Assembly: GCA_003345545.1 (NCBI GenBank)
Contig: PRDH01000044.1
Coordinates: 96,001-160,000 of the forward strand
Direction of reading: 5' to 3'
Source of the DNA: Candidatus Thorarchaeota archaeon
GTDB taxonomy: Archaea; Asgardarchaeota; Thorarchaeia; Thorarchaeales; Thorarchaeaceae
DNA length: 64,000 bases
Shown: positions 1 through 64,000 of the stretch, in pieces
How positions within the stretch are numbered: the first letter of the stretch is position 1
Layout: each line of letters begins with the position of its first letter
Notes under the pieces: model-generated
Told to the model about the DNA's origin: nothing
The model's input: only the letters and a program-made list of their open reading frames with translations
Database searches by the model: none
Program-made: the position numbers and the translations under genes

Positions 1-57
1 CCTAACTCTCTTTCCTACACCTATTGAGTCCGCCAACTCATACAGGAAGAAAGATAG

Positions 58-175
58 TGGTGCGGAGGGCGAGATTTGTTCCGATTCAGAGTAGTCCTGA
101 ATCGCTTGAACTCGCGTACTCCTACGAGATAGGGACCTGAACCCTACGCCTTTGACCAGGCTTGGCAACCTCCGC
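58..175 (-). tRNA. tRNA-Leu(CAG) with 30-nt T-loop intron (76..105, position 58/59) and encoded CCA
   Basis: Reverse complement folds as a cloverleaf: acceptor GCGGAGG/CCTCCGC-A-CCA, anticodon arm TAGGG-TT CAG GT-CCCTA, long variable arm. Removing 76..105 restores the T-arm GCGAG-TTCAAAT-CTCGC. Confidence 0.93.
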
Positions 176-322
176 TCAATCGCATTTTGACTTGTTCACA
201 CATTTAACCATATCGCAGTTTCAGGTCACTCCGCGATGCTCTCTAGTTCGCCGCCTCAACTCATGCCAGTCACTTTTGTCTGAACTGAAATTGACTTAAC
301 ACAGTTCGTCTATGCTCATGAC

Positions 323-1429
323 ATGATTGTGGCGGTCTCTGACATTCATCTCGGTGACAAGGCATCGAATAGGGCAGGATTCATAGATTTCATCGAGAGA
401 TACCTGAAACCGAACTCAGAGAAGATCACTGAACTATACCTGCTTGGAGACATACTCGACTTCTGGAGGAGGGATGCCTCAACAGTCATTTCTGACAATC
501 TAGAGATCCTGAATTCCATTTGCTCATTGGGGTTTCATATCTTCTACATCGTTGGTAACCATGATCTAATAATGGGAGATGTCAGCAGCGGCCATCCAGG
601 GAGAGAGACACTTGCCGAACTGACTCACTATCCTAATAGTATGACTATCTGCATGAGCCGCCACTCGAGTGATGGAAACAGGAACTTCTGTTTCACTCAC
701 GGCCATCAGTTCGACTATTGGTATGCACTCCCATTTTATCAGGCGTTCTGCAGAGCGATGTGCCATGCTGATAAGACTTGGAAATCGGCAGTGAAAACCT
801 GGGATTTGGTAGTATCATTCCTGAAAGGCGAGTCAGCTATTGCATCAACTAATGCCTCCCAATTGCCAATTGGTACTCGAAGCAAAATCGAACGCAGACT
901 TGCGGGGCCCTTAGAAGGAAATTCAATGAGTAAGGATGAGTCTGCCGTAGCTGAACTGGACTTGCTTCGTCAATTCATTGACATAGGGTATCTATGCTCA
1001 GCCGCTTCACATACCCACTACTTTGAGGCAGCCAGAAAAGAGGCTACGAAGCTGGCAAGAATGCGCGGAAGCGGGCTCTCGGACATCGAGAGTGTACGAG
1101 ATCTAAATCGACTAGTATCCAATGGTACACCCGAAGAACTTCTCAACCATTTCCTTACGGTCTGGTCTGATGTACATCGATGGGCAATTGGGTTCAGGGA
1201 AGGGGGCTCGATACACACAGAGCAAGTTTTGCACCGTCTTAGACGCATAACTGCCACGTTGACGTCTGGTCTTTCGCCTGATGAATTCTTGATGAGCGGT
1301 CATGAACATCTAGGATTTGTTGACAGGTCCAATAGTGTGGCTGACTCAGGATGCTGGCTAGGAAAGCAAGGATCATTCATCACTATCAATGAGGGTGCAG
1401 TCAGCCTCTCGAGATGGCCGAAAGTCTAA
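323..1429 (+). CDS. Calcineurin-like metallophosphoesterase (LpxH-like) with a large helical insertion
   Basis: Motifs SDIHLG, GDILD, GNHD, HGH, then GHEH and DSGCW at the C-terminus. Confidence 0.8.
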   Translation: MIVAVSDIHLGDKASNRAGFIDFIERYLKPNSEKITELYLLGDILDFWRRDASTVISDNLEILNSICSLGFHIFYIVGNHDLIMGDVSSGHPGRETLAELTHYPNSMTICMSRHSSDGNRNFCFTHGHQFDYWYALPFYQAFCRAMCHADKTWKSAVKTWDLVVSFLKGESAIASTNASQLPIGTRSKIERRLAGPLEGNSMSKDESAVAELDLLRQFIDIGYLCSAASHTHYFEAARKEATKLARMRGSGLSDIESVRDLNRLVSNGTPEELLNHFLTVWSDVHRWAIGFREGGSIHTEQVLHRLRRITATLTSGLSPDEFLMSGHEHLGFVDRSNSVADSGCWLGKQGSFITINEGAVSLSRWPKV

Positions 1430-1646
1430 GGGTTCAGCAGAGTGACAACATGCTCGTCGTACAGAAGGCAGCCATAGCCAAGAATGCACTGCACCTCGTC
1501 ATTTTGCAGCTGAATTGATTCTGATTCGTGAGATCTCTCCCTCCCATCATCGACTGCTTGGCAATAATATACTCAAAGTCCTTATTAGCGAGAGATTGCT
1601 CTGTATATCCTTCACAACGGGTGTTGTGATTTGGAGGAAAGAATAC

Positions 1647-2006
1647 ATGTCTAGTAAACCGACTGGAATTGTTATTCTAGCTATACTACAGCTGATTCAA
1701 GCTCTTGCGGCTCTAGCAATAGGTGTCCTTGCACTAATGGCAGGTGCACTATTGCTCCCAATATTCGGGTTGCTATTAGCGTTCTTCCCATTGCTCCTCG
1801 GAATCATAGGTCTGATCCTATTCTATGGGTTATGGACCTTGAAGGGTTGGGCGTGGTTATGGACTCTAATCATTAACCTACTGAGTATCATCGTGGGTGT
1901 ATTTGGTAATCTGGCAGACCTGATGAACCTACTTTCACTCGCAATTAGCATCATAATTGTGATTTACCTGTTCACGCCAGGTGTAAGAGCAGCATTCAAG
2001 AAGTAG
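1647..2006 (+). CDS. Small 4-TM membrane protein
   Basis: ATG at 1647 follows GGAGG. Almost entirely hydrophobic; RPxG-like start and YL..P.V..AF end resemble a common archaeal membrane family. Confidence 0.75.
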   Translation: MSSKPTGIVILAILQLIQALAALAIGVLALMAGALLLPIFGLLLAFFPLLLGIIGLILFYGLWTLKGWAWLWTLIINLLSIIVGVFGNLADLMNLLSLAISIIIVIYLFTPGVRAAFKK

Positions 2007-2018
2007 TGTTTTCCTGAT

Positions 2019-2073
2019 GAAACAAGCGAAGTTCTGGAAAACGATCATCCAGGACTTCCTGTTCTTTTTTTTT
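2019..2073 (+). terminator. Stem-loop plus T9 run
   Basis: gaagttctgga...tccaggacttc inverted repeat followed by ttttttttt just after the stop codon. Confidence 0.6.
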
Positions 2074-2155
2074 CCCACTGCAACGGGCATCTTACTAGGG
2101 CGTGCTGTATCAAGCTGCTATCTTTCTTGAGTCACCTGCTGGCGGATAGCTATGA

Positions 2156-2413
2156 ATGTCATCATACGCAGACCAAGCATGGTCGATGTCTATGTCTGCT
2201 GACAATCAGGACTATGCGGGGGATATTGGTACCGGAGGTTGTTTCATTATAGTCAGCTTCAGCTTGGCAATGGCTGCAGCTCTATACCTAGCGGCAGGAA
2301 CCTTCTACAATTTCGTTGTGTTTCTGGTCATCGCCGCATTGGTGGGGTTTCTTGGATTCTTTGGTGCCTATAAAGCTCTCATGAAACAATCAAGAAGAAG
2401 TGAAACTAACTGA
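2156..2413 (+). CDS. Small 2-TM hypothetical protein
   Basis: ORF with two hydrophobic segments and a basic tail. Confidence 0.5.
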   Translation: MSSYADQAWSMSMSADNQDYAGDIGTGGCFIIVSFSLAMAAALYLAAGTFYNFVVFLVIAALVGFLGFFGAYKALMKQSRRSETN

Positions 2414-2590
2414 AGTTTCGAATACTAACGTCGAAAAGGGCGACAAGAAGAGATATCGCAGAGGACATGACATCATCCATCTGACGGCATGTTTTGCCTC
2501 TAGTCTGGAGAATGCTGTAACATGTGTCACCAGAGATGGGCACAAAACTCTTTTCTCACCCGTGACGCACAAGTTGTTGGTGAGATATCC

Positions 2591-4261
2591 TTGAAGATTG
2601 CCATGGCACAGATGAATCCCACTGTCGGCGACATAGATGCTAACGTCAGGAAGATTAGAGCCTTCATTCAGAGGGCCAGAGAAGGCGGTGCCAAGCTTGT
2701 GGCATTCCCAGAGCTTGCGGTGACAGGATATCCGCCTCATGACTTATTGTACGAGAAGGAGTTCGTGAAGGCAGACAAGTCAGCTATTGGTACTATTGCG
2801 AAATCATGTCGTGGGTTGACCGTGGTCGTTGGATTCGTCGACTATGACGAAGACTGGAAGCTGTACAATTGCGCCGCTGTTATCTCGAATGGCAAAATTG
2901 TTGGAACAGTCAAGAAGACATTGCTGCCGACATACGATGTGTTTGACGAAGAAAGGTATTTCGAACCGGGAAAAGCAAGCGAGATTATACCTCTGAATGT
3001 CACTATTGCTGGAAAGAAAGTGAATCTTGGTATCGAAATCTGTGAAGACCTTTGGGATGAGGAGTACGAAACAAAAGTGACAGACCTGCTCACAAAGCGA
3101 GGTGCAACACTCATCATCAACATCTCATCTTCCCCATTTCACATAGGTAAGGGATTCCTGAGAGAGCAAGTCGTAAGAACCAAGGCCGTCAGAAACAAGA
3201 TCCCGATACTGCTATGCAATCTGGTTGGGGGGCAGGATGAACTAGTATTCGATGGCCAAAGTCTTGGCGTTGATGCTGAAGGTAAACTCATGGCCTTTGG
3301 CGAGGCGTTTAAAGAAGATCTCGTCTTTGTTGACCTGAATATCAGTAATGGAACAAGCAGGGAAATCGCTCCACCGTCATACAATCGCCAGAGAGAGATG
3401 TTCGATGCGCTCTCCCTTGGCATCCATGACTACTTCATGAAGACAGGCTTCAAGCGTGCAGTGCTCGGCCTAAGCGGTGGGATAGATTCCGCAGTGACTG
3501 CGTGTATAGCAGTCGAAGCGCTCGGTCCAGAAAACGTAATCGGAGTGTCAATGCCCTCCCGCTTCTCAAGTCGCCACAGCAAAGATGATGCTGAGCGGCT
3601 TGCGCACAATCTGGGAATTCACTTCGTGAGATTCCCGATACAAAGGATTGTGAATGCATACCATAGTGCTCTGAAGCAACCTCTTGAAGAGATCCGTGAA
3701 CTCTTTGGATTGGACCCGGCCAATGATGATCCCGTGGCAGATGAGAATATACAGCCGAGAGTCAGAGGCAACTCGCTCATGGACTTTTCCAACCGATTGA
3801 GAGACCTTAGTATTCTTGTCCTAAACACTGGAAACAAGACTGAACTGGCACTTGGATACTGCACACTCTATGGGGATATGGCAGGCGGGATTGGAGCATT
3901 GGGAGACGTCAGCAAGCTGCAAGTCTATGAACTTGCAGAATATGTGAACTCAAGAGCAGACAAGAAGATCATACCAGAGAGTACTATCAAGAAGAGACCT
4001 TCAGCGGAGCTGCGGCCGGATCACTTCGATCCATTTGATTTTGATATTGTTAGCCCGATGGTCGATGAGATTATCGAATACAGATTGAGTAGGAAAGAAC
4101 TGATTGCGAAGGGCTACCCTGCTGACGTCATCGATGATGTTTACACAAGAATTCGGAGCTCTGAGTACAAACGTTGGCAAGCACCGCCCTGTATTAGAAT
4201 ATCGCAGAAGGCTTTCGGTATGGGCTGGAAAATGCCGATTGTGAATCATTATGATGGATAA
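2591..4261 (+). CDS. nadE: Glutamine-dependent NAD+ synthetase
   Basis: Nitrilase domain (FPELAVTGYPP, LPTYDVFDEERYF, ICEDLW) plus synthetase domain (GLSGGIDSA, ENIQPRVRG, TGNKTE, GYCTLYGD, PSAELRP). TTG start chosen by homology; the ORF opens at 2522. Confidence 0.95.
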   Translation: MKIAMAQMNPTVGDIDANVRKIRAFIQRAREGGAKLVAFPELAVTGYPPHDLLYEKEFVKADKSAIGTIAKSCRGLTVVVGFVDYDEDWKLYNCAAVISNGKIVGTVKKTLLPTYDVFDEERYFEPGKASEIIPLNVTIAGKKVNLGIEICEDLWDEEYETKVTDLLTKRGATLIINISSSPFHIGKGFLREQVVRTKAVRNKIPILLCNLVGGQDELVFDGQSLGVDAEGKLMAFGEAFKEDLVFVDLNISNGTSREIAPPSYNRQREMFDALSLGIHDYFMKTGFKRAVLGLSGGIDSAVTACIAVEALGPENVIGVSMPSRFSSRHSKDDAERLAHNLGIHFVRFPIQRIVNAYHSALKQPLEEIRELFGLDPANDDPVADENIQPRVRGNSLMDFSNRLRDLSILVLNTGNKTELALGYCTLYGDMAGGIGALGDVSKLQVYELAEYVNSRADKKIIPESTIKKRPSAELRPDHFDPFDFDIVSPMVDEIIEYRLSRKELIAKGYPADVIDDVYTRIRSSEYKRWQAPPCIRISQKAFGMGWKMPIVNHYDG

Positions 4262-4283
4262 CAAGTCTTGGCAATAATCACGT

Positions 4284-4721
4284 TCAGACGAGAATTGTAA
4301 CAACAGGACAGTCAACATTGCGAATCACAGACTCAGTGACGCTCTTAGAGAAACTGCCAAGAATGCCTCGTTTCTTTCGTCGTTTCATCATGAAGACCAA
4401 GGAATATTCCGAGGAGCTTGCTTCCTCAGCTATAGCGTCTGGAACTCGTCGCGCCGTGACTATTTTAGTAGTCGCCACATAGCCCTGGTTGTTAAGCCAG
4501 TCCCGAAGTGGATTGAGCATATCTTCAGCCTTCTTGAATACGTCGCCCATCCCATCAGTATCTAATGGTGTAGAGATCGGGGTTTCGATGACATGAAGTA
4601 ACATCATACGGTTTGTGTGGAATGGTAGCAAGAGAAGCATTGCAGCAGTCATATCAGAGTATTCTAGCTTGCCAGAGATGGGTATCAGGACGCAGGCATC
4701 ATCGTCGCTCAAATGATTCAA
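4284..4721 (-). CDS. Universal stress protein (UspA family)
   Basis: LLHVIE motif and GSFSKSVTESVIRNVDCPVVTI C-terminus. Confidence 0.85.
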   Translation of the reverse strand: MNHLSDDDACVLIPISGKLEYSDMTAAMLLLLPFHTNRMMLLHVIETPISTPLDTDGMGDVFKKAEDMLNPLRDWLNNQGYVATTKIVTARRVPDAIAEEASSSEYSLVFMMKRRKKRGILGSFSKSVTESVIRNVDCPVVTILV

Positions 4722-4728
4722 CCTCCTA

Positions 4729-4995
4729 CTAATCTACACTCTTTCCATCTTTCTTGTGGGTATACATTATGACGCTGGACACTGTTGTTTTTATTCCATC
4801 AATCCTTAATATATCATTCTTGAGCATGTTTCTAAAGCCTATCACATCATCTGCACTGACTACTGCAACTAAATCGGATTCTCCTGTGACTTCATACACA
4901 TCCGTGACTTCGGGCAACGACGCCAAAGCCTTGGAGACATCGTCTAGGTCTTTCGATTCAACCGTTATGTTTAGTATCACGCTGATTTTTGACAT
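4729..4995 (-). CDS. Stand-alone Lrp/AsnC ligand-binding (RAM) domain protein
   Basis: PEVTDVYEVTGESDLVAVV...IDGIKTTVSSVI signature; no HTH. Confidence 0.85.
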   Translation of the reverse strand: MSKISVILNITVESKDLDDVSKALASLPEVTDVYEVTGESDLVAVVSADDVIGFRNMLKNDILRIDGIKTTVSSVIMYTHKKDGKSVD

Positions 4996-6917
4996 TATCT
5001 GCGCACCACCATGAGTTTCCCGGGGGCGATGGTCGATATGAGGGAAACCATGTCATCATAGCCCTCACGCTTGCCCTTCTTAAAGGCCTTTCCCCGGACA
5101 ACTATCACAAAGTCATACTGATCAGATATGGCAGCCTCGGTCACTATCTTTTTCGGAGATCCAACATGTACTACTTCCTTGGTCTCAAATCCAGAGGATT
5201 TGAGTTCTGCGGAGATGCTTCTCAGATCGGAGCTGGCGAGTGTTTTGTATTCACTTGCCATTGCGAGCGGCAGCTTCCATTTGTCAGTCGAGATGATGCT
5301 CATGAGAGTGAAACGAAATCTGGTATCAAAACTGCTCTGCAATGAGTCCACGATTGTCTCCTTCTCTTCAGGTCGAATGAGAACGAGTGCATTCATCTTG
5401 TATGTCATGGCCTTGATGCTAGAGCCGATATCTCGACTGAAGAGTGGCTTCCCAATTCTGCGCCGATATAGAACATATATCAGAATGCCGATTCCAGTCC
5501 AACTGAGTCCCAAGAGACGCCCCATTGGATGAAAGATAATGACCAAAAGCCAAATGGATGAACATGCTATGATGCCAACAAGACTGGGAATTGGAATCTC
5601 GTATATCTTTTCATTGATGTTTAACCTGATGGCCAGTGGCACCTCCCAGGAGCGATGTGCCTCCGTATCTGTCTGCCGCAAGACTATCAGAGAGACATTG
5701 ACCATCAGGTAAGAGAGAAGAGCTCCAAAGTTGTAGAGATCGGCTACCCAGTCAAGTTGACCAATGAGTGCCATCACCGCGCCGATAGAGCCAAACACAA
5801 CAATGGTCCTGATGGGAGTTCTGGTCCTAGAATTGACCTTTGAGAACCATTTCGGCAACAGACCAAAGTTGCCCATTGAAAACACAACTCTCGAAACACC
5901 AATGACTCCCGTATTCGAAGATACAAGGCAAATCGCAAAACCCGTGAAGGCGACAATAGGAAGCAACGTAGTGCCTATCCCAGCAATGGATTGCACAAGT
6001 GCAGAAACCGGATCTTCAAGGTTTGCACCAAGTGTAGCCCAAGAGATCATTCCAAGACTTATGGCAGATAGCCCAACGGCAAACAGAAGAACAGATACAA
6101 TGGACATCTTGGCGGCACGCGGTATGGTTCTGTCAGGTCTCTTTGTTTCTTCTGCAGCCTGAGCAATTGATTCGATACCAATGAAGGAACTCATAGCGAG
6201 AGTCACTGCATAGAGGAAATTCTGATCACCGTAATTGGTGCTCCAGATATAGGCGATATGCCCAAATGGATCAGGAGCGCCCCTAATTGAGATCTGCACA
6301 CCAAATAGATCCAGATTGAAGGCAAGCAGCATCCCCAGAACCATAATCGATGAGAGCACTACGATATTCAATGCAACCATTGTCATATTGAGCGTGGATG
6401 CTTCCTTTATGCCCGCTATGTTGATCCCGATGAGGACAAGCACAATGGCAAAGGCGACAAGACCTATGGCATTCACAGCCACTTGTAGGCCCAAGATTGT
6501 GAAGGTAAATGTAGTCAAGGCGAGCACGGGAAAGAAGAAAGTGAGATAGCCAGTTGTGGCGATAGCAAAGAGCGCTGTGCACACCGTATAGTCCAGCATC
6601 ACCAACCACCCTGCAAGAAAGCCTGCAAAGTCATTGAATGCCTTCATGGCATAGACATGTGCACCGCCTGCGTAGGGATAGGCGGTTGCTAGTTCAGCAT
6701 AGGCTAAGCCTGTGGCTATGTACGTTACAGATGCGATGATGAAGGCCACAGGAGCCCATCCAGCAGCATAGGCAGCAACTAGACCCAGTGCAACATAGAT
6801 GTCAGCACCTACATCCGCATATCCCATTGCAAAGGACCCGAACCAACCGATATCCCTCTTGAGAGAGACCTTAGTCGGCTTGCTCTCGGTTCCTTCAACA
6901 GAGGTCAAGAACAGCAA
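4995..6917 (-). CDS. APC-family amino acid permease with C-terminal USP-like domain
   Basis: LKRDIG, GADIY, YAELATAYPYAGG, GIESIAQAAEE, SRVVFSM, about 12 TMs, soluble USP-like tail. Confidence 0.9.
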   Translation of the reverse strand: MLFLTSVEGTESKPTKVSLKRDIGWFGSFAMGYADVGADIYVALGLVAAYAAGWAPVAFIIASVTYIATGLAYAELATAYPYAGGAHVYAMKAFNDFAGFLAGWLVMLDYTVCTALFAIATTGYLTFFFPVLALTTFTFTILGLQVAVNAIGLVAFAIVLVLIGINIAGIKEASTLNMTMVALNIVVLSSIMVLGMLLAFNLDLFGVQISIRGAPDPFGHIAYIWSTNYGDQNFLYAVTLAMSSFIGIESIAQAAEETKRPDRTIPRAAKMSIVSVLLFAVGLSAISLGMISWATLGANLEDPVSALVQSIAGIGTTLLPIVAFTGFAICLVSSNTGVIGVSRVVFSMGNFGLLPKWFSKVNSRTRTPIRTIVVFGSIGAVMALIGQLDWVADLYNFGALLSYLMVNVSLIVLRQTDTEAHRSWEVPLAIRLNINEKIYEIPIPSLVGIIACSSIWLLVIIFHPMGRLLGLSWTGIGILIYVLYRRRIGKPLFSRDIGSSIKAMTYKMNALVLIRPEEKETIVDSLQSSFDTRFRFTLMSIISTDKWKLPLAMASEYKTLASSDLRSISAELKSSGFETKEVVHVGSPKKIVTEAAISDQYDFVIVVRGKAFKKGKREGYDDMVSLISTIAPGKLMVVRR

Positions 6918-7049
6918 CTCCAGTGCCGAAATAATAGTGCAGTCGCTGAGATTCCTGTTTATGTACTTACTGCTGTGAGTGTGACAATCGAATCAGCACA
7001 ACTTCTGACAAGACAGGATCTGGCGAGGTTCAAAGTGCAAGGAAGAGAG

Positions 7050-7151
7050 GGCCCAGGGGGGGATATTCGAGCATCACAGGATTCGTAATGCCTATCGAAC
7101 CCCCTTCAAGGGAGCCACAATCCCTTATGCTGCCGGTACACCACCTAGGCC
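7050..7151 (-). tRNA. tRNA-His(GTG) with 30-nt T-loop intron (7064..7093, position 59/60) and encoded G-1; CCA not encoded
   Basis: Acceptor (G)GCCTAGG/CCTGGGC-C, anticodon arm AGGGA-TT GTG GC-TCCCT. A strict bulge-helix-bulge is present; splicing restores GGGGG-TTCGATT-CCCCC. Confidence 0.92.
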
Positions 7152-7369
7152 ATGGCTTATCCTTGTCAGGACTCACTCATCCGTTGATAAGGAATTTCTT
7201 ATTAGCTTATCCATCATTTTGCTGTTTCTCTATGCCAAATCTTTATTCTCGCAATACTGCTAAGAATCAGACTGGACAAGATGAAGAATGAAAGCAACAG
7301 ACTGCTTTTTGGACAGCAATATATAAAAAGCCACAATTGAATATTCGGGCAAAATAAACGAAATTCTAG

Positions 7370-8248
7370 GTGAGAGAACTGAGGGAAGTTAGAATCTTGC
7401 TCCCTAAGGAAGTATACAGTCACGGTGAAGTAATCACTGGAATTCTTGAAGTTATGACCGATAAGGAGTTTGATTCAAAGGTAACATCAATAACTTTCAA
7501 TGGAAGAATAAAAGCAACTGCAAAAGGAGTGCCAATAGTTTCTGGAGGTGAGATGCACACACAGATTGGAGAACTAGATACTAATATAGTTGAGAGTACT
7601 ATTGTACTCGCTGAGGATAAACACTATCCTGAGGGGAAGTACACATTCAATTTTTCGTTTGAATTACCTACCTCGAAACATACCTTCCTAGAAAACTTGT
7701 ACATAAAATCCGGGTTGTTCCCCACCCATAAAGGTTCAGCTTCGTCTGTTGAATACATGCTTTATGCAGCTGTTGAAATATCAAGTTTAACGACACTTAA
7801 AGCACAGATTCCTATTACTATAATCGTTCCGCTGGACGAATACCCGAAGGTTGTGAAAAACGAGAAGTCGCTCAAAGATGTTGTATTCCTTGAAACCGAT
7901 TCAGATCTGTTCTGTATTGGAAAACCATATGAAGTTCGATACCGAATCAAAGAAGGGGCAAAGGTCAAAAAAATTCAGTTTGAATTTGTTAACACCGAAT
8001 TTGTTTCTTTGAATCGCCTTGGTGCAATATCATCACATTCGTTGTATGAAACAGAAATAATCCCTCAAGAACGTGTATCTGAGTGGCAAACAATTGTACT
8101 AGAGCCGGATGTTGTAATCCCGCAATCTTTCAAATGTGAGGTTTTAGAAAGCACCCTTCAATTGAACGTTACAGCGGAGTTAGGGAGATTCAACAAAGTC
8201 CAGGTCAAGTTGCATCTGCTTGCTCATCATTGCCCTGATACTGAATGA
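7370..8248 (+). CDS. Arrestin-fold protein (alpha-arrestin/Vps26/SpoOM-like)
   Basis: VYSHGEVITGILEV, GKYTFNFSFELP, FPTHKG..SSVEYMLYAAV match arrestin_N motifs, followed by a second beta-sandwich. Confidence 0.75.
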   Translation: MRELREVRILLPKEVYSHGEVITGILEVMTDKEFDSKVTSITFNGRIKATAKGVPIVSGGEMHTQIGELDTNIVESTIVLAEDKHYPEGKYTFNFSFELPTSKHTFLENLYIKSGLFPTHKGSASSVEYMLYAAVEISSLTTLKAQIPITIIVPLDEYPKVVKNEKSLKDVVFLETDSDLFCIGKPYEVRYRIKEGAKVKKIQFEFVNTEFVSLNRLGAISSHSLYETEIIPQERVSEWQTIVLEPDVVIPQSFKCEVLESTLQLNVTAELGRFNKVQVKLHLLAHHCPDTE

Positions 8249-8349
8249 CAATTAGGTTATCAGTGAGTAGTTGTTTTTTCACTTGCATCGTATCCACATG
8301 CTTTCCAAGCAGCCAACATTGCTGGGTTCTTTCTAAGATACTCCTTCTT

Positions 8350-8963
8350 AACATCTTCTGGAACTTTGTTCATCATACACGATAGATTGACACACCTCGC
8401 GCAGTGCGCTACGAACGGTCTTTGGTGAGATACCGATCTTCTAGGCTATCTCTGAAGTCGCATCAAAGGATTGGATTGCAGTACGCGAAGGACTTTGAGG
8501 TGAAGATGACTAAATTCTCCTGTGAGAGTTTCGTGGTTTGAAAGGACAACATACAAATCGACAGATGCAACTTCTTCTAGATTCCTAAGAAAAGTATTGA
8601 CCTCATGTAACATCTCTGTACCGATGAATTCACGCCATAGAAGGTATGCCCCACCCTTCACAGTAACTATTGTGCCAATATGTCCGATGAGTGGATTGTA
8701 TCCGATTTTTTTTTAACAACATCTGAGGAAAGTTCAGTACCATTTGTAAGAACAATTGCGTGATATGAGTCCGCACCAACTGCCCCAGGAGCATATGTGA
8801 TGAGAAATTGGGAGAGGACATGGCTGTCAATCAAACTATGCAAACGGTTTTTCACTGCATTCGGAGTTAGATTCACAATACGAGCTAGCGCCTCGTAGCT
8901 AATCCGGCAATTTGCATAGGCCATTTGTATGATAGTCCGATCGATGGCATCCAATCTTACCAC
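8350..8963 (-). pseudogene. Degenerate double-HTH Lrp/AsnC-family regulator
   Basis: N-terminal LDAIDRTII..NCRISYEALA..LTPNAVKNRL HTH. Frameshift at the A9 tract (8706-8714), a second frameshift near 8460, and an in-frame TAG (8441-8443) inside the second HTH (IA*KIGISPKTVRSAL). Confidence 0.75.
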
Positions 8964-9085
8964 AACTTGTTTTTCTTATTCGTTGTTACTAGATGGCTTT
9001 TCCGCTCTGGGCTGTATTTGAAAACCTGAGGTTTAGTAACTTCCAAATAGCAGTGATTTGTTGAGTATGGTGAGGATATGTCACA

Positions 9086-9640
9086 ATGGAGAAGATGATC
9101 TCAGCAGTTGACAAGAAAGCAAGTATGCGCAATCTGGCTGTATTCACCGCCATGAGTCTAGGTATCATGCTAGTCATGTTCTACGTGACACAGATACTGG
9201 TCTACGATGTCTATGGCGAATTCGTCATGCCAGACCTCCGGCTTTCATACAGCATCCTGGATATTCAGACAATCTTCTCACTAGTAGGTCAAGAGGGCAT
9301 GATTGCTTGGGAACAGGTTCACCTGCTTGATTACATACTTCCACTGGCCTACTCACTTGCCATAGCCTTTGGAATCATGTACGAGTTGGGAAGAACGTAT
9401 CCTGAGAGAAACGGTCTGAAGAAACTAGTATTGATCCCGCTTCTTGGATGTATCATGGACTACCTAGAGAACTTGCTCATTCTCTCTCAAATCCTTTCAT
9501 ACCCCAATCTCTCAGAGCCCATCATTATGCTTGCGAGCATTTTCACAACTATGAAATGGATTTCCATGGCCCTAGGTTTCGCTGCAATCTTGGGTTTCTT
9601 TGTGGTCATAGTATACAGGAGAATCTCATCTCGTCAGTAG
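9086..9640 (+). CDS. Membrane protein (4 TM), conserved hypothetical
   Basis: PDLRLSYS, LDYILPLAY, DYLEN motifs typical of a widespread membrane family. Confidence 0.75.
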   Translation: MEKMISAVDKKASMRNLAVFTAMSLGIMLVMFYVTQILVYDVYGEFVMPDLRLSYSILDIQTIFSLVGQEGMIAWEQVHLLDYILPLAYSLAIAFGIMYELGRTYPERNGLKKLVLIPLLGCIMDYLENLLILSQILSYPNLSEPIIMLASIFTTMKWISMALGFAAILGFFVVIVYRRISSRQ

Positions 9641-9865
9641 TTGAACGAAAGAGCTCTCTCTGTAATGGAGCGACGGGGGACGCCATTTCAGCAGGGACAT
9701 TGGCTTGTATACTGCTGAGAAGGAAGATTTCACTTCAGAGATGAGAGGAAGGGCCGTTTCAAAGTCCAGAAAGCATAACACAGGATGAACACTAATCACT
9801 ACTTTCTTAATACGTAAACATTATACGCTGCAAGACACCGGCCTCGCCAGTCTGGAGCAGATGCA

Positions 9866-11044
9866 ATGTTCGAGGAACAGGGAATGGACAGGGACAAGAT
9901 TCTGGAGATCCTTGACACGCTTTTAGCGAATGATGCCACATATCAGACAGGACGTCCTGTCGCATCCATGTCAACAATACCCCATAGAATAGGTTCAGAG
10001 GTCTTCTCAAAGACACTTGAGAAGAATGCAGGTCGGCTTCATACTTTCAAGGGCTCTGGCAGAGTAGAACAGGAGGTCATTGCGATGATTGGAAACCTCC
10101 TCAACTTGAATACACCCTTTGGCACAACGACTTCGGGTGGGACAGAGTCGAATATACTGGCAATGTTAGCTGCCAGGGAGTCATCGAAGAAGATAACCAG
10201 ACCAGAGATCATTGCACCAAGAACCATCCACTTCTCAGTAGACAAGGCTGCATGGTTGCTCGGAGTCAAGTTGATCAAGACATCTGTCGACAAAGAATAT
10301 CGTGCGATACCGAGGGCAGTGGAGTCCAAAATCACGAAGAATACGGTCGGGATGTTTTGTACAGCGGGTACGACTTACCTCGGACAAGTAGATCCTATCG
10401 ATGAACTGGGCAAAATTGCGCACGACCACGGACTCCCACTTCATGTTGATGCTGCCTTTGGAGCGTTTGTCTTGCCGTTCCTCAAAGATCTTCATGAAAC
10501 AGATATCGAGTTCGATTTCAAAGTGAACGGAGTCACAAGCATCAGCTCTGACCCACACAAGATGGGTCTTGCACCCATTCCTGCAGGGTGTATCATCTTC
10601 AGGGAGCAGCAGTCTCTAAAGGCTATTACCCGGAAAGTGCCATACCTTCAGGGGGCGAGTTCAAAGCAAGCCACCATCCTCGGGACCAGACCAGCGGCAT
10701 CCATTTTGGCAACCTGGGCCGTTATGAAACATCTAGGCAGAGAAGGATATCGAGAAACAGTGAAAGAGTGCATGAGAAGGACACGTATTGCAAAAGATCG
10801 CATCAACAGGAATCCTTTGCTCAGGAGTGCAATAGAGCCTGTCATCAACATCATTGGAATCAAGAGTAAGGAAGTAGCATTGGACACACTTGTGCTCAGA
10901 TTAGAAGCCAAGGGTTGGAGTGTATCTACATCCCCATTTCCGCCAACTCTGAGACTTATCGTGATGCCACATGTGACTGAGGGGGCTCTCAACGCGTTTC
11001 TGAACGATCTCGATGAGGCGGCTACGACGATACCTGCGGAGTAG
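9866..11044 (+). CDS. mfnA: PLP-dependent L-tyrosine/L-aspartate decarboxylase
   Basis: TSGGTESN, HFSVDKAA, HVDAAFG, SDPHKMGLAPIPAG, GTRP. Confidence 0.9.
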   Translation: MFEEQGMDRDKILEILDTLLANDATYQTGRPVASMSTIPHRIGSEVFSKTLEKNAGRLHTFKGSGRVEQEVIAMIGNLLNLNTPFGTTTSGGTESNILAMLAARESSKKITRPEIIAPRTIHFSVDKAAWLLGVKLIKTSVDKEYRAIPRAVESKITKNTVGMFCTAGTTYLGQVDPIDELGKIAHDHGLPLHVDAAFGAFVLPFLKDLHETDIEFDFKVNGVTSISSDPHKMGLAPIPAGCIIFREQQSLKAITRKVPYLQGASSKQATILGTRPAASILATWAVMKHLGREGYRETVKECMRRTRIAKDRINRNPLLRSAIEPVINIIGIKSKEVALDTLVLRLEAKGWSVSTSPFPPTLRLIVMPHVTEGALNAFLNDLDEAATTIPAE

Positions 11045-11052
11045 AATGATCG

Positions 11053-11397
11053 CTACGCGGACTTGATGGATTCCAACTCCTCTTCTAACCCGATAATGCG
11101 CTCATTGAGCTCGAGCATAGTGTTCAACAAAAGAGAAACAAGATAGCCATAGTTGACCACGTACTTGTTCTCCTTTCGGTCGATTATGTTTGCTTCCTCG
11201 AGTCTCCGTGCCGCGTTCGTTATGGACTGCTTCGAAACTTTTCGCTCATTAACAAGTTGGTCGACAGTCTTTCTGACTTCTCTGGGCTCAACAGGTTCGC
11301 CTTTCAGACTGTTGAGAAGGCTATGGAGAACCATTAGACCAGCACTCATCCGTGGATTGGCAAGTTTCACAAAGGCAACATCAAGATCAAGTACCAT
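11053..11397 (-). CDS. Winged-helix protein with C-terminal coiled coil
   Basis: VSKQSITNAARRLEEANIIDR wHTH pattern and a heptad tail. Confidence 0.65.
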   Translation of the reverse strand: MVLDLDVAFVKLANPRMSAGLMVLHSLLNSLKGEPVEPREVRKTVDQLVNERKVSKQSITNAARRLEEANIIDRKENKYVVNYGYLVSLLLNTMLELNERIIGLEEELESIKSA

Positions 11398-11587
11398 GCA
11401 TTCGCTCCTACACGCAGGTTCGTGTGGATGTGGTAAACGCTTGGTCCGTGAAAAAGATTATCCTTAGCTATTGAAGCCCCTGAGGCCTCTTGGTACAAGT
11501 GAAAAAGAGTAAACGTTTACCATACTTGCGGATATTACAAAAGAAACATATGATGGTAGACAAGTCATTCTGTGAGTGTGACTCGTA

Positions 11588-12262
11588 GTGGTTGCTGACA
11601 TGGATCGGATTGTCTTCGTTTCCGTGATTCATACGGATTTGGAGAGTGTTGAACACGCACGACAGGTTGTTCGCGATACAAGACCTGACGTCGTAGCAGT
11701 TGAGCTCGACCACGACCGATATCAACAACTCGTCAATCCTCCTGATATCCGGACTGGCAACCTTCCTCCTATGACAGGGAACAGCGCTCAAGACCTTATG
11801 CAGCAACTGGCAGTCCTAGAGAAGAGTCTTGGAGAGATGACTGGGTCGAATATTGGAGATGAGATGCTCGCAGCCATTGAAGAAGGTCGTGCTGTCGGAG
11901 CGAAGATTGCGCTGGTCGACAGGCCAATGCAGGTAACGATTCAGGCAATGATGAAAGTTCCACTTAGTGAGCTCTATGGACTGACAAATATCTTGCCAGA
12001 AGCAACAAAGGACATCGAGGGCAGTGGAGCCTCGCATATGTTGGAGATGCTCAAGGAGGAGGGAGCTGTCGAGGATATTATGAAGCAGTTCCAGATTGAA
12101 TTTCCAGGTCTCGCCCGGGTCTTGATTGAAGAGAGGGACCTGTATGTTGCTAAGGCACTCCGCTTCATCCTCAATGATGTGAAAGGCAACATCGTGGTCG
12201 TACTTGGAGCGGGGCACGTACAAGGAGTCAAAGCAGCCTTGGATAGACTCTGCGCGTCCTAG
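11588..12262 (+). CDS. TraB/GumN-domain protein
   Basis: PDVVAVELD, EMLAAIEE, LVDRP, LIEERD, VVVLGAGHVQG. Confidence 0.9.
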   Translation: MVADMDRIVFVSVIHTDLESVEHARQVVRDTRPDVVAVELDHDRYQQLVNPPDIRTGNLPPMTGNSAQDLMQQLAVLEKSLGEMTGSNIGDEMLAAIEEGRAVGAKIALVDRPMQVTIQAMMKVPLSELYGLTNILPEATKDIEGSGASHMLEMLKEEGAVEDIMKQFQIEFPGLARVLIEERDLYVAKALRFILNDVKGNIVVVLGAGHVQGVKAALDRLCAS

Positions 12263-12924
12263 AAACCCAGAGCCTTCAGGAGATTGTCGACACCGTCTCC
12301 TGTCTTCGAACTCACTCTGAATACCGGCAAATCAGCATCTACTTCGCGAATATCCCTTACAAGTGCATCTACATCGAACTCCAGAATGTCAGCTAGATCA
12401 ATTTTGTTGATGACAACCATATCGGCTCGCTTGATAGTCAGAGGATGTTTTCTTACCATGTAAGGCCCTTCGGTCACACTGACAACGACTATCTTCTTGT
12501 CAGCACCGAGAGAGTATCCTGCTGGACAAATCAGATTGCCAACATTCTCAATGAATACGACATCGTACTTCGAGAGATCTACATCATCGAGGGCAACACG
12601 GATCATTCTTGCATCAAGATGACATGCAGTCCCGGTATTGATTTGGACTGTGTCGATTTCATGAGACCCGACCCGATCTGCATCAATAGTGGTTGCGAGG
12701 TCGCCGGCCACCATCAGGATTTGACGTCTTCCACGTAGACGGTCACAGAGAGCCTCTATTAGCTGAGTCTTCCCGGTTCCAACTGAGCCCATTATGTCGA
12801 GGACAACCAGCCCGTGCTCTCTGAACTTCTTCTTGTTCAATGCAGCAGCGTCCTCATTTGCGCCGAAAAGATCCTTTCGTATGTCTATTCCCACAGTCTT
12901 GTGCTTCTTAGGTGATCCAGTCAT
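12259..12924 (-). CDS. hypB: Hydrogenase nickel-incorporation GTPase
   Basis: GSVGTGKT, QINTGTACHLDA, ENVGNLICP, NKID. Confidence 0.93.
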   Translation of the reverse strand: MTGSPKKHKTVGIDIRKDLFGANEDAAALNKKKFREHGLVVLDIMGSVGTGKTQLIEALCDRLRGRRQILMVAGDLATTIDADRVGSHEIDTVQINTGTACHLDARMIRVALDDVDLSKYDVVFIENVGNLICPAGYSLGADKKIVVVSVTEGPYMVRKHPLTIKRADMVVINKIDLADILEFDVDALVRDIREVDADLPVFRVSSKTGDGVDNLLKALGF

Positions 12925-12930
12925 ATTGAA

Positions 12931-13506
12931 TTACGCCTCTTTTCTGTCTAATTCCTCAGTTTTCATTTCAGAGTAGATGTAAGGTCCCACAATGGGACGG
13001 ATAATCTTCTTCTCCACTACAAGAGCCATGGCAGCCCAAAGGAAAGCCTGAATCATATCGATCGTAGCCGCTATCAGATTGACGACAAGAGAATCCACAA
13101 GTGACGAGAACACGGTCATGGTCGGGATGAAACCACCGATGATTCCACTACCCAGTAACACCAATGCGTAGTATCTCATGGTGTCACGCCTGACGAAATA
13201 AATGACACAACCAGATCCAACGCCAAGGCAGATGTTCCCGAACATAGGAAGAAGTGGTACTTCTGAACCAGATAGAGCGCCTGATGCTCCGACTATTGCT
13301 CCAACTGTGATACCTCCTGGTAGTCCACCAACAATGCCTCCTAAGAGTGAGAACATGAAACCAGGTGTCAGAACAACTGCATTGGGTATCACAGGTATCT
13401 GGACTGTATATCGAACGACAATGCCGAGAGCCGCTATGACAGCTAGGGTCGTGAGTGCCACAGTGTTTCGTCTAACAGGTAAGAAGGTCATGGGCTCTCT
13501 CCTCAA
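12931..13506 (-). CDS. ECF transporter S-component-like membrane protein
   Basis: About 6 TMs; A..AAL start and LLGGIVGGLPGGITVGAIVG pattern. Confidence 0.65.
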   Translation of the reverse strand: MRREPMTFLPVRRNTVALTTLAVIAALGIVVRYTVQIPVIPNAVVLTPGFMFSLLGGIVGGLPGGITVGAIVGASGALSGSEVPLLPMFGNICLGVGSGCVIYFVRRDTMRYYALVLLGSGIIGGFIPTMTVFSSLVDSLVVNLIAATIDMIQAFLWAAMALVVEKKIIRPIVGPYIYSEMKTEELDRKEA

Positions 13507-13518
13507 TTGCCGGATTGA

Positions 13519-13893
13519 CTAGAGCGTCTGCGTCCAGCTCTCCAACAAGAACCTTCTGGTTGCCTTGTACCAGTCCTCCAGTCGGGCAAGAATCTGTTCT
13601 TTGACTGCCTCTGCGGATGTTGCAGTATACTCGAAGAAATATCCACCGCGTTCTATTCGGTGTGATTCACGGTCTACGAGTCCCTTAGAGTGGAGTCTAT
13701 TCAGAACTCTCTGGACAGAACTTCTATCCTTCCCAATCCTCTCTGCAATCTGCTCAACTGTCTTCGATCCAGATATTAGTGAGAAATAGACATCGAGTTC
13801 GCTATTCCTGAGACCAAATGCACAGCAAAGGAGGTCGGACGGCTTCTCAAAGCTCTTTTGAAACAGACCCACCAGAGGATTCGACGCGTTCAT
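13519..13893 (-). CDS. TrmB-like HTH transcriptional regulator with a CC motif
   Basis: LLCCAFGL..SELDVYFSL, TVEQIAERIGKDRSSVQRVLNRL, GGYFFEY. Start set at MNASN. Confidence 0.85.
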   Translation of the reverse strand: MNASNPLVGLFQKSFEKPSDLLCCAFGLRNSELDVYFSLISGSKTVEQIAERIGKDRSSVQRVLNRLHSKGLVDRESHRIERGGYFFEYTATSAEAVKEQILARLEDWYKATRRFLLESWTQTL

Positions 13894-14010
13894 TGTAGTT
13901 CGAAAGGGGGAAATTTCAAGATAAGGGTTGTGCAAAGACTGTGCACAGACGGTCGTGATAATACTTCGGTTCAAAAGGTCTTGATTCATCTCCCAGATGG
14001 TGCACCTCAC

Positions 14011-14466
14011 TTGGAATTCAATTCATATCGGGACGACCGCGAAGATGACCAGTGGACACGAAGAGAGATTCCTGAAAGGCGCATTCAACCAGTCAATCTT
14101 GCACCCTTGAAGGGTGCGATAGAGGCGGATCCCGTCAGGTCGAGAGTTCTGAAAGTCCTGGTTGAGGACGGATCGTGGGTCACCACAGCGGACCTACTCA
14201 GGGCAGCCAGGCAGGAGAGAGCCATTGTTGGGGCAGTCACAATCGGGACTATCCTCAACGGCCTCAATGAGCTCGTATCATCGAGGCTCATCATCAGTAG
14301 GACATCACTCACGTCTGGCATTGATTGGGCAGAGTGGCGAATCAATCCGGATTGGCTTGAGCCTACTCGAAAGCTGCTGCAGATGCTAAATCGTCCCAAG
14401 TTTCAATCAGCAAGCTCTGAAGACTTTGTAGGAAAGGCAGAGCGACTACTCAGTGACACAACCTAA
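14011..14466 (+). CDS. Hypothetical winged-helix protein
   Basis: DPVRSRVLKVL...WVTTADLL...EWRINP resembles an ArsR-like wHTH. Start uncertain; the ORF opens at 13858. Confidence 0.55.
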   Translation: MEFNSYRDDREDDQWTRREIPERRIQPVNLAPLKGAIEADPVRSRVLKVLVEDGSWVTTADLLRAARQERAIVGAVTIGTILNGLNELVSSRLIISRTSLTSGIDWAEWRINPDWLEPTRKLLQMLNRPKFQSASSEDFVGKAERLLSDTT

Positions 14467-14497
14467 TATTCACTCATTATTGAGTAGTTAATAGAGA

Positions 14498-15187
14498 ATG
14501 GGTATATTAATAAAGAAGGTATCAAGTCAGAGGCCTATGGTAGATGCCAAAGTCGATGAATTCTCAGATACTGGTGCGGAGAGGTCGGCAGCTGATTCCG
14601 AACTCGAACTCACTAAATCTGTAGAAACCAGTGAACGCACGAAGAAAATCGCTGTCGGAGCTGTGCTGGCGGCATTGTCCGTAGCTGTGGCACCATCAGT
14701 AGGATTCATAGCTCGAATGGCGGGATGGGGCATAGCACTTTTCGACCATGTCTCTTTGTTCTGGATGGTATCGTTTGTGATAGGAGGGCCGTTAGTTGGT
14801 GCAATCAGCCTAGTAGCCGGTGCAATGGCCTTGTTCCCCTTTGATCCGTTTGCTCCGTTTGGCCCGATTTTCAAACTGGTGGCTACATTTCCAATGATGG
14901 CGATTCCATGGTTCGGTGTTCATCGATTAAGGAAGGAGATAGGAGGAGAGGCGCTGTCCAAACGAAGGTTCTATGCTACACTCATGGTGATAGCATTTCT
15001 TGTTCGCATGGCATTGATGATACCTATCAATCTCGTCTATGCGTCCATATTTATTCCCGATTGGGAAGTCAGCTATATTCTAACATTCGTAATAATACTG
15101 AACTCATTTCAGAGTTTCTGGGATGCCACGATTCCGTTTATCATTGTACATTCAACGGGAGTGTTCAAGTATTTCAAAATGTGGTAG
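14498..15187 (+). CDS. ECF transporter S-component-like membrane protein
   Basis: TKKIAVGAVLAALS, D..SLFW..SF..GGP..G, FKLVAT; about 6 TMs. Confidence 0.7.
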   Translation: MGILIKKVSSQRPMVDAKVDEFSDTGAERSAADSELELTKSVETSERTKKIAVGAVLAALSVAVAPSVGFIARMAGWGIALFDHVSLFWMVSFVIGGPLVGAISLVAGAMALFPFDPFAPFGPIFKLVATFPMMAIPWFGVHRLRKEIGGEALSKRRFYATLMVIAFLVRMALMIPINLVYASIFIPDWEVSYILTFVIILNSFQSFWDATIPFIIVHSTGVFKYFKMW

Positions 15188-15280
15188 GTAGAACAGGTAT
15201 AGAACAACCGGCATTCGCTTAAATAGACACAGGCAATATTGAGGGTCAGAGATAACCCGCTCTATGTTGGTGTTTGGGTT

Positions 15281-16120
15281 ATGGTACGACGCTGTGAGTT
15301 CTGTGATAGCCCAGTTCCAGCTGATGCTACGGTATGCCCAGTCTGTAGAGAGAATATTGCTGAAGAATCAGTAGAAAGACTCCTTCCTCTACTGAAACGG
15401 CCAGAACGCAAAGAAGTCCGGTTCATGAGCATCCGTGAACGGTTGTGGGGTGTTTTACGAAGACCATCAGCAACATACCGTGATATTGGTCAGAGACCGG
15501 ACGCAGCAGGACCATTCATCATCATCATAATGAATGCTGTTGTTATGATGGGACTGTTCCTGGGATTATCTTCCAAGGTAAATACCCTAGTCGTCTTGAA
15601 TGGGACTTCTGGTGAGACTGCAGAGGTCAGTGTCTTGCTCAGTCAAAGCGGGTTATCATTCGGTCTAGCAGCGATAGTTGGAATAATGCCAGGGATAATG
15701 CTGGGCATTATCTATCTCATCATTGGGACAGCCTTTGCTCATTTCGCATTCAAGTTGACCGGTGGCTCGGGAGGAAGGATGAAGACACTATCAATTGTCG
15801 GATACAGCATATTTCCAGTTGTTCTCATTCGCCTCTTGTCAATTCTCATGATTTTCATTCTGGTTCCGTCCTATCCGACTCTTGTGGATCTCAGCAACCC
15901 ATCTTCTATCTCGGCAATTGCGCAGAGCCTTGTGACTTGGGCGTATGATTTGAACATCTGGCGGATAATCGACGTGATGACGACAGGAGCAATGGTTTGG
16001 ACAGGCTTTCTGCTGATTTTTGGCATTAGAGAGGCTCACAACACTTCAACGAAGTGGGCTGTCGTTGTTGCCATCATTTGCACGATTATCTTGGGATGGA
16101 CATTTTGGCAGGTACACTAG
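15281..16120 (+). CDS. Yip1-domain membrane protein with N-terminal zinc ribbon
   Basis: CEFC...CPVC, GVLRRPSATYRDI, GGSG...TLSIVGYS..P, GIREAHN; about 5 TMs. Confidence 0.8.
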   Translation: MVRRCEFCDSPVPADATVCPVCRENIAEESVERLLPLLKRPERKEVRFMSIRERLWGVLRRPSATYRDIGQRPDAAGPFIIIIMNAVVMMGLFLGLSSKVNTLVVLNGTSGETAEVSVLLSQSGLSFGLAAIVGIMPGIMLGIIYLIIGTAFAHFAFKLTGGSGGRMKTLSIVGYSIFPVVLIRLLSILMIFILVPSYPTLVDLSNPSSISAIAQSLVTWAYDLNIWRIIDVMTTGAMVWTGFLLIFGIREAHNTSTKWAVVVAIICTIILGWTFWQVH

Positions 16121-16124
16121 GTGC

Positions 16125-17075
16125 TCAGAGATAGATCACAAAGAGCGGGATTATGACAAAGGCAATCAGACCAACGAGTGCCCCTACTTTGTCAAGAGTG
16201 CTGGCGAGTATCAGGCGCTTTCTATTCGCAGGACCTGTCAGTGGTAGGACTCCTGCGGCCATAACGATACTGTCACCTAAAAACAACAGCGGCCAGAGGG
16301 TAATGTCTGCATATCCCCATATCCAGATGAGTGTATAACTGAGGACCCCGAGGAAGTTAAGCACTCCTGCTACAACGGCAGCAGGCAAATAGCCATAGAC
16401 TCTAGCTATTGTTCGGACGTTACGAACATTATCACCTTCGACATCCTCCGCTCCTTTGATGGTTTCCCGAGCCTGCAGGATCAGAAATGCGGTGAAGAAG
16501 AACAGCCATGCTGGTATTGGAATCGGATTGACGGTGAGCGTCCCAAGTACCTCTGCATATGCAACAGACCCGTAGATCACGCCGAAGGCGAATGAGAAAG
16601 CCACCATGAAGTTGCCGGCTATTCCCAGAATCTTCACTTTGGCAGCATAGGTATACCCAATGATCTCGAAACAGAGTACGATGACCGCACTAATGGGGCG
16701 ACTTGGCAACCATGCAAAGACAACACCAAGGATGCTGAGCAGAGCAACAAACCTCCACGCCTGCCGAACAGTAAGTCGACCACTGGGTAGTGCTCTATGA
16801 GGTCTATTGATCTTGTCAACCTCGATATCGTAGATGTCGTTTACTACATTGCCTCCAGCTGCCACAACGAAATATGTAATGTATCCATAGACGAAGAGGT
16901 GTAGGAGAGAGGAAAGTCCAGGGCCCATGTTTCCCCATTGCGTACTATATGCTATGGCAATCCCAGCAATGACAGTGAGTCCACCGATAATGCAATTCTG
17001 CGGTCGAATAATCGACACAAAGGCGCCAAGGTCAATTCCGCGGGATTGTTCAGTTTCTGCCATTCTACTCTCCAT
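16125..17075 (-). CDS. UbiA-family prenyltransferase, probable digeranylgeranylglyceryl phosphate synthase
   Basis: IIRPQN, NDIYDIEVDKINRPHRALPSG, RETIKGAEDVEGD. Confidence 0.9.
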   Translation of the reverse strand: MESRMAETEQSRGIDLGAFVSIIRPQNCIIGGLTVIAGIAIAYSTQWGNMGPGLSSLLHLFVYGYITYFVVAAGGNVVNDIYDIEVDKINRPHRALPSGRLTVRQAWRFVALLSILGVVFAWLPSRPISAVIVLCFEIIGYTYAAKVKILGIAGNFMVAFSFAFGVIYGSVAYAEVLGTLTVNPIPIPAWLFFFTAFLILQARETIKGAEDVEGDNVRNVRTIARVYGYLPAAVVAGVLNFLGVLSYTLIWIWGYADITLWPLLFLGDSIVMAAGVLPLTGPANRKRLILASTLDKVGALVGLIAFVIIPLFVIYL

Positions 17076-17182
17076 CCAGTATCTATGACGGACGATGGTG
17101 CAGATTAAAGACTTGTGGGCAGTTGTATAAAGACCAAATCACTGATATTCTGGGCTGGAGTTCTGATAGGAGAAGATTCACG

Positions 17183-17329
17183 ATGACTCGAAACTTACCG
17201 AGAGGCCAACTGCTCAAGTTGATCTGTATCTATACAAGGACTTGGCCGGCCATGGACTGTGCCTATCTCGTGGCTCTTGAGAAGAAGTATGGAATAGATG
17301 TCGCCATTGAAATGGACAAGGAGGAATGA
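17183..17329 (+). pseudogene. Truncated N-terminal remnant of a DUF6125-like protein
   Basis: LLKLI...TWPAMD.AY..ALEKKYGIDVAIEMD resembles the N-terminus of that family but stops after 48 aa. Confidence 0.45.
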
Positions 17330-18182
17330 TGTCCTGCAAAAAGCTCTCTTTGGACCTGCAGGCTATCCTGACACCGCGCGGGGAAGCCTGAAGAGAGTCT
17401 TCAAGATACTTGTGGATGCAGGAGCAACCGCCTTGGAATATGCGGCAGTCTACGGATTGCAGGCATCGGAAGGCAAGGCAAAACAAATCGGCGACCTTGC
17501 CCGACAGAGCGGAATCATGATGAGTATGCACGAAGCATATTATATCAATTTCGCATCCAAGGACCCCAAAATACGGGAGAAATCAAGACAGCGGTTAATC
17601 CATGCCCTCAGGTTCTCACCGTTGATGAGTGTGAAACGAATTGTGTTTCATCCTGGCACACAGGGCGGCATGATCCCGGCAGAGGCACATATCGTTGTGA
17701 GGGATGCCTTGAGAAGTGTCTGGGAAGAAGCTGGACGACGAGGTAGAGGAGCATTTCTGGCACCCGAAATAGCCGGCAAGATAGTCATGTACGGTTCGGT
17801 CGACCAGATCATAGCACTCTGCCACGATGTGGAAGGGTGCATTCCTACGATTGACTGGGCGCACCTGTACGCACGAAGCCAGGGCAAGATAAACGATAGA
17901 GAGAGCTATCTGAAGATTCTGGCGCAGTTCGAGAACGCACTTGGTAGTCTGTTTGTGGACAATATGCACTTTCACATTAGCGGAATCACATTCACTGAGA
18001 AGGGAGAGGTATCTCATCAACCATGCGGCGAAGAGTGGGGCCCTGACCTCCACCCGATGATGGAGATCGTGCACGAGCTTGGTTACAAGCCTACTTTCAT
18101 ATGCGAATCGCCAAATCCTCTTCAAGGAGCTTTGTTTGCCAAGTTCTTATTCGAACAGATAGAGATGGGAAGAAATGAATGA
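17298..18182 (+). CDS. Endonuclease IV-like TIM-barrel protein
   Basis: FGPAG, H..YYIN, VFHPG, APE..GK, IDWAHLYAR, HFHISGI, ICESP. Confidence 0.88.
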   Translation: MSPLKWTRRNDVLQKALFGPAGYPDTARGSLKRVFKILVDAGATALEYAAVYGLQASEGKAKQIGDLARQSGIMMSMHEAYYINFASKDPKIREKSRQRLIHALRFSPLMSVKRIVFHPGTQGGMIPAEAHIVVRDALRSVWEEAGRRGRGAFLAPEIAGKIVMYGSVDQIIALCHDVEGCIPTIDWAHLYARSQGKINDRESYLKILAQFENALGSLFVDNMHFHISGITFTEKGEVSHQPCGEEWGPDLHPMMEIVHELGYKPTFICESPNPLQGALFAKFLFEQIEMGRNE

Positions 18183-19515
18183 ATATGCCTTCGTACTGGG
18201 CTCGAACTGGTTGCTCAGCATAGCAGAACTCCTGGCACACGTACAGGACAGAGGCCTTGGAGTCACCCTCGTAGATCACTCGAGGCATATCGCTATCCTA
18301 GATGTGAAGGAGAAACTAGACAACAACCAAATCGTCGATATCCAGAGTTCACTAGGAGGGTGCTACAAGACTGGTCGAGTAATCTATAGATACGATATTG
18401 ATGTTGTTAGGAACGCGTTTCCCGTTGATGGCAAACTCACAAAGGAAGACCGTGATGAACTCATAAAGATGCCATGGCTCCCCAGGGTGTGGCAGAATCC
18501 GAGGGCGAAGAAGATCAAGTTTGGAGTAAGCACATATCCTGAGTTCGATGGCAGGTCTGCCATTCAGTACAGAAGATTCACGCGAACGATGGATGAACAA
18601 ATCAAGAGTGCCCTGATCGAAAAAGGAGCAAGGAAGGTCGATTATTTTGCCTATGACAAACCAGACAAGCGAGTGACCGAGAGAATGAACCTCGCACTCT
18701 GGCCAAAGTCAATTGCTGAGAACAATCTTCTCTTTCCCCCGAACAGCGAGATTCTTGCGGCATTCACCGCGAAGTACCTGTACTTTGCCAGAACGCTTGT
18801 CGTCTACGATTCTGCTCTCCAACAATATCGCGATGAATCACGACCATACATATCTTCTGAGATAAGTACAAGTCCAAAGATCTGCAGAACTCTGTTGAAC
18901 CTGGCAGGAGCAAGACCAGGAGATACTGTACTTGACCCGTTCTGCGGAACAGGCACACTTCTCATGGAAGCTGCCATGCTTGGAATGAAGGTCATAGGTG
19001 TAGACATTGAAAGTAACCAGGTCCAAGGCACAAAATCGAACCTAATCTGGTTCGGAAAGGACGCTGGGCAGCGAGTGGATTTTGAGGTAATTCGAGGAGA
19101 CGCTAGAGAGCTCTCAAAGCTCGTAAAGAAACGAGTTGATGCGATTGCATTCGAGCCTAGTCTAGGTCCAATCTACTCGAAGCCGCCTAAGAGAGGCGAT
19201 GTAGAGGCCAGCGTAAGAGAACTGACGGAGTTGTATCGTACAGTGCTGACCCAGGCCGCAGAGATATTACATCCAGAAGGCCGTGTTGCCATGACCATTC
19301 CTGTCATTGTCACAGACGGGGGTACGACTTCGATAGAGGTCAGAGAGATGCTCAAAGGAACAGGATTCGAAGTCTATAAGCTACTTCCTTCGGGGTTGAT
19401 TCAGAGCAGAAGTGAGGGTGACAAGAGACTGCGAATCAATCCAGATAGAGACCTTCTTCCAGAGCGTAAGAGAGGGCAGTTCGTTCAACGAGCTCTCATT
19501 GCACTAACGAAGTAA
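18175..19515 (+). CDS. Trm11-like SAM-dependent RNA methyltransferase
   Basis: STSPKICRTLLNLA, VLDPFCGTGTLLMEA, GVDI, GDAREL, EPSLGP. Confidence 0.8.
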   Translation: MNEYAFVLGSNWLLSIAELLAHVQDRGLGVTLVDHSRHIAILDVKEKLDNNQIVDIQSSLGGCYKTGRVIYRYDIDVVRNAFPVDGKLTKEDRDELIKMPWLPRVWQNPRAKKIKFGVSTYPEFDGRSAIQYRRFTRTMDEQIKSALIEKGARKVDYFAYDKPDKRVTERMNLALWPKSIAENNLLFPPNSEILAAFTAKYLYFARTLVVYDSALQQYRDESRPYISSEISTSPKICRTLLNLAGARPGDTVLDPFCGTGTLLMEAAMLGMKVIGVDIESNQVQGTKSNLIWFGKDAGQRVDFEVIRGDARELSKLVKKRVDAIAFEPSLGPIYSKPPKRGDVEASVRELTELYRTVLTQAAEILHPEGRVAMTIPVIVTDGGTTSIEVREMLKGTGFEVYKLLPSGLIQSRSEGDKRLRINPDRDLLPERKRGQFVQRALIALTK

Positions 19516-20352
19516 TCAGAACAGATAGCGAACAACGTCATCAAGGATGGCATAGGTTTCCAGTCTTTGAATGTCCCCCTTGACATATGGCATGACATCA
19601 TCAAAGATCATGTTTCGATACTCCTTAGGTGCGACAGTCTCCTGTGTCACTTTCCCTAGCAATCGCAGCAGTTCTTCCAAGGCGTCCCTCAAATGCTGAT
19701 AGGACACATCATAGACATCAATCTGAAGGACTTCAATACCCGCAGTATCAATAGGCACAGAGCTGAGGAAAGGATATTGACTGAGAAGGTGTTCAACGTG
19801 TTCGGTCATTTTGGCAACAATCTGACTCTTCTTGGCTTTGGTCGCCTTCACCTGCATGACGCCTCTGAAGAGATGACTATAGACCTCAAGGCAGTCCATT
19901 GATTTACCAGCGACCAAGCTCTCATCTGTTTCTTCATACTGTGTAACAAGCACATCCACCCAGTCACCGAAGCCCTTGAAAGTATTGCGAGTTCCAGGCC
20001 AATTCTTCAATAGTGTAGCGACATCACTACCAGGAGGCACAACATTTGTCATGAATTCCTTCAGAGCATACTCCAGCATGAAGCGCATGTGTCCAAGCCG
20101 GGCGGCCTTGCTCACGACCATAACGAACAGAAGATAGTCGTTCGCCTCCCAGACATACCGGTTGGTTTCCGTGTCGATTGTCTTGAGGGTCTCGTTAGAT
20201 GCCTTATCGATGAAGGTGTGGGTTGCAGAGAGAAAGGGGGCTATCAGATCCATATCTAGTTTCACAGCATCAGAATAGGCCTTGGCAACAATATTCCTGC
20301 CACTACCTCGCTCGATCACCCAGACTCCTAGAATGGACTTCTTGCTGGACAT
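19516..20352 (-). CDS. Longin-like domain protein with helical C-terminal domain
   Basis: ILGVWVIERGSGRNIV..Y...DLIAPFLSA..TF...LKTID...YLLFVMVV matches the Asgard longin-like pattern. Confidence 0.65.
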   Translation of the reverse strand: MSSKKSILGVWVIERGSGRNIVAKAYSDAVKLDMDLIAPFLSATHTFIDKASNETLKTIDTETNRYVWEANDYLLFVMVVSKAARLGHMRFMLEYALKEFMTNVVPPGSDVATLLKNWPGTRNTFKGFGDWVDVLVTQYEETDESLVAGKSMDCLEVYSHLFRGVMQVKATKAKKSQIVAKMTEHVEHLLSQYPFLSSVPIDTAGIEVLQIDVYDVSYQHLRDALEELLRLLGKVTQETVAPKEYRNMIFDDVMPYVKGDIQRLETYAILDDVVRYLF

Positions 20353-20470
20353 AGCATCATCTCTTGGGAGTATTGTTGAAATGAAGTATGATAAGCCTAT
20401 ATGTGACAGGAGGCATACACGAGAAGACGTACCTAGAAGAGAAGGCAAGACTTGCGTCCTGCCCCTTCAT

Positions 20471-21433
20471 TCACGTTGTGGATATGCCTAGCTTCTCTAC
20501 CATTTCCTTGTAGCGGTTCCTTACTGTCACCTCGGTGACCCTAGCAGTCCGTGCAATCTCCAGTTGTGTTCTTCGTGCACCTGTGAGTATGCTCGCAACG
20601 TAGATTGCTGCAGCAGCCATTCCCTTGGGATCTTTTCCGATGGTGAGCCGTTGTTCCCTTGCAAGGTTCAAGATGTCTATCGCCTTCTTCTTAGCTTCCC
20701 CTGGAAGATCCAGTTCGGTCCCGAATCGATGTACAAACTCGATTGGATTACTGAATGGTATCTTCAGGTTCAGATGGCGAATAATCAGACGAACACAGAG
20801 ACTCAGCTCCTTGCGGGTGATATGTATCTGATCACAGACCTCCTCCAGCGGGCGAGGAACTTGATGTACTCGACAGGCTAGATATAGAGAGGCTGCTATC
20901 ATCCCGAGAATAGTACGGCCCCGAGTCAGTCTCTTGCGAAGGGCCTTTCTGTAGATTACAGCAGCAGTCTCCCGAATCGAGTACGGGATACTCAACTGGG
21001 AACTTATCCTATGGAGTTCGGTCATTGCGACGGCAAGATTGCGTTTGTCTGAGGAGTGTACCTTGGTGCGTATCTGCCACTTGCGGAGGCGATGTATCTG
21101 CGCTCTCCGAGTAGAAGTCAGCTTTCTTCCTGATGCGTCGACATTCTGATTGCCAATTATCGTGGTAAGACCCTGATCGAATTTGCTCCAGTCTGTCGGA
21201 CCTCCTACACGCTGTCGAGAGTTTTGCTCGTCAGCAGTGAAGGCACGCCACTCTGGACCCACATCAATTGAGTGGTCAGATAGAACGAGTCCGCAATTGC
21301 AGCAGATGACCTCACCACGAGTGTGGTCAATGTAGACTTCAATACAAGAACAAGCAGAACAACAATAGCTGGCCGCACCAATATGCTCCTTAGTTTGTTT
21401 TGTCCGAGTTTGTTTACTGGCCAGTCCAATCAT
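20471..21433 (-). CDS. tfb: Transcription initiation factor IIB
   Basis: Zn ribbon, IDVGPEWRAF B-reader, RLRKWQ linker, two cyclin repeats, VTEVTVRNRYKE. Confidence 0.97.
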   Translation of the reverse strand: MIGLASKQTRTKQTKEHIGAASYCCSACSCIEVYIDHTRGEVICCNCGLVLSDHSIDVGPEWRAFTADEQNSRQRVGGPTDWSKFDQGLTTIIGNQNVDASGRKLTSTRRAQIHRLRKWQIRTKVHSSDKRNLAVAMTELHRISSQLSIPYSIRETAAVIYRKALRKRLTRGRTILGMIAASLYLACRVHQVPRPLEEVCDQIHITRKELSLCVRLIIRHLNLKIPFSNPIEFVHRFGTELDLPGEAKKKAIDILNLAREQRLTIGKDPKGMAAAAIYVASILTGARRTQLEIARTARVTEVTVRNRYKEMVEKLGISTT

Positions 21434-21586
21434 CTCCGTACAGGCCCACCGAATGATGGCCCTGCGGTTCGAGCTATCAGTGTTTCATATGCATGTAGTC
21501 TCTCAGGCGCATGAGGGACTACTTCGGGCACGGCTGTGGACAACTGTCCCCGAGAGGACAAGTAGCCTTGCGCAGATAACAAATGA

Positions 21587-21608
21587 TTATAAACCCTTTG
21601 CACTTTTA
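21587..21608 (-). promoter_or_regulatory. BRE/TATA-like promoter for tfb
   Basis: Minus strand reads aaaagtgcaaagggTTTATAAT about 150 nt upstream of the tfb start. Confidence 0.45.
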
Positions 21609-21820
21609 TCAAACAAATCGTTGTATATACCAAGAATCATGCGTTTCTGTGCCACTTGGAAGATTGAAAGCATTCAATTCGAAGTATCCTCTTGGTTGAT
21701 TTCGAACATTCTGCCTGTAACTCACGAGCCAAACTGAAAGGTAGTAGTTCTGATTCTGCTCATGCGCTTACTTTATGAAGATAAACAGGTGAGAGTGTAT
21801 CATCAGAGAAGCGGACCACT

Positions 21821-23731
21821 ATGAGCAGGAGAAAGCAAGTCAATCCATGGGATCATGCAAGACAGGTAGTAGTGAGCATTCTGTCTAAGGCGTCAGCAGC
21901 AGATCCTGAGGTTGTCAACAGCTCTATCGAGATCCCTCCTGATCCGACTCTTGGAGACGTAGCATCCACGATTGCATTTGCTCTCGCGAGGGAACGAAAG
22001 AAGAATCCGGCAGCGATTGCTGCGGATCTGCTTCCAAGACTGAGAGAGCTTGTTAGTGCTGAGCCTCTTGTCAAGTCAGTGGAAGCAAAGGGGCCCTACA
22101 TCAATATCCTTCTCGACAGAGGTGCCTTCTCTAAAACGACGATCATGTCAGTTTCTGAAAGTGGTGATGACTATGGAAACAGTGCCGAGTTCGACGGGAA
22201 GAGAGCTCTGATTGAATTTCCTGCTGTGAATCCGTCAAAACCTTGGCATATAGGGCACACCAGAAACGCGGTCTTGGGCGACACGCTCTCGAATATCCTC
22301 GAGCGTGTCGGCTATGATGTCGTGCGCCTTGATTATATTAATGATCTGGGGCTGCAAATCGCTCAGCTTCTCTGGAAACTGAAGAATGTGGGCAATCAAG
22401 ACGTCAGGGAGAAGTATGATCACTATCTAGGACATCTCTATGTAGAGGTCCAGAAAACCTTTGAATCCTCTCAGGATGTAGAGAAGGAAGTCAGAGAGAT
22501 ATCAAGAAACCTTGAGAATCTCAAGAGTGATGATGCCAGACTCAGTGGAGTAATGGTAGAGAGATGCGTGAAGGCACAGTATGAAACGTCCTATAGACTA
22601 GGCATCTTCCATGACTACCAGGTATGGGAGAGCGCAATCGCGCACAGTGGCTTGCTGGACCAGGCCCGGGAAATGATAGTGCAGAGTAAGAATATCATGA
22701 AACTCGAGGAAGGAGATAAAGCTGGATGCATCGTCGCAGACCTCTCCGTGATTGATGAGTTCAAGGACATGAATGAGCCCTACAAGATCCTATTCCGCTC
22801 TGATGGTACGAGAACATATACGGGGGCAGATGTCGCGCTGCAGCTTTGGAAGTTCGGAATTATCGAAGATCCTTTCCGCTACTCGTTATTCGAAACGCAG
22901 CCTAACAAGGTGGACCTTCTTAGAACCTCGCTAAAAGGGAGGAGAGCAAAACTTGGTAAATTCGATATTGTGCTCAATGTAATCGCATCCAGACAAGCGC
23001 ATCCTCAGAAAATGGTCTACACTATTCTTGACCTCATGGGATACAAGAAGGAGAGCGAGAATTCTCATCATATAGCGTATGAGTTTGTGGGACTAGAGGG
23101 AGAAGACTTCTCGGGAAGGCAGGGTACATGGATTGGCTACTCAACAGACGACGTCTTGAGCAAGATGACAGAGTTGGCGGAAATAGAAGTCAACAAGCGC
23201 AATCCAGATGAAGGGGCAGAACTGAAAAAGAAGATAGCCAATCAGGTTGCCGTGGGTGCGATACGTTACTTCATGCTCAATGCCTCACCAGACAGGAAAA
23301 TCACCTTTCGATGGAACGAGGTGCTTGATTTTCAGGGAGACGCCGCACCCTATCTTCAGTACTCGCTAGCGAGAGCATACAGAATCATGGAGAAGGCAGA
23401 AACAGGGCGGATAGAAGAACGTGACTTCCGCGCGCTCACCTCTGAGGCCGAGTTTGAATTGGTGAAGGCAATCTCGAAGTTCCCAGAAGAGGTACTCGAC
23501 GTTGCGAGGTCATTGAAGAAGGATGTCTGGGGAACAAGTTTCGCTTCCAACAGACTTACTAGCTATGGATACGGGCTCGCCACTCTGTTCAGCAAATTCT
23601 ATGATTCATGCCCTGTGCTCAAAGCAGAGCCAGATATCAAAGAGGCCAGGCTTGCGCTTGTCAAGGCATTCATGGTCACCATGACCAACTGCCTTAATCT
23701 CCTGGGCATCCCGATAGTTGAACGCATGTGA
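21821..23731 (+). CDS. argS: Arginine--tRNA ligase
   Basis: NPSKPWHIGHTRN, YINDLG, RSDGT, FSGRQG, YLQYS.ARA, FYDSCPVL. Confidence 0.96.
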   Translation: MSRRKQVNPWDHARQVVVSILSKASAADPEVVNSSIEIPPDPTLGDVASTIAFALARERKKNPAAIAADLLPRLRELVSAEPLVKSVEAKGPYINILLDRGAFSKTTIMSVSESGDDYGNSAEFDGKRALIEFPAVNPSKPWHIGHTRNAVLGDTLSNILERVGYDVVRLDYINDLGLQIAQLLWKLKNVGNQDVREKYDHYLGHLYVEVQKTFESSQDVEKEVREISRNLENLKSDDARLSGVMVERCVKAQYETSYRLGIFHDYQVWESAIAHSGLLDQAREMIVQSKNIMKLEEGDKAGCIVADLSVIDEFKDMNEPYKILFRSDGTRTYTGADVALQLWKFGIIEDPFRYSLFETQPNKVDLLRTSLKGRRAKLGKFDIVLNVIASRQAHPQKMVYTILDLMGYKKESENSHHIAYEFVGLEGEDFSGRQGTWIGYSTDDVLSKMTELAEIEVNKRNPDEGAELKKKIANQVAVGAIRYFMLNASPDRKITFRWNEVLDFQGDAAPYLQYSLARAYRIMEKAETGRIEERDFRALTSEAEFELVKAISKFPEEVLDVARSLKKDVWGTSFASNRLTSYGYGLATLFSKFYDSCPVLKAEPDIKEARLALVKAFMVTMTNCLNLLGIPIVERM

Positions 23732-23732
23732 T

Positions 23733-25082
23733 TTATCCTGAAGTGATGGTTGCACCTTCGATAACGATAGAAGGTGTGACCATCGAGAAGGTCGTTCGAC
23801 TGTCACTTCCCACATGGCTTATCCGCCTCAAGAGATCACGCATATTGATTCCAATCAGAGTGTTCTTGAGCGCGTGCTGAATCTCGCCATTCTTGACGTA
23901 GTAGCCCTCACCAATCATGGCACTGAGGTCGCCAGTAGTCAGGTTGGGACTATCGCCAGTATTCCTGCATACCACGCCCTCATCAAGCTCTGAAATGAGT
24001 TCATTGAGGTCGCCCTTCCCTGGGGATACGATGAAGTTGGTCGTGGAGATGTCTGGCAGTCCAGAATAAGAGGGTCTACTGGCATTGCCAGTGTTGTCTA
24101 CATTTTCTTTGTTCGCAGTGTAGGAGTTGTGAAGGAGGCTCCTGAGGACACCAGCTTTGATGACTGAGGTCCGCTGCGATGGAAATCCTTCTGCATCAAA
24201 CGATCGTGTGCCAATCCCGCCTGGTAGCAGCCCATCGTCAACTATCTCTAGCTTTTCAGATGCAATGCCCTCGCCTAATGCATCTGTAATGTATGATCTG
24301 CCCATTTGGACCTCATCAGCGTTCACTGCATCGGCCAGCCCGCGTCCAAGAATGGCACTTGCTCCGAGCGGTGCAAACAAAACGGACATCTCTCCACCAT
24401 CGATTGTCTTGGGTCGCAAGAATCCTCTTGCAAGTTCTGCAGCGTTCGTACCAACCCATTCAGGGTTGATTTCATTCAACCTTCGTGAAACCTGATATTC
24501 ATAACTTGCAGTCTGATCCTTGCCATCCTTAATGATTGGGTATGTATAGATAGAGATACATGTTTTCCGCTCACTCTTGACTATGCCAAGAGAGTTTACA
24601 ATTGCATTGACGCCTGAGGAACTCTGCACTGCTGCCTCAATCGCATGGCTCCATTTGTCGAGTGACCCCTTGCATGCATCAATTGCTCGAATTAGGAGGC
24701 CTGTAGTCTCCTCCGAGGTGAGCTCATCGAGTTCCTTGTCGAATATACCTCTCGCCGAGTGATGGGATGACTCCGAATTCGGAAGAGTCACAAAGTCAGG
24801 ATCAGCGATGGATGCCCTTGCGAGGCTCATCGAGTTGGTAACGGCCTCCTCAATGTCTGAATCATTGAGCGTTGTCACATAGGCAAATCCTATCTTCTTG
24901 CCGACAATCGTCCGAATCCCTATGCCAGCATCTCTTGTTTCGCATGCGTTCTTGATTGAGTTGTTCTCAGCAGTAATTTCAAAAGATCTGCTCTGTGCCA
25001 GATAGGCTTCAGCTTGGCTGGCGCCCATTTTTTCAGCAAGCGTGATTGCTTTTTCACCAATCGCAAGCAGAGGACTGAGCAT
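23733..25082 (-). CDS. TldE/PmbA-family protein
   Basis: GIGIR, FDAEG.P, TGNA.R, TGDLS; lacks HExxxH. Confidence 0.9.
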   Translation of the reverse strand: MLSPLLAIGEKAITLAEKMGASQAEAYLAQSRSFEITAENNSIKNACETRDAGIGIRTIVGKKIGFAYVTTLNDSDIEEAVTNSMSLARASIADPDFVTLPNSESSHHSARGIFDKELDELTSEETTGLLIRAIDACKGSLDKWSHAIEAAVQSSSGVNAIVNSLGIVKSERKTCISIYTYPIIKDGKDQTASYEYQVSRRLNEINPEWVGTNAAELARGFLRPKTIDGGEMSVLFAPLGASAILGRGLADAVNADEVQMGRSYITDALGEGIASEKLEIVDDGLLPGGIGTRSFDAEGFPSQRTSVIKAGVLRSLLHNSYTANKENVDNTGNASRPSYSGLPDISTTNFIVSPGKGDLNELISELDEGVVCRNTGDSPNLTTGDLSAMIGEGYYVKNGEIQHALKNTLIGINMRDLLRRISHVGSDSRTTFSMVTPSIVIEGATITSG

Positions 25083-26468
25083 CTACATACCTCCTACAGG
25101 CACTTTCCTGATTCTTGCGTGAGGCCCGCCAGCCATTGTCGGTACTGCCTGACCTCCCTTGCTGCACGTTCCTGCATCAAGCAGGAAGTCTTTACAGACA
25201 GCATCCACTTTAGCAAGCACTTCCAGGATGTTACCCGCAAGGGACACATCTCTGACCATCTGACCTTTCTCACCATTCTCAATCACATAGCCGTAACTCG
25301 CTTGAAACATGAATTGCCCTTTTGCAGACTGTGTGTACCCATAGTTGGGACTACAGAGAATGATGCCATTCTTCGTGTCTTGGATGAGTTCATCGACCTG
25401 CCAGTCTCCAGTTTCCATGTAGGTGTTGCTCATCCTCGGTAGTGGCTCATGCATGAATGACTGGCTCCTAGCAGCACCATTTGGCTCCAAGTCGAGTCTT
25501 GTTGCGGTTTCGAGGCCATGAAGTAGCTCAGTCAGAATGCCATTCGTGACTAGATGCCTTCTTGTTGCTCTTGTCCCTTCCCAATCATACTCATAGGATC
25601 CTCGCATTCCCTCAAGAGTGGGATCATCCGTGATGCTCAGATTATCCGGTCCAACTTCGGTTCCAATCCTGTCTTCGAGTACAGTCGCATGTGCTGGCCA
25701 ATTGTCTGCCTCAACAGCATGGCCAAAGGCTTCATGGACCATCACGCCATTTAGAATGGGGTCCATCACAACATCGTAGACTCCCCCCTTGGCACACACA
25801 GAAGATAGCAGGTCAATCACGAGTTCCCCAGCAGCGGTCCCGATATTCTGCGCCTCACTGGCGCTCATGACTTCGTATCCACCTCGCAGACTCAACGACT
25901 TGAATGTACTTTGTCGGTTTATGCCATCTTTGGCTGTCGGGGCAGAGATGATACGTGGAATAGCGTTTTCAGTATAGATACTTGTACCGAGAGAATTAGC
26001 AACATAGAGCTCAGTCCAGAGGTCTGTATAAACAGTTCGCGTCGAAGAGATGCGCCTGTCGTAGTCCCGTGTCTGATCGTCAATCATCTTGGCGAATGCC
26101 ATCTTCTCATCAATAGAAATACTGCTGAAGGGTTTCCTCGCACTATAATGAAGACGGTCTTGAAATGATGGACCATCTATCGCGAATCGTTCAGTGGTCT
26201 TCTCTCTGGTTGCGAGAGCCATCTTTGCAACCGACCTGCCCATAGACCTCATACCATCTCCGGTCAGGTCAGTCGTCTGGGCAAATGCCCAGGCACCATC
26301 AACAAATGCTCGCATCCCTGCGCCCTTGATGCGGGATGATAATGACTGCTTGGAAACACCGTCATTGAGTTCTATGATTGTTGTTGCGCTGTTCTCTATT
26401 CTCACGTCTGAAAATCGGGCGCCGGTTTTTAGGGCAGATTCAATGGCAATCCGCGCAAGGTCTTCCAT
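25083..26468 (-). CDS. TldD-family metalloprotease
   Basis: HEAFGH, DWEG, PRMSNTY, GTCSKGGQ. Confidence 0.92.
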   Translation of the reverse strand: MEDLARIAIESALKTGARFSDVRIENSATTIIELNDGVSKQSLSSRIKGAGMRAFVDGAWAFAQTTDLTGDGMRSMGRSVAKMALATREKTTERFAIDGPSFQDRLHYSARKPFSSISIDEKMAFAKMIDDQTRDYDRRISSTRTVYTDLWTELYVANSLGTSIYTENAIPRIISAPTAKDGINRQSTFKSLSLRGGYEVMSASEAQNIGTAAGELVIDLLSSVCAKGGVYDVVMDPILNGVMVHEAFGHAVEADNWPAHATVLEDRIGTEVGPDNLSITDDPTLEGMRGSYEYDWEGTRATRRHLVTNGILTELLHGLETATRLDLEPNGAARSQSFMHEPLPRMSNTYMETGDWQVDELIQDTKNGIILCSPNYGYTQSAKGQFMFQASYGYVIENGEKGQMVRDVSLAGNILEVLAKVDAVCKDFLLDAGTCSKGGQAVPTMAGGPHARIRKVPVGGM

Positions 26469-26597
26469 AGGTATCTCTTTTGCTCAATCTGAGCGTTTCA
26501 CTGCGTGTTTTAACTTCTCTGGCATGGACAATGGCTTGCATGGTCTGGCGGGATTTCGGGAATGTTGCTTGAGTAATACACACGTCTTTCTTAGGTA

Positions 26598-28208
26598 ATG
26601 CCTCTTCTAGATGTGACCACCGGAGGTACTCAGTTGACAGAAGAGGCAACATCTGAACTGTGTCGATCCTGCCAGAAGAACAGAGCAACCCACATGTGTG
26701 AAGACTGCGGAGCAGCACTTTGCTTAGAATGTCTAGATAGCAGAACCACTGAGTATAGTGTATGTGGAGACTGTCACCACTCTCTCGGAGAAGCCATACC
26801 TGGGGAGAAATTCGAGAGCTGTCCTGAGTGCAAATCTGAGAACCTCACCAAGGGAAAACGTACTATTGATATTTGCGCTAGGTGTCACTCGGTTCGGGTC
26901 GTTGTCCTTGAGGATAAGAGAAGGACACTAGCCCTTGAAATGCGCCATGCCGTCATGACAATTCAGTATGGACATACCAAGCTTCGCGAATTCAACAGCA
27001 AACTCAGTGTCACTAAGCGTCTATTGGTGTCGCTCAGGATGGCGAATTTTCTCCATTACAAGTGGCTCGAAGAAAAGATAGAGGCAATCCAAGAGGAACT
27101 GCCAGCAATCAAGAACCGAATCGGAAGTCAGGCAGAGATAGTAGCCAGAAGGATGTCTGCTGAAACCAAGAACTTCATAGACTATGCTCTTTGGAGCCCA
27201 TCCCAATTTCCATTCATTGAGGGAATAACCAACAGAATCACAGAGCTCGGAATCTACTACAAACAAAACGTTGACGAGGCAATCGAGTCCCTCAGAACCA
27301 CACTGAAGGATGTCAAGAGGCAATTGGATGGTCTCGATTACTATAGGAATCACTTCACAAACTTCTACGAACATAGCCAGCTCTCTGTCGGAGAGCTCCC
27401 AGTGTGCGCTCTACCAGACGTGAAAGTAGCAGGAAGTGATTTCCTCAAGAACGACAAGGCCCTAGGAACACTGTACCTGACAAATAAGAGGCTCTTATTC
27501 TTGGCTGAGACTGGAAGAGTCCGCAGAAAGATGGAAACAATCTTCGATTTTCCGCTTCTTTATCTGAAGTCGATAGAGGAGGACGGGCGGTTTCGAAAGA
27601 GGCTAGTCCTGAAGCTCAAGCAGGGCGATGTGAGAATATCTTGTTCGGACCAGACAAAGAAGGTCTTACCAGACTATGTGGAGATCGCTCGCAAGTTCGA
27701 TAGGTATGTCCAGACGGACATGCAGAGAGTGCGCAAAATCGAGCAAGAAGAAGTCAGTATCAGCGATGTGAGGCTAAAGATCGAAGGGATGGTCTATTCA
27801 CTACTATCACCGAACAAGAAACAAGACGATGCCACAGCAATCGGGTCAGACCTTCGGTACCGAACCCAACCTTGGTCCACGTCCCAAGTTCAACCAAGGG
27901 AGATTCCTTATGGCACAGGCTACACGTCCCCGGAATTCTTCAGAAGGGATTTGGAGAGAACAATTGGCCGGAGCAGCCAGCCGCAAAATGGTGACATGCA
28001 ATACCGACCAAGCGAATCTATTGATACCCTTCAAAGAAACTCGGAGTCCATCTATGGAGCCATACGAGAAACTGTACACTTGTTGAGAGATGGTCGCTTA
28101 GTGACAGAAGACTTCATTCGAAGGTACAAAGATCTCATGAGAGATTCCTATCTCAACAGAAGAGAGATTCAGCGCCTCTCAAGAGAGTCCAGAGATCAAT
28201 TCTGGTAG
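26598..28208 (+). CDS. ESCRT-associated multidomain protein: B-box/FYVE-like Zn fingers, coiled coil, GLUE/GRAM-like PH domain, steadiness box
   Basis: Six CxxC pairs in aa ~22-96; long heptad region; GTLYLTNKRLLF...PLLYLKSIEE PH/GLUE motif; C-terminal AIRETVHLLRDGRLVTEDFIRRYKDLMRDSY resembles the Vps23/TSG101 steadiness box. Confidence 0.7.
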   Translation: MPLLDVTTGGTQLTEEATSELCRSCQKNRATHMCEDCGAALCLECLDSRTTEYSVCGDCHHSLGEAIPGEKFESCPECKSENLTKGKRTIDICARCHSVRVVVLEDKRRTLALEMRHAVMTIQYGHTKLREFNSKLSVTKRLLVSLRMANFLHYKWLEEKIEAIQEELPAIKNRIGSQAEIVARRMSAETKNFIDYALWSPSQFPFIEGITNRITELGIYYKQNVDEAIESLRTTLKDVKRQLDGLDYYRNHFTNFYEHSQLSVGELPVCALPDVKVAGSDFLKNDKALGTLYLTNKRLLFLAETGRVRRKMETIFDFPLLYLKSIEEDGRFRKRLVLKLKQGDVRISCSDQTKKVLPDYVEIARKFDRYVQTDMQRVRKIEQEEVSISDVRLKIEGMVYSLLSPNKKQDDATAIGSDLRYRTQPWSTSQVQPREIPYGTGYTSPEFFRRDLERTIGRSSQPQNGDMQYRPSESIDTLQRNSESIYGAIRETVHLLRDGRLVTEDFIRRYKDLMRDSYLNRREIQRLSRESRDQFW

Positions 28209-28212
28209 TACT

Positions 28213-28830
28213 CTACATCCCCAACTCACGTTCTAAGGATTTGATGTCATCCTCTAGAGACTCAATCTCGCCAAGGGGTTTCTTTACTGCAGCAGCGTCT
28301 GTAAGACCTGCTTCTATGTCAATCTCCTGCATTGCAGACGTGAGATCTTCAGACGAGATCTCCATAGTCGAGTCAAGAGCCTCATCGGATATGTCCGTTT
28401 CAATCTCGAATTCTTCAAGGCGTCGAGCAATCTCGTCAACGTTCGCGACGACCTTTGTCGAGTCAGTAGATTCGCCCAGCATGCCAAGAATCTTCGCCAC
28501 TTCCTGAAGAGCTAGAGAGGTCTTTGCCGACGTCTGAGCACGATTCAGGTGTGCAAGGATTTTTAGAATCTGAAGTCGTGACTTGTCGACGGAGAGCGCG
28601 TAGCGTCTGAAGCGGATCATCTCGGTAGCATAGGTTCGATATGCGTCAACCTGCCCGCCCTTCCGCGCACGTACAGCCCTGGCGCGTGTATCCTGTTCCT
28701 CTTTCTCGAGTTTGTTTCTCTGTCGAGCAAGCTGTTTGCTCAGGATTCTTAGACGACTGGAAATCTCACCAACATCTGGTTTCTTCTTACCCCAGGCAAA
28801 TGCCTTTCTTATTGAAGCCAAAGAATTCAC
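28213..28830 (-). CDS. ESCRT-III (Snf7 family, Vps2/24/46-like)
   Basis: Basic N-terminal helical hairpin, acidic C-terminal half, terminal amphipathic MIM1-like helix (LEDDIKSLEREL); adjacent to Vps4. Confidence 0.85.
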   Translation of the reverse strand: MNSLASIRKAFAWGKKKPDVGEISSRLRILSKQLARQRNKLEKEEQDTRARAVRARKGGQVDAYRTYATEMIRFRRYALSVDKSRLQILKILAHLNRAQTSAKTSLALQEVAKILGMLGESTDSTKVVANVDEIARRLEEFEIETDISDEALDSTMEISSEDLTSAMQEIDIEAGLTDAAAVKKPLGEIESLEDDIKSLERELGM

Positions 28831-28902
28831 CTTACTCCTGAATCAAGGATTTGAATCAATGATGATGGGCTATTCGTTTAAACCTTCGTAGCTACCTGCT
28901 CT

Positions 28903-28928
28903 CAACAACGCGCTCTCGTGCGTTGTTG
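28903..28928. promoter_or_regulatory. Inverted repeat in the divergent ESCRT-III/Vps4 promoter region
   Basis: caacaacgc-N8-gcgttgttg flanked by TATA-like tttaaa (28877) and tataaa (28929). Confidence 0.45.
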
Positions 28929-28983
28929 TATAAACGACACAGAAAGTCTTAACATCCTACACACATTGTACACATGAACACGC

Positions 28984-30213
28984 ATGGCCGGATCGGATAG
29001 TGATAGATTGGACCTGGGGCTCAAGACTCTGCTCGACAGAGCCATAGAACTCGATCAGAGAGGAATGAAGAACGAGGCGTGCCAATTATACCTCAAGGCA
29101 AGTAAGATATTGATCAAGCTTTCAAACTCAGCCGCTCTTCCAACCATAAGAAAACACTACTTCAATCGCGCCCAAGAGTGCGTTGATAGGGTTAGATTCC
29201 TCTCAGGCATTAAGAAGAAATCGGCAGGACCTGTTGATGGTCTTGCTGAACCGCCAAAGGCAGACTTTGGTCCTGCCAAGCCTACGCGAATCAAGCAAGC
29301 ATCCAAGGTTGAGCAGGAGATTGACGAGGATGCGAAACGACTGCGAGAGATGATCTCGGACACAATCATCTCTGAGCGGCCCAAGATCAAACTGTCTGAA
29401 GTTGCTGGACTCGAAGACGCAAAACAGGCGATTAATGATGCAATAGTCACACCAATGAAACATCCGGAGCTATTCAAGGGCAAGGCAAGACAGCCATGGA
29501 GAGGAATCCTATTCTTTGGACCAGCAGGCTGTGGAAAGACACTCATTGCAAAAGCAGTGGCATCAGAGGTGAACGCGACATTCTTCAATGTCTCTGCCGC
29601 GAACATCGTCAGCAAGTGGTTGGGAGAGTCCGAACGCTTGGTCATGAGCCTCTTTGAACTGGCCAGAAAGAATCAGCCTGCAATCATTTTTGTTGATGAG
29701 CTCGACTCTATCGGTGTGTCGCGCTCTGGAGATGATGTTGGGGGAGAACGACGACTTAAGACCCAACTGCTTACAGAGCTTCAGGGTCTTGGAAGCAATC
29801 CAGAAGACAGAATCACTCTGATTGGAGCCACGAACCTACCGTGGGAGCTGGACTTTGCACTTCGGTCGAGATTTGAGAAGAAAATACATGTTCCACTTCC
29901 TGGACGAGAGGCAAGAACAGCAATCTTTGAAACCCATATGGAAGACATCGAGGTTTCTCCGACCATTGACTACGAAGAGATGGCAGATCTGACCGAAGGG
30001 TACAGTGGTCGAGACATAAGCATCGTCTGCCGAGAGGCAGCAATGGAACCAATCCGAGACCTTCAGCGCACTGGAAGAATGGACGATGAGAGAGAAATCT
30101 TGGACATCCGGCCCGTTTCAAGGGAAGACTTCTTGAGCGCCATCGAGAACATCAGACCTGCAACTCCCCCAGAGGATGTCAGGAAATACATTGACTGGGC
30201 GGAGGGTTCTTAG
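28984..30213 (+). CDS. vps4: Vps4 AAA+ ATPase with N-terminal MIT domain
   Basis: MIT (RAIELDQ...EACQLY...AQECVDRV), VAGLEDAK, PWRGILFFGPAGCGKT, SKWLGESE, FVDELD, ATNLPWELD, TEGYSGRDI. Confidence 0.93.
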   Translation: MAGSDSDRLDLGLKTLLDRAIELDQRGMKNEACQLYLKASKILIKLSNSAALPTIRKHYFNRAQECVDRVRFLSGIKKKSAGPVDGLAEPPKADFGPAKPTRIKQASKVEQEIDEDAKRLREMISDTIISERPKIKLSEVAGLEDAKQAINDAIVTPMKHPELFKGKARQPWRGILFFGPAGCGKTLIAKAVASEVNATFFNVSAANIVSKWLGESERLVMSLFELARKNQPAIIFVDELDSIGVSRSGDDVGGERRLKTQLLTELQGLGSNPEDRITLIGATNLPWELDFALRSRFEKKIHVPLPGREARTAIFETHMEDIEVSPTIDYEEMADLTEGYSGRDISIVCREAAMEPIRDLQRTGRMDDEREILDIRPVSREDFLSAIENIRPATPPEDVRKYIDWAEGS

Positions 30214-30216
30214 AGG

Positions 30217-30954
30217 TTGGGCATGAGAGAGAAGCGGAAAGAGAAACGAAGAGAAGAGGCCCAGGAAGAACCAGAAGATACTGAGGTGGTCAGGACAGTT
30301 CAGGAGGCAGAGACCTCCCCAGTAATAGAGGAAGACATTCACACACCCGAGGTCATCATTGGGAAGCCCGATGCGACTGAAGTAGTCTCTGAGAATGAAG
30401 CTGTCACAGACGAAACCGAAGCAGAGAAACTTCAGAGCGTACCAGTCGTTTCGATGCCCCCTTGGGGTAGCCCCGAGGAGAGCGAATGGATGTACGGTGT
30501 TCCTCCAAGAGAAGAGGATAGAATCTTGTGGGCAGAGGAGTGGTCAGATTATCTGCTTCAATGGGCAGAACTCAAACAGATCCATGTACTATCCCTTGCT
30601 GTGTTCATTAGTGAACCTCCTTTCAATGATTTGAGAAACAAGGTCGACTCCTTCAAGATGATTTCCGAGGTCCTCATCGATAAGGAGGTGGCGGAATGGA
30701 GTGATAGGCGAAGACGCCAACTCAGAATCTTTTGGAAACCACTTGAGGACTGGGCGGACCTGATATATGAGTGGTCCCTGAGAACAGGAAAGCTAAGACT
30801 AGATGTGAAGTCCATAGTGATACAGGAGTCAAAGGAGAGCTTTGCAAAGCTTCCTGAAAGAGACCTCCATGTTGTTATGGGGTTGATGGTAGAGAAAGGA
30901 TTTGCTGAGTGGATTGATAAGAAGAAGGGCGCAGTCCTGGTATCGACTCAGTAG
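30217..30954 (+). CDS. Vps25-like ESCRT-II subunit with acidic disordered N-terminus
   Basis: PP motifs (MPPW, VPPRE), WSDYLLQW, IFWKPLEDWADLIYEW, LMVEKGFAEW match tandem Vps25 winged helices. Confidence 0.8.
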   Translation: MGMREKRKEKRREEAQEEPEDTEVVRTVQEAETSPVIEEDIHTPEVIIGKPDATEVVSENEAVTDETEAEKLQSVPVVSMPPWGSPEESEWMYGVPPREEDRILWAEEWSDYLLQWAELKQIHVLSLAVFISEPPFNDLRNKVDSFKMISEVLIDKEVAEWSDRRRRQLRIFWKPLEDWADLIYEWSLRTGKLRLDVKSIVIQESKESFAKLPERDLHVVMGLMVEKGFAEWIDKKKGAVLVSTQ

Positions 30955-31772
30955 GCTCCTTGGTTTGAGGTTTCAGGTTTATCTCGTGCTCTGAGACCCG
31001 GAAAATAATACCTCCCGCCTGTTGAGAAACGGATATCTGCAACTGCCATTCCGGTTTCTACGAGGCTCGTGAGCACTTGACGTGCATGATCTTCGGACCA
31101 TTTGAGCTGCATCATCACGTCTTCTACTGAAACATGACCTTTCGATGCTGCCAGGTTGACCACATCAGCTTGATCACGGCGGAGTTCGAGCGGCCTTAGC
31201 TCTACGACCTTCACTCCTCCACGAAGAGTCCGAATGCCAGGCAACAGACCGTTCTCTGACACCCGATTGACTGCCTCGATTACATCATTGTATGTAACGG
31301 ATTTCATCTCAGGAAGACGGCGTACGACCTCGACAATGAGCTCCGCAAGCCCCATTAGTCCCTTCGAAGCGTGCTCAGTCGCAACATCAAGTATTGCTAA
31401 GCCAATATAATCATAGTACTGGTCAGCATTCATTCCCTGATAGGACGTTGCGGAAGCACTCTCGCGGAGCCTGAGAAGGTCAGCAGCATCTGGAAAGACC
31501 TCTGTTATCCGTTCGCCTGCAAAGAAGCCCCCGACATCCAGTCCGCTTCGCTTCAGATTATCAATATGGCTCCGCACCTCCTGAAGGAGTGCTTGTGATT
31601 CTCTCTGGAATGATCCAATATCAACAGCACCCAGGTCATACAGCTTCTTCAGCTGGTCAAGCGTGGCAATGGAGGCATAGAGTTCTGTTTCGAATCGCTC
31701 CTGCATCGGTGATAGTTCCTTCTCTATTCTGAAAGTCCGCACAATGCTGACAAGACTCATTAAATTGCTCAT
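30948..31772 (-). CDS. Vps28 N-terminal domain fused to Vps22/Vps36 (EAP30) winged helices
   Basis: ELYASIATLDQLKKLYDLGAV...F...QALL resembles Vps28-NTD. YYDYIGLAIL...GLMGLAEL...VTYNDVIEAV...PLEL..DQ..V...KWSEDHARQVL..LV..G.A..D....YYFPGL matches EAP30. Confidence 0.8.
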   Translation of the reverse strand: MSNLMSLVSIVRTFRIEKELSPMQERFETELYASIATLDQLKKLYDLGAVDIGSFQRESQALLQEVRSHIDNLKRSGLDVGGFFAGERITEVFPDAADLLRLRESASATSYQGMNADQYYDYIGLAILDVATEHASKGLMGLAELIVEVVRRLPEMKSVTYNDVIEAVNRVSENGLLPGIRTLRGGVKVVELRPLELRRDQADVVNLAASKGHVSVEDVMMQLKWSEDHARQVLTSLVETGMAVADIRFSTGGRYYFPGLRARDKPETSNQGAY

Positions 31773-31802
31773 GCTTTAAGTGAGAGTATTATCTCGCTAC
31801 TA

Positions 31803-33161
31803 CTAGGGTGTGAGTCTGTCTCTGTCTCGCGGTAGAAGTGTGGCCTCACGGATATTATCAATGCCAAGAATCTGCATGGTAAGCCGCTCGACTCCAAGGC
31901 CTAGTCCACCATGTGGCGGAGCACCATACTTGAAGGGATCCAGATAGAAACTGAAGTCTGGAGGATTGAATCCCTTTGCTTTGAACCGCTCAATGAGAAG
32001 GTCATACAGGTGGATGCGTTGGCCTCCGGTCGTGATCTCCATTCCCTTATACGTGAGGTCAAAACTCTCGGTCATTCCTTCATCAGTTAGACTTGGCATG
32101 GTGTAGGCAGGTCTCAGTTCCAGAGGGTAGTGAGTAATGAAGACCATATCAGTGCCATATTTCTCTGGGAAGATTTGTCCAAGCAACTGCTCACATTCTG
32201 GGTCAAGATCGTCATTGATAGCGAGCTCTTTTCCGGCATTGTTGAGAAGTCCAATTGCTTCGACGTACTTCACTCTCTTGAAGGGCACTCGAGGTACCTT
32301 AAGGTCTATGCCAAGTTGTGCGAACTCGTGTGCAGCTGCCTTCTTTGTCTTCTCGAAGGAGTAGTTGAGCATTCGTTCTTCCATCTTCATGACATCCTCT
32401 ACTCCGCTGATCCAAGCCATTTCAAAGTCAAACGATGTATACTCGTTGATGTGACGTCTTGTATTATGCTTCTCAGCCCTGAAGACAGGCGCTATCTCGA
32501 AGACTCTGCCGAATCCAGCAAGCAGCATGAGCTGTTTGTAGAACTGTGGGCTTTGTGCGAGGTATGCTTTCTTCTCGAAATACTTGACTTCGAATAGGTC
32601 TGCACCGCCCTCTGTGGCTTCTGCTACAAGCTTGGGGGTATGAATCTCTACGAAGTCATTCTTCTCAAGATACTCCCGGGCATAACGGACCAGGCTATGT
32701 TGAATCCTGAAGATTGCGTTGATAGTCGGTTTACGAAGGTCTAGAATACGATGATTGAGGCGTGTGTCTAAATCAATGTCTACCTTTCCCTCTACAATAT
32801 CGATTGGAAGGCGGTCAGCAGTGTTCAGGACGCGTATCCTTGTCGGGACTATCTCGACACCGTTAGGAGCCTGCGGCGAGGCGACCACATCGCCATGGAC
32901 GGCAACAACCGTTTCAGGTTTCAATTGTCCGGCAACCTCAAAGACCTCCGCGGGGACCTTCTTCTGGGGAATAGCGACTTGCACAGTGCCATGCTCGTCT
33001 CGTAGAACTAGGAATTTGATCTTCCCCTTGTCTCGCAGGATGTGGGTCCATCCCATGAGTATAACCTGAGTGCCTGCAAGTTCCGGTGTTATCTGATTGC
33101 TGAAGTGGGTGCGCTGCTCACTGCCGATTGGGACAACGCCCGCTGTCTTGTAGAAATCCAT
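31803..33161 (-). CDS. aspS: Aspartate--tRNA ligase (probably non-discriminating, Asp/Asn)
   Basis: OB fold, LAQSPQFYKQ, FRAE, GGQRIH, PPHGGLGLGVERL; Pro-containing L1 loop. Confidence 0.95.
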   Translation of the reverse strand: MDFYKTAGVVPIGSEQRTHFSNQITPELAGTQVILMGWTHILRDKGKIKFLVLRDEHGTVQVAIPQKKVPAEVFEVAGQLKPETVVAVHGDVVASPQAPNGVEIVPTRIRVLNTADRLPIDIVEGKVDIDLDTRLNHRILDLRKPTINAIFRIQHSLVRYAREYLEKNDFVEIHTPKLVAEATEGGADLFEVKYFEKKAYLAQSPQFYKQLMLLAGFGRVFEIAPVFRAEKHNTRRHINEYTSFDFEMAWISGVEDVMKMEERMLNYSFEKTKKAAAHEFAQLGIDLKVPRVPFKRVKYVEAIGLLNNAGKELAINDDLDPECEQLLGQIFPEKYGTDMVFITHYPLELRPAYTMPSLTDEGMTESFDLTYKGMEITTGGQRIHLYDLLIERFKAKGFNPPDFSFYLDPFKYGAPPHGGLGLGVERLTMQILGIDNIREATLLPRDRDRLTP

Positions 33162-33290
33162 TGGTTACGCCTCAGTCTGATTAGTTCCATCCGGAGCGTT
33201 GCAGATTAAGAGGCTTTTGGAGTGAGTCAATCAGGGAGGTTGAAGATGGTCTGAGCGTATCTCAAGACCACCTTCTAGTACTCGCCTGTA

Positions 33291-33536
33291 CTACATGGGC
33301 GTCTGCACCAGCTCGTAGACCCGCTCCCGCGCATCCTCTTTATGCCCTGCCTCTTGAATCAATCCCATGGCTTTCAGCCGACTGATGCCATAGTTGACCG
33401 TTCTGGGAGGCAGATATGTTGTGCTTATGAGGTCCTGCCGGGTCATCCGGCGCTGACTCTTAAGAAGCACATAGAGAAATTTCGCGGAAGGAGGCAAAGA
33501 CATGAACGAGCGTCTGGCAAACGCTATCCCACCCAA
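33291..33536 (-). CDS. Small winged-HTH regulator (MarR-like)
   Basis: LPPSAKFLYVLL...MT..DL...TYLPPRTV.YG..RL...DARERVY. Confidence 0.85.
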   Translation of the reverse strand: MGGIAFARRSFMSLPPSAKFLYVLLKSQRRMTRQDLISTTYLPPRTVNYGISRLKAMGLIQEAGHKEDARERVYELVQTPM

Positions 33537-33622
33537 TGATTATTGCCATGACTTTAGTACCTCCGTGAAATTTGCGATTCTGAAGACCTGTTTGCTGATA
33601 AATCTTGGCATCATCTGGTGGC

Positions 33623-34975
33623 CTATCGCGGCTTTTCGAGAACTATTACCCATTCACCGAGCATTCTCTCTTTCCGAGGGATTCGAATGAAATGGCGAAT
33701 CAACTTGGAGAAGAACACTCTGTCAAGCTGGAATCCTGTCCTTTCGGTCGCAATCTCCGTGAGAATCTCGTGCGATTTCACTAACACGCCACGGATGAGA
33801 TTGCTACCTATCGCAATGCAGTAGTGACCTCCAGGCTTCAGGACTCTCATGGTCTCTGTCAACTGTGCTTCCATGTCGTCAAAGAACTTGTAGACAATGT
33901 ATGAACGTCTTGGGTCTGTCTCGAATATTCGCGCAAGTATTGGATCAAGTGTTTCCAGATTGGTGACTCGAAGACCCTGATAGTCCGTCTTGTAGACTGC
34001 TTCTGTTCCAATGTAGCGTCGTTTCACGTTCGCGAGAGGGCCATCCTCGTCGAGCAAGTCCAACCAGTACATCTCCAGTTGATGAGTACGCGGGTAATCT
34101 ACGGCATTGATGTAAGGGGGCGATGTTACTGCCAAGTCAATGCTCTCTGAATCTAGGCCCGTATGTATTGCAGTACTCTTGGGGAGCTGAACATCCCACC
34201 TCGCAGAAGACGAGTAGACCTCCCAGAGCTCGTTCATTGCAGCTACTTGCTTTGAAAGTGTGGTGAGAAATCTGGATATCGTGTCACCTGGGGCAATCTT
34301 CTTGATGATTCTCTTTCTGAGCACTGTCCGGGTGCAATGTGAATCTGCATTCGAAACGTCACGGATAATCGAAGACAAGACGACTCTCAGGAAGTCTCGA
34401 ATATCAAAGAGCAGGTCCCGCTCCATGTCAGCGTACAGTCTGGGGACTTCGTCGATGCATTTCTTTAGCATGGCCAACTCCTTGAGCACAAATGGTCGAA
34501 ACCAACTGTCACGGTAGTTGAACTCTGGGATAATGCCATCGAACTCGCCATCCTTGTCAATGGATTGGATACTCGTTGAGAGGGATGACACCACATTTTT
34601 GAGAAGACTCGGACAAACGGGAGTAGTCTTCACCTTTGTGAGGAGCTGTGCAATTGCATCCACATCAATTCCTACTCCTCTCCGGTTATTCAGTACTGCC
34701 TCAAGAACGGCGGTGCCACTTCCACACATTGGATCTAGCACCGTATCACGTTCATTGGAGAACCTGCGAATTAGATACCGAGGGAGTTCCGGAAAGAATT
34801 TTGCAGGGAACTTGTGAATTCCATGTGTAAGATAGGACTGGTCCTTGCTGACAATTAGGATGCTTGACCCATCAGGAATCACGGTTGTTGGGTCAATGTC
34901 TCCGATGAACTCCAAATGACTCTGGGAATCCCGAGCGACTTCTGTTGACTCCAGATTAGAAACTCGATTTACCAA
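33623..34975 (-). CDS. DNA methyltransferase (probably N4-cytosine), no adjacent endonuclease
   Basis: HGIHKFPAKF.P, VLDPMCGSGT (motif I) precedes VTSPPY (motif IV), RVLKPGG. Confidence 0.88.
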   Translation of the reverse strand: MVNRVSNLESTEVARDSQSHLEFIGDIDPTTVIPDGSSILIVSKDQSYLTHGIHKFPAKFFPELPRYLIRRFSNERDTVLDPMCGSGTAVLEAVLNNRRGVGIDVDAIAQLLTKVKTTPVCPSLLKNVVSSLSTSIQSIDKDGEFDGIIPEFNYRDSWFRPFVLKELAMLKKCIDEVPRLYADMERDLLFDIRDFLRVVLSSIIRDVSNADSHCTRTVLRKRIIKKIAPGDTISRFLTTLSKQVAAMNELWEVYSSSARWDVQLPKSTAIHTGLDSESIDLAVTSPPYINAVDYPRTHQLEMYWLDLLDEDGPLANVKRRYIGTEAVYKTDYQGLRVTNLETLDPILARIFETDPRRSYIVYKFFDDMEAQLTETMRVLKPGGHYCIAIGSNLIRGVLVKSHEILTEIATERTGFQLDRVFFSKLIRHFIRIPRKERMLGEWVIVLEKPR

Positions 34976-35336
34976 GGAGGCACAGTCTTCCTTACTTTGT
35001 CTATTCCATCGAATGAAATCCTTAGAAGATAATAAGCTAGCCGCCCACTCCCAGCTGAGAGGCGATTACGGGGTCTTGATGCTAAAAAAGTCAATTCTTA
35101 TCAGGATTTCGGGCAAATACGGTCCATCGATAGTCCTATATATAACCGCCATTCAAGCATACGTCGATTCTGAACGGCAGCAAACAGGGTGTTGCCCAAT
35201 GGCATGTAAGTTCTGACGCGCCAGAAAACGCCAATTCGCATAGCGTAGTGAAGGGGCTGCGCATCACGACTTCTTGCCTGAAGGTGATTTCCCGTTAGCT
35301 TGTTTGTGAATCTCGAAAAAGAGGAGATAAAACAAA

Positions 35337-35666
35337 ATGTCAGATCTGAAGAAAATCGGAGACCTACTGATACTCATCGGTGCTATTATTGGACTCATTG
35401 AGGGTATTCTGACCGCTCTGCGTATCACAACTTTGGCATTCCTACCGTACCCAGCCTTCGGACTCGATCCCCTGATAACGGGTATCCTAGGAATCATATT
35501 TGCGCTGATTGCCCTAGTGAACAGTGGTACAATTAAGATTAAGATACTTGAATTCAGCAACAAGTGGCTAATCGTCCTCATCATGGGTATTCTCATGTAT
35601 GTGTTTGCTAGCGGACTGGGTGGAATCCTAGTTATCATTGGGTCTCTTCTACTACTAGTCAAATAG
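35337..35666 (+). CDS. Small glycine-rich 4-TM membrane protein
   Basis: GAGGAG ribosome-binding site, upstream TATATATAA, hydrophobic GxxxG-rich ORF, downstream terminator. Confidence 0.8.
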   Translation: MSDLKKIGDLLILIGAIIGLIEGILTALRITTLAFLPYPAFGLDPLITGILGIIFALIALVNSGTIKIKILEFSNKWLIVLIMGILMYVFASGLGGILVIIGSLLLLVK

Positions 35667-35725
35667 AGTATGATTGCTCAACATGATTGACGTTCAATCA
35701 GTGTTGAGCAATTGCTCTTTTTTTT
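35666..35725 (+). terminator. Long stem-loop plus T8 between convergent genes
   Basis: attgctcaaca-tgattga-cgt-tcaatca-g-tgttgagcaat followed by tttttttt. Confidence 0.7.
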
Positions 35726-35735
35726 CTTCCGAAAA

Positions 35736-37082
35736 TCAGATTTCTTCAGAGATTGCTTTGTCAACTCTTCCAACAGCATCTTCGATGTTCTCTCTGGTGA
35801 TGGTATAGCTGGGAGTGAAACGAATCACGTTCTGACCAGCTCCAAGCACCCAGAGGTGTTGCTTCTGAACCGCATTCTTGACGACAGCATCTCTCAGCTT
35901 CCGATTCTTCTCTCGGGTCTTCTTGTCCTTCACTAGTTCGACGCCGATCATAAGGCCCAAGCCACGAACGTCTCCGACGACTTCGTACTTGTCTTTCAAT
36001 TCACCAAGTAGTCCTAATAGGTACTCTCCGTTCTCCTTGTTCTTCCTCAGGAAATTCCCATCCTCCATATGCTTGAAGATCCACAGCGACAAGAGAGACA
36101 TCTTGGGTTCTGCAGAGAAAGTTTCAGAGTGCCGAGATGCACCAGTGTACATAGGAGCAGGACCGATTGATGCACCCATTGGGTATCCACCTCCGATTGC
36201 CTTGCCCATGGAGATATAGTCCGGAACCACGCCATGGTACTCAATCGCGCACCACTTCCCGGTTCTGCCCATGCCTGCCTGTACTTCATCTGACATGAAG
36301 TATGCTCCCACTTCCTTGCTCAGCTCATAGATACCCTTTACTGCCTTGGCAGGTGGAACAATGAGCCCGCCTTCACCGCAGAGAGGCTCCATCACCGTAG
36401 CCGCGATGTCGTTACCCTCAACTTCCAAGGCATATCTCAGGGCTTCAACACACTCAAGACTACAATCTTCCTCATCTGTGCCACAGGGACACCTGTAACA
36501 GTACGGATAGGGCACACGAACGACATCAACACCCTGGGGAAAACCTGACTTGTGCCTTGAGTTCGATGATGTAAGAGAGAGAGCGTAGCCTGTTCGACCA
36601 TGAAATGCGGGTCGAAATGCAACGAATCTTCTACGACCAGATAAATCCATTGCGGACTTCATGCAACCTTCGACCGCCCGTCCCCCGGAAGTCGTGAACA
36701 TTACTCGTTTCTTATGGTCCCCAGGAGTGATTGCAGCAACACGCTCAGCAAGAAGCGTCTGAGGAATCGCATCGAAATCCTGTCCTGGAAGCTCATTAAT
36801 CACATCAATTAAACTCGCCTCAAAATCGAGGAATGGCTTGTAACGAAGCCCAAATGCACGAACGGCCACGCCACCTGTGACATCAAGGTATTCCGTGCCC
36901 TCGATGTCGAAGACACGCAGACCCTCGCCTGTGGTGTGGTCAAGACAGCCATACACATCTCTGTCTTGAGTAGTAAGCGCCAGAGCCTCTGCAGCGCGCC
37001 TCTTCCAATAGTCGTTTGTCAAATCCTGTCGACGAATATTGAATCCCAGATACTCGAGAGTCTTGATGTGTTTCTCTTCCAT
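35736..37082 (-). CDS. Class III PLP aminotransferase (ornithine/4-aminobutyrate-like)
   Basis: YLDVTGG.AV, AFHGRT, EPLCGEGG, DEVQAGMGRTG, GKAIGGG.P, DVRGLGLM. Confidence 0.92.
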   Translation of the reverse strand: MEEKHIKTLEYLGFNIRRQDLTNDYWKRRAAEALALTTQDRDVYGCLDHTTGEGLRVFDIEGTEYLDVTGGVAVRAFGLRYKPFLDFEASLIDVINELPGQDFDAIPQTLLAERVAAITPGDHKKRVMFTTSGGRAVEGCMKSAMDLSGRRRFVAFRPAFHGRTGYALSLTSSNSRHKSGFPQGVDVVRVPYPYCYRCPCGTDEEDCSLECVEALRYALEVEGNDIAATVMEPLCGEGGLIVPPAKAVKGIYELSKEVGAYFMSDEVQAGMGRTGKWCAIEYHGVVPDYISMGKAIGGGYPMGASIGPAPMYTGASRHSETFSAEPKMSLLSLWIFKHMEDGNFLRKNKENGEYLLGLLGELKDKYEVVGDVRGLGLMIGVELVKDKKTREKNRKLRDAVVKNAVQKQHLWVLGAGQNVIRFTPSYTITRENIEDAVGRVDKAISEEI

Positions 37083-37165
37083 AATGCCACTGTCCTCTGA
37101 TAGCTGGTTCGAGTGGAGATGCTCACCATTATCTAATTTCCTATACCGGAACGCCGATTCTGTAT

Positions 37166-37537
37166 TCAGGACTTTGCTAGTAGAAGAATACCCCCGAGGA
37201 GTATCATGAACCCTGCAAGAGTGTCAAGACTTTGCAGCCAAGCGAATGGGTCAAGTGTGATTCCTGGCCAGGACACAATCAGAATGATAACGAAGCCAAG
37301 AAGTGCCAAGAGAAGCCCAGATCGGTGAAGCTTCCAATGAGTAAATCCGCATGCATCAAATGCTAATGCGACTAGGATTATGACTATAAAACCCAAGACT
37401 ATCTGCATTAAGCCTTCGACTGTTCCGGGGCCTGGTGAGTTGATGTTATTGATGATTCTCTGCAGTGAATATAGGATGAGTACTATGCCACCTAAGACTG
37501 TGTAGCCTTGTGCCGCGCCTTCTGCTTTGCAGCCCAT
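37166..37537 (-). CDS. Small 4-TM membrane protein
   Basis: Hydrophobic ORF with a layout similar to 35337..35666 (C-terminal LAGFMILLGGILLL). Confidence 0.65.
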   Translation of the reverse strand: MGCKAEGAAQGYTVLGGIVLILYSLQRIINNINSPGPGTVEGLMQIVLGFIVIILVALAFDACGFTHWKLHRSGLLLALLGFVIILIVSWPGITLDPFAWLQSLDTLAGFMILLGGILLLAKS

Positions 37538-37692
37538 GATTATGATACCTCCATGGAACCTATTGATCCCATTGTCTGTGAATCTAGAACTCATTGAGAT
37601 ATTAAAGTGTCCCCTATTCATACGACCTCAGGTAATACATACCATTGTATTGTTCAGAGAGAATGCTCGTATGACAGCAAAATGGTCATCTA

Positions 37693-38550
37693 GTGGTGGT
37701 CATGACAACGTATCCTACTTACGATGGAAACAAGGTCACTGAGAGACCAGTGAGACTTGACAAGACTGAGGGGAATGTAATCATTGAAGGAAGGACATAT
37801 CCAGCAAGAGAACTCATTGAGGCACTTGCTCAGAGCGGCTATGCTGAACTGAGAACTGTTGGTGACTCCATTGTGCTGGGCAACAAGAGAATCACGCCCA
37901 TTTTCAAGTCTCGCCAGGAACGTGCCATGGCGGCTCTGTGTCACAGCAGCCTGGCCTATTGCTGCCCGCTCTCAAAGAGATGCGCTGAGCGAGATAGAGC
38001 CCTCGAGATAATGGGTCTGACACCCAATGAGTACGAAGACCTGAAGAAGAATGAGCATTTCAAATATGTTGAAACAGCAAAAGGAATCGGAGCCGAAGAC
38101 CCCCAATGGACAAATCAGGCGCCTAGAGACCGAATTGCCAATCGACCTGCCGTTGATCCCGGATATGGCTCGGAAGACTACAGACGTGATTTCGAAACTC
38201 TAGAGAAAACAATGGTACCGGAAGAAAACCGCTTCGATGGAAGAGACACGACATGGCGAGATTCTCGAGATGATAGAAACACACAGCAATACCGGGAGAG
38301 AGAGAGCAGGGACATCTATTCAGATCTACAGGGAGCAGTCCCCACAGAAGACGAACGCAGTCGCAGTGTCTGTAGCATAAAGCGAGACGAGTCTGTCGAC
38401 GGGATTGGCGCGCTCTTCACTCAGGGCGAACTCAGTCCGTTCCTTGACGACGCTCGAAAGGAGAACCAAGAACAGAAGTTTTGCTTCTCCTGTGGAAGGA
38501 ATATCAGAGCTGGTAGCAGAGTGTGCCCATACTGCGGCTCACGTCTATGA
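37693..38550 (+). CDS. Hypothetical protein with a methanogenesis-marker-9-like Cys cluster and C-terminal zinc ribbon
   Basis: LCHSSLAYCCPLSKRCAERDRALEIMGLTPNEYEDLK; low-complexity middle; CFSC...CPYC end. Confidence 0.7.
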   Translation: MVVMTTYPTYDGNKVTERPVRLDKTEGNVIIEGRTYPARELIEALAQSGYAELRTVGDSIVLGNKRITPIFKSRQERAMAALCHSSLAYCCPLSKRCAERDRALEIMGLTPNEYEDLKKNEHFKYVETAKGIGAEDPQWTNQAPRDRIANRPAVDPGYGSEDYRRDFETLEKTMVPEENRFDGRDTTWRDSRDDRNTQQYRERESRDIYSDLQGAVPTEDERSRSVCSIKRDESVDGIGALFTQGELSPFLDDARKENQEQKFCFSCGRNIRAGSRVCPYCGSRL

Positions 38551-38562
38551 AGAAACAAATCC

Positions 38563-39570
38563 CTAGAAGTTGCCAATCGCACTCTCTCGTCTGCGAGAAT
38601 AGTCAGAGGGGTAGTGGAACGTTGTTACAATTCTATCAATTCCAACATCCTTACCCAATGCCTTGATCTCTTGGAGCTGTTCCAAGGTCGTTACGCCCCA
38701 ACGGAAGAGGGATGCTCTTCCTCCTCTCCTCGTAAACTCATTCACAAAATAGAGTGCCTCTACGAGCTCGCTGTACTCAGAGGTTCCCTTGGCGGGGATA
38801 TCCGGAGACCATGGGAAGAGGTTAATCAAGACGTTCTTCGTAATCTCTCCGATCCTAGTGTAATCATAGCCATACTCGTTCTTTGCACCCTCTGAGAGAC
38901 CCGTTTCAGGATCAAGGAGTACTTCAACTGAGAGCCTCAGAGGTTTCTCTCTTCCAGTCGCATCATCTGCCTCCACAGCTGCATCCTGCAAGTAGGTAAG
39001 CCCCTGATGCACCTTTTCACTCCGAAACTTGTGCCATTTCTCGTGATATTCCTGATTCTCAGAAATGTACTGGTAGGTGAGCCGACCTGGCTCTTGATCG
39101 ACCATGGGTGCGAACTCCTTTCGGCAACGGTCGCAGAAGCAAAACTGATCTCTGATATAACCCCCTCCAAAGAGAAGAATCTCATCGATTGGATATGACC
39201 CGATTTCCTTCACTATCTCAGCACCGTACTGCCAGAACTCCGGGCGATTGGGGCAGATCTGATGTTCCATCTTTATGCCCCTATCATTCATGGTCTGGTA
39301 CTTCGGGTCTCGAGCGAACCATCCATCAGTATACATATCCAGCCCAACAACTGCATTAATGTCCAAAGCGTCCGTAAGGCGCACCCATTCCTCAAAGAAT
39401 GGAACATGCTGTTCTCTGACTGGCGCTGTCTTGCTGGGGTATATTGCATATCCATCAGGACCCTTGCCGACTATTCCGACAGCATCCATGTAAGAAGCAT
39501 ATGTCGAGATGAAGTCCTTTGCTGACATCTCAATGTCTTCGGGTTTGAACATGATGAGCATTTTTTGCAT
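38563..39570 (-). CDS. Glycoside-hydrolase-like TIM barrel (GHL10/GH42-like)
   Basis: ICPNRPEF...IVKEI..YPIDEILL, CFCDRC, W..FR pattern. Confidence 0.65.
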   Translation of the reverse strand: MQKMLIMFKPEDIEMSAKDFISTYASYMDAVGIVGKGPDGYAIYPSKTAPVREQHVPFFEEWVRLTDALDINAVVGLDMYTDGWFARDPKYQTMNDRGIKMEHQICPNRPEFWQYGAEIVKEIGSYPIDEILLFGGGYIRDQFCFCDRCRKEFAPMVDQEPGRLTYQYISENQEYHEKWHKFRSEKVHQGLTYLQDAAVEADDATGREKPLRLSVEVLLDPETGLSEGAKNEYGYDYTRIGEITKNVLINLFPWSPDIPAKGTSEYSELVEALYFVNEFTRRGGRASLFRWGVTTLEQLQEIKALGKDVGIDRIVTTFHYPSDYSRRRESAIGNF

Positions 39571-39705
39571 GAAAAACTCGCGGTAATTCACTTTCATTGT
39601 CAAATACCCCGTCGAAAGCATAGTATGTCAGGCTCAAGGTCTCCTTGCGTGTATCACGCTTCGGCTATAAGAATTTCTTATTCAAACCCTCATACTGCTA
39701 TGTCG

Positions 39706-42540
39706 TTAGAAAAACTTGTCTAGGGTGGTGAAACCAAGAAACTCGCTGAAGTCGAGGCCTAGAGAGTCTAGAACTTGATCGAAGACGCCCCTCAGTATAT
39801 CAATGTAGACGTCTTTGTCCACCCAGTAGGACGTTTGCTTGGCGAGTTCAACAGGAAGTACACCACCAGGCCCTTTGGTCCGGATGAACTCAATGATTGT
39901 CCCGGGTAGCACTCGATTGGGGTCTTTCGTTTTCTCGACCAGCATCTTTGCCGCTCTGACGTGTGGCGTATCAGTTGGATACTCAGACAGACGCTTCGTT
40001 ATCTGAATTCGAAAAGCCAGCTCCTCAGGAGAGTAGCCTTCAGTCTTCCCCTCAAGCCTATCGATGACATGATTCACAATCTGACGTATTCCAGCTTTTG
40101 CTGTTTCGAATCCCTCTGCGTCATCAACTCGACTCAGTACCTCAAGCATCTCTCTAAATGCCTGTTGGGCATAGTCCGGTGTGTTCCGCTTCTTCCCGCT
40201 TAATCCTTTGACTTCCACCTTCCCATCCGGATAGACACCAATGTAGTTCTTCTTTCTGTCTGAGAGCGCTACATACTTGTAGGTCTTATCAACTTCAAGA
40301 TCAATACCAAGAGCTTTTCGCGACCATTGAACTAATTCCTTCTGCTGCTCCTTTGATGGATTGTCCAGGAAGACCGAGTCTGTATCACCATAGAGCACCC
40401 TGATTCCCATATCCTCTGCCTTCGCCTTGGCCCGCTGAATAGCATCACGCCCGAAGGCAGTGATACTCTCTGCAGCTGGCATGCAAAAGAGCTCGAAATG
40501 TCTGGCTCCTGTGACACCGTAGGATGCATTGACGAACACCTTCAATGCTTTCTCCACGACCGAGTACCAGTTCCTAGTACGTTCATCCACTGTTTTGTCC
40601 TTGCTCTTGGGTTTGAACCACTTCACACGGGTGTCCCGGAAGAAGCCTATCGTCTGACTGATCATCCCTCGTCGTTTCTTACAGACCCAGTGGTCGGTCT
40701 CCGGAACTCGATTATCATCCGCATTCTTACATTCCTCATGCGGGCAGTCAATCGTTTCGTAGCTGATATTGTGTGTTTTCATGATTGTTGGGTATAGACT
40801 GGCGAAGTCTAACACTGTCGCCTTGAAGTGCACGCCAGCCACAGGCTCAATCACAATGGCTCCCTTGAACGCTTTCCCGCCAATCAATGCTTCAGTCTGT
40901 GCGTCAGATTGCTTGACTGTATCAATATCGACACGTCGCGGAATAAGCTGGCTATGGGCTCTGTGTTCCTGCCTGAACAGTGATTGAATCCAAGAGGAGA
41001 TGTAGAATCGAGTGACCTCACCCATTGACATCCTAGAGACACGCATGAGAAGGACGATGAGTCTGAGCAACAGGTTGTTCTCATACATTGTGAATCTGAG
41101 AACGAGATTCGAATCGAGCCAGCAGTAGTGAGCAAGTTCATGGTAGGATAATGCAGAGATGTTATCGCTCAGCTGGAGTTTTCGCTCACCGAGAATACCC
41201 TCTGCGATGGTGTCCAGATTCTCACGTTGATATGCACCTGAGAGTGCATAGATCTTTATTGAGGGATTGGTGAAGAACTTGTACATGTCAACATGTATTC
41301 CACGTTTCAGGTCAGCCTGCTCTCGTCGCGGGTCCTGATTGCCGCGAATCACGATTGGACAGTACTTGTCCATGTCCATATGCAGACTCTTCGCACGGTT
41401 GTAGAGGTATTTGAGGTCGAAAGTGTCCCCAACGAAGGTCAGTACAATTGGATACTTATCAATGATTTTGAAAGCCTCGACCAACATCTCAGTTTCGTCA
41501 TCAAAGTATACTAATTCAAGCTCTTTGGGGAATTTCTTGCCCTTCTTTCCTTCGGATATTCCGGCTCGACGAAGCACAAGACACTGATTGAGCCCATCGC
41601 TATCGGACAGACCTATGGCTGTGACAGGATATTGGGACACCCGAGCATCAGGAACCCTATTGACGATGGGGGTATAGACCTCGATATCAACCGCGATTCT
41701 CCTGATGTCCGGAACTTCAGTGAAAAACATAGGGGAGTATGTAGATATGATAGACTCGAGACCCTCTTCATCAGCGATTGTCTTCTTGAACTCATTGAGG
41801 ATCTTTGTGTCTACATCAGGCTGGCAGGCAATTAGCTTCCCCTTCTCTATCTTGTACATGAGGCCGGGTACGAAACCCCTATCATACGTATAACACAGAT
41901 GATAGCGTATGGTGGCTTCCCATGCATGGCTCACATTGTTATCATCAATGAGCTTCTCCCTCATCGATGCAGCACCACCACCAATGCTGAGCGGATTATC
42001 ACCGATGAGTTTTGTCATCGTCACATGCTTATCATGCAGGAGATCATGAAGCTTAATAGTTTCGGTTCTCACAAACCCAGGATTGCCGCGTACCTTTGAC
42101 TCAACGACCTGTGGCGGCCAGTCAGTATAGAGGAATGGTTTATGCCCTGTATTATCAATCCAGAAGCAGACCCTCTTTGATTTTGGTTCATAGAGCCGAG
42201 CAACTGCCTTGTTTAGTGGGCCGGAGTAGTCAATAGACAAGAGAAAGGAGGGGGACAACTCCTTTGGTTTGTCCATTTCTCCGATATTGAAGTGAATTGA
42301 TGGTTCTTCGACATCTTCCTCGGCTATTTCATCCTCCTCATCGTTTGTCGACTGAGTTTCTGGAAAGGGAGTTGAAGTAGGTGATTCCAGAGGGGCGCCT
42401 CGCCTAGATGCGGCTGCTTTCTTCTCCCGAGAGCCTTTTGCAGAAGGCACAGGAGGAGCCTCGGTTTCTTCTGCTCCGAGGAAGTCCTCTAATGAAGACT
42501 GATTAACATCTGTCGGTTTCTCATCCTTCATTAAGGTCAT
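39706..42540 (-). CDS. polB: Family B DNA polymerase (PolB1-like)
   Basis: Exo DIEV, FDLKYL, YCWLDS; Pol DFASLYP, KVFVNASYG, YGDTDS, KKNY. Confidence 0.96.
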   Translation of the reverse strand: MTLMKDEKPTDVNQSSLEDFLGAEETEAPPVPSAKGSREKKAAASRRGAPLESPTSTPFPETQSTNDEEDEIAEEDVEEPSIHFNIGEMDKPKELSPSFLLSIDYSGPLNKAVARLYEPKSKRVCFWIDNTGHKPFLYTDWPPQVVESKVRGNPGFVRTETIKLHDLLHDKHVTMTKLIGDNPLSIGGGAASMREKLIDDNNVSHAWEATIRYHLCYTYDRGFVPGLMYKIEKGKLIACQPDVDTKILNEFKKTIADEEGLESIISTYSPMFFTEVPDIRRIAVDIEVYTPIVNRVPDARVSQYPVTAIGLSDSDGLNQCLVLRRAGISEGKKGKKFPKELELVYFDDETEMLVEAFKIIDKYPIVLTFVGDTFDLKYLYNRAKSLHMDMDKYCPIVIRGNQDPRREQADLKRGIHVDMYKFFTNPSIKIYALSGAYQRENLDTIAEGILGERKLQLSDNISALSYHELAHYCWLDSNLVLRFTMYENNLLLRLIVLLMRVSRMSMGEVTRFYISSWIQSLFRQEHRAHSQLIPRRVDIDTVKQSDAQTEALIGGKAFKGAIVIEPVAGVHFKATVLDFASLYPTIMKTHNISYETIDCPHEECKNADDNRVPETDHWVCKKRRGMISQTIGFFRDTRVKWFKPKSKDKTVDERTRNWYSVVEKALKVFVNASYGVTGARHFELFCMPAAESITAFGRDAIQRAKAKAEDMGIRVLYGDTDSVFLDNPSKEQQKELVQWSRKALGIDLEVDKTYKYVALSDRKKNYIGVYPDGKVEVKGLSGKKRNTPDYAQQAFREMLEVLSRVDDAEGFETAKAGIRQIVNHVIDRLEGKTEGYSPEELAFRIQITKRLSEYPTDTPHVRAAKMLVEKTKDPNRVLPGTIIEFIRTKGPGGVLPVELAKQTSYWVDKDVYIDILRGVFDQVLDSLGLDFSEFLGFTTLDKFF

Positions 42541-42636
42541 CCACAGAATTAGTGGAATGATGTTGACTGATAAGCACTTCCCATCGGCGCGGCGTCCTCC
42601 GTGACCTTCATTAGTGGAGCATGTCTAGCAGCACCC

Positions 42637-43068
42637 ATGGTTCGCGTACACACTACGAAAGCGACGGGAAGAGTACTGGTCGCTCGACTCTTGCCTGGCG
42701 AGGATATTCTCAGCTCAATCGAGAAGATTGCAGATGAAAACAAGATTCAGTCAGCGCATTTCAGCATGATTGGTGCGGTTTCAAGAGTCCATTTGGGTTA
42801 CTTTGACAGAGAGCTGAATAGCTACAAGGATTTCACTGTAGAAGAAGACCTTGAGGTTGTTTCGGGCATTGGCAATGTCTCAAGGCATGATGGGAAGTAC
42901 GTAGTGCATGCACATATCGTCGTAGCAGACGAAATCGGCAGGTGCTATGGCGGTCATCTTCTGGGAGGATGTGAGGTTTCGGTCACCATCGAGCTCGTTA
43001 TCACTGAGATTCCTGAGATGACGAGAACTCGTGATGAGAAGTCAGGACTCAACCTGCTCAACATCTAG
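42637..43068 (+). CDS. PPC (DUF296) domain protein
   Basis: RLLPGEDI, IGAV, EVVSGIGN, HAHIV, GGHL. Confidence 0.92.
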   Translation: MVRVHTTKATGRVLVARLLPGEDILSSIEKIADENKIQSAHFSMIGAVSRVHLGYFDRELNSYKDFTVEEDLEVVSGIGNVSRHDGKYVVHAHIVVADEIGRCYGGHLLGGCEVSVTIELVITEIPEMTRTRDEKSGLNLLNI

Positions 43069-43493
43069 AATGACTTTCTGATTCGTTTTGACATCCGATC
43101 CAACTCGTCTCGCGGAGCCATTGAGTCGTGATACCCTGGTGGAAACTTGAAACCAAATGGGTCGGCATTGTTTCTGGGAATCACGTGAAAATGCAGGTGT
43201 GGCACGTCTTGCCCAGCACCCTCACCATTTGCTATGACATTGATTACACCGTCTGCTCCCGTCGCTTTCGATACTGCCTTTGTCAGCTCTGACAGTTTCA
43301 CAGACATATGAGAAAGAACATCATGGTCAACATCCATCATGTTGACAAAGTGCCTTTTCGGTATGAGTAGACAGTGTCCGGTTGTTATTGGAAAGACATC
43401 CATGAAGGCCATACAGATGTCATCCTGATATATCACGGAGGATGGCACATCACCTTGAACAATCTTGCAGAAGATACAATCCTTTGAACTCAT
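43065..43493 (-). CDS. HIT-family nucleotide hydrolase
   Basis: CIFCKIV, GHCLLIPKRH, AGQDVPHLHFHVIPR. Confidence 0.95.
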   Translation of the reverse strand: MSSKDCIFCKIVQGDVPSSVIYQDDICMAFMDVFPITTGHCLLIPKRHFVNMMDVDHDVLSHMSVKLSELTKAVSKATGADGVINVIANGEGAGQDVPHLHFHVIPRNNADPFGFKFPPGYHDSMAPRDELDRMSKRIRKSF

Positions 43494-43612
43494 GTCTCGG
43501 TACTTTGAATAAGTGCGAAATAAAGAATTCGAAGTGCTTGAGTGACGTGCGCACAAGTCTAATTAGCGTGATTGACCCGAATGAGAATAACAGGTTACTT
43601 GGGTGCATCCTC

Positions 43613-44803
43613 TTGAGCGGAAGAAGGCCAAAGGTTTACTTCGACCAGACACAAAATGAGCGCGGAAAGCTGGACAGTACATACTCTGAACTGGGTCAAA
43701 TCCTGAGGGATAACGACTTTGACGTAGAACCCTATACAGAATTCATGCTTCTTGCCAAGAATCTGAGAGAAGCGGATGTCCTGGTATTCGGATGTCCTAA
43801 TAGCTCCAAAGTACGACCTCCTGAGATAGATGTTTTGCAGAAGTACGTCAAGAATGGGGGCGGTCTGATGTTACTATCGCTCTCAGGTGGCGATAGAGGC
43901 CTCATGAATAATATGTCACAGATATCACAGGAGTTTGGAATCTCTTTCGACAATACAGCAGTCAAGGATGACAGGAACAACGCGGGGATTCCCACCATGC
44001 CAGTCATCAGCGACATTGTCGCTCATCCGACGACCGAGAACGTGGGAGAACTTCTCATCCCTTCTGCCTGCAGCCTTCATGTCAGTGGCAAGGCAGTCGC
44101 TCTGGCCCGGACATCACAGGTGGCAGAACCAAGTAGGGCGCCCATTGTTGCAGCCGCAGAGGTTGGAAAAGGCCGTATAATGTGCATTGGGAGCTATGAG
44201 ATCTTCAGAAAGGGCGGGGGTCTGAAGCACGAAGGGAATACGACATTTGCAATTAATGCATTCAAGTGGTTGAGTAGAGAACTGCAGGCAACAAAGCCCA
44301 GCACTGCTGCCACGGAGCAAACAAAGACAGAGAGTGCCAAGGCAAGAGGGGAGCTAAGAGAGGCTGATACTGTGCCTACAGCGGAGATCGAAAAGACACT
44401 TAGAAGGCTGGTCAATGCTGTGGTTGACCTTCAGAAAGACATCTCCAAGATGAATGAACAGGTCGGGAATGTTGAATCCCATATTGAGCTTCTTAGAAGT
44501 CAGTTCCAAGAGTTTGCAGAGAAGACACAACAACAACTGGGTGTCATGATGCCAGCAAAGCAGTTCAAGACTCCCGAGGAGAATAGGGCTGCAGATATTG
44601 AGGCAGACATCAGATCCCTACTAAAAGAGACAGAATCAATTCAGCAGCTCTGCGAACATATCGAACAGAGGTATGCATCTGGAGCCATGGCAAAAGAAAC
44701 CTATACCGAACAGATGGAGAGTCTAAACGCCAGAATCGTTAGTATAGGGAAGAAGATTGAGAAGAAAGAGAAGGAGCTTGAACAATTCAAGACGGAGGGC
44801 TAA
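43613..44803 (+). CDS. IFT52/GldG (GIFT)-like domain plus coiled coil
   Basis: VYFDQTQNE, EIDVLQKYVKNGGGLMLL...GG....NNMSQI..EFGI.FDN.AV resembles the IFT52 N-domain; long C-terminal heptads. TTG start assumed. Confidence 0.7.
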   Translation: MSGRRPKVYFDQTQNERGKLDSTYSELGQILRDNDFDVEPYTEFMLLAKNLREADVLVFGCPNSSKVRPPEIDVLQKYVKNGGGLMLLSLSGGDRGLMNNMSQISQEFGISFDNTAVKDDRNNAGIPTMPVISDIVAHPTTENVGELLIPSACSLHVSGKAVALARTSQVAEPSRAPIVAAAEVGKGRIMCIGSYEIFRKGGGLKHEGNTTFAINAFKWLSRELQATKPSTAATEQTKTESAKARGELREADTVPTAEIEKTLRRLVNAVVDLQKDISKMNEQVGNVESHIELLRSQFQEFAEKTQQQLGVMMPAKQFKTPEENRAADIEADIRSLLKETESIQQLCEHIEQRYASGAMAKETYTEQMESLNARIVSIGKKIEKKEKELEQFKTEG

Positions 44804-46300
44804 ATTCATCCTCTTGCACAGCAGTGACGGTGCATTCTCTGCTTCTTGATATCGACTGCCTGAGAGAAACGAGGCGGCATCGTAGCCATCACTCGCGACC
44901 TCCAGCACGACAGAGAACTGCCTATGACAGATGTATCCCAGAAGCATAAGGATTATGAATGCAATGTATACATAGCGATTGGGTGTCAGAATCAAAAGTC
45001 CAAACAGTATTGGATTCAATAACATGAATATCGATGGTTTCACTGTCTGCTTCTTCACTGAGATCATGCTTGACACAGACTGTATGGAGAAGAATGGGAT
45101 AAGTGCGACACAGTAGTACTTGTACATTCCACGTGGTGAGAAGATGTGCACACATAGTATGAGAAGCAGTGAAAGGAAGAACATGCGGCGCCAGTATGCG
45201 GGAAGATTGTTGTCATCCTTGACCTGAAGCAACATCAATACTAGAAGCGTGAGTATAGAAATCGCCAAGAAGATGTTGTAGTATGTCGCCTTGTTCACAA
45301 TGTCGACTAGCCAAGTTGGTGCGTCTAAGAAAATCAAAAGAACAGCCGGTGATATCGGCTGGGACACATCGGGAAGATTGGTGAGGTCCTCCAGTAGAAA
45401 GCCTCCTGGTCGCTGAAAGATGTAGTAGAGATAGTTCTGCAAGTCAAAGAGATATGGCAGAGACACTACTGCGATATATACCAGAACAGCCAGAGCTATC
45501 TTAGCAAATCCTCTCAAGTCAAGTTCGTCGCCGGGAGGTCTCTTGCCACCGACGACTTCAGGCTGTTTCGTCGGAGCCCTCTTCAGAATGTAGGCGATAA
45601 GTGGAAGGGCGAGAAAGAAGGCGGTCTGCTTGAAGAGTGCGGCTGTTACCATCGCCAGAGTTCCTGAAAGCCGTCTACCCTTCATCAATAGATAGAATGA
45701 CAACATCACAAAGAACACGAAGGGTGCTGGATTGAGCCATTTGAATGTGGTGTAAAAGAGCACGAGTGGATTGAATAGATACGTGATGACGGATATTTCT
45801 CCGACCCTTCTGTTCTGTGCCAGATAGGCACTGATACCATAGATTGGAAATGCAGTCAGATATCCGAAGAGACTGATCATGAATCCAATTCCGAAGGGAT
45901 CGATGGGCAAGACCAGACCGAATGCACACATGTAGACATAGAGCGGTGGATAGAAGTATGGTGTGTTCCACGAGGTTCCATCTACAAAGGTCTTGTCGAA
46001 TGTGTCCGTGTAGGGAGCTATGCCGCTAAGAAATTGCTCACCCCAGGAGTAGTAGTAATAGTCATAGTCCACATAGCCCTCAAAGTCGTAATAGACGGTA
46101 TATCCGAATAGGTCGAACTGACCCACGCCGCCCCAAGTCCCCCTGAATGGTCGGCTTCCATCTGCGATAAAATCGGAGGCGGCCCATGTAAAGATCAAGA
46201 TCCATACGATAGCAGCCACCACAAGGATGAGTATCAGGACTATGTTCGTGCGTGCAAGTGCTCCGAGTCGAGCGATGCGGGATTCGTTCTCAGTGGACAT
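44723..46300 (-). CDS. GT-C fold membrane glycosyltransferase (GT87/PIG-M-like)
   Basis: EGYVDYDYYY..W....L.G..PY, YFYPPL, FNPL, ALFKQ; many TMs. Confidence 0.75.
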   Translation of the reverse strand: MSTENESRIARLGALARTNIVLILILVVAAIVWILIFTWAASDFIADGSRPFRGTWGGVGQFDLFGYTVYYDFEGYVDYDYYYYSWGEQFLSGIAPYTDTFDKTFVDGTSWNTPYFYPPLYVYMCAFGLVLPIDPFGIGFMISLFGYLTAFPIYGISAYLAQNRRVGEISVITYLFNPLVLFYTTFKWLNPAPFVFFVMLSFYLLMKGRRLSGTLAMVTAALFKQTAFFLALPLIAYILKRAPTKQPEVVGGKRPPGDELDLRGFAKIALAVLVYIAVVSLPYLFDLQNYLYYIFQRPGGFLLEDLTNLPDVSQPISPAVLLIFLDAPTWLVDIVNKATYYNIFLAISILTLLVLMLLQVKDDNNLPAYWRRMFFLSLLLILCVHIFSPRGMYKYYCVALIPFFSIQSVSSMISVKKQTVKPSIFMLLNPILFGLLILTPNRYVYIAFIILMLLGYICHRQFSVVLEVASDGYDAASFLSGSRYQEAENAPSLLCKRMNLALRLELFKLLLFLLNLLPYTNDSGV

Positions 46301-46311
46301 GAACGCACCTC

Positions 46312-48579
46312 CTAGATTGGCATTGATTCAGTCGCTTTCGGGAGCACAGAGACTCCTGAAGATTCCACAGAAGCACTTTGAACAAAAACAGTGCCAATGG
46401 TCAGCAGGAGATGAATTACTAGTCCTGCGATACAGGTCCATCCGAGAAGCATGAGCAGGACATCGCCAAGCGAAGACCAGACCCACGCCCCGACTGCACA
46501 CCCCAAGATGAGAAAGATGTCAGCTAATAGCCTGGATATGTTCGCAACACGTATCACAAGTCCCAAAGTCCACATAACTAGCAGCATACTAGAGACAACC
46601 ATGAGCTGGCTTTCGAGAAGACCACCAACAGTCCAGCTGAGAACGTAAGTATCGATTCCAAAGATAATGAGAAGAGCTGCCAATGTGAATGACAGTGTCC
46701 TGACGACATAATCGAGATCACTCTGTCGGGCCTGTTCTGATAGAAGCCCGTTGCTTGCTATTGAGAGAATCTGCATACCCGCGAAGACCATCGCTCCCAT
46801 CAGCAGCATGGACTGTATGATGACTGCAAGGGATGCAGTCAATCGGTCGAAACACACGGACATGCCCAGTACAAGAAGCGCAGAGCCACACACCATAGAC
46901 ACGACAATCGTGATCATCCGCAACACCTTGAATGATAGGGATTGAGTCTGCCCATGAAGCTGGACAGTGCCGAAACGTAGGCGGAGATGGCCTGCAAGGT
47001 GAGTCTTCAGGTACGAGAAGGGACGTTTGATGAGACCATAGAGTCGATCAAACAGGGGCGAGAGGCAGTAAGAAATGAAGATCAGAAGGACATATCCTAG
47101 GTAGTAGTTGCGGTCGGGAAGCAGAATCATGAGTGAGAATAGGATTGGCATCCATATCATCGAAGCCGAGAACGGCACATGTTCTCCTTTTCCACGAATC
47201 ATCTGAGCCGACGAGAGAATCGCAAAGAAGGGACCGAACATCGCGAAGTAGTACTTGAAGACCCCTCGAGGACCGGCCAAATCGGTCCACAGCATGAGAA
47301 GCATTGTGAGGAAGAGTATTCGACGCAGATACACATGTTCTTCGCCCTTGTACTTGTCAAGGAGGACCATCAGCCCTGCGAATACGACGATTCCAAAGAA
47401 GAGTGGACCCTGTGTAGTGAGAGCAATATCAAGGAGCTCTGCAAACTGAGGCATGTCATACATTATAGGAAGCATAGGCAATCGCACAGGATTGCCATAG
47501 GGCACTGGTTCCACGTAATTAGCCAGGGGAAAATGACCTAGTGCCAATGACCAGAAATTGAGGAAGTCTGGTTGGGCTAGAATGAAGGGCAGCATGATTG
47601 CTCCTGCGTAGGAGAGTGCCACAATGATACTCATTCCGAAGCCTCGAAAATCAAAGTACTCGAACAAGAAGTCGAAACTTTTGGCCTGCGGCTTCATCTC
47701 CCCATCATCGCCGAGCACACCATTGTCATAGTTGTTCAGAACAGGTTCCTCTGTGACCTTTGTCTTCCTGTCGCGAGCTCGCACGAGTAGATAGATGACA
47801 AGGGGAATTCCAAGAAACCACGCAGTCTGCTTGAAGAGCGCAGCAGTCACTATCAGTATCGTTGCAGTATGCCGCCGTTTCTTCAAGAGAGCATAGAAGC
47901 CTGCAAAGAAGAAGAAGTAGAAGGGCGCAGGATTGAGCCAGATATAGTCAATATGATAGAGTACTAGGGGATTGATCGCGTACATTAGAGCTGCAATCTC
48001 CCCTACTCGCGGATTCTTCGATAGCTCTTTTGCAATTCCGTACACTGGAAGAATGGTGGCATAGCCAAATACTGCAAAGAGGAGTCCAATTCCCCAGTTT
48101 CCCGGCCCGATTATTCCTTCCAGAGCAATGCCAAGAGCATAGAGATAGGCTGTAAGAGGCGGGAACATGTAGGCGCCATTCTGGTTGACTATCCCATCCA
48201 TGTCTAGATAGCCAAAGTCCCCTGAGTATGGCATGACTCCATTGAGCATGTTGTATCCCCAGTGGACATAGTAGTAGGAATAATCGCTGTAGCCCTCGAA
48301 CTGGTACTCTATGATATAGCCGTAGAAGTTGAACTCACCAGGATCGGGGAGCGGACCTAGCCATGCAGACCGTCCACTCCAGAAACGAGTGTTAAGATAG
48401 TCAACTAGTGCAATATTGAAGACAACCGACCAGACCACGAAGCCGATTAATAGCACTGCGATGAGATAGCGATACTCACTGAGGAATCGCGACAGACGAC
48501 GTCCACCCTGAAGAAGCGTGTGATCAATCCGGTGAACCGACCCTGTAATCCGAAACCTACTCGCAATCTCAGTGCCCAT
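46312..48579 (-). CDS. GT-C fold membrane glycosyltransferase paralog with extra C-terminal TM domain
   Basis: EGYSDYSYYY..W....LNG..PY, YMFPPL, INPL, WLNPAPF, ALFKQTA, PRG.FKYY shared with the neighbour. Confidence 0.75.
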   Translation of the reverse strand: MGTEIASRFRITGSVHRIDHTLLQGGRRLSRFLSEYRYLIAVLLIGFVVWSVVFNIALVDYLNTRFWSGRSAWLGPLPDPGEFNFYGYIIEYQFEGYSDYSYYYVHWGYNMLNGVMPYSGDFGYLDMDGIVNQNGAYMFPPLTAYLYALGIALEGIIGPGNWGIGLLFAVFGYATILPVYGIAKELSKNPRVGEIAALMYAINPLVLYHIDYIWLNPAPFYFFFFAGFYALLKKRRHTATILIVTAALFKQTAWFLGIPLVIYLLVRARDRKTKVTEEPVLNNYDNGVLGDDGEMKPQAKSFDFLFEYFDFRGFGMSIIVALSYAGAIMLPFILAQPDFLNFWSLALGHFPLANYVEPVPYGNPVRLPMLPIMYDMPQFAELLDIALTTQGPLFFGIVVFAGLMVLLDKYKGEEHVYLRRILFLTMLLMLWTDLAGPRGVFKYYFAMFGPFFAILSSAQMIRGKGEHVPFSASMIWMPILFSLMILLPDRNYYLGYVLLIFISYCLSPLFDRLYGLIKRPFSYLKTHLAGHLRLRFGTVQLHGQTQSLSFKVLRMITIVVSMVCGSALLVLGMSVCFDRLTASLAVIIQSMLLMGAMVFAGMQILSIASNGLLSEQARQSDLDYVVRTLSFTLAALLIIFGIDTYVLSWTVGGLLESQLMVVSSMLLVMWTLGLVIRVANISRLLADIFLILGCAVGAWVWSSLGDVLLMLLGWTCIAGLVIHLLLTIGTVFVQSASVESSGVSVLPKATESMPI

Positions 48580-48639
48580 GATGCATTGTCAATCTGCGTT
48601 GCTCATTAATATTTGGCCCTAAGCGAAAAGAGCAGTATA

Positions 48640-50721
48640 TCACAACTCCAAAGTTGCAGTGCTCCCCAGACCAGCCTTGGCCACTTCAACAATGGGAACA
48701 CCTTCCCATCCCTGCACATCGGTGTGTGTGATCAACAGAATCTGTTCGAAATTGTTGTCATTCATCAGATTGGAAACAACGGACTCTCTACGAGCCTTAT
48801 CAAGCCCTCCTAGCGGCTCATCAAGCATCACTGTCTTGACGCGAGGAGTGATGATGGGGCTGTTTTTCAGGGGACGAATTCTGCTCATGGTACGGCTAAT
48901 TCCAAGTCTGAGCGCGAGGCTTATTGCAGTCCTGTCTCCAAAGCTGAGCTGTGAAGTCTTCTTCCACGCTTGGTCGCGTTCATCCCATATCTTGAGAAGC
49001 AGTCCAGCGCCGGAGCGTTTCGTGGCTGGAGTTGGTTCGAGGTCGATGCGTGTGTACTGACCGTTGGTGAAGGACTGAACATACTGATTCGTTGCACTCC
49101 TGATGATGCCAATCAGTCTCTTCTGAAAGACGTAATCTGCGACAAATCCGTTCACAAGATTCCGACGTACGTATTTTGCATGCACATTGAGGTTCTCCAG
49201 TTCCTTTATCTCAGCGCCCATCTGTCGCATCTGGACTTCCTTCCCTTCCAGTTCTGAGATGAGCGTCTGTTCCTTTCGAATGTTCTCTTCGATTTCAGAG
49301 GTTCCTCTCTTTGCCTCTCGAAGAACAGCTTCCAAGTTGCCAATCTTACTGTGGACTTCCTCAAGCGTTGATACTCCGAACTTCTTGAGGAGAGATTTCA
49401 CATCAGGAATGCCTAAAGCCCTAAGCAGGTCCGACAGTTCCTGCTCGGATTTCTTAATGGATAGTCGTATGTTCTGCATATGTTCCTGAATTGACTTTAT
49501 CTTCTCCAACGCATTGGTGGAGAGAGCGATGGCTGACAGCCTCTGCTCGAGCTTCTTGACTTCGATTATCTTCAGCTTCCGCTCTTTGTCAAGCTCTTTA
49601 GCACTTAATTCACCATCACGCAATGACTTCTTGTAATTGGATACAAGACTGTCACGCTCCTTCGCTGACAGAGGTTTCGAGCAGGTTGGGCATATCGCTT
49701 CATCCTTGCCATCACGAGTTCTAGTGAGCATGTCTATTTTCTCATTCAGATCTTCGTGCATCCCGGTGACCTTGCCCATCTTCTCAGAGATGCCTGTCAC
49801 ATCAGCATTCAGGCTCTCCCGCTCTGAGTCTACTCGCTCCTTCTCTCTCTTGAGTGATTCTGAACGTGCTTCGATGATTGCAGCTTCAGCATCGAGTATG
49901 CCTGCCTGCGGGAGGTTCGTGTCAATCTCTTTCTGACTGAGATCAAGTTCATGTTCTTTCTTCTCGATCTCATCAGATATTCTGCTGACTGTTTTCAGTG
50001 TGGCACTATCAGGAATACCCCTTAGCTGCTTCTCAACTGAGACTATCTCTTTACTCCGGCTCTTTATCGATGCCTCATAGTCCTTGATTCGTGCCCTATT
50101 TTGACCTATCTGCTCCTTGATATCCTCAGGTGACCGATAGTCATCACGGAGATTCTTGATTCTCGTATCAAGATTCGACTCGAAATTCTCAAGATGACTG
50201 GACATGCGATTGAGCAGCTCAATATCATAGATTTCAACCAAGAGATTTCGAAGCGCCACAGGACCTGCTGTAGATATCGTTGCAACCTCGCCCTGGCGGA
50301 CCAAGAGCGTGTTCTGGGCCTGCTTCCACTCCAAGCCTAGAATCTCGTCTATCTTCGCTGCAACAGACTGAGTCTTGTCGGCAATTCTCTTCCAAGCACG
50401 CCCAGACTTTATGTAGAGTACTGCATTTGTCTTGTCTGCAGAACTGTATGACCTCTCTATCTTATACTGCGCTCCTACCACATCAAATGTCAGAGTGGCA
50501 CTGCAGAATGTCGAACTGAAACTGACGAGTTCGTCATTATTCAGTCCCAGGGCGTCCGAGCCCCACAGAGCCCAGAGTATCGACTCAAGAAGAGATGACT
50601 TTCCAGTAGAGTTTGGCCCTCGTATGATTATGAGCCCATTTGGGAGATTAGATTCGTCACTCGGCAGAGTTAGCTCCCGAAATGGCTTGAAATTGTGGAC
50701 CTCTATCTTCAAGAGCTTCAT
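48640..50721 (-). CDS. rad50: Rad50/SbcC SMC-like ATPase
   Basis: GPNSTGKS, Q-loop VRQGE, CPTC zinc hook, LSFGD signature, LDEP, LITH. Confidence 0.9.
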   Translation of the reverse strand: MKLLKIEVHNFKPFRELTLPSDESNLPNGLIIIRGPNSTGKSSLLESILWALWGSDALGLNNDELVSFSSTFCSATLTFDVVGAQYKIERSYSSADKTNAVLYIKSGRAWKRIADKTQSVAAKIDEILGLEWKQAQNTLLVRQGEVATISTAGPVALRNLLVEIYDIELLNRMSSHLENFESNLDTRIKNLRDDYRSPEDIKEQIGQNRARIKDYEASIKSRSKEIVSVEKQLRGIPDSATLKTVSRISDEIEKKEHELDLSQKEIDTNLPQAGILDAEAAIIEARSESLKREKERVDSERESLNADVTGISEKMGKVTGMHEDLNEKIDMLTRTRDGKDEAICPTCSKPLSAKERDSLVSNYKKSLRDGELSAKELDKERKLKIIEVKKLEQRLSAIALSTNALEKIKSIQEHMQNIRLSIKKSEQELSDLLRALGIPDVKSLLKKFGVSTLEEVHSKIGNLEAVLREAKRGTSEIEENIRKEQTLISELEGKEVQMRQMGAEIKELENLNVHAKYVRRNLVNGFVADYVFQKRLIGIIRSATNQYVQSFTNGQYTRIDLEPTPATKRSGAGLLLKIWDERDQAWKKTSQLSFGDRTAISLALRLGISRTMSRIRPLKNSPIITPRVKTVMLDEPLGGLDKARRESVVSNLMNDNNFEQILLITHTDVQGWEGVPIVEVAKAGLGSTATLEL

Positions 50722-52028
50722 GGATCATCCCTCGTGAGCGACTCGGAAGTCATCTTCCCATCTCTAGTACCGACTGAGAACTCAAGAGAAGTAACTGCAA
50801 TCTTGGTGAGTATATCGAGATCTAGACTCTTGTCGACATCCAGCGTACTGAGATAGTCACGAAAGTCCTTTTCTGGGTCCTCAATTAAATACTCGGACTC
50901 AATCTCAGGGTATGATGCTGCAGCGTACTCAGAATCGACTGATTCTTTGGTGGACCAGACAAACTGAGCTACATTGTACTCAGAGTCCTGCGATAGCACC
51001 CTCAACCTGAAGGTTTCAAGAGCCACGCCTAGATCAAAAGCACCCACTCGGCTTGAGCCGCCCTCTAGGACAATACGAACTCGTGCGGCAGTGTGCGGGT
51101 CCCAAGGAGCAATGAGACCCTCCTCAGAGAACCAAGCGCGTAGTTTCTCCGTGACGGACTCAGCTGTATCATCCTCAGCCAACACTATCTTCTCATTCAG
51201 TACAGGACGAACAAACTCCAAGATGTGTGGAGTGACAACCGGGTCTTCATTGACCTTGATATCGACGACTAGAAATCCCTTCTTATGCTCGGATTCGTCG
51301 AACCGCCATCTCTCAGGACAACCTGCATACCATGCCTTTTGCGACTGTTTCGCCTGTTTATGGTCGTGACCGAGAGCTATGTAGTCATAGTGCATGCTGA
51401 ACACTACGTTGTAGAGAGTCTTGTCCAAATCCATACCGTGAGCAACGCCAACTGCTGGTCGCAGGCGCTCTCGCTTCTGCTGGGTAAGAATCCAATCATC
51501 AAACCTAGGAAGCATGCCTGACGACCGCAGCACTTCATGATCGATGAAGGGAAAGCAAAACACATCGAGCTTCTCATAGGAGTACGATAGTGGCTTATCC
51601 TCACGAATTGCGGCCTTGATGTCTTGTTGGGTTGCGACATCCAATCCCGGCACTGCCATCTTGAGGCTATCCAAGAGGGAAACCTCAAGCAGTCTATAGA
51701 GACCGTGATTGCCCTCGATTATTAGAACAGGAATGTGTGTCTTCTTGATGAAGCCTTGAAGCACCGATATTGCAGTTTCCTGAGCAACAACAGGGGGTTG
51801 CGACGGGTTACCCTCCCATGGGGAGTTGTAGAGGTCACCTGAGTGGACTACCAAGTCGACAGGGGGGTCGAGTGCAGCAATTCTCTCGAAGATCTCAGTA
51901 AATCGCTCATAGAAGTCATTCTCCAAGAGCTGAGTTCTCATCTCCTGGCCCCATACATTGGGGCGAACACCATCCCGAGGTCGGGCTCCCAGATGGGTGT
52001 CAGAGATGTGAGCGATTCGAGCGGACAT
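50718..52028 (-). CDS. mre11: Mre11/SbcD nuclease
   Basis: HISDTHLG, SGDLY, GNH, AHG, YIALGHDH, YAG.PE...F.E...KG. Confidence 0.9.
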   Translation of the reverse strand: MSARIAHISDTHLGARPRDGVRPNVWGQEMRTQLLENDFYERFTEIFERIAALDPPVDLVVHSGDLYNSPWEGNPSQPPVVAQETAISVLQGFIKKTHIPVLIIEGNHGLYRLLEVSLLDSLKMAVPGLDVATQQDIKAAIREDKPLSYSYEKLDVFCFPFIDHEVLRSSGMLPRFDDWILTQQKRERLRPAVGVAHGMDLDKTLYNVVFSMHYDYIALGHDHKQAKQSQKAWYAGCPERWRFDESEHKKGFLVVDIKVNEDPVVTPHILEFVRPVLNEKIVLAEDDTAESVTEKLRAWFSEEGLIAPWDPHTAARVRIVLEGGSSRVGAFDLGVALETFRLRVLSQDSEYNVAQFVWSTKESVDSEYAAASYPEIESEYLIEDPEKDFRDYLSTLDVDKSLDLDILTKIAVTSLEFSVGTRDGKMTSESLTRDDP

Positions 52029-52037
52029 TAGCAGGCC

Positions 52038-53810
52038 TCATATGATATGCTCTTCTGTCTTCTTTGGCTTAGCATCCTTGTATCTATGCTTATCCTTTTC
52101 ATAGATATCATTGAAAAAGGGAATCCGAACTGGCAAGGGCAGTTCCCGATACGATGCTGTGAGAATGGCCTCACCACGAGCCATAACTCGAAATTCGCTC
52201 TCAAAGCCAGAGATGTTCACACTGGCATTATCAATGCACGCCTTTATCTCACGTTCATTTCCCAGCCTGAGATTGATCTCGGTGTTCATCTGACTTAGGA
52301 TGACATTATCGAGAACGCTGACTTGCTGACTCACGACTAGGAGGCCAATGTTGAACTTACGTCCCTGACGAGATATGTCCTTGAACACAGACTGCCCCCG
52401 CATCAACTCAGGATTCAGAATGGTTGGCGCCTCCTCTACAGTGACCTGAATCACAGGAAGCGACCTAGGGTCACGGACCTCGGCACTATCCCTTCCGCCG
52501 CCCTTACTATAGAACGCGCGAGCCCGTTCTTTCACCCGGTTGAAGAAACTCCTTGGAAGCCGCATCTCACCCTGACGTTCAAAGTCACCAAGATTGCCAC
52601 TGCTCTTTAGAGCTCGACGCATGTCCGACAGGGTGCGCGTGACTACTGTGGTGAGTAAGAACTGCTCTTGGTCGCCCATGAGGCTTGTGTTGACAACAAG
52701 AATGCGACCGGTTTCCATGGCGCAATAGATGTCCTCAAGTATGGAGCTGCCTTCTCTGATGAAAATCGGAGAGCGTTCCAAGAATCTCAACCTGCGTTTT
52801 ACTGCTCTGAGGGTCCCCTGTGAGTCATCACTGCTTTCATCCATATCGATTATTGTAGCTATCCAATCCTCATTGGAACCACCATTATACTGTGCGTCAA
52901 TGAACGACGACATCTGCGGAGAGAACTCCATGATTGAATAGAGGTCTCTTGGCTGAATCTCAGACCATAGAATGCGAATCTCACGAGCATACCTGCCAAT
53001 TTCGCGGACAGTCGCGCTTCTGTGCGTCGTCAGATAGTAGAACTCGCCGATTACCTCGGAGCGCATTTTGTCGCTCATGTCCTCCACAATGTTTTGAATG
53101 CCAATATTGTCAACACCCTTTGCAAACTCATCATGGGGATCGATACAGAACGCCGAAACTCTGGTGCTTTTCCTATTTGGATTGCGGGCTGCATCAAGGT
53201 TCGTGTCGATCATTGACTTGATGAGAACCATCATGAGATTGCTCTTTCCTGAACCGGTCGACCCGAAGATGCCGACATGCATGGGCAAATACTTGCACGG
53301 GATTCTAACAGGCACATCCAGAGTGTCTTCTCCGACCTGCAGGTCGCCAACGACGATCTCTCCGTCCGTCTGACATTCAAGCATTTCACGTACAGACTCG
53401 TCAGAGAGGCCGGGCATCGGGCGGTACACCGAGGCCAGATGGTCCGGCATGCGCCGCGGGGCCTTGAAAGTCCACTCTCCCTTCTTGTCCTTTTCCGCAA
53501 ATCCAAGCATTCTTCCGCCAACTGAGAGGAGCATGTTGCGTTCAATACCTGAGAGATAAGCATCTCCTTCAACCATGAGTGTGCTTGCGACTCGGGATAT
53601 ATCATCTACTTGTCGAAGGTAGTTTTCTAAGTCCAAGACTCTGAAGAAGAATACCCGCTCGTGGTCATCACGTTTGGAATAGATCATGAATATCTCGCCC
53701 ACACTTATGTCGCGGTTATTCCCCATTATGCCGAGGGAAGTCTGATTTCCCACCCCGACCTTTCCATAGAGTTCACCCAGTTTTTCTCTATCCAAATCCA
53801 TTACTATCAT
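52038..53810 (-). CDS. herA: HerA bipolar DNA helicase/translocase
   Basis: HAS-barrel N-terminus, H.GIFGSTGSGKS, DPHDE, EEAP, QGRKFNIG, SQMNT. Confidence 0.9.
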   Translation of the reverse strand: MIVMDLDREKLGELYGKVGVGNQTSLGIMGNNRDISVGEIFMIYSKRDDHERVFFFRVLDLENYLRQVDDISRVASTLMVEGDAYLSGIERNMLLSVGGRMLGFAEKDKKGEWTFKAPRRMPDHLASVYRPMPGLSDESVREMLECQTDGEIVVGDLQVGEDTLDVPVRIPCKYLPMHVGIFGSTGSGKSNLMMVLIKSMIDTNLDAARNPNRKSTRVSAFCIDPHDEFAKGVDNIGIQNIVEDMSDKMRSEVIGEFYYLTTHRSATVREIGRYAREIRILWSEIQPRDLYSIMEFSPQMSSFIDAQYNGGSNEDWIATIIDMDESSDDSQGTLRAVKRRLRFLERSPIFIREGSSILEDIYCAMETGRILVVNTSLMGDQEQFLLTTVVTRTLSDMRRALKSSGNLGDFERQGEMRLPRSFFNRVKERARAFYSKGGGRDSAEVRDPRSLPVIQVTVEEAPTILNPELMRGQSVFKDISRQGRKFNIGLLVVSQQVSVLDNVILSQMNTEINLRLGNEREIKACIDNASVNISGFESEFRVMARGEAILTASYRELPLPVRIPFFNDIYEKDKHRYKDAKPKKTEEHII

Positions 53811-53819
53811 CTCACATTA

Positions 53820-55112
53820 TCATAGGTTGTAGTCAGTCCTCAATGATTCCGTCTTACGATCATCGAATCCTAATTCCAGACGCACGTCTCGCGCTATCTC
53901 TTTGGCAAGACGAAGGTCCTCGAAGCTTAGTTTGCAGTTCTCATGAGCTAGAGCGAGAGCGACAGGATAACCGTACCACCGAGCGTCTCTAGACATGAAC
54001 TCAAGCTCTCTGAAGAGTGCCAATTCATTCTCTCGCGTTGCCTGTGGGTCGCCATCAACGAAGATATTCTCTGACCACCAGACTCTATCAAAATCGATTC
54101 GCGATGGTCTGTTGTCCCTTGAGAAACTATAGAGATAGGGAACAGCTAGAATCGGAGGGATGTATGCTCTGTCCTCAATGATATGGAGACCGCCACCAGG
54201 ATCTTCTTTGGAAGGAAGATGGCAGAACCATTTTGCACCCTCTCCCAGCTCTTCCTTCGCTACACTCGCAATACGATGAGCAAAGGGAATTGTGTGATTC
54301 TTGCTTACTGCACATAGAATCACTTCCTTTCGACGAGCAAGAGAACAGAGGTCTCTAAGCATGAATCCACTAGGCATTGAGGGATAATGCCTGACGAAGT
54401 GCATGAAGATCGACATGGCACCGTCCAGTAACAGGTACTTCGGGCACAGGTCACTCTCAAGAAGGCGACGTGCTGCCGCATATTCGCTGACTTTTCTCAG
54501 CTCCTCATGGACTGCTGCATTTGTCAGGGTCTGTGTGCGTGAGATGAGTGACCTCATCACTTGAAGACGCGATCCAAACGGCGCGAACTCAGTGTCTGAA
54601 ATATCTGTGATTGAAGATATCTTGCCACCTGTATAGTCACAGAAGAAGGGGAGGATAAGGCTGACCATATCTTTCAAGGGGTAAATCTCAGCCAACGATT
54701 CAGCCATCTTTTCTCTGGCATCATTTCTCACACTGGAATGCCAGTGCACATCGATATGGGGTTGTTCTCCAATCTCGCTCTCAACAGTGGCACGGTCCAC
54801 CATTGAAAATAATGACTCACGTTGAGTGTCGGTATTGAGCACTATAGTCGATGTACTCAATAGATGAACACGAATGTCATCAAGAGTAACAAGACTCTCT
54901 GTTCCTGAGCCATCGACAGCTGCGACCAGAAAATCTTCACTCAGAACAGTATCCGAGGGAAATGCGTGAATTCTGGCAAGCAACTTCTCCCGGATTCGTG
55001 CTTCATCCTTAACGAATTCAGCCTCATCTCTGCGATCCTGCTGATTATTGATGTCTGAAAACACAAGTTTCAGAGTGTTCCTGAACTTCTCAGCAAGTAT
55101 CTTCTCAAGCAT
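53820..55112 (-). CDS. nurA: NurA nuclease
   Basis: AAVDGS, E...A, LLLDG, VSK, GYPVALALAHE. Start set at MLEKIL. Confidence 0.85.
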   Translation of the reverse strand: MLEKILAEKFRNTLKLVFSDINNQQDRRDEAEFVKDEARIREKLLARIHAFPSDTVLSEDFLVAAVDGSGTESLVTLDDIRVHLLSTSTIVLNTDTQRESLFSMVDRATVESEIGEQPHIDVHWHSSVRNDAREKMAESLAEIYPLKDMVSLILPFFCDYTGGKISSITDISDTEFAPFGSRLQVMRSLISRTQTLTNAAVHEELRKVSEYAAARRLLESDLCPKYLLLDGAMSIFMHFVRHYPSMPSGFMLRDLCSLARRKEVILCAVSKNHTIPFAHRIASVAKEELGEGAKWFCHLPSKEDPGGGLHIIEDRAYIPPILAVPYLYSFSRDNRPSRIDFDRVWWSENIFVDGDPQATRENELALFRELEFMSRDARWYGYPVALALAHENCKLSFEDLRLAKEIARDVRLELGFDDRKTESLRTDYNL

Positions 55113-55353
55113 GGTATCGACACTCTCCGCCGAATGGCAAGAACGCAGAGTCCTATGATTCGTTGTCTTGACCGAGTCATAAAAAGCTAGCACTCGACCC
55201 TGAAGAGAGTCCTCTAGATGGAGAAAACCGCGCCGGATTACGGGGCAGATATGTATAGAGTCGCAATTTCCTTTTAAGGAACCATCACAACGGTTCAATG
55301 ACAGAGGCAGTTCTGGCGCGACCGTGCTAGTGAAACTGACGGGAAGTGATCGT

Positions 55354-56049
55354 TTGCTGAACATCACCTACTTTGGACACACATCATTTGCATTAGAATC
55401 AAAGGGGACAGTAGTTCTACTTAATCCAGGAATCTGGAAGAAGGAACCAATAGTCCCGAATGATTTTAGCGCGAGAGTGGTGGTGGCAACAAACAAGGAA
55501 GATGATGCATTAGGAAACGCAAGCACAATATCTGTGAACTCAAAGGCGTGGTTCCTTGGCAACAAGGAGGCCGTAGAGAAGGCTACTGCACAGGGTGTTA
55601 AACCCTGGCTTCTTCATGTTCTTGAGAATGAGGTTCCCTATGAGATACCCAATGTCCGTTTCGTCCCCTATGCTCTCTCAAGGATTGACGAAACGAAAGG
55701 TGGACATATTGGTAATCTCGGTCTCATGATTCAGATTGGAGGCATGAAAGTTGGCTATCTGGGGGATACAGCAATTCGCGGCCCATTCGAGCATCTAGAA
55801 ATGGATATCCTCATCACTCCTATCGGGGGAGGAGCCACATTTCCAGTGAAGGATGCGGTGAGTCTTTGCATAGACAGTAAGCCGCGTATCAGCATACCAA
55901 TGCGATGGACTTCAGATGAACAGCCTGTCAAATTCTCAAAGTATCTTGAGCAGTTTGGACAGGGAATCAAGGCAGTAGTGATGATGCCAAACCAGAAACT
56001 CACAGCTCAGTGGGCAGCAGGTAACGAGTTTAGATACGAGCTAAACTGA
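55354..56049 (+). CDS. Metallo-beta-lactamase-fold protein with degenerate metal site
   Basis: ITYFGHTSF, GDT, PIGG..T, IPM.W as in UPF0173, but THxHxDH is replaced by TNKEDDA. Confidence 0.75.
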   Translation: MLNITYFGHTSFALESKGTVVLLNPGIWKKEPIVPNDFSARVVVATNKEDDALGNASTISVNSKAWFLGNKEAVEKATAQGVKPWLLHVLENEVPYEIPNVRFVPYALSRIDETKGGHIGNLGLMIQIGGMKVGYLGDTAIRGPFEHLEMDILITPIGGGATFPVKDAVSLCIDSKPRISIPMRWTSDEQPVKFSKYLEQFGQGIKAVVMMPNQKLTAQWAAGNEFRYELN

Positions 56050-56125
56050 TATTCTCCGTTTGAGTCAGTACGGAAGGCAGAAGATTCCCTGAATCGGTGA
56101 GCATATGACAAAGGGTGTGCATTAG

Positions 56126-57913
56126 ATGGGTGACAATGATAAGAAGAATGTGATTATTGACCTCGAAGAGTCCGAAAAAGCTCAACTTGGTAGACTTAGC
56201 GAACTCGAGAACGTTGAAACCTCAGGAGTTCTGAGCGTCATCAATACGTCAAAGAGGTGCCGTATTTGGAATGTGAAGGTACACCTTGGCAACTCTCGTG
56301 GTAACACTGATATCGGCAAAGAACCACTCGCAGCAGGAGAAATTGATATTGGTGGAAAATGGGAGAAGCGATACAAGGTAACAACGCGTGCACCAATGGT
56401 GACTCTCTCAGAGATTTATGATACCTGCGGAGACCTTGAGACTGAAGGACCTCACTGGGCATATGTCAGCGGCAAAGATAACCAGGTGAAAATCAAGATA
56501 TCCATCAAGAATGAAACCGATGGAGAAATCGATAACATTATTCTCAACAAGACTATTCCACCGGAATTATCAGATATTGAAATCCTCTCAGCAAAGTCAG
56601 GTAAGGCAGAGTACGATGAAGGCACCAAACAGATTGTCTGGAAGGACTTTGTCATCTACCCACACGAAGACACAACCCTTGTCATCAAAGCGACAGGAAG
56701 AGTGGAGAGTACTGATTTAAGGAGTGGAGGCGAAATCGTCCTTACCTACAGGGGAGAAGGACAGCAGAGATCAGTCTTAGATCCCGCTCTCACAGCGCTC
56801 ACTGAGTTTCTGATGGGAATTGAAACTGCTGAAACAAAACCGAATCAGTGGGAGTGCACGCTCGAATGCTCTAACGAGAGCGACCTGATAGTGCGACTTG
56901 ACAAGGCTGTAGTCTTCGTGACACCTGAAGGCGGTGGCGAAAAGAAGAAGATGCTCAATGCATCACCCTCCGTAGAGATGGCACCAAATCAACAATGGAA
57001 AGCCTCCTTCAAGGTGGCGAGCCAGAATACTCCAAAATGCAAACAGGACCTCCTCTACACGCCCGTCAGTGTTGTTACCAAGAGAGTGCTTGGCACAATT
57101 GAGAAGTCGCCTCAGATGGTGTCGGTGTGTAAGATTGATTGCACAAAGACATTCGACCCGCCTTCTGTGAGCAGCTTCGACAAGACCCCGGTTGAAGTCA
57201 CTATCGAGATGACCAATACTGGAACAGCTCGATTCAATGAGATTGTCATCACGGATAACCTCCCAGACGACGTCATGCCTCCTACGAGTGAGCATGTTAC
57301 GGTTTGGATCAAGGGAAAGAAGTACACCGGGCCATATGAATTCATCATTGATCCCAAGAACCAAGACCCCGAAAAGCAACACAAAATCACATTCAAGGTC
57401 GAAGGTCTGAAGGACTCCGTAGGTGAACTAGAGCCTGGTGAGAGTGTCAAGATCAACTATGCAGTGATGGCATGGAGAAACAGACCTGAGAAGGAATATC
57501 CCTCACCGATTACCTGTGGCGCAAACACATACCCTGCTGGAATTCAGACCGAGATCAGCAGTCCCAAGGATGGCTACAAGCTTGGTGTCATCTACAAGAA
57601 ACGTGCAATCTCGACGAAGAAGGCTATCAACAAGGGTTCGAGCGCAGGGCAATATGTCGTGGTACTCGTTGTGTCAAACAATGGAGAAGTGACAGCAGAG
57701 AATATCCAGATGACTGATTGGATACCTGCCGCATTCGAGTATGTTTCTACTGAACCTGAGGATGATCAGCCCGTTCTGGCAAAGGTGTCTGATGGGACCA
57801 ACATGGTCTGGAACTGGGCACGCATGAATCCTGGCGACCAAAAGAAAATCAAGGTCTCTGTGCAGGGTGAGGGCGAGTATGAGCGCCGTGAGCCTGAAGT
57901 GACTTCAATCTAG
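56126..57913 (+). CDS. Cytoplasmic multi-beta-sandwich protein (DUF11-like repeats, possibly mu-homology-like)
   Basis: Repeated V.I...N.G.....I.I.D.LP ... W....PG motifs; no signal peptide or TM. Confidence 0.7.
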   Translation: MGDNDKKNVIIDLEESEKAQLGRLSELENVETSGVLSVINTSKRCRIWNVKVHLGNSRGNTDIGKEPLAAGEIDIGGKWEKRYKVTTRAPMVTLSEIYDTCGDLETEGPHWAYVSGKDNQVKIKISIKNETDGEIDNIILNKTIPPELSDIEILSAKSGKAEYDEGTKQIVWKDFVIYPHEDTTLVIKATGRVESTDLRSGGEIVLTYRGEGQQRSVLDPALTALTEFLMGIETAETKPNQWECTLECSNESDLIVRLDKAVVFVTPEGGGEKKKMLNASPSVEMAPNQQWKASFKVASQNTPKCKQDLLYTPVSVVTKRVLGTIEKSPQMVSVCKIDCTKTFDPPSVSSFDKTPVEVTIEMTNTGTARFNEIVITDNLPDDVMPPTSEHVTVWIKGKKYTGPYEFIIDPKNQDPEKQHKITFKVEGLKDSVGELEPGESVKINYAVMAWRNRPEKEYPSPITCGANTYPAGIQTEISSPKDGYKLGVIYKKRAISTKKAINKGSSAGQYVVVLVVSNNGEVTAENIQMTDWIPAAFEYVSTEPEDDQPVLAKVSDGTNMVWNWARMNPGDQKKIKVSVQGEGEYERREPEVTSI

Positions 57914-57929
57914 TTTCTTCGCTATGATG

Positions 57930-57962
57930 AGTAGGCACTGGGTTTCAGCCCGGTGTCTATTC
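57930..57962. terminator. Hairpin between convergent genes
   Basis: agtaggcactggg-tttcag-cccggtgtctatt. Confidence 0.55.
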
Positions 57963-57976
57963 AGAGTCTACTCCTC

Positions 57977-58315
57977 TTACTCTCGCTCTATTTCTTCGAG
58001 CTCTTTTCTTGTTTCTGCAAGCGCAGCATCAATATCCTCTAGTGGTATGTAGTCCTCTTCTTCCTCAGGCTTGTGAGTGTCTAACCTGTACAGTACCTTG
58101 AAACCGTTCAGTGTCTTATGGATTGCATCTGCAATCTCCACGATTACAGTCCCAAGTTTTGACTCCTTGAGTTCTTCATCGGTATGTTCGTATACAAAAT
58201 CATATGCTCCCTTGACCGGTTTGAAACCCAATTGGAGCAGTTTATGCACTACTCTTGATGGTGATGCACCTTCACTATAGAACCAGACTTGGACATGTGT
58301 AACATACCTAGACAT
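57977..58315 (-). CDS. Conserved archaeal hypothetical protein
   Basis: F.SEGASPS.V...L..LGFKP..G.YDFVY...IH..L.G..V.Y.L.T motif. Confidence 0.7.
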   Translation of the reverse strand: MSRYVTHVQVWFYSEGASPSRVVHKLLQLGFKPVKGAYDFVYEHTDEELKESKLGTVIVEIADAIHKTLNGFKVLYRLDTHKPEEEEDYIPLEDIDAALAETRKELEEIERE

Positions 58316-58392
58316 GATTGACAACCTCATCTTGGCCGGATACAGGCCTCGCTCTGCACCTGACATATGACTTCTGCTATTAGTCTTTCGAC

Positions 58393-59475
58393 TCAGGTAT
58401 GAGTCTGCAGGGAGATATCCTCATGTTCAAGTACATGGAGCCATAGCAATCTGCAGTCACAGGCAAGACTCTCGAGTGACCTTACATCTTGGTCTAGAGA
58501 GAATCTACGAATTGCATCCAGAATTGGCGCGTCACACTTCCCACAGTTGTGCGCGCCTCTGCTTTTTCCTGCAGCTACTGGGTCACAGACAATATTGATT
58601 GTTCCCTCTGCAATCCTATGTGCATGACGCAAGACCTCGACCACACTCCACAACCATGGTGGTCTGAACTTCCCCTTTTCCCATAGGTCTTCAACAAGGG
58701 TGCTCCGCTGCACATTCACAGGATTCAGGGAGATTGTTGACACTCCGAGAGCCAAGGCATCGTTTATCGTGTTCTGAGCATCAAGAAGGGCTGACCTCTC
58801 AGTCAGGAATGGAGGTTTCAACAGAACATATGCGCGCGTTCCGATGCCGTATCGCTTGGCGGTGTTTACAGAGTCAGCGAATGAGCGGAAGTTGAAGTTC
58901 TTGTTGATACAGACAGACCTCACAATATCGCTACTGCTCTCCAGGCCTATACCAAGCTCTACCCGACGGTCTCCAAGGATTCTTCGAACCTCAGTAAGAA
59001 CCGAATCTGTCACATACTCCGGTCTTGACTCCAAGACTACCTCCTTGATTCGATCATCATTCGAGATAGACTCTAGCATCTGATTTCGTGTAGAAGCGGG
59101 TATCTCATCTGAGTCCAAGAAACTGCCACTCGTGTATATCTTCACAGAGAGTGGCGCAGTATGTTTATCGAGCTTACTCATTGCTGATTGAAACTGAAGG
59201 AGAAACTCTTCCTCTGTCGGATTCTTGTCTGTGCCATCCAAGAGGTAGCTGCACATGGTGCACCCACCCTCGCTGCTTCGTGCATGGGCACATCCAATGG
59301 AGGAAAGCACAATCGAGAGAGCAGTCCCTTGGATTGAACCTATCCGACTAGGTGAAGTCCATGCAGCAGAGGGCCTAGTGAGGCTCTTCGACGGCCTCTC
59401 AACAATAGACTCACCGCGCGCTCGAATCGACGCCTGCTTCACAGCATTCCGAATCTGCTCAGATAGAGTGTCCAT
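58393..59475 (-). CDS. Archaeosine biosynthesis radical SAM enzyme RaSEA
   Basis: GC.......GCTMC, KIYTSGSFLD, ESRPE, YVLLKPPFLTE, RPPWLWS, HNC..CD; next to arcS. Confidence 0.92.
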   Translation of the reverse strand: MDTLSEQIRNAVKQASIRARGESIVERPSKSLTRPSAAWTSPSRIGSIQGTALSIVLSSIGCAHARSSEGGCTMCSYLLDGTDKNPTEEEFLLQFQSAMSKLDKHTAPLSVKIYTSGSFLDSDEIPASTRNQMLESISNDDRIKEVVLESRPEYVTDSVLTEVRRILGDRRVELGIGLESSSDIVRSVCINKNFNFRSFADSVNTAKRYGIGTRAYVLLKPPFLTERSALLDAQNTINDALALGVSTISLNPVNVQRSTLVEDLWEKGKFRPPWLWSVVEVLRHAHRIAEGTINIVCDPVAAGKSRGAHNCGKCDAPILDAIRRFSLDQDVRSLESLACDCRLLWLHVLEHEDISLQTHT

Positions 59476-61418
59476 TAGCCGCCCTCCTCTTTGTGTCGTA
59501 CACTCACGGCGCGACCACGCTCCAGTTCAGACATCTCTCTACCGGACATCTCACTCCGACCAACAGCGGTCACCTCATCATGACTGTTGATCACAATGAC
59601 CTCGTCTCCCGGTCGAATAGATTGGTCTGCGTCTCTAACACCGACGGCAAAGATGGATCCGCCCTTGACAGATGGAGCGTCCAGGTGAACCCAGTAGCGA
59701 TTCAGTGGTGCTAGGCGTCTTGCGCCACCAAGTGTCAATGATAACAGACCCGTATCAGCCACGTAAGAACAGACCTGCTCCTTCTGGACTTGACACAGTA
59801 TTTGCCTGTAGGGCTTTCCCATGAGCTTGGCGCCTTCAGGGACCAAGGCATCACCAGCTCCTGGGCCAAACTGAAAGTCAGCAGTCGCCCGCACAATCTC
59901 CTCCAGCTCCTGCGGGCGTGAGCTCCTGATGGGCAAGATGCTCTTCAGATCAACCAAGGTCTCTTGCAGAGACTCCCGAGACTCCCAGCTTGTAGGTGAG
60001 GCTTCCGGACTAGTATAGATTATGCTCTGAGCTATTCTGTGCTCTGCAGTCTTCACAATACCAAGATAGCCGCCTGAAACATGAGCAACCACAACAACGT
60101 CCGAATCGAACTTCTCAAGATGCGTAGCAAGGGCTTCGGCTGCTAGGTTCGTTTCCTCTGTATCCCATTCACCAGTGACAGGAATATCATAGTTTGCGGC
60201 AGGGTATATGCGCTCCAGTTCACGGGGTACTAGTCCAAGCGGTGATGTCAGGATTATCTGTGCAATCTGGGACGTTGCGCCACTCAACGACGCTTCTATG
60301 GTTTCCAGGAAGCGCTTATGAGACTTTGAGTCAGAGTATGGTTTTCGAGCAGAACAAGGCAGTAGCAGAGCTACCTTCTTGCCACTAGGCGGACGATATC
60401 GATTGGCTATGTACTCCCTGAATCTCCTGACTGCAGGAGCATTATAGGACTCAGGGCCAATAAGAGGAACAACTGGGGCTCCGCTTGAAGGGGTGAATTC
60501 CTCCACGAACGAGTAGGCCTGCCTGTCAACTCTGCGAAGAATCGATGCGTGAGCTGGACTATAGTGAGTAGTGGATTCGACGAGCCAGCGAAGACGCCCC
60601 GAATTCATGGCATCAATAGCCTCAGAGAGCACGGAGGCATACACGTTCACATTATGCTGCAGAAGGACATCCGTCACCTCAGAGGGACCGATGTCCTCAA
60701 GATGCTGACAGCTTGTGCAGGCGCAATACCTATGATGCTCGTCAGCACGAATTGTTTCAGCTCCATTGTGCCAGAGACGCTGGTGTTTTGCTGCAGCCTC
60801 TTGAGCGTGGCCTATGTCAATCAGATCAAAGCCCATGTAGTAGAGAAGTGGTATCGTGCCGGGCGCTATCCTGCCGAGCGCAACAGCCAGCCAAGATAAG
60901 GGCAGATGGCTACGTGAGAGCAGAGCATTGAGGTCCGAGTTTCCTAGCATTCCATCAAAGGTAAAGGCACCTGCTCGAACGCCTCGCGAGTGAGAGTCCT
61001 TCAGGTAAGAGGCAAGCGCTTCTGGCCCGATTTCCTCAGGGACACGTAGAATGACACGTGAAGGAGCGATATGAGAACGAATCTCATCAATTACGCTCAA
61101 CTGATGTTTCAGCATGAGAACTCCAGCATCATCTCCGAGAGCAGAGAACGCGGGCAGTGAAGGAAGAAGTAGTGAGTCTGAGTCCCCTACTTCTCCCTTG
61201 AGGGCATCTAGGGATGTTTCAAATGGCAGTGCTAGTAGGTGAGGCTCTGAAGAGTGCGACATGGCTCTTCCAATCGTCTTGTACGGTAGAAAGCGGTCAT
61301 CCGACAGGCATGCACTGGTGAGGGCAGGGGTTTCGTAGACTTGAGTTCCCATGATGTATTCTCCAATTCTAGCTGGACCATCGTGTCCGCGACCAATTCT
61401 GAACTCGGTCAACTTCAT
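59475..61418 (-). CDS. arcS: Archaeosine synthase subunit alpha
   Basis: DGPARIG, CxCxxC..HN, LLPCSARKPYS.SKSH, TSPLGLVPRELE, YDIPVTG.W, C-terminal PUA domain. Confidence 0.9.
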   Translation of the reverse strand: MKLTEFRIGRGHDGPARIGEYIMGTQVYETPALTSACLSDDRFLPYKTIGRAMSHSSEPHLLALPFETSLDALKGEVGDSDSLLLPSLPAFSALGDDAGVLMLKHQLSVIDEIRSHIAPSRVILRVPEEIGPEALASYLKDSHSRGVRAGAFTFDGMLGNSDLNALLSRSHLPLSWLAVALGRIAPGTIPLLYYMGFDLIDIGHAQEAAAKHQRLWHNGAETIRADEHHRYCACTSCQHLEDIGPSEVTDVLLQHNVNVYASVLSEAIDAMNSGRLRWLVESTTHYSPAHASILRRVDRQAYSFVEEFTPSSGAPVVPLIGPESYNAPAVRRFREYIANRYRPPSGKKVALLLPCSARKPYSDSKSHKRFLETIEASLSGATSQIAQIILTSPLGLVPRELERIYPAANYDIPVTGEWDTEETNLAAEALATHLEKFDSDVVVVAHVSGGYLGIVKTAEHRIAQSIIYTSPEASPTSWESRESLQETLVDLKSILPIRSSRPQELEEIVRATADFQFGPGAGDALVPEGAKLMGKPYRQILCQVQKEQVCSYVADTGLLSLTLGGARRLAPLNRYWVHLDAPSVKGGSIFAVGVRDADQSIRPGDEVIVINSHDEVTAVGRSEMSGREMSELERGRAVSVRHKEEGG

Positions 61419-61428
61419 TCATCTCCTG

Positions 61429-63978
61429 CTATACTAGGGGCTGGTATCCCACGTAACCCTCAGTGTCTACCTTGGTCTCTGCCCTTGACAGTATCTTCTC
61501 AACGCTCTCAAGAGCTCCTATCTTGAACAGCGGACTGTTATTGTTACCGCAATTGTATGAGTATGTGCACAGAGGACATCCATCGAGGGTGTTGCAATCG
61601 CAGCTCTCTAGTATCCTCTTTGCCCTTCTGAATGCCTCATCTAGTTTTCCAAAGAGGAGTTTTGATGCGCCATTTCCTCCTGGGCTTCCATCGTAGACAA
61701 AGATGATTCCTGAATCGCCCATTGAAACACCACCGATTTCCCGTGTGCCACCTCCTGTAAACATGTTACTAGATTCGATGAGAACGTGTTCGACAGCGTG
61801 GTAGGTGCCCCCATAGAGTTCAGCAGGTCCCATCACGGCTCTTTCAATGGACGCATACTTTCCTGCGATGTAGTCATTCACTGATTTGCTGGGCTCAGGT
61901 GCAGTAAACGCGAATCCACGTGTCTGATATGTATACAATAGGGGGGTCAGCAGATTCTGCTTGCCAATTATATGCCCACTCCTAGTCTCCTTTGTCACAT
62001 AGCCAAACACGGTCTGAGTCATCTCAAGATTGCAGTAGACAGCATCGAGGCCGAGAATCTTGGTCCTCTCGACTATGTCTAGTATCTTGGGCATGGTATA
62101 GTATAGCGGTTTTGTGTGGGTGCTCCGGTCCCCATGCAACACCACTGTAGCCCTTCCCAACCCAGTCGTGTATTTGAAGTCGACAGACAGGTAGTTCTTG
62201 CCGCCGTGAAGGTAGATTGCTCCTGGGTGCAACTCTTGAGCGGCCATAGGCATCGAACGCTCACCCAGTCCTCTCTTATCAAGACGTATCTGAACGGTGT
62301 CGCCAATCCCTCTTATATTGTAGCTACGCCATGCCTTTCTTGCCCTCTCATCATCAGCAATACGGATTGTTCCGTCCCCAAGTTGCCTGACGAGACCGTC
62401 GTCTGACAGCTTTTGAAGAACCCGATGATGTCTTGAGAACTGAGCTGCATTGAGCCTACCACTCATGGCCGCTGCAATCAATTGATAGTAGCCGACCACT
62501 TCATTCTCGGGTTCTGTGTATGCAGCATCGATATCCGTGAAGTATTTGTCAGGTTCATGCCTGTAGAAGGAGGAGATGGGATCATTTTCACGGAGTGCAA
62601 GGACAGCCACACTCTCCTGTCCTTTTCTACCCGCCCGCCCGATTCGTTGTGTCAGTCGCGTTATTGAGACAATCATGCTCACGACGCTGTTCAGGTCGCC
62701 AATGTCTATCCCCAGTTCAAGGGTAGGTGTTGAAACAATGACTGGTAGCTGCCCGGAACGGAAGCTGTCCTCAACGTTACTTCTGTGTTTCTTTGAGAGG
62801 CCGGCTCTATGAACCATTGATTTCACGCCACTCTCGCCTAGGAGCATGTTCAAGACCTCAGCCTCAGAATGCGTATTTCCGAACACGAGTGTCTTGAACT
62901 GGCCAGACTGTAGCGAGGAGACAATGTCAACAATCATGCCGTACTTGCTTCTCGTCTCAGGATAGTAGATGAGAAAGTGTACAGGACCTCTCTTGGCGTT
63001 CTTTGACTCTATGAGCCTGACCTCTGAGTCAAAGAGAACTTCAGCAAACTCCTTCGGATTGGCTACTGTAGCTGAGGCTCCAATCTTCTGGAACTTCCCA
63101 GATTCCATTTCGAGCCGCTTCATGATGAAATACACATTTGCTCCCATCGATCCGGTATACAGATGAATCTCATCGAGAACGACAAACTTCACGGTTCGAA
63201 GAAGAGGCGTCAGGCGCGACTGAGACCACCCAAGGTGATAGTGCAGGACATCGGGGTTGGTCAGCAGGATATCAGGAGGGCTGGCATAGATCTTGGTTCT
63301 GGCATCTTCAGAGATGTCACCATCAAAGAGGGACACTGTAAAACCAGATGCCTTACCAAGTTCCTTGATCTTGTCAAACTGGTCCCTCGCCAGAGCTTTT
63401 GTTGGATAGATGAGAAGTGCTCTCACTCCAGGATTCTTGAATGACTCCTGAACCGAGATGAGAATCTGCCTGATGATGGGTAAGATGAATCCTTCAGTCT
63501 TCCCCTGTGCCGTGGGCGCGACGATGACAACATCCTCACCATTGTTGATGGCATTGTAGGACTCCTCTTGGAACTTGTAGAGAGTGGCAATCCCTCTGGA
63601 GTGCAGAAGCTCCTTGAGTCGTGTGGGTACACTAAGATCATCCGTCTTGATGCCATATTCGGCATCTGTTGAGGGCATGTATTTGTACTTGACAAGATAA
63701 TCGCGACCGGACAGCACAAGTGAGCGTAGTGCCTCAGGAAGGGCATCCAGGGTGCCACCACCTTGTTCTACGATTCTCCTCACCGCCACTTCAGACTGGA
63801 CTCTCGTAGAAACGCCTTTCTTGCGGCGTTTCGTCTTGGGAGTATCGGCTCCGCTGCCCAGATACTCTCTCCTCTGCAGGTCAGATTTTGCAGTGTCATC
63901 AGAGAGTCCTTCTCGCTTGATGACCTCGGTATATGCCTCATAGGCATCAAAGAGGTCTTTCCTGCTTCCGTCTACCAT
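61429..63978 (-). CDS. DEAH-box helicase with DUF1998 (Hrq1/MrfA-like)
   Basis: APTAQGKT, YPTKALARDQ, DEIH, SAT, LELGIDIG, QRIGRAGR, HA.EH, CDC...GCPLC....C. Confidence 0.92.
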   Translation of the reverse strand: MVDGSRKDLFDAYEAYTEVIKREGLSDDTAKSDLQRREYLGSGADTPKTKRRKKGVSTRVQSEVAVRRIVEQGGGTLDALPEALRSLVLSGRDYLVKYKYMPSTDAEYGIKTDDLSVPTRLKELLHSRGIATLYKFQEESYNAINNGEDVVIVAPTAQGKTEGFILPIIRQILISVQESFKNPGVRALLIYPTKALARDQFDKIKELGKASGFTVSLFDGDISEDARTKIYASPPDILLTNPDVLHYHLGWSQSRLTPLLRTVKFVVLDEIHLYTGSMGANVYFIMKRLEMESGKFQKIGASATVANPKEFAEVLFDSEVRLIESKNAKRGPVHFLIYYPETRSKYGMIVDIVSSLQSGQFKTLVFGNTHSEAEVLNMLLGESGVKSMVHRAGLSKKHRSNVEDSFRSGQLPVIVSTPTLELGIDIGDLNSVVSMIVSITRLTQRIGRAGRKGQESVAVLALRENDPISSFYRHEPDKYFTDIDAAYTEPENEVVGYYQLIAAAMSGRLNAAQFSRHHRVLQKLSDDGLVRQLGDGTIRIADDERARKAWRSYNIRGIGDTVQIRLDKRGLGERSMPMAAQELHPGAIYLHGGKNYLSVDFKYTTGLGRATVVLHGDRSTHTKPLYYTMPKILDIVERTKILGLDAVYCNLEMTQTVFGYVTKETRSGHIIGKQNLLTPLLYTYQTRGFAFTAPEPSKSVNDYIAGKYASIERAVMGPAELYGGTYHAVEHVLIESSNMFTGGGTREIGGVSMGDSGIIFVYDGSPGGNGASKLLFGKLDEAFRRAKRILESCDCNTLDGCPLCTYSYNCGNNNSPLFKIGALESVEKILSRAETKVDTEGYVGYQPLV

Positions 63979-64000
63979 GACTTCGACGGCACAAGAGGAA

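Follow-up and report, generated by a model that had tools for sequence, protein, structure and literature searches.

Asgard ESCRT systems bear on the origin of eukaryotic membrane trafficking, and the closest described counterpart of the locus analyzed here comes from another Thorarchaeal MAG, ThorAB25, whose orthologous genes ThorAB25_08990-09030 were assayed by yeast two-hybrid in a study that also reports Thorarchaeota as lacking ubiquitin (Hatano 2022, PMC9192718). As presented there, the ThorAB25 locus comprises five genes in the order SB protein, ESCRT-IIIA, Vps4, Vps25 and Vps22, and the same order is found in our window, the 64,000-nucleotide stretch of contig PRDH01000044.1 (Candidatus Thorarchaeota archaeon) under study. 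Makarova 2024 (PMC10936438) described both the Znr_CC_PH_SB family and a steadiness box (SB)-fused Vps22 and proposed that the former, cog.011556, belongs to ESCRT-I and binds membranes via its PH domain. The Asgard Vps22 of that survey, cog.002769, carries an N-terminal hairpin ahead of tandem winged helices, as does the protein encoded here.

Identity of the five-gene cluster

The first-pass annotation had read positions 26598-31772 as five contiguous ESCRT genes, and open reading frames, Pfam matches and structural models recover all five exactly there. Two of them lie on the minus strand (28213-28830 and 30948-31772) and the other three on the plus strand, so the cluster must comprise at least three transcription units. 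Gene and domain identities are based on Pfam, on profile matches to the PDB and on comparisons of AlphaFold models with solved structures, and the domain assignments originally made for each gene hold throughout, with the PH domain specified as GRAM/GLUE type, the adaptor hairpin as SB-like and the Vps22 N-terminus as Vps28-NTD-like. The Pfam and PDB-profile E-values behind the identities of the four genes other than the adaptor lie far beyond chance.

Taken as a whole, the stretch is best explained, with good probability, as the standard Thorarchaeial ESCRT cluster, orthologous to ThorAB25_08990-09030. Long identical motifs are common to P0001, P0004 and P0005 of the window and the ThorAB25 sequences printed in PMC9192718; ThorAB25 differs in being another MAG, apparently of another species, with no functional difference visible. 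In three other MAGs the locus tags of homologues lie five genes apart, and in a sister family Vps4-Vps25 is likewise convergent with the Vps28N-Vps22 gene, with the adaptor and Vps22 genes on different contigs. The cluster thus confirms what is already known: its domain layout and missing ubiquitin are real, both had been reported before, and the window contributes no new component. On the question raised at annotation, whether such permuted wiring had been described, the architecture, the Thorarchaeial lack of ubiquitin and the ThorAB25 locus are all in print.

Domain architecture of the encoded proteins

The first gene (26598..28208, plus strand) encodes the 536-residue adaptor P0001 (AlphaFold model pLDDT 80), which matches no Pfam family, is orthologous to ThorAB25_08990 "SB" and belongs to the published family cog.011556, and which we regard as a likely ESCRT-I-like component. 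Its 165 homologues, of which those with names are nearly all Thorarchaeota, range from 51 to 95% in identity. As in cog.011556 (Znr_CC_PH_SB) generally, N-terminal zinc ribbons, a coiled coil and a PH domain are present, with a C-terminal hairpin as putative steadiness box; family sizes run from ~520-540 residues in Thorarchaeota to 624-742 in another sampled Asgard family and ~650 in a published Lokiarchaeum protein, and outside Thorarchaeia the adaptor profile match often ends ahead of the hairpin.

The N-terminal Zn module (residues 20-103; 26655..26906, plus strand) combines an eight-cysteine B-box/RING-like part with a C4 zinc ribbon and holds six CxxC pairs that are invariant or almost so among 54 homologues, with C75, C78, C93 and C96 invariant and C34-C59 nearly so. 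In profile searches the module is weakly similar to fingers of the FYVE, RING, B-box and PHD types (E 0.025-1), and three adaptor homologues carry a Pfam B-box annotation. In the AlphaFold model there follows a coiled-coil stalk (residues 104-259; 26907..27374, plus strand) of three long helices, 104-149, 155-189 and 201-252, each 35-52 residues in length and with block-mean pLDDT of 73-97. The PH-like domain of GRAM/GLUE type (residues 254-371; 27357..27710, plus strand) superposes on MTMR2 PH-GRAM with Z 13.3 (rmsd 2.8, 107 aligned residues), on Lam6 with Z 12.9 and on the EAP45 GLUE domain 2hth_B with Z 11.4 (rmsd 3.4, 106 aligned; all VIA-align), and Foldseek pairs it with 2dx5_A at a TMt of 0.66, such that the GRAM domains of MTMR2 and Lam6 match it as well as or better than GLUE does. 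A linker modeled as disordered (residues 408-471) separates the PH fold from the C-terminal, steadiness-box-like helical hairpin (residues 475-535; 28020..28202, plus strand), whose helices span 475-497 and 503-535 (block-mean pLDDT 78-96 across residues 471-530) and which in profile search weakly matches 2f66_A, the core of yeast Vps23 (E 1.1), and docks in the manner of Vps23-SB in the complex models described below.

The last gene, on the minus strand, encodes the Vps28N-like/Vps22 fusion (30948..31706, in an ORF open to 31772). Because most homologues measure 252 residues, translation probably starts at M23 (position 31706), and the protein would then have that same length. It matches Pfam EAP30 (PF04157; 1e-13, 51.5 bits versus a cut-off of 26.8) and human Vps22 (SNF8; 7e-16, or 7e-20 with the family profile). 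Its tandem winged helices (VIA-align ranges 88-239; 30990..31445, minus strand) align by Foldseek with 2zme_A at 4e-9 and also with 3cuq_A and 1u5t_A. Its N-terminal helical domain (ORF residues 23-102; 31467..31706, minus strand) superposes over 78 residues, at rmsd 2.0-2.1, on chain 6vme_U of the human ESCRT-I headpiece (Z 11.2, rmsd 2.1), on 2f6m_D from the yeast Vps23-C:Vps28-N entry (Z 10.0) and on yeast Vps28 2caz_B (Z 9.0). At the sequence level, the family profile reaches the yeast Vps28 NTD at E 0.1, and a sister-family orthologue exceeds the Pfam VPS28 (PF03997) cut-off with 26.9 bits against 24.5; Pfam VPS28 finds no match in the window's own copy. Whereas cog.002769 was described as steadiness-box-fused, the N-domain here is specifically Vps28-NTD-like over these 78 residues. 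The model has the N-domain, a short linker and then WH1 and WH2, with the Vps28 C-terminal four-helix bundle absent; since the N-domain directly precedes the winged helices, the protein carries a Vps28N-like module and is not itself a Vps28.

Between these two genes, an ESCRT-IIIA of the Vps2/24/46 class (28213..28830, minus strand; 205 residues; Pfam Snf7 5e-10, 39.7 bits) finds its best PDB matches in CHMP1B (6.5e-9), CHMP2A and CHMP3, and its orthologue is called ESCRT3A in Hatano 2022 (PMC9192718). Vps4 (28984..30213, plus strand; 409 residues, MIT-AAA-lid-Vps4_C) is recognized in Pfam by AAA (1.7e-38, 132 bits), AAA_lid_3 and Vps4_C (22.3 bits, cut-off 21.3), with an MIT match (E 3e-5, 24.4 bits) under the cut-off of 30. 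Vps25 (30217..30954, plus strand; 245 residues) starts at a TTG codon 4 nt past the Vps4 stop, matches Pfam ESCRT-II (PF05871) over residues 106-193 (2e-13, 51 bits versus a cut-off of 27) and bears an acidic N-terminal extension of ~90 residues, with an N-terminus alignable by eye with ThorAB25_09020.

The predicted adaptor-Vps22 contact and its alternatives

A pairing of the adaptor SB with the Vps28N-like module had been anticipated from the sequence, and controlled complex prediction supports it: the C-terminal hairpin of the adaptor docks on the N-terminal hairpin of Vps22 with an ipSAE of 0.81 over three runs, compared with a best-of-three value of 0.01 for controls, with a partner pLDDT of 69 and contacts 100% identical between runs. 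In the calibration of the tool, 58 of 80 solved complexes attain this mark, as do 2 of 110 mismatched pairs, counts that apply only approximately to this docking because custom alignments were used. The residues at the interface, namely A33, T37 and L41 of Vps22 (ORF numbering) and F506, Y510 and M514 of the adaptor, vary less than the rest of each hairpin (entropy 0.67 versus 1.36, p 0.006, and 0.90 versus 1.73, p 0.002), the predicted contact lying on the best-conserved positions. The score may nonetheless echo memorized solved Vps23-Vps28 headpieces; it speaks for likeness rather than binding, and the conserved hairpin faces could instead be used for a different partner or for self-association. 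The text of Hatano 2022 (PMC9192718) lists no two-hybrid interaction between Thor SB and Vps22, and we found no statement of this specific contact in the literature examined.

We tentatively entertain a reading in which Thorarchaeia have no boundary between ESCRT-I and ESCRT-II, the adaptor SB feeding straight into the Vps28N-like module of Vps22 and so opening a hard-wired route that needs no ubiquitin and leads from the adaptor through Vps22 and Vps25 to ESCRT-III. If true, such a route might keep an ancestral state that preceded a separate bridging Vps28.

It is rather doubtful that the Vps28N-like hairpin serves chiefly for Vps22 homodimerization, much as the N-terminal helical domains pack in the eukaryotic Vps22/Vps36 stalk, with the adaptor joining ESCRT-II by other means or never. 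Such a role would fit the self-interaction of Thor Vps22 in yeast two-hybrid given in Hatano 2022 (PMC9192718) and the Foldseek match of Vps22 and Vps36 chains to the entire model, its N-helices among the aligned parts, whereas the contrast between heterodimer and control scores and the resemblance of the N-domain to the Vps28 NTD in both fold (rmsd ~2) and sequence argue against it. The eukaryotic headpiece consists of three hairpins (Makarova 2024, PMC10936438), and a hybrid arrangement, a three-hairpin headpiece of two Vps22 chains and one adaptor, would be compatible with homodimerization.

Conventional wiring would instead require a separate Vps28. The first-pass annotation had noted that canonical UEV-Vps23 and full-length Vps28 elsewhere in the genome could fill these roles; UEV was not found, and the Vps28-like candidate detected, P0247 (410 residues, helical; contig C37, 20180-21412), is weakly similar. 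That this divergent protein is the true SB partner, bridging via a Vps28-CTD-like bundle, strikes us as improbable. Its family is kept across Thorarchaeota, a relative's orthologue aligns with Pfam VPS28 positions 16-185 (E 0.0012, 19.1 bits, cut-off 24.5), and the family profile lists the Xenopus Vps28 CTD 2j9w_A (E 0.36) as one of two PDB matches; every one of these matches is, however, sub-significant, the genome's own copy has no Pfam match at all, the protein is all-helical and also weakly matches ApoLp-III and BAR, its Atlas neighbors are unnamed clusters partly labeled Bathyarchaeota or Nitrososphaerota, groups without ESCRT-I/II, and its gene is unlinked to the ESCRT locus. We give hardly any credence to the adaptor being a mere neighbor of the ESCRT genes, whether as a lipid-binding protein or as a scaffold of the TRIM-like B-box/coiled-coil kind, as the weak B-box/RING/FYVE resemblance of its Zn module, its lack of an ESCRT family in Pfam and the location of the sister-family adaptor gene off the Vps4-Vps25-Vps22 core contig might suggest, given that adjacency is preserved among Thorarchaeal MAGs, that the SB-like hairpin has a predicted conserved Vps22 interface, that no ubiquitin system is available to an E3 and that the adaptor has been put forward in print as a likely part of ESCRT-I (Makarova 2024, PMC10936438).

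Proposed ubiquitin-independent assembly and relation to eukaryotic ESCRTs

The proposed absence of a visible ubiquitin module or UEV extends to the genome: profile searches of the locus and of the whole 2.69-Mb assembly detect neither ubiquitin nor UEV nor E2, although a completeness of 93% makes such absences less than absolute, the strongest UEV and ubiquitin matches having E-values of 0.33 and 0.48 and E2 giving none. Class-wide, ubiquitin is found in 0/87 genomes, compared with 107/151 across the phylum as positive control. The adaptor family, in turn, occurs in 80 of the 111 Asgard genomes sampled and in most Asgard families, ubiquitin-bearing ones included; being so widespread, it looks ancestral and appears to run beside the ubiquitin route where one is present, and the label "shuffled", which implied a derived rearrangement, is not supported. 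This larger genome set extends the evidence both for a class without ubiquitin and for an adaptor family common in Asgard archaea.

In the mechanism we consider likely, the adaptor would be held at the membrane via its putatively membrane-binding PH domain, with the Zn module perhaps a further membrane or cargo binder. Its SB hairpin would engage the Vps28N-like hairpin of Vps22, reproducing the Vps23-Vps28 headpiece contact but directly on ESCRT-II, and Vps22, which self-associates in the two-hybrid data of Hatano 2022 (PMC9192718), would carry Vps25. As the organism has no ubiquitin or UEV step, recognition would have to be ubiquitin-independent. The chain first suggested, from adaptor through bridge and Vps25 to ESCRT-III and Vps4, keeps its SB-Vps28N link in complex prediction and loses its in-locus step from Vps25 to ESCRT-III: judging by its sequence matches, the ESCRT-III of the locus is of the CHMP1/2/3-like class rather than the Vps20/Snf7 class nucleated by Vps25. 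A second copy lies on a different contig (C19) and has Heimdall ESCRT-IIIB and Snf7 as its nearest matches, so the link is not closed inside the locus. Vps25 would accordingly be expected to nucleate this Snf7-like ESCRT-IIIB, with ESCRT-IIIA joining next and Vps4 taking the polymer apart through MIT-MIM contacts.

Thorarchaeia offer a natural test case for ubiquitin-free ESCRT-I/II-like machinery, and the window supplies a predicted docking of the adaptor hairpin on the Vps28N-like module that is specific enough to be tested, with its conserved residues named. By fold comparison, the adaptor domain resembles the Vps36/EAP45 GLUE domain (2HTH, 2DX5) as a PH fold of GRAM/GLUE type, but it sits on the SB-bearing adaptor rather than on an ESCRT-II subunit, its model lacks a zinc-finger insert and its organism lacks ubiquitin as a ligand. 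The predicted Thor complex is analogous to the hairpin-on-hairpin contact of the eukaryotic ESCRT-I headpiece (2F6M, 2CAZ, 6VME); unlike eukaryotic ESCRT-I, however, the Thor system has no UEV, Vps37, Mvb12 or Vps28 C-terminal domain, and its Vps28N-like module lies covalently within the ESCRT-II subunit Vps22.

Layout and surroundings of the ESCRT locus

Open reading frames, Pfam searches and structural models confirm the five-gene ESCRT locus of the first-pass annotation. According to the ORF listing and translation, it opens with the adaptor gene (P0001, 26598-28208, + strand, 536 aa), followed by a Snf7/ESCRT-III gene (28213-28830, - strand, 205 aa; Pfam Snf7, 5e-10), a Vps4 gene (28984-30213, + strand, 409 aa; Pfam AAA, AAA_lid_3, Vps4_C and MIT), a Vps25 gene (30217-30954, + strand, 245 aa; Pfam ESCRT-II/Vps25, 2e-13) whose TTG start codon lies 4 nt past the Vps4 stop, and the gene for the Vps22 protein P0005 (30948-31772, - strand, 274-aa ORF; Pfam EAP30, 1e-13). 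Housekeeping genes (ArgRS, two TldD/PmbA genes, AspRS, a methylase and an aminotransferase) stand on both flanks, so that the five genes form a compact island. The TldD/PmbA metallopeptidase genes are a tandem pair (23733-26468, - strand) immediately upstream of the cluster, and two proteins of ~450 aa each with N6_N4_Mtase/UPF0020 methyltransferase domains are encoded on its opposite sides with a spacing of ~14 kb (18175-19515, + strand; 33623-34975, - strand). Farther along, four co-directional genes in a row (48640-55367, - strand) represent an ordinary archaeal DNA-end-resection operon, three of whose products are a Rad50-like ATPase (AAA_23/SMC_N), an Mre11-like phosphoesterase and a HerA helicase; Pfam matches nothing in the fourth gene (53820-55367), a possible NurA.

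The same five genes occur in identical order in ThorAB25 (locus numbers 08990-09030), and the locus tags of P0001 and P0005 homologues show a five-gene spacing in three further MAGs. In the sister family, Vps4-Vps25 is convergent with Vps22, as in the window, and the adaptor gene lies on a contig other than that of Vps4-Vps25-Vps22. Homologues of both proteins with a named source are nearly all labelled Thorarchaeota.

Adaptor, Vps22 protein and their predicted contact

P0001 has no significant Pfam match (DZR at E 0.69), and its single-sequence PDB search returned only noise (a retinoblastoma-like protein at E 0.02). The AlphaFold model, built from an alignment of 54 homologues (pLDDT 80), resolves a Zn module at aa 20-103 with six CxxC pairs, where C75, C78, C93 and C96 are invariant among the homologues and C34-C59 nearly so, three long helices (aa 104-259), a β-sandwich ending in a C-terminal helix, a disordered linker (aa 408-471) and a confidently modelled helical hairpin (aa 475-535). 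By VIA-align, backed by Foldseek, aa 254-371 fit MTMR2 PH-GRAM (Z 13.3, rmsd 2.8 over 107 residues), Lam6 (Z 12.9), BBS5 (Z 11.9) and, as a GLUE domain, that of EAP45 (Z 11.4, rmsd 3.4 over 106 residues), so that the modelled fold is a PH of the GRAM/GLUE type, GRAM and GLUE being indistinguishable. The family profile weakly matches the yeast Vps23 core (2f66_A, E 1.1) and cross-brace zinc fingers. On inspection of the sequence, FYVE was dismissed as an identity for the Zn module, whose weak FYVE matches come without the R(R/K)HHCR signature. The top Foldseek matches, to DH-PH RhoGEFs (rmsd ~20 Å, TM 0.2-0.3), were likewise discarded, because the alignment is a composite of "helices plus PH".

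As P0005 homologues are mostly 252 aa long, its start is likely M23 (31706). The C-terminal part is Vps22, matching human SNF8 by sequence (7e-16) and profile (7e-20), with a Foldseek match at 4e-9. VIA-align fits the model's first 80 residues to 6vme_U, a human ESCRT-I headpiece chain (78 residues aligned, Z 11.2, rmsd 2.1), to a chain from the yeast Vps23-C:Vps28-N entry (2f6m_D, Z 10.0) and to yeast Vps28 (2caz_B, Z 9.0); the profile search ranks four Vps28-NTD chains from yeast (E ~0.1) next after Vps22. The orthologue from the sister family, within the same class (L012:1450-2247, genome G001), exceeds the Pfam VPS28 cut-off (26.9 vs 24.5 bits), also passes EAP30 and weakly matches Vps23_core, and gives the clearest sign of the Vps28N-Vps22 fusion at sequence level. 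The P0005 model lacks the Vps28 C-terminal bundle, with winged helices coming straight after the N-domain.

The first-pass annotation had proposed that the adaptor hairpin pairs with this Vps28N-like module, wiring ESCRT-I to ESCRT-II, an interpretation that is partly supported overall. Complex prediction with Vps22 aa 23-114 (numbered on the ORF), adaptor aa 440-536, family alignments and controls gave ipSAE values of 0.81-0.82 in three runs vs 0.01 for the best of three controls, with 100% contact agreement among runs and a partner pLDDT of 69. When the tool was calibrated, 58 of its 80 solved complexes attained this mark, as did 2 of its 110 mismatched pairs, counts that apply only approximately to the family alignments used here. 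The prediction speaks to likeness rather than binding, and since the ESCRT-I headpiece is already solved, the pass may reflect memory of that structure. In each hairpin, the residues at the predicted interface are the ones best conserved (entropy 0.67 vs 1.36, p 0.006; 0.90 vs 1.73, p 0.002); among them are A33, T37 and L41 of Vps22 in the ORF count and F506, Y510 and M514 of the adaptor. The literature text available to us, figures aside, does not describe a direct contact between the two modules.

Vps28 candidates and ESCRT-III copies

The host assembly (2.69 Mb, 82 contigs, completeness 92.9%, contamination 5.4%; the window being C44:96001-160000) holds nothing credible for Pfam VPS28. Its sole match (E 0.1), at the C-terminus of a GIFT-domain protein, is taken as chance similarity to a generic coiled coil, because the same region fits dozens of coiled-coil families equally well. 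That protein (43442-44803, + strand, 453 aa) combines an IFT52-type GIFT domain (aa 65-174, Pfam 2e-15) with a long C-terminal coiled coil, and an archaeal GIFT domain is of some interest in its own right. Weak VPS28 matches in four relatives fall on helical proteins of 411-481 aa, one of which is 60% identical to their host-genome orthologue P0247 (C37:20180-21412, L014:1501-2733; 410 aa from M35), a conserved helical protein of Thorarchaeota whose gene adjoins that for D-aminoacyl-tRNA deacylase. P0247 could possibly be a divergent Vps28, and would then rival the Vps28N-like module of Vps22, given the sub-threshold Pfam similarity of a relative to full-length Vps28 (E 0.0012) and the family profile's match to the PDB Vps28 CTD (E 0.36), but for P0247 itself Pfam and Atlas are silent or unspecific, Atlas giving unnamed clusters only.

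The in-locus ESCRT-III had also been cast as the partner of Vps25. An ESCRT-III is indeed present, but it is nearest to CHMP1B, CHMP2A and CHMP3 and corresponds to "ESCRT3A" in Hatano 2022 (PMC9192718), whereas a second copy (C19:22747-23424, L004:1444-2121, 225 aa), isolated far from the cluster between inositol monophosphatase and HAD hydrolase genes, is nearest to Heimdall ESCRT-IIIB and Snf7, so that the subunit expected to be nucleated by Vps25 lies, judging by these affinities, outside this locus. Vps25 itself carries an acidic N-terminal extension of ~90 residues (30217-30490, + strand), probably disordered; a 2025 MK-D1 ESCRT preprint, which does not cover steadiness boxes or Vps28, reports a similar extension in the MK-D1 Vps25 model.

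Ubiquitin and relation to published Asgard ESCRT systems

The proposed lack of a ubiquitin module holds: in the 92.9% complete host genome the best ubiquitin (E 0.48) and UEV (E 0.33) matches fall below curated cut-offs and no E2 matches, and ubiquitin is matched in none of the 37 genomes of the family or the 87 of the class. The same search is positive in 107 of 151 Asgard genomes, with matches in nearly every other family, and therefore works. Among 111 sampled Asgard genomes, each at least 90% complete, the adaptor profile is matched in 80, including 29 of 29 from the window's own family; six of the families searched have no match. It also matches most genomes of many ubiquitin-bearing families, so that the adaptor family is not a Thor-specific substitute for ubiquitin recognition.

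The components, domain layout and lack of ubiquitin are already published. Makarova 2024 (PMC10936438) presents Znr_CC_PH_SB (cog.011556), with its membrane-binding PH domain, as a likely ancestral component of Asgard ESCRT-I and describes Asgard Vps22 (cog.002769) as carrying a fused steadiness box. Hatano 2022 put the ThorAB25 orthologues through yeast two-hybrid assays, reports that Vps22 interacts with itself and describes Thorarchaeota as seemingly without ubiquitin, and a 2023 preprint describes Loki- and Thorarchaeia as being without UEV-Vps23. To this picture we add the controlled prediction of an adaptor-Vps22 contact with a conserved interface, a class assignment for both ESCRT-III genes, a broader genome tally and the Vps28-like candidate P0247.

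Follow-up and report, generated by a model that had tools for sequence, protein, structure and literature searches.

The open reading frame at positions 26598..28208 (+ strand) of the window, by which we mean the whole 64,000-nucleotide stretch of Thorarchaeial DNA analyzed here, very likely encodes the Thorarchaeial orthologue of the Asgard protein Znr_CC_PH_SB. Its formal membership in cog.011556 is likewise very likely, as judged from its architecture and from a Lokiarchaeial relative. This orthology is the best explanation of the results, and one that we regard as quite probable; the protein may then act as a ubiquitin-independent substitute for Vps23 that would dock on Vps22.

The family, its architecture and its proposed ESCRT role were already published in 2024. 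Makarova et al. in mBio (PMC10936438) describe this family, named Znr_CC_PH_SB or Znr_PH_CC_SB (cog.011556), as having three modules that bind Zn, followed by a coiled coil and a PH domain, with a steadiness box at the C-terminus, and they place the gene near ESCRT-III. The family is given there as Asgard-only, absent in eukaryotes and probably ancestral in Asgard archaea; the protein is considered a likely ESCRT-I component, and its PH domain is expected to be membrane associated. The novelty implied by the original prediction therefore falls away, because that paper already gives the architecture, the probable role in ESCRT-I and the expectation that the PH domain associates with membranes.

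No other prokaryotic proteins are as closely related to the eukaryotic machinery for membrane remodelling as the ESCRT proteins of Asgard archaea, and the family bears on how the upstream sensing of cargo or membrane worked before recognition by ubiquitin and UEV. Since modules that are spread over ESCRT-0, -I and -II in eukaryotes are combined here in one chain, the protein offers a good starting point for experiments. The present analysis confirms the Thorarchaeial member, shows that its gene has a place in the ESCRT cluster of nearly all Thorarchaeia, and proposes one particular partner that can be tested, namely the Vps28-type head of Vps22. This predicted partner, and the reading of the protein as the sole Vps23-type subunit in a lineage without ubiquitin, would be modest additions to a family that is known from computational work.

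The gene, its modules and its distribution

The open reading frame is intact, and its product has 536 amino acids when translated from the ATG at 26598. An alternative start, TTG at 26634, lies behind the sequence GGAGGT (7-12 nt upstream) and would give a product of 524 amino acids. Most homologues have 524 amino acids and begin with MTED, that is, they have the length predicted from the TTG start. The domains of the protein are the same with either start. Homologues in Thorarchaeia share 51-95% identity with the protein, and a search of 1.8 billion proteins with the family profile found 116 clusters at 50% identity. Thus, this open reading frame is not a product of chance.

The whole 536-residue protein gave no match above the cut-off in Pfam; the informative results came from the separate domain pieces and from scans across the family. 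The full-length AlphaFold2 model, which was built on an alignment of 24 sequences, had a mean pLDDT of 77.7. The model and the profiles together divide the chain into four modules, namely zinc fingers, a three-helix bundle, a PH domain and a Vps23-type steadiness box, so that all four modules foreseen in the original prediction for a single chain are present. When 119 representative relatives were scanned with domain HMMs made from the Thorarchaeial proteins, the zinc module was detected in 83, the helical module in 51, the PH domain in 92 and the hairpin in 33, and the order of the modules was the same.

The helical module occupies residues 104-259 (26907..27374, +). AlphaFold2 and the domain HMMs indicate a helical bundle or coiled coil of three helices of 36-52 residues, and the long helices in the AlphaFold2 model span residues 104-148, 155-190 and 201-259, which bears out the coiled coil that had been claimed. 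Behind the PH domain, AlphaFold2 places two more conserved helices, ending at residue 403 (residues 373-405; 27714..27812, +). They are followed by a linker of low confidence that is rich in Pro, Gln and Tyr (residues 406-472; 27813..28013, +). The model gives residues 408-470 as disordered or of low confidence, and the alignment and the model mark a short conserved helix at residues 445-457. A Pro/Gln-rich linker ahead of the C-terminus, as had been proposed from the sequence, is thus found.

Compared with the published Znr_CC_PH_SB, the architecture is the same and nothing substantive differs. The Thorarchaeial proteins have about 524 amino acids as against about 650 in Lokiarchaeia, and they are shorter because their linker is shorter. 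Among 251 sampled Asgard genomes, the family profile was found in 163. It was present in 57 of the 59 genomes of the family to which the source genome belongs and in 50 of 54 genomes of a second family (f9), and it was found in none of the genomes of several other Asgard families (for example, 0/26, 0/16 and 0/10).

The zinc module and the PH domain

The zinc module comprises residues 19-103 (26652..26906, +) and was delimited by the model, by Cys conservation and by profiles from PDB and Pfam. Its Cys pattern is CxxC-x8-CxxC-x4-CxxC-x10-CxxC-x15-CxxC-x14-CxxC. All 12 Cys residues (C22, 25, 34, 37, 42, 45, 56, 59, 75, 78, 93 and 96) were invariant in 40 of 40 diverse members, and they are enough for three Zn sites. 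In the whole-protein AlphaFold2 model, residues 20-103 form small beta-hairpin Zn fingers. The CxxC-x8-CxxC-x4-CxxC spacing is one that we take to fit B-box1.

The Pfam family zf-B_box matched 39 of 40 family members, with a best E value of 1.1e-6, and the protein's own sequence scored 18.7 bits against zf-B_box (PF00643), for which the cut-off is 24.1. ANCHR-like_BBOX matched 29, the double Zn ribbon 33 and FYVE 14 of the 40 members, the FYVE matches being weak; on the protein's own sequence, FYVE (PF01363) gave an E value of 1.2. The top matches of the zinc region among the PDB profiles were the RING finger of RNF4 (1.9e-6), RING2 and the B-box of TRIM2, and the best PDB match of the Thorarchaeial zinc profile was the ZFYVE19 finger (1wfk, E 0.01). 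From these profile matches, we read the module as a putative B-box/RING/FYVE-like finger of eight Cys (C22-C59) followed by a Zn ribbon (C75-C96). The published description speaks of three Zn ribbons (PMC10936438), whereas the first two Zn sites here look like a B-box/RING-like finger.

The finger had been called FYVE/B-box-like. The fingers look B-box-like rather than FYVE. The lipid motifs WxxD, (R/K)(R/K)HHCR and RVC are absent both from the sequence and from the consensus of the 40 members, and FYVE membership was rejected for this reason; the lack of the basic RRHHCR motif had been noticed correctly. The adaptor shares with Vps27/Hrs of ESCRT-0 and with ANCHR/ZFYVE19 a Cys-rich finger of the FYVE/B-box type, a coiled coil and an association with ESCRT. 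Unlike in these proteins, no FYVE lipid motifs, VHS, UIM or MIM were found in the adaptor, and the likeness would be one of analogy, not of orthology.

The PH domain (GRAM/GLUE/bPH_3-like; residues 262-372; 27381..27713, +) was delimited by models, structure search and Pfam. AlphaFold2 shows a beta sandwich of seven strands, closed off by a C-terminal helix, at residues 268-371, and a separate model of residues 262-405, built from 42 sequences, had a pLDDT of 85.6. The motifs GTLYLTNKRLLF, PLLYLKSIEE and KRLVLKL, which had been assigned by eye to a PH/GLUE fold, are indeed strands of the PH domain in the models.

With this model, the top Foldseek match was the PH-GRAM domain of MTMR2 (E 8e-5, rmsd 3.3 A over 106 columns). 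The GLUE domain of human EAP45 came next (2hth_B, E 1.1e-4, TM 0.53/0.58), and then the GLUE domains of yeast Vps36 (2cay, 1.5e-4) and mouse (2dx5, 2.7e-4). In the structure search of all against representatives, MTMR2 reached a Z score of 12.4, many PH and PTB folds 10-11.7 and GLUE (2dx5) 10.7. Judging from the models, the PH superfold of the domain is certain, and the Z scores do not separate the candidate subclasses from one another.

The sequence comparisons point in a somewhat different direction. By sequence, the top PDB match of the family PH profile was the yeast Vps36 GLUE domain, at an E value of only 0.038. The best Pfam match was the bacterial family bPH_3, which matched 24 of 42 members (best 1.3e-8). 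GRAM matched 12 of 42, and Vps36_ESCRT-II (PF11605), the GLUE family, matched 10 of 42 at E <= 0.1 (best 0.0023); on the protein's own sequence, the latter scored 13.1 bits, below its curated cut-off of 24.1. By sequence, the domain is thus at least as close to bPH_3 as to GRAM or GLUE. The term GLUE-like, which the original prediction had used, holds for the fold alone, and GRAM/bPH-like describes the domain better than GLUE in the specific sense. That the domain might be closer to generic bacterial PH domains had been foreseen as an outcome against the prediction, and as far as closeness in sequence goes, this is partly the case.

The likeness to the Vps36/EAP45 GLUE domain therefore lies in a GRAM-like PH fold (Foldseek E 1.1e-4 to 2.7e-4, TM about 0.5, Z 10.7-11.4). 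Unlike Vps36 GLUE, the PH domain of the adaptor has no attached winged-helix domains and no NZF insert; neither Pfam nor the AlphaFold2 model showed winged helices in the chain. The best structural matches were the PH-GRAM domains of MTMR2 and Lam6 (Z 12.1-12.8, rmsd 2.6-3.1 A over about 105 residues, 12-20% identity). The adaptor differs from these proteins in that it has neither a phosphatase nor a StART domain, and the likeness is at the fold level only.

Lys or Arg is conserved at residues 309-311, 331 and 334-335, in or beside loops between strands, and the net charge of the domain is +7. The basic loops and this charge fit an acidic membrane surface, although they prove nothing. The domain might instead be a module that binds proteins or peptides, as in PTB, Ran-binding domains or the ubiquitin face of GLUE, and might recognize cargo or an ESCRT-III tail rather than sense lipid. 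The folds of PTB, the Ral-binding domain of Exo84 and RanBD reached Z scores of 10-11.7, equal to those of lipid-binding PH domains, and no lipid function has been demonstrated for bPH_3, the Pfam family nearest to the domain. The basic loops and the charge speak for the membrane, however, and the best individual matches, the GRAM domain of MTMR2 and the Vps36 GLUE domain, bind phosphoinositides; moreover, ubiquitin was not found in the source genome. We therefore consider that a protein-binding role of this kind is rather unlikely.

The steadiness box and its predicted partner

The C-terminal module (residues 473-536; 28014..28205, +) was assigned from the AlphaFold2 model, profiles, Pfam and the complex prediction. 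It is a helical hairpin of about 60 residues, consisting of helices 473-497 and 503-535, which AlphaFold2 predicts with a pLDDT of about 95. A hairpin profile made from 28 sequences matched the ESCRT-I core of yeast Vps23 (2p22_A, E 4e-7; 2f66_A, 1.6e-6; 2caz_A, 7e-6), and it also matched TSG101 (0.011) and VPS37B (0.017). The Pfam family Vps23_core (PF09454) matched 21 of the 28 members (best E 2.9e-7). In four distant Asgard genomes, open reading frames of about 390-620 amino acids that carry the family profile matched Vps23_core above its curated cut-off. The protein's own hairpin alone gave no match in Pfam, and only the family profile reaches Vps23. Thus, the C-terminus is assigned as a putative steadiness box of the Vps23 type, and this assignment rests on the family. 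The likeness to the TSG101 steadiness box that had been proposed is upheld by the profile match to the yeast Vps23 core, and a C-terminus lacking the hairpin fold, which would have spoken against the proposal, is clearly not what was found, since the hairpin is predicted confidently.

The adaptor thus resembles Vps23/TSG101 in its C-terminal steadiness-box hairpin, for which the homology is at the profile level, in the helical and linker regions before it, and in the predicted pairing of this hairpin with one of the Vps28 type. It differs from them in that it lacks both a UEV domain and a PTAP motif, the Zn fingers and the PH domain being in the front-end position, and in that the hairpin predicted to be its partner forms part of Vps22 instead of being joined to the C-terminal domain of Vps28.

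The predicted partner is the Vps22-like EAP30 protein encoded at 30948..31772 (- strand), the translation of which probably begins with Met23 at 31706. The 90 residues from Met23 onwards (31437-31706) are strongly conserved, and their top matches among the PDB profiles were the N-terminal hairpin of yeast Vps28, with marginal E values of 0.076-0.15. Asgard Vps22 (cog.002769) has been published as fused to a steadiness box, with which a hairpin of the Vps28 type at this N-terminus agrees.

The complex prediction for the adaptor hairpin and this Vps22-like N-terminus gave a score of 0.82, which 58 of 80 solved complexes and 2 of 110 mismatched pairs also attained (rough counts, because own alignments were used). 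Since the structure of the Vps23-Vps28 headpiece has been solved (2f66, 2caz, 2p22) and the predicted pair is similar to it, the score shows likeness and may not reflect the binding of these particular copies. The predicted interface comprises residues of about 493-522 in the adaptor and of about 6-22 in Vps22. The best of three controls scored 0.01. The contacts agreed in 100% between runs, and the pLDDT of the partner was at least 82. These predictions speak for a pairing between the steadiness box and the Vps28-type hairpin that the Vps22-like protein carries.

The steadiness box may instead join other hairpin proteins, or itself, in a three-hairpin headpiece like that of ESCRT-I, with Vps22 not being the partner or not the sole one. 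The hairpin profile found two other proteins of the genome, namely an IFT52-GIFT/coiled-coil/steadiness-box protein at 43442-44803 (E 7.3e-5) and a coiled-coil protein of 215 amino acids on contig 19 (E 1.2e-5). The eukaryotic headpiece consists of three hairpins (PMC10936438), and Hatano et al. reported yeast two-hybrid hints that a free-standing steadiness-box protein binds Vps28 or Vps22 (PMC9192718). Against this stand the contrast between the score of the Vps22 pairing and that of the controls, and the location of the Vps22 gene in the same cluster, so that this arrangement is possible but doubtful. A headpiece of three hairpins would be compatible with the Vps22 pairing and does not exclude it.

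The proposed place of the protein in the ESCRT pathway

The source Thorarchaeial genome is 92.9% complete, and no match to ubiquitin was obtained in it. A UEV search, carried out without a positive control, gave no match anywhere in this genome, and the N-terminus of the adaptor is occupied by the Zn fingers. The Pfam families VPS28 and Vps23_core gave only sub-threshold noise or weak matches there; the weak VPS28 match is the steadiness-box-like tail of the GIFT protein. Thorarchaeota have been reported to lack ubiquitin (Hatano 2022, PMC9192718), and Loki- and Thorarchaeia to lack UEV-Vps23 (bioRxiv 10.1101/2023.07.25.550441). The absence of ubiquitin, UEV and Vps23_core matches from the source genome agrees with both reports.

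From the architecture and the homologies that we found, we infer each binding step as follows. The Zn fingers and the basic PH domain would recognize a membrane surface, cargo or a partner protein, and the helical bundle would be a spacer or an oligomerization stalk. The steadiness-box hairpin is predicted to dock on the Vps28-type hairpin of the Vps22-like subunit, encoded three genes downstream, and this docking would link the sensor directly to Vps22/Vps25 and then to ESCRT-III (Snf7) and Vps4. With neither ubiquitin nor UEV-Vps23 found in Thorarchaeia, the protein would form the front end of the pathway in place of Vps23, independently of ubiquitin.

A further step would be to regard the protein as the sole Vps23-type subunit in Thorarchaeia, and perhaps in Lokiarchaeia, with the steadiness box and the Vps22 head forming a two-protein ESCRT-I/II bridge that is ubiquitin-independent and is triggered by lipid or cargo through the B-box and PH modules. 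We propose this tentatively and hold it to be somewhat less than an even chance. If it is true, such a bridge would represent an ancestral or streamlined state compared with the eukaryotic Ub-ESCRT system. Among the surveyed families, a separate Vps23_core protein is missing only from Thorarchaeia (f1) and f9. The Asgard family survey also showed that three families (f12, f19 and f27) carry Znr_CC_PH_SB together with canonical Vps23, and we therefore rejected a mutual exclusion of the two proteins.

The adaptor gene lies in an ESCRT cluster. An ESCRT-III (Snf7 family) gene (28213..28830, -) is convergent with it, 4 nt from its stop codon. Vps4, with MIT, AAA and Vps4_C domains (28984..30213, +), and a Vps25-like ESCRT-II subunit with a charged N-terminal extension (30217..30954, +) come next, followed by the Vps22-like gene. 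The gene order in the loci of 69 Thorarchaeial species was TFB, ArgRS, TldD, PmbA, adaptor, Snf7, Vps4, Vps25, Vps22 and AspRS, and the ESCRT order was kept in essentially all of these approximately 69 loci whose contigs reach far enough. Because the block of 12 kb includes housekeeping genes (TFB, ArgRS, TldD/PmbA and AspRS), its conservation points more to stable inheritance than to selection for linkage, and the adjacency of the adaptor to the ESCRT genes within Thorarchaeia alone is weak evidence.

The conservation of this whole block could also be expected if the position of the gene were inherited synteny and the protein were unrelated to ESCRT, for example a TRIM-like scaffold with B-box and coiled coil, or an exchange factor similar to DH-PH proteins. 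The combination of B-box and coiled coil recalls TRIM proteins, and Foldseek with the whole model gave matches to DH-PH RhoGEFs, down to E 2e-5. A RhoGEF was rejected, since the VIA-align Z scores of 10-11 were no higher than for the PH domain alone and the rmsd over the helices was 7-18 A, and a TRIM-like E3 was rejected because the protein has no RING finger and ubiquitin was not found in the genome. Given in addition the homology of the C-terminus to the Vps23 core, and a distant Lokiarchaeial orthologue that has other flanking genes and yet is also two genes from Snf7, a function outside ESCRT is highly improbable.

This Lokiarchaeial relative of 646 amino acids (profile E 5.6e-33) aligns collinearly with the adaptor in BLASTP (E 4e-25). 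L35Ae is located four genes upstream of it and Snf7 two genes downstream. This independent proximity to Snf7 is a better contextual argument than the Thorarchaeial synteny. In the part of the published family account that lists Lokiarchaeum GC14_75, its cog.011556 member (650 aa) stands in the order L35Ae, Znr_CC_PH_SB, MetE and Vps20 (PMC10936438). The locus of the 646-residue relative, from L35Ae to Snf7, resembles this listing, and the resemblance supports the link of the Thorarchaeial gene to the published family.

Start codon and linker helix of the adaptor

The adaptor gene carries the sequence GGAGGT 6 nt upstream of a TTG codon at 26634 (window 26622-26636), and this TTG is likely to be its true start. 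When the protein is read from this codon, it has 524 aa and begins with MTE, as is the case in most homologues. The linker of the adaptor contains a short helix at residues 445-457 (27930-27968) with the consensus F-R-x-x-L-E-R-T-x-x-R. This helix is kept among Thorarchaeia, and the rest of the surrounding linker is variable. It does not seem to fit the MIM1 pattern.

The Vps25-like and Vps22-like genes

The Vps25-like gene (30217-30954, + strand) starts with a TTG located 4 nt downstream of the Vps4 stop codon. Its product has a Lys/Glu-rich N-terminal extension of about 100 residues followed by an ESCRT-II domain; the extension was found in all Thorarchaeial loci, and its sequence is variable. 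The Vps22-like gene (30948-31772, - strand) lies tail to tail with it, the two ends overlapping by 7 nt, and probably starts at Met23 (31706). Counted from Met23, residues 1-90 look like the N-terminal hairpin of Vps28, judging from a PDB profile match with an E value of about 0.08.

Other proteins of the genome

In the protein of 453 aa encoded at 43442-44803 (+ strand), Pfam recognised the GIFT domain of IFT52 with an E value of 2.1e-15; the protein also has a coiled coil and ends in a hairpin. This hairpin (44600-44785) matched the steadiness-box profile with an E value of 7.3e-5 and, weakly, the Vps28 N-terminus (E 0.1). The layout of the protein is similar to that of ESCRT-I, but the front end differs.

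On contig 19 of the same genome (G000:C19), a coiled-coil ORF of 215 aa (about 37662-38309, - strand; 1111-1758 of locus L076) matched the steadiness-box profile with an E value of 1.2e-5, and the hairpin-turn motif G-[RK]-[IV]-[ST]-E-x-E-[HY] occurs twice in it. The same contig carries a second Snf7 gene (22804-23289), about 15 kb from this ORF.

In the window, a protein of 310 aa (19516-20448, - strand) weakly matched the longin-domain model Fuz_longin_1, with an E value of 0.005; it adjoins TFB, and the ESCRT cluster is 6 kb away.

Follow-up and report, generated by a model that had tools for sequence, protein, structure and literature searches.

The ESCRT locus in the analysed stretch of Thorarchaeota DNA (64,000 nucleotides, below called the window) raises the question of how a protein with the winged helices of the ESCRT-II subunit Vps22 has come to begin with what looks like a part of the ESCRT-I subunit Vps28. 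Evolutionary biology still asks how the cargo-recognising ESCRT-I became linked with ESCRT-II and ESCRT-III before there were eukaryotes, and one Asgard order appears to have solved this coupling by a covalent link. The reading preferred here, to which we give a probability of about 0.8, is that the product of this gene is a chimeric subunit of ESCRT-I and ESCRT-II, which originated from the merger of adjacent vps28 and vps22 genes and whose head docks on a steadiness box. The gene and its parts are as follows:

30948..31706, minus strand: fused vps28N-vps22WH gene, 252 aa and stop (from the open reading frame and the starts of homologues)
31452..31706, minus strand: Vps28-type N-terminal domain, aa 1-85 of 252, with a hairpin (H2-24/H30-53) and short helices to about residue 80 (hhalign, AF2, Foldseek, VIA)
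31431..31451, minus strand: variable linker, aa 86-92, presumed fusion junction (low pLDDT, unconserved columns)
31197..31427, minus strand: winged helix 1 of the Vps22/EAP30 tandem, aa 94-170 (Pfam, SNF8 alignment, AF2, Foldseek)
31005..31178, minus strand: winged helix 2 of the Vps22/EAP30 tandem, aa 177-234 (same evidence)

The longest open reading frame, 30948..31772 on the minus strand, encodes 274 aa from an upstream ATG at 31772. This is the frame that an earlier note on this DNA had claimed; it exists, and its probable start is shorter. About 100 close homologues of the fused protein are ~252 aa long and have as their first residue the equivalent of M23, while the 22 extra N-terminal residues of the 274-aa frame are unconserved among homologues. 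Because the close homologues begin at this position, the start codon is likely to be at 31706 rather than at 31772. The purine-rich stretch 'agaaggaa' before the ATG at 31706 may be the ribosome-binding site of the gene, and the AT-rich 'gataatact' upstream of 31772 its promoter. All homologues with a named source are labelled Thorarchaeota or Promethearchaeota, except one labelled Lokiarchaeota.

The C-terminal ~150 aa is a Vps22/EAP30 winged-helix tandem, as had been claimed for this half of the protein. Pfam EAP30 (PF04157) matches aa 110-246 of the 274-aa frame at E 1.4e-13 (51.5 bits vs a cut-off of 26.8), and human SNF8 residues 94-239 align with the same half at E 9e-16 when the protein is compared to the PDB using phmmer. 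The full-length AF2 model (pLDDT 78) displays two winged helices, and its best Foldseek matches are 3cuq_A (E 6e-9), 2zme_A, and 1u5t_A, that is SNF8/Vps22 and Vps36. The EAP30 match covers profile positions 82-218 of 219, and the N-terminal helical domain of Vps22 (profile positions 1-81) is missing.

If the protein is analysed at full length only, it could be taken for an ordinary Vps22 whose helical N-terminus is similar to Vps28 by chance or by helical composition. Pfam then reports EAP30 alone, and VPS28 becomes visible only when the N-terminus is scanned separately. With the full model as query, the first places in Foldseek go to SNF8, Vps22, and Vps36, in alignments of ~235 columns. At an rmsd of 15-17 A these matches are uninformative when it comes to the N-terminus, and since the ESCRT-II chains swamp the full-length search, a separate model of the N-terminal domain was needed. 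A ferritin match of the N-terminus, obtained with phmmer for the whole protein against the PDB, was taken as chance.

Scanned alone, the N-termini of 16 of 20 family members match Pfam VPS28 (PF03997), with a best E of 6e-4, and none of the 20 matches the N-terminal part of EAP30. The N-terminus of the window protein gives E 0.16 over profile positions 3-50, and its 12.2 bits, like the 22.5 bits of the sister-family protein P0132, fall below the Pfam gathering threshold for PF03997 (24.5 bits). In the sister-family protein, profile positions 2-78 of 188 are covered. A profile of 92 N-terminal residues was then searched against 1.84 billion representative proteins (E<=1e-3). It gave 50 matches; 29 of the 40 scanned contain Pfam VPS28, several of them being full-length Vps28, such as P0130 at E 3e-12, and only two clusters, both from the window's order, carry EAP30. 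Proteins combining UQ_con/UEV, Vps23_core, and VPS28 were also retrieved. Against the PDB this profile matches yeast Vps28 N-domains at E about 0.1, and once enriched with Asgard Vps28 sequences it finds yeast Vps28 at E 1.4e-4 and human VPS28 at 8e-3.

A direct comparison of the two candidate identities was made using hhalign. The Thor N-terminus aligns with the N-domains from a diverse set of 13 Asgard Vps28 proteins at a probability of 99.5 % (E 4.4e-22, 82 columns, 38 % identity), and with the helical domains from a likewise diverse set of 13 Asgard Vps22 proteins at 0.2 %. The columns aligned in the Vps28 alignments are those of the motif ELYxxIxTL..L.K.Y followed by F...E.I...FP.A...L, far beyond chance. 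The earlier note had seen this likeness by eye (aa 23-100) and had held that a match to the helical domain of ordinary Vps22 would refute its claim; with 99.5 % for the one and 0.2 % for the other, this claim stands. In the window's genome, a six-frame search with PF03997 did not flag the fused gene, and searches for Vps23_core and CdvA gave sub-threshold matches only. The only PF03997 match in the six-frame search (E 0.1) was to the C-terminal hairpin of a GIFT-domain protein encoded at 43442..44803.

The AF2 model of the N-terminal domain alone (pLDDT 81, pTM 0.67) forms a hairpin of helices 2-24 and 30-53 followed by short helices. The top ten Foldseek rows obtained with this model are all human VPS28 (6vme) or yeast Vps28 (2caz_B, 2f6m_B), and human VPS28 6vme superposes with a TM of 0.73 and an rmsd of 2.6 A over 81 columns. 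A VIA structural search against representatives gave Z 11.3 for 6vme_E, a chain confirmed to be VPS28, and Z 9.4 for 2caz_E, over 78 aa, with all other rows at Z 8.0 or below. Vps22 and Vps36 chains are absent from the top 50 of both structure searches. The N-terminal ~85 aa is thereby confirmed to be a Vps28-type N-terminal domain and not the helical domain of Vps22. The hhalign contrast, the retrieval of Vps28 from 1.84 billion proteins, and the failure of the N-terminal model to retrieve either Vps22 or Vps36 all speak against an ordinary Vps22, which we consider highly improbable.

Only the N-terminal part of Vps28 is present. Pfam VPS28 coverage stops at profile position 50 in the window protein and 78 in the sister-family protein, so that the C-terminal four-helix bundle (profile ~87-188) is missing and the protein is not a full Vps28. 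After residue ~92 comes the EAP30 winged-helix tandem, in agreement with the earlier claim that this tandem has taken the place of the bundle. The sequence between the two parts behaves as a linker: pLDDT is below 50 at residues 83-86 in the full AF2 model and at 82-92 in the N-terminal model, and the columns for aa 86-92 are unconserved in the family alignment (A1).

The Asgard Vps22 family cog.002769 ('Vps22#') has been described as fused to a steadiness box (Makarova 2024, mBio, PMC10936438), and the window protein displays the SB-wH-wH arrangement of that family, with an N-terminus of the steadiness-box type followed by two wH domains. This description could also mean that the N-terminus is a generic steadiness-box hairpin, ancestral to Asgard Vps22 and not derived from a neighbouring vps28. 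The hairpin alone is indeed also similar to CdvA and to the Vps23 steadiness box (Z 7.5-7.7), and Vps23_core occurs among the co-matches of the N-terminal profile. The steadiness box of Vps23/Vps37 (PF09454) is a two-helix hairpin of ~55 aa; the superposition of the yeast Vps23 C-terminus on the 56-aa hairpin, Z 7.6-7.7, lies in the range of generic hairpins, and the Vps28 matches are both longer and stronger, spanning in hhalign and VIA the whole 78-82 residues with the helices after the hairpin included. The N-termini of other Asgard Vps22 proteins compare with the Vps28 N-terminal domain or with the Thor N-terminus at only 0.2-0.3 % (hhalign), and these proteins match EAP30 from position 1-2. 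In addition, a separate Vps28 beside vps22 is missing only in the Thor order. The exemplar published for the steadiness-box evidence in cog.002769 is itself a Thor protein (PMC10936438). A hairpin common to all Asgard Vps22 proteins is regarded as unlikely, and an origin of the head from vps28 is preferred.

The distribution across Asgard archaea points in the same direction. Pfam VPS28 was detected in 103 of 151 sampled Asgard genomes, but in 0 of the 26 from the window's family, where EAP30 is found in 25. In most genomes of this family the EAP30 match starts near profile position 82, while in other Asgard families, with reading frames of ~250 aa, it starts at position 1-2. When our own HMMs for the Vps28 N-domain and the Vps22 winged helices were run on fetched Asgard loci, the former occupied a separate reading frame in 57 non-Thor loci, and so did the latter tandem in 58; in loci with both, vps28 is the next gene upstream of vps22, on the same strand. 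By contrast, a single reading frame holds the two domains in each of the nine loci that come from the window's order. One strong N-domain match is found in 81 of the 87 genomes of the order and in 17 of its 17 genera, nearly always in a reading frame of 250-280 aa, and the sister family of the order (G112) also has the fusion, P0132 being 88 % identical to the G112 protein. No stand-alone Vps28 was found in the searched genomes of the order; as the genomes are MAGs, the window's own being 93 % complete, absence here means not found in those searched. The survey of the taxonomic distribution that the earlier note had called for thus places the fusion in one order, in both its families, with separate genes in the other Asgard families examined.

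The gene order around the fusion is illustrated by the neighbouring genes in the window:

30217..30954, plus strand: Vps25-like ESCRT-II subunit (Pfam ESCRT-II PF05871, E 2.3e-13)
28984..30213, plus strand: Vps4, with MIT, AAA, and Vps4_C (Pfam)
28213..28830, minus strand: ESCRT-III, Snf7 family (Pfam Snf7, E 5e-10)
26598..28208, plus strand: 536-aa Zn-ribbon/coiled-coil/PH-like/steadiness-box protein of the Znr_PH_CC_SB type, candidate docking partner (likeness to ThorAB25_08990, by eye)
27999..28205, plus strand: steadiness-box hairpin, the last 69 aa of the 536-aa protein (conservation, weak Vps23 profile matches, complex model)

The vps25 gene is convergent with the fused gene, their tails overlapping by 7 bp, and vps25 stays next to the fused gene, or to vps22, in the loci of Thor and of other Asgards. 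Those other Asgard families whose loci were examined have the order vps4> vps25> <vps22 <vps28, while Thor has vps4> vps25> <fused <aspS.

It is difficult to see this arrangement as an assembly or frameshift artefact joining two genes, since 81 of 87 genomes of the order, as well as more than 100 protein clusters from metagenomes, have a single reading frame of ~250-280 aa; such an error is scarcely credible. A fusion of neighbouring genes in frame is suggested by the adjacency of vps28 and vps22 elsewhere, by the one fused reading frame in 81 of 87 genomes, and by the failure to find a stand-alone Vps28. From the distribution and the synteny we infer that in an ancestor of the window's order adjacent, co-directional vps28 and vps22 genes merged through a single in-frame deletion. 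Lost with it would have been the spacer between the genes, the Vps28 C-terminal bundle of ~110 residues, and the Vps22 helical domain of ~95. On parsimony and from unrooted quick trees, a fusion here is favoured over a fission elsewhere, because a fission would need to create both of the missing domains, and these are present also in eukaryotes. Quick ML trees place the fused genes from the two families in one group, with an SH-aLRT of 99 for the winged-helix part and 92 for the N-terminal domain (on a long branch). SH-aLRT is the only support calculated for these trees, and as they are unrooted and have an unresolved backbone, no donor lineage is claimed. The 'Rosetta-stone' reading of the earlier note, that the gene is a fusion linking ESCRT-I and ESCRT-II, fits the synteny: wherever the loci of other Asgard families were examined, the parents are separate genes lying side by side at the same locus.

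It is possible, but at present rather a tentative idea, that the deletion removed exactly those domains that formed the ancestral, pre-Vps36 contact between ESCRT-I and ESCRT-II, namely the bundle at the C-terminus of Vps28 and the helical domain of Vps22. The Thor gene would then pinpoint this interface, and in Thorarchaeia a merged ESCRT-I/II complex would wire a Vps23-like Zn-ribbon/PH/SB protein directly to Vps25 and ESCRT-III. One Asgard family (f20) has a Vps22 with the helical domain, yet Pfam VPS28 was not found there, and a search for the Vps28 N-domain, run without a positive control, found nothing in this family. Since f20 has the helical domain without a detectable Vps28, this domain is more than a docking site for Vps28 and has other roles as well.

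In eukaryotic ESCRT-I, the Vps28 N-domain packs on the steadiness-box hairpins of Vps23 and Vps37 (2F6M, 2CAZ, 6VME). In the fused protein, the Vps28-type head would dock on a steadiness-box hairpin belonging to a Vps23-like subunit, for which the best candidate is the Zn-ribbon/PH/coiled-coil/SB protein of this locus. The winged helices, judging from what is known of the family, would bind Vps25, the product of the adjacent gene, and Vps25 would then recruit ESCRT-III and Vps4. The covalent link in the fused protein would in this way stand in for the non-covalent contact between ESCRT-I and ESCRT-II.

The candidate partner gave nothing significant in Pfam. Its steadiness-box hairpin is highly conserved in 25 orthologues, and a profile of the hairpin has weak matches in the PDB to the C-terminus of yeast Vps23 (2f66_A, 2p22_A, and 2caz_A, E 0.4-1.2). 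Compared by eye, the 536-aa protein closely parallels the printed fragments of ThorAB25_08990, named 'SB' (Hatano 2022, PMC9192718), and the Znr_PH_CC_SB class to which it belongs is described in Makarova 2024 (PMC10936438). A modelled complex of the fused N-terminal domain and this steadiness box scored 0.79 vs 0.19 for the best control, a pass that may reflect likeness only, since solved Vps23-C:Vps28-N structures (2F6M, 2CAZ, 6VME) resemble the model. Among 80 solved complexes 58 reach the mark used for such models, and among 110 mismatched pairs 2 do so. At least 97 % of the contacts agree between runs, the partner has a pLDDT of at least 80, and the modelled interface coincides with invariant columns in the N-terminal domain (10-20) and in the steadiness box (30-50). 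The model speaks for docking of the fused head on the 536-aa neighbour but is no demonstration of it.

The head may also serve in dimerisation, as the Thor 'Vps22' interacts with itself in a yeast two-hybrid (Y2H) assay (Hatano 2022, PMC9192718). Its main role could even be self-association, in which case it would take over from the helical domain the pairing of subunits in a homodimeric ESCRT-II stalk. The helical domain, which pairs Vps22 with Vps36 in eukaryotes (PMC10936438), is absent here, and steadiness-box hairpins pack on each other in ESCRT-I. The Y2H self-contact might, however, come from the winged helices, and the neighbour's steadiness box gave, together with the head, a modelled heterocomplex that passed its controls. 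Self-association as the main role is somewhat doubtful, although the two functions are not mutually exclusive, and docking on the steadiness box is retained as the preferred function of the head. In line with this, an interaction involving the Thor steadiness-box protein was also reported in the Y2H study (Hatano 2022, PMC9192718), and the Thor protein set of that paper includes no separate Vps28. A Thor BAR-SB protein matches 2J9U at 84 % (Makarova 2024 Table S3, PMC10936438), and a divergent domain similar to the Vps28 C-domain may be found elsewhere in Thor, in this protein.

When it comes to known systems, the architecture, a Vps28-type steadiness box on a Thor Vps22, was published in 2024 and is not new; aa 1-70 of the Thor Vps22 KXH75178.1 match PF03997 (VPS28 N-terminal domain, SB) at 99 % in HHpred (Makarova 2024 Table S3, PMC10936438). 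The printed sequence of the Thor 'Vps22' ThorAB25_09030 closely parallels the window protein along its length (Hatano 2022, PMC9192718). The published Thor proteins (ThorAB25_09030; KXH75178.1) have the same architecture and locus order, and the window protein is another member with nothing substantive that is different.

What is added here is that the fusion is limited to one order, that it replaces both the Vps22 helical domain and a stand-alone Vps28, and that its position is exactly that of the neighbouring vps28 and vps22 genes of other Asgards. In the accessible text of PMC10936438 and PMC9192718 it is not stated that the Vps28-type head is restricted to the order, that other Asgard Vps22 proteins have an ordinary helical domain which is replaced in Thor, that a stand-alone Vps28 is missing from the order, or that the fused gene lies at the vps28/vps22 neighbour site. 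These additions are refinements and not a new kind of system, and together they give a testable hypothesis on which domains form the ancestral interface between ESCRT-I and ESCRT-II.

Compared to its two parent families, the protein shares with Vps28 (PF03997; 2F6M, 2CAZ, 2P22, 6VME) the N-domain, with its hairpin, short helices, and ELYxxIATLD...FP.A motif, but it lacks the C-terminal four-helix bundle by which Vps28 contacts ESCRT-II. With Vps22/SNF8/EAP30 (PF04157; 3CUQ, 2ZME, 1U5T) it shares the tandem winged helices and a gene adjoining vps25 and vps4, but not the N-terminal helical domain found in other Asgard and in eukaryotic Vps22 proteins. The UEV-Vps23-Vps28 fusion of Heimdallarchaeia (Hatano 2022, PMC9192718) likewise joins in one chain ESCRT subunits that are separate in eukaryotes. 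While the Heimdallarchaeial fusion connects two subunits of ESCRT-I and mostly keeps the Vps28 C-domain, the Thor fusion joins ESCRT-I to ESCRT-II and drops this domain.

Ahead of the conserved start codon of the fused gene, a further 22 codons (31707..31772, minus strand) are open in this genome, without conservation among homologues, and the longest or annotated ORF probably over-extends the gene at its 5' end. At its other end the fused gene meets a gene encoding an ESCRT-II-like protein:

30217..30954, plus strand: Vps25-like protein, Pfam ESCRT-II match at amino acids 106-193

At its N-terminus the Vps25-like protein carries an acidic extension, about 100 amino acids long, which precedes this match, and the stops of the two genes overlap by 7 bp, tail-to-tail.

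The Vps22 of f20, another Asgard family (G042, G059, G066, G095, and G105), gives a full-length EAP30 match, and neither Pfam nor the N-domain profile picked up a Vps28 in the f20 genomes searched, which are 76-91 % complete. Within the order of the window, several genomes encode ORFs of about 1000-1050 amino acids that weakly match the Vps28 N-domain profile at its positions 16-56 (E 2e-4 to 9e-4), and these may be additional steadiness-box proteins. Examples of the matches are:

G183:C135:2542-2664
G134:C8:59282-59404
G093:C45:14856-14978

A possible second ESCRT-related cluster is found at locus L081 (G000:C19:56000-72000), on a separate contig from the window:

4962..5552, minus strand: 196-aa coiled-coil protein, C-terminus weakly CdvA/SB-like (E 0.0035)
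6502..7353, minus strand: small GTPase of the Arf family (E 2e-19)
8995..11349, plus strand: 784-aa protein, Vps22-like WH tandem at its C-terminus, found with our own WH HMM

For the 784-aa protein our WH HMM gave an E-value of 8e-19 (on locus L004), while Pfam EAP30 gave only 0.024.

Two further proteins of the window end in a hairpin:

43442..44803, plus strand: 453-aa protein, IFT52 GIFT domain (Pfam E 2e-15), coiled coil, C-terminal hairpin
26598..28208, plus strand: 536-aa protein, N-terminal Cys-rich Zn ribbons, coiled coil, PH/GLUE-like segment, C-terminal steadiness-box hairpin

The GIFT-domain protein may be another adaptor with a steadiness box, because its hairpin is the sole match in a six-frame PF03997 search of the genome (E 0.1). 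In the 536-aa protein the steadiness-box hairpin is strongly conserved, and a Pfam scan of the protein gave no significant match. This protein is a member of the Znr_PH_CC_SB class (Makarova 2024, PMC10936438), and it closely parallels the sequence fragments printed for 'ThorAB25_08990 SB' (Hatano 2022, PMC9192718).
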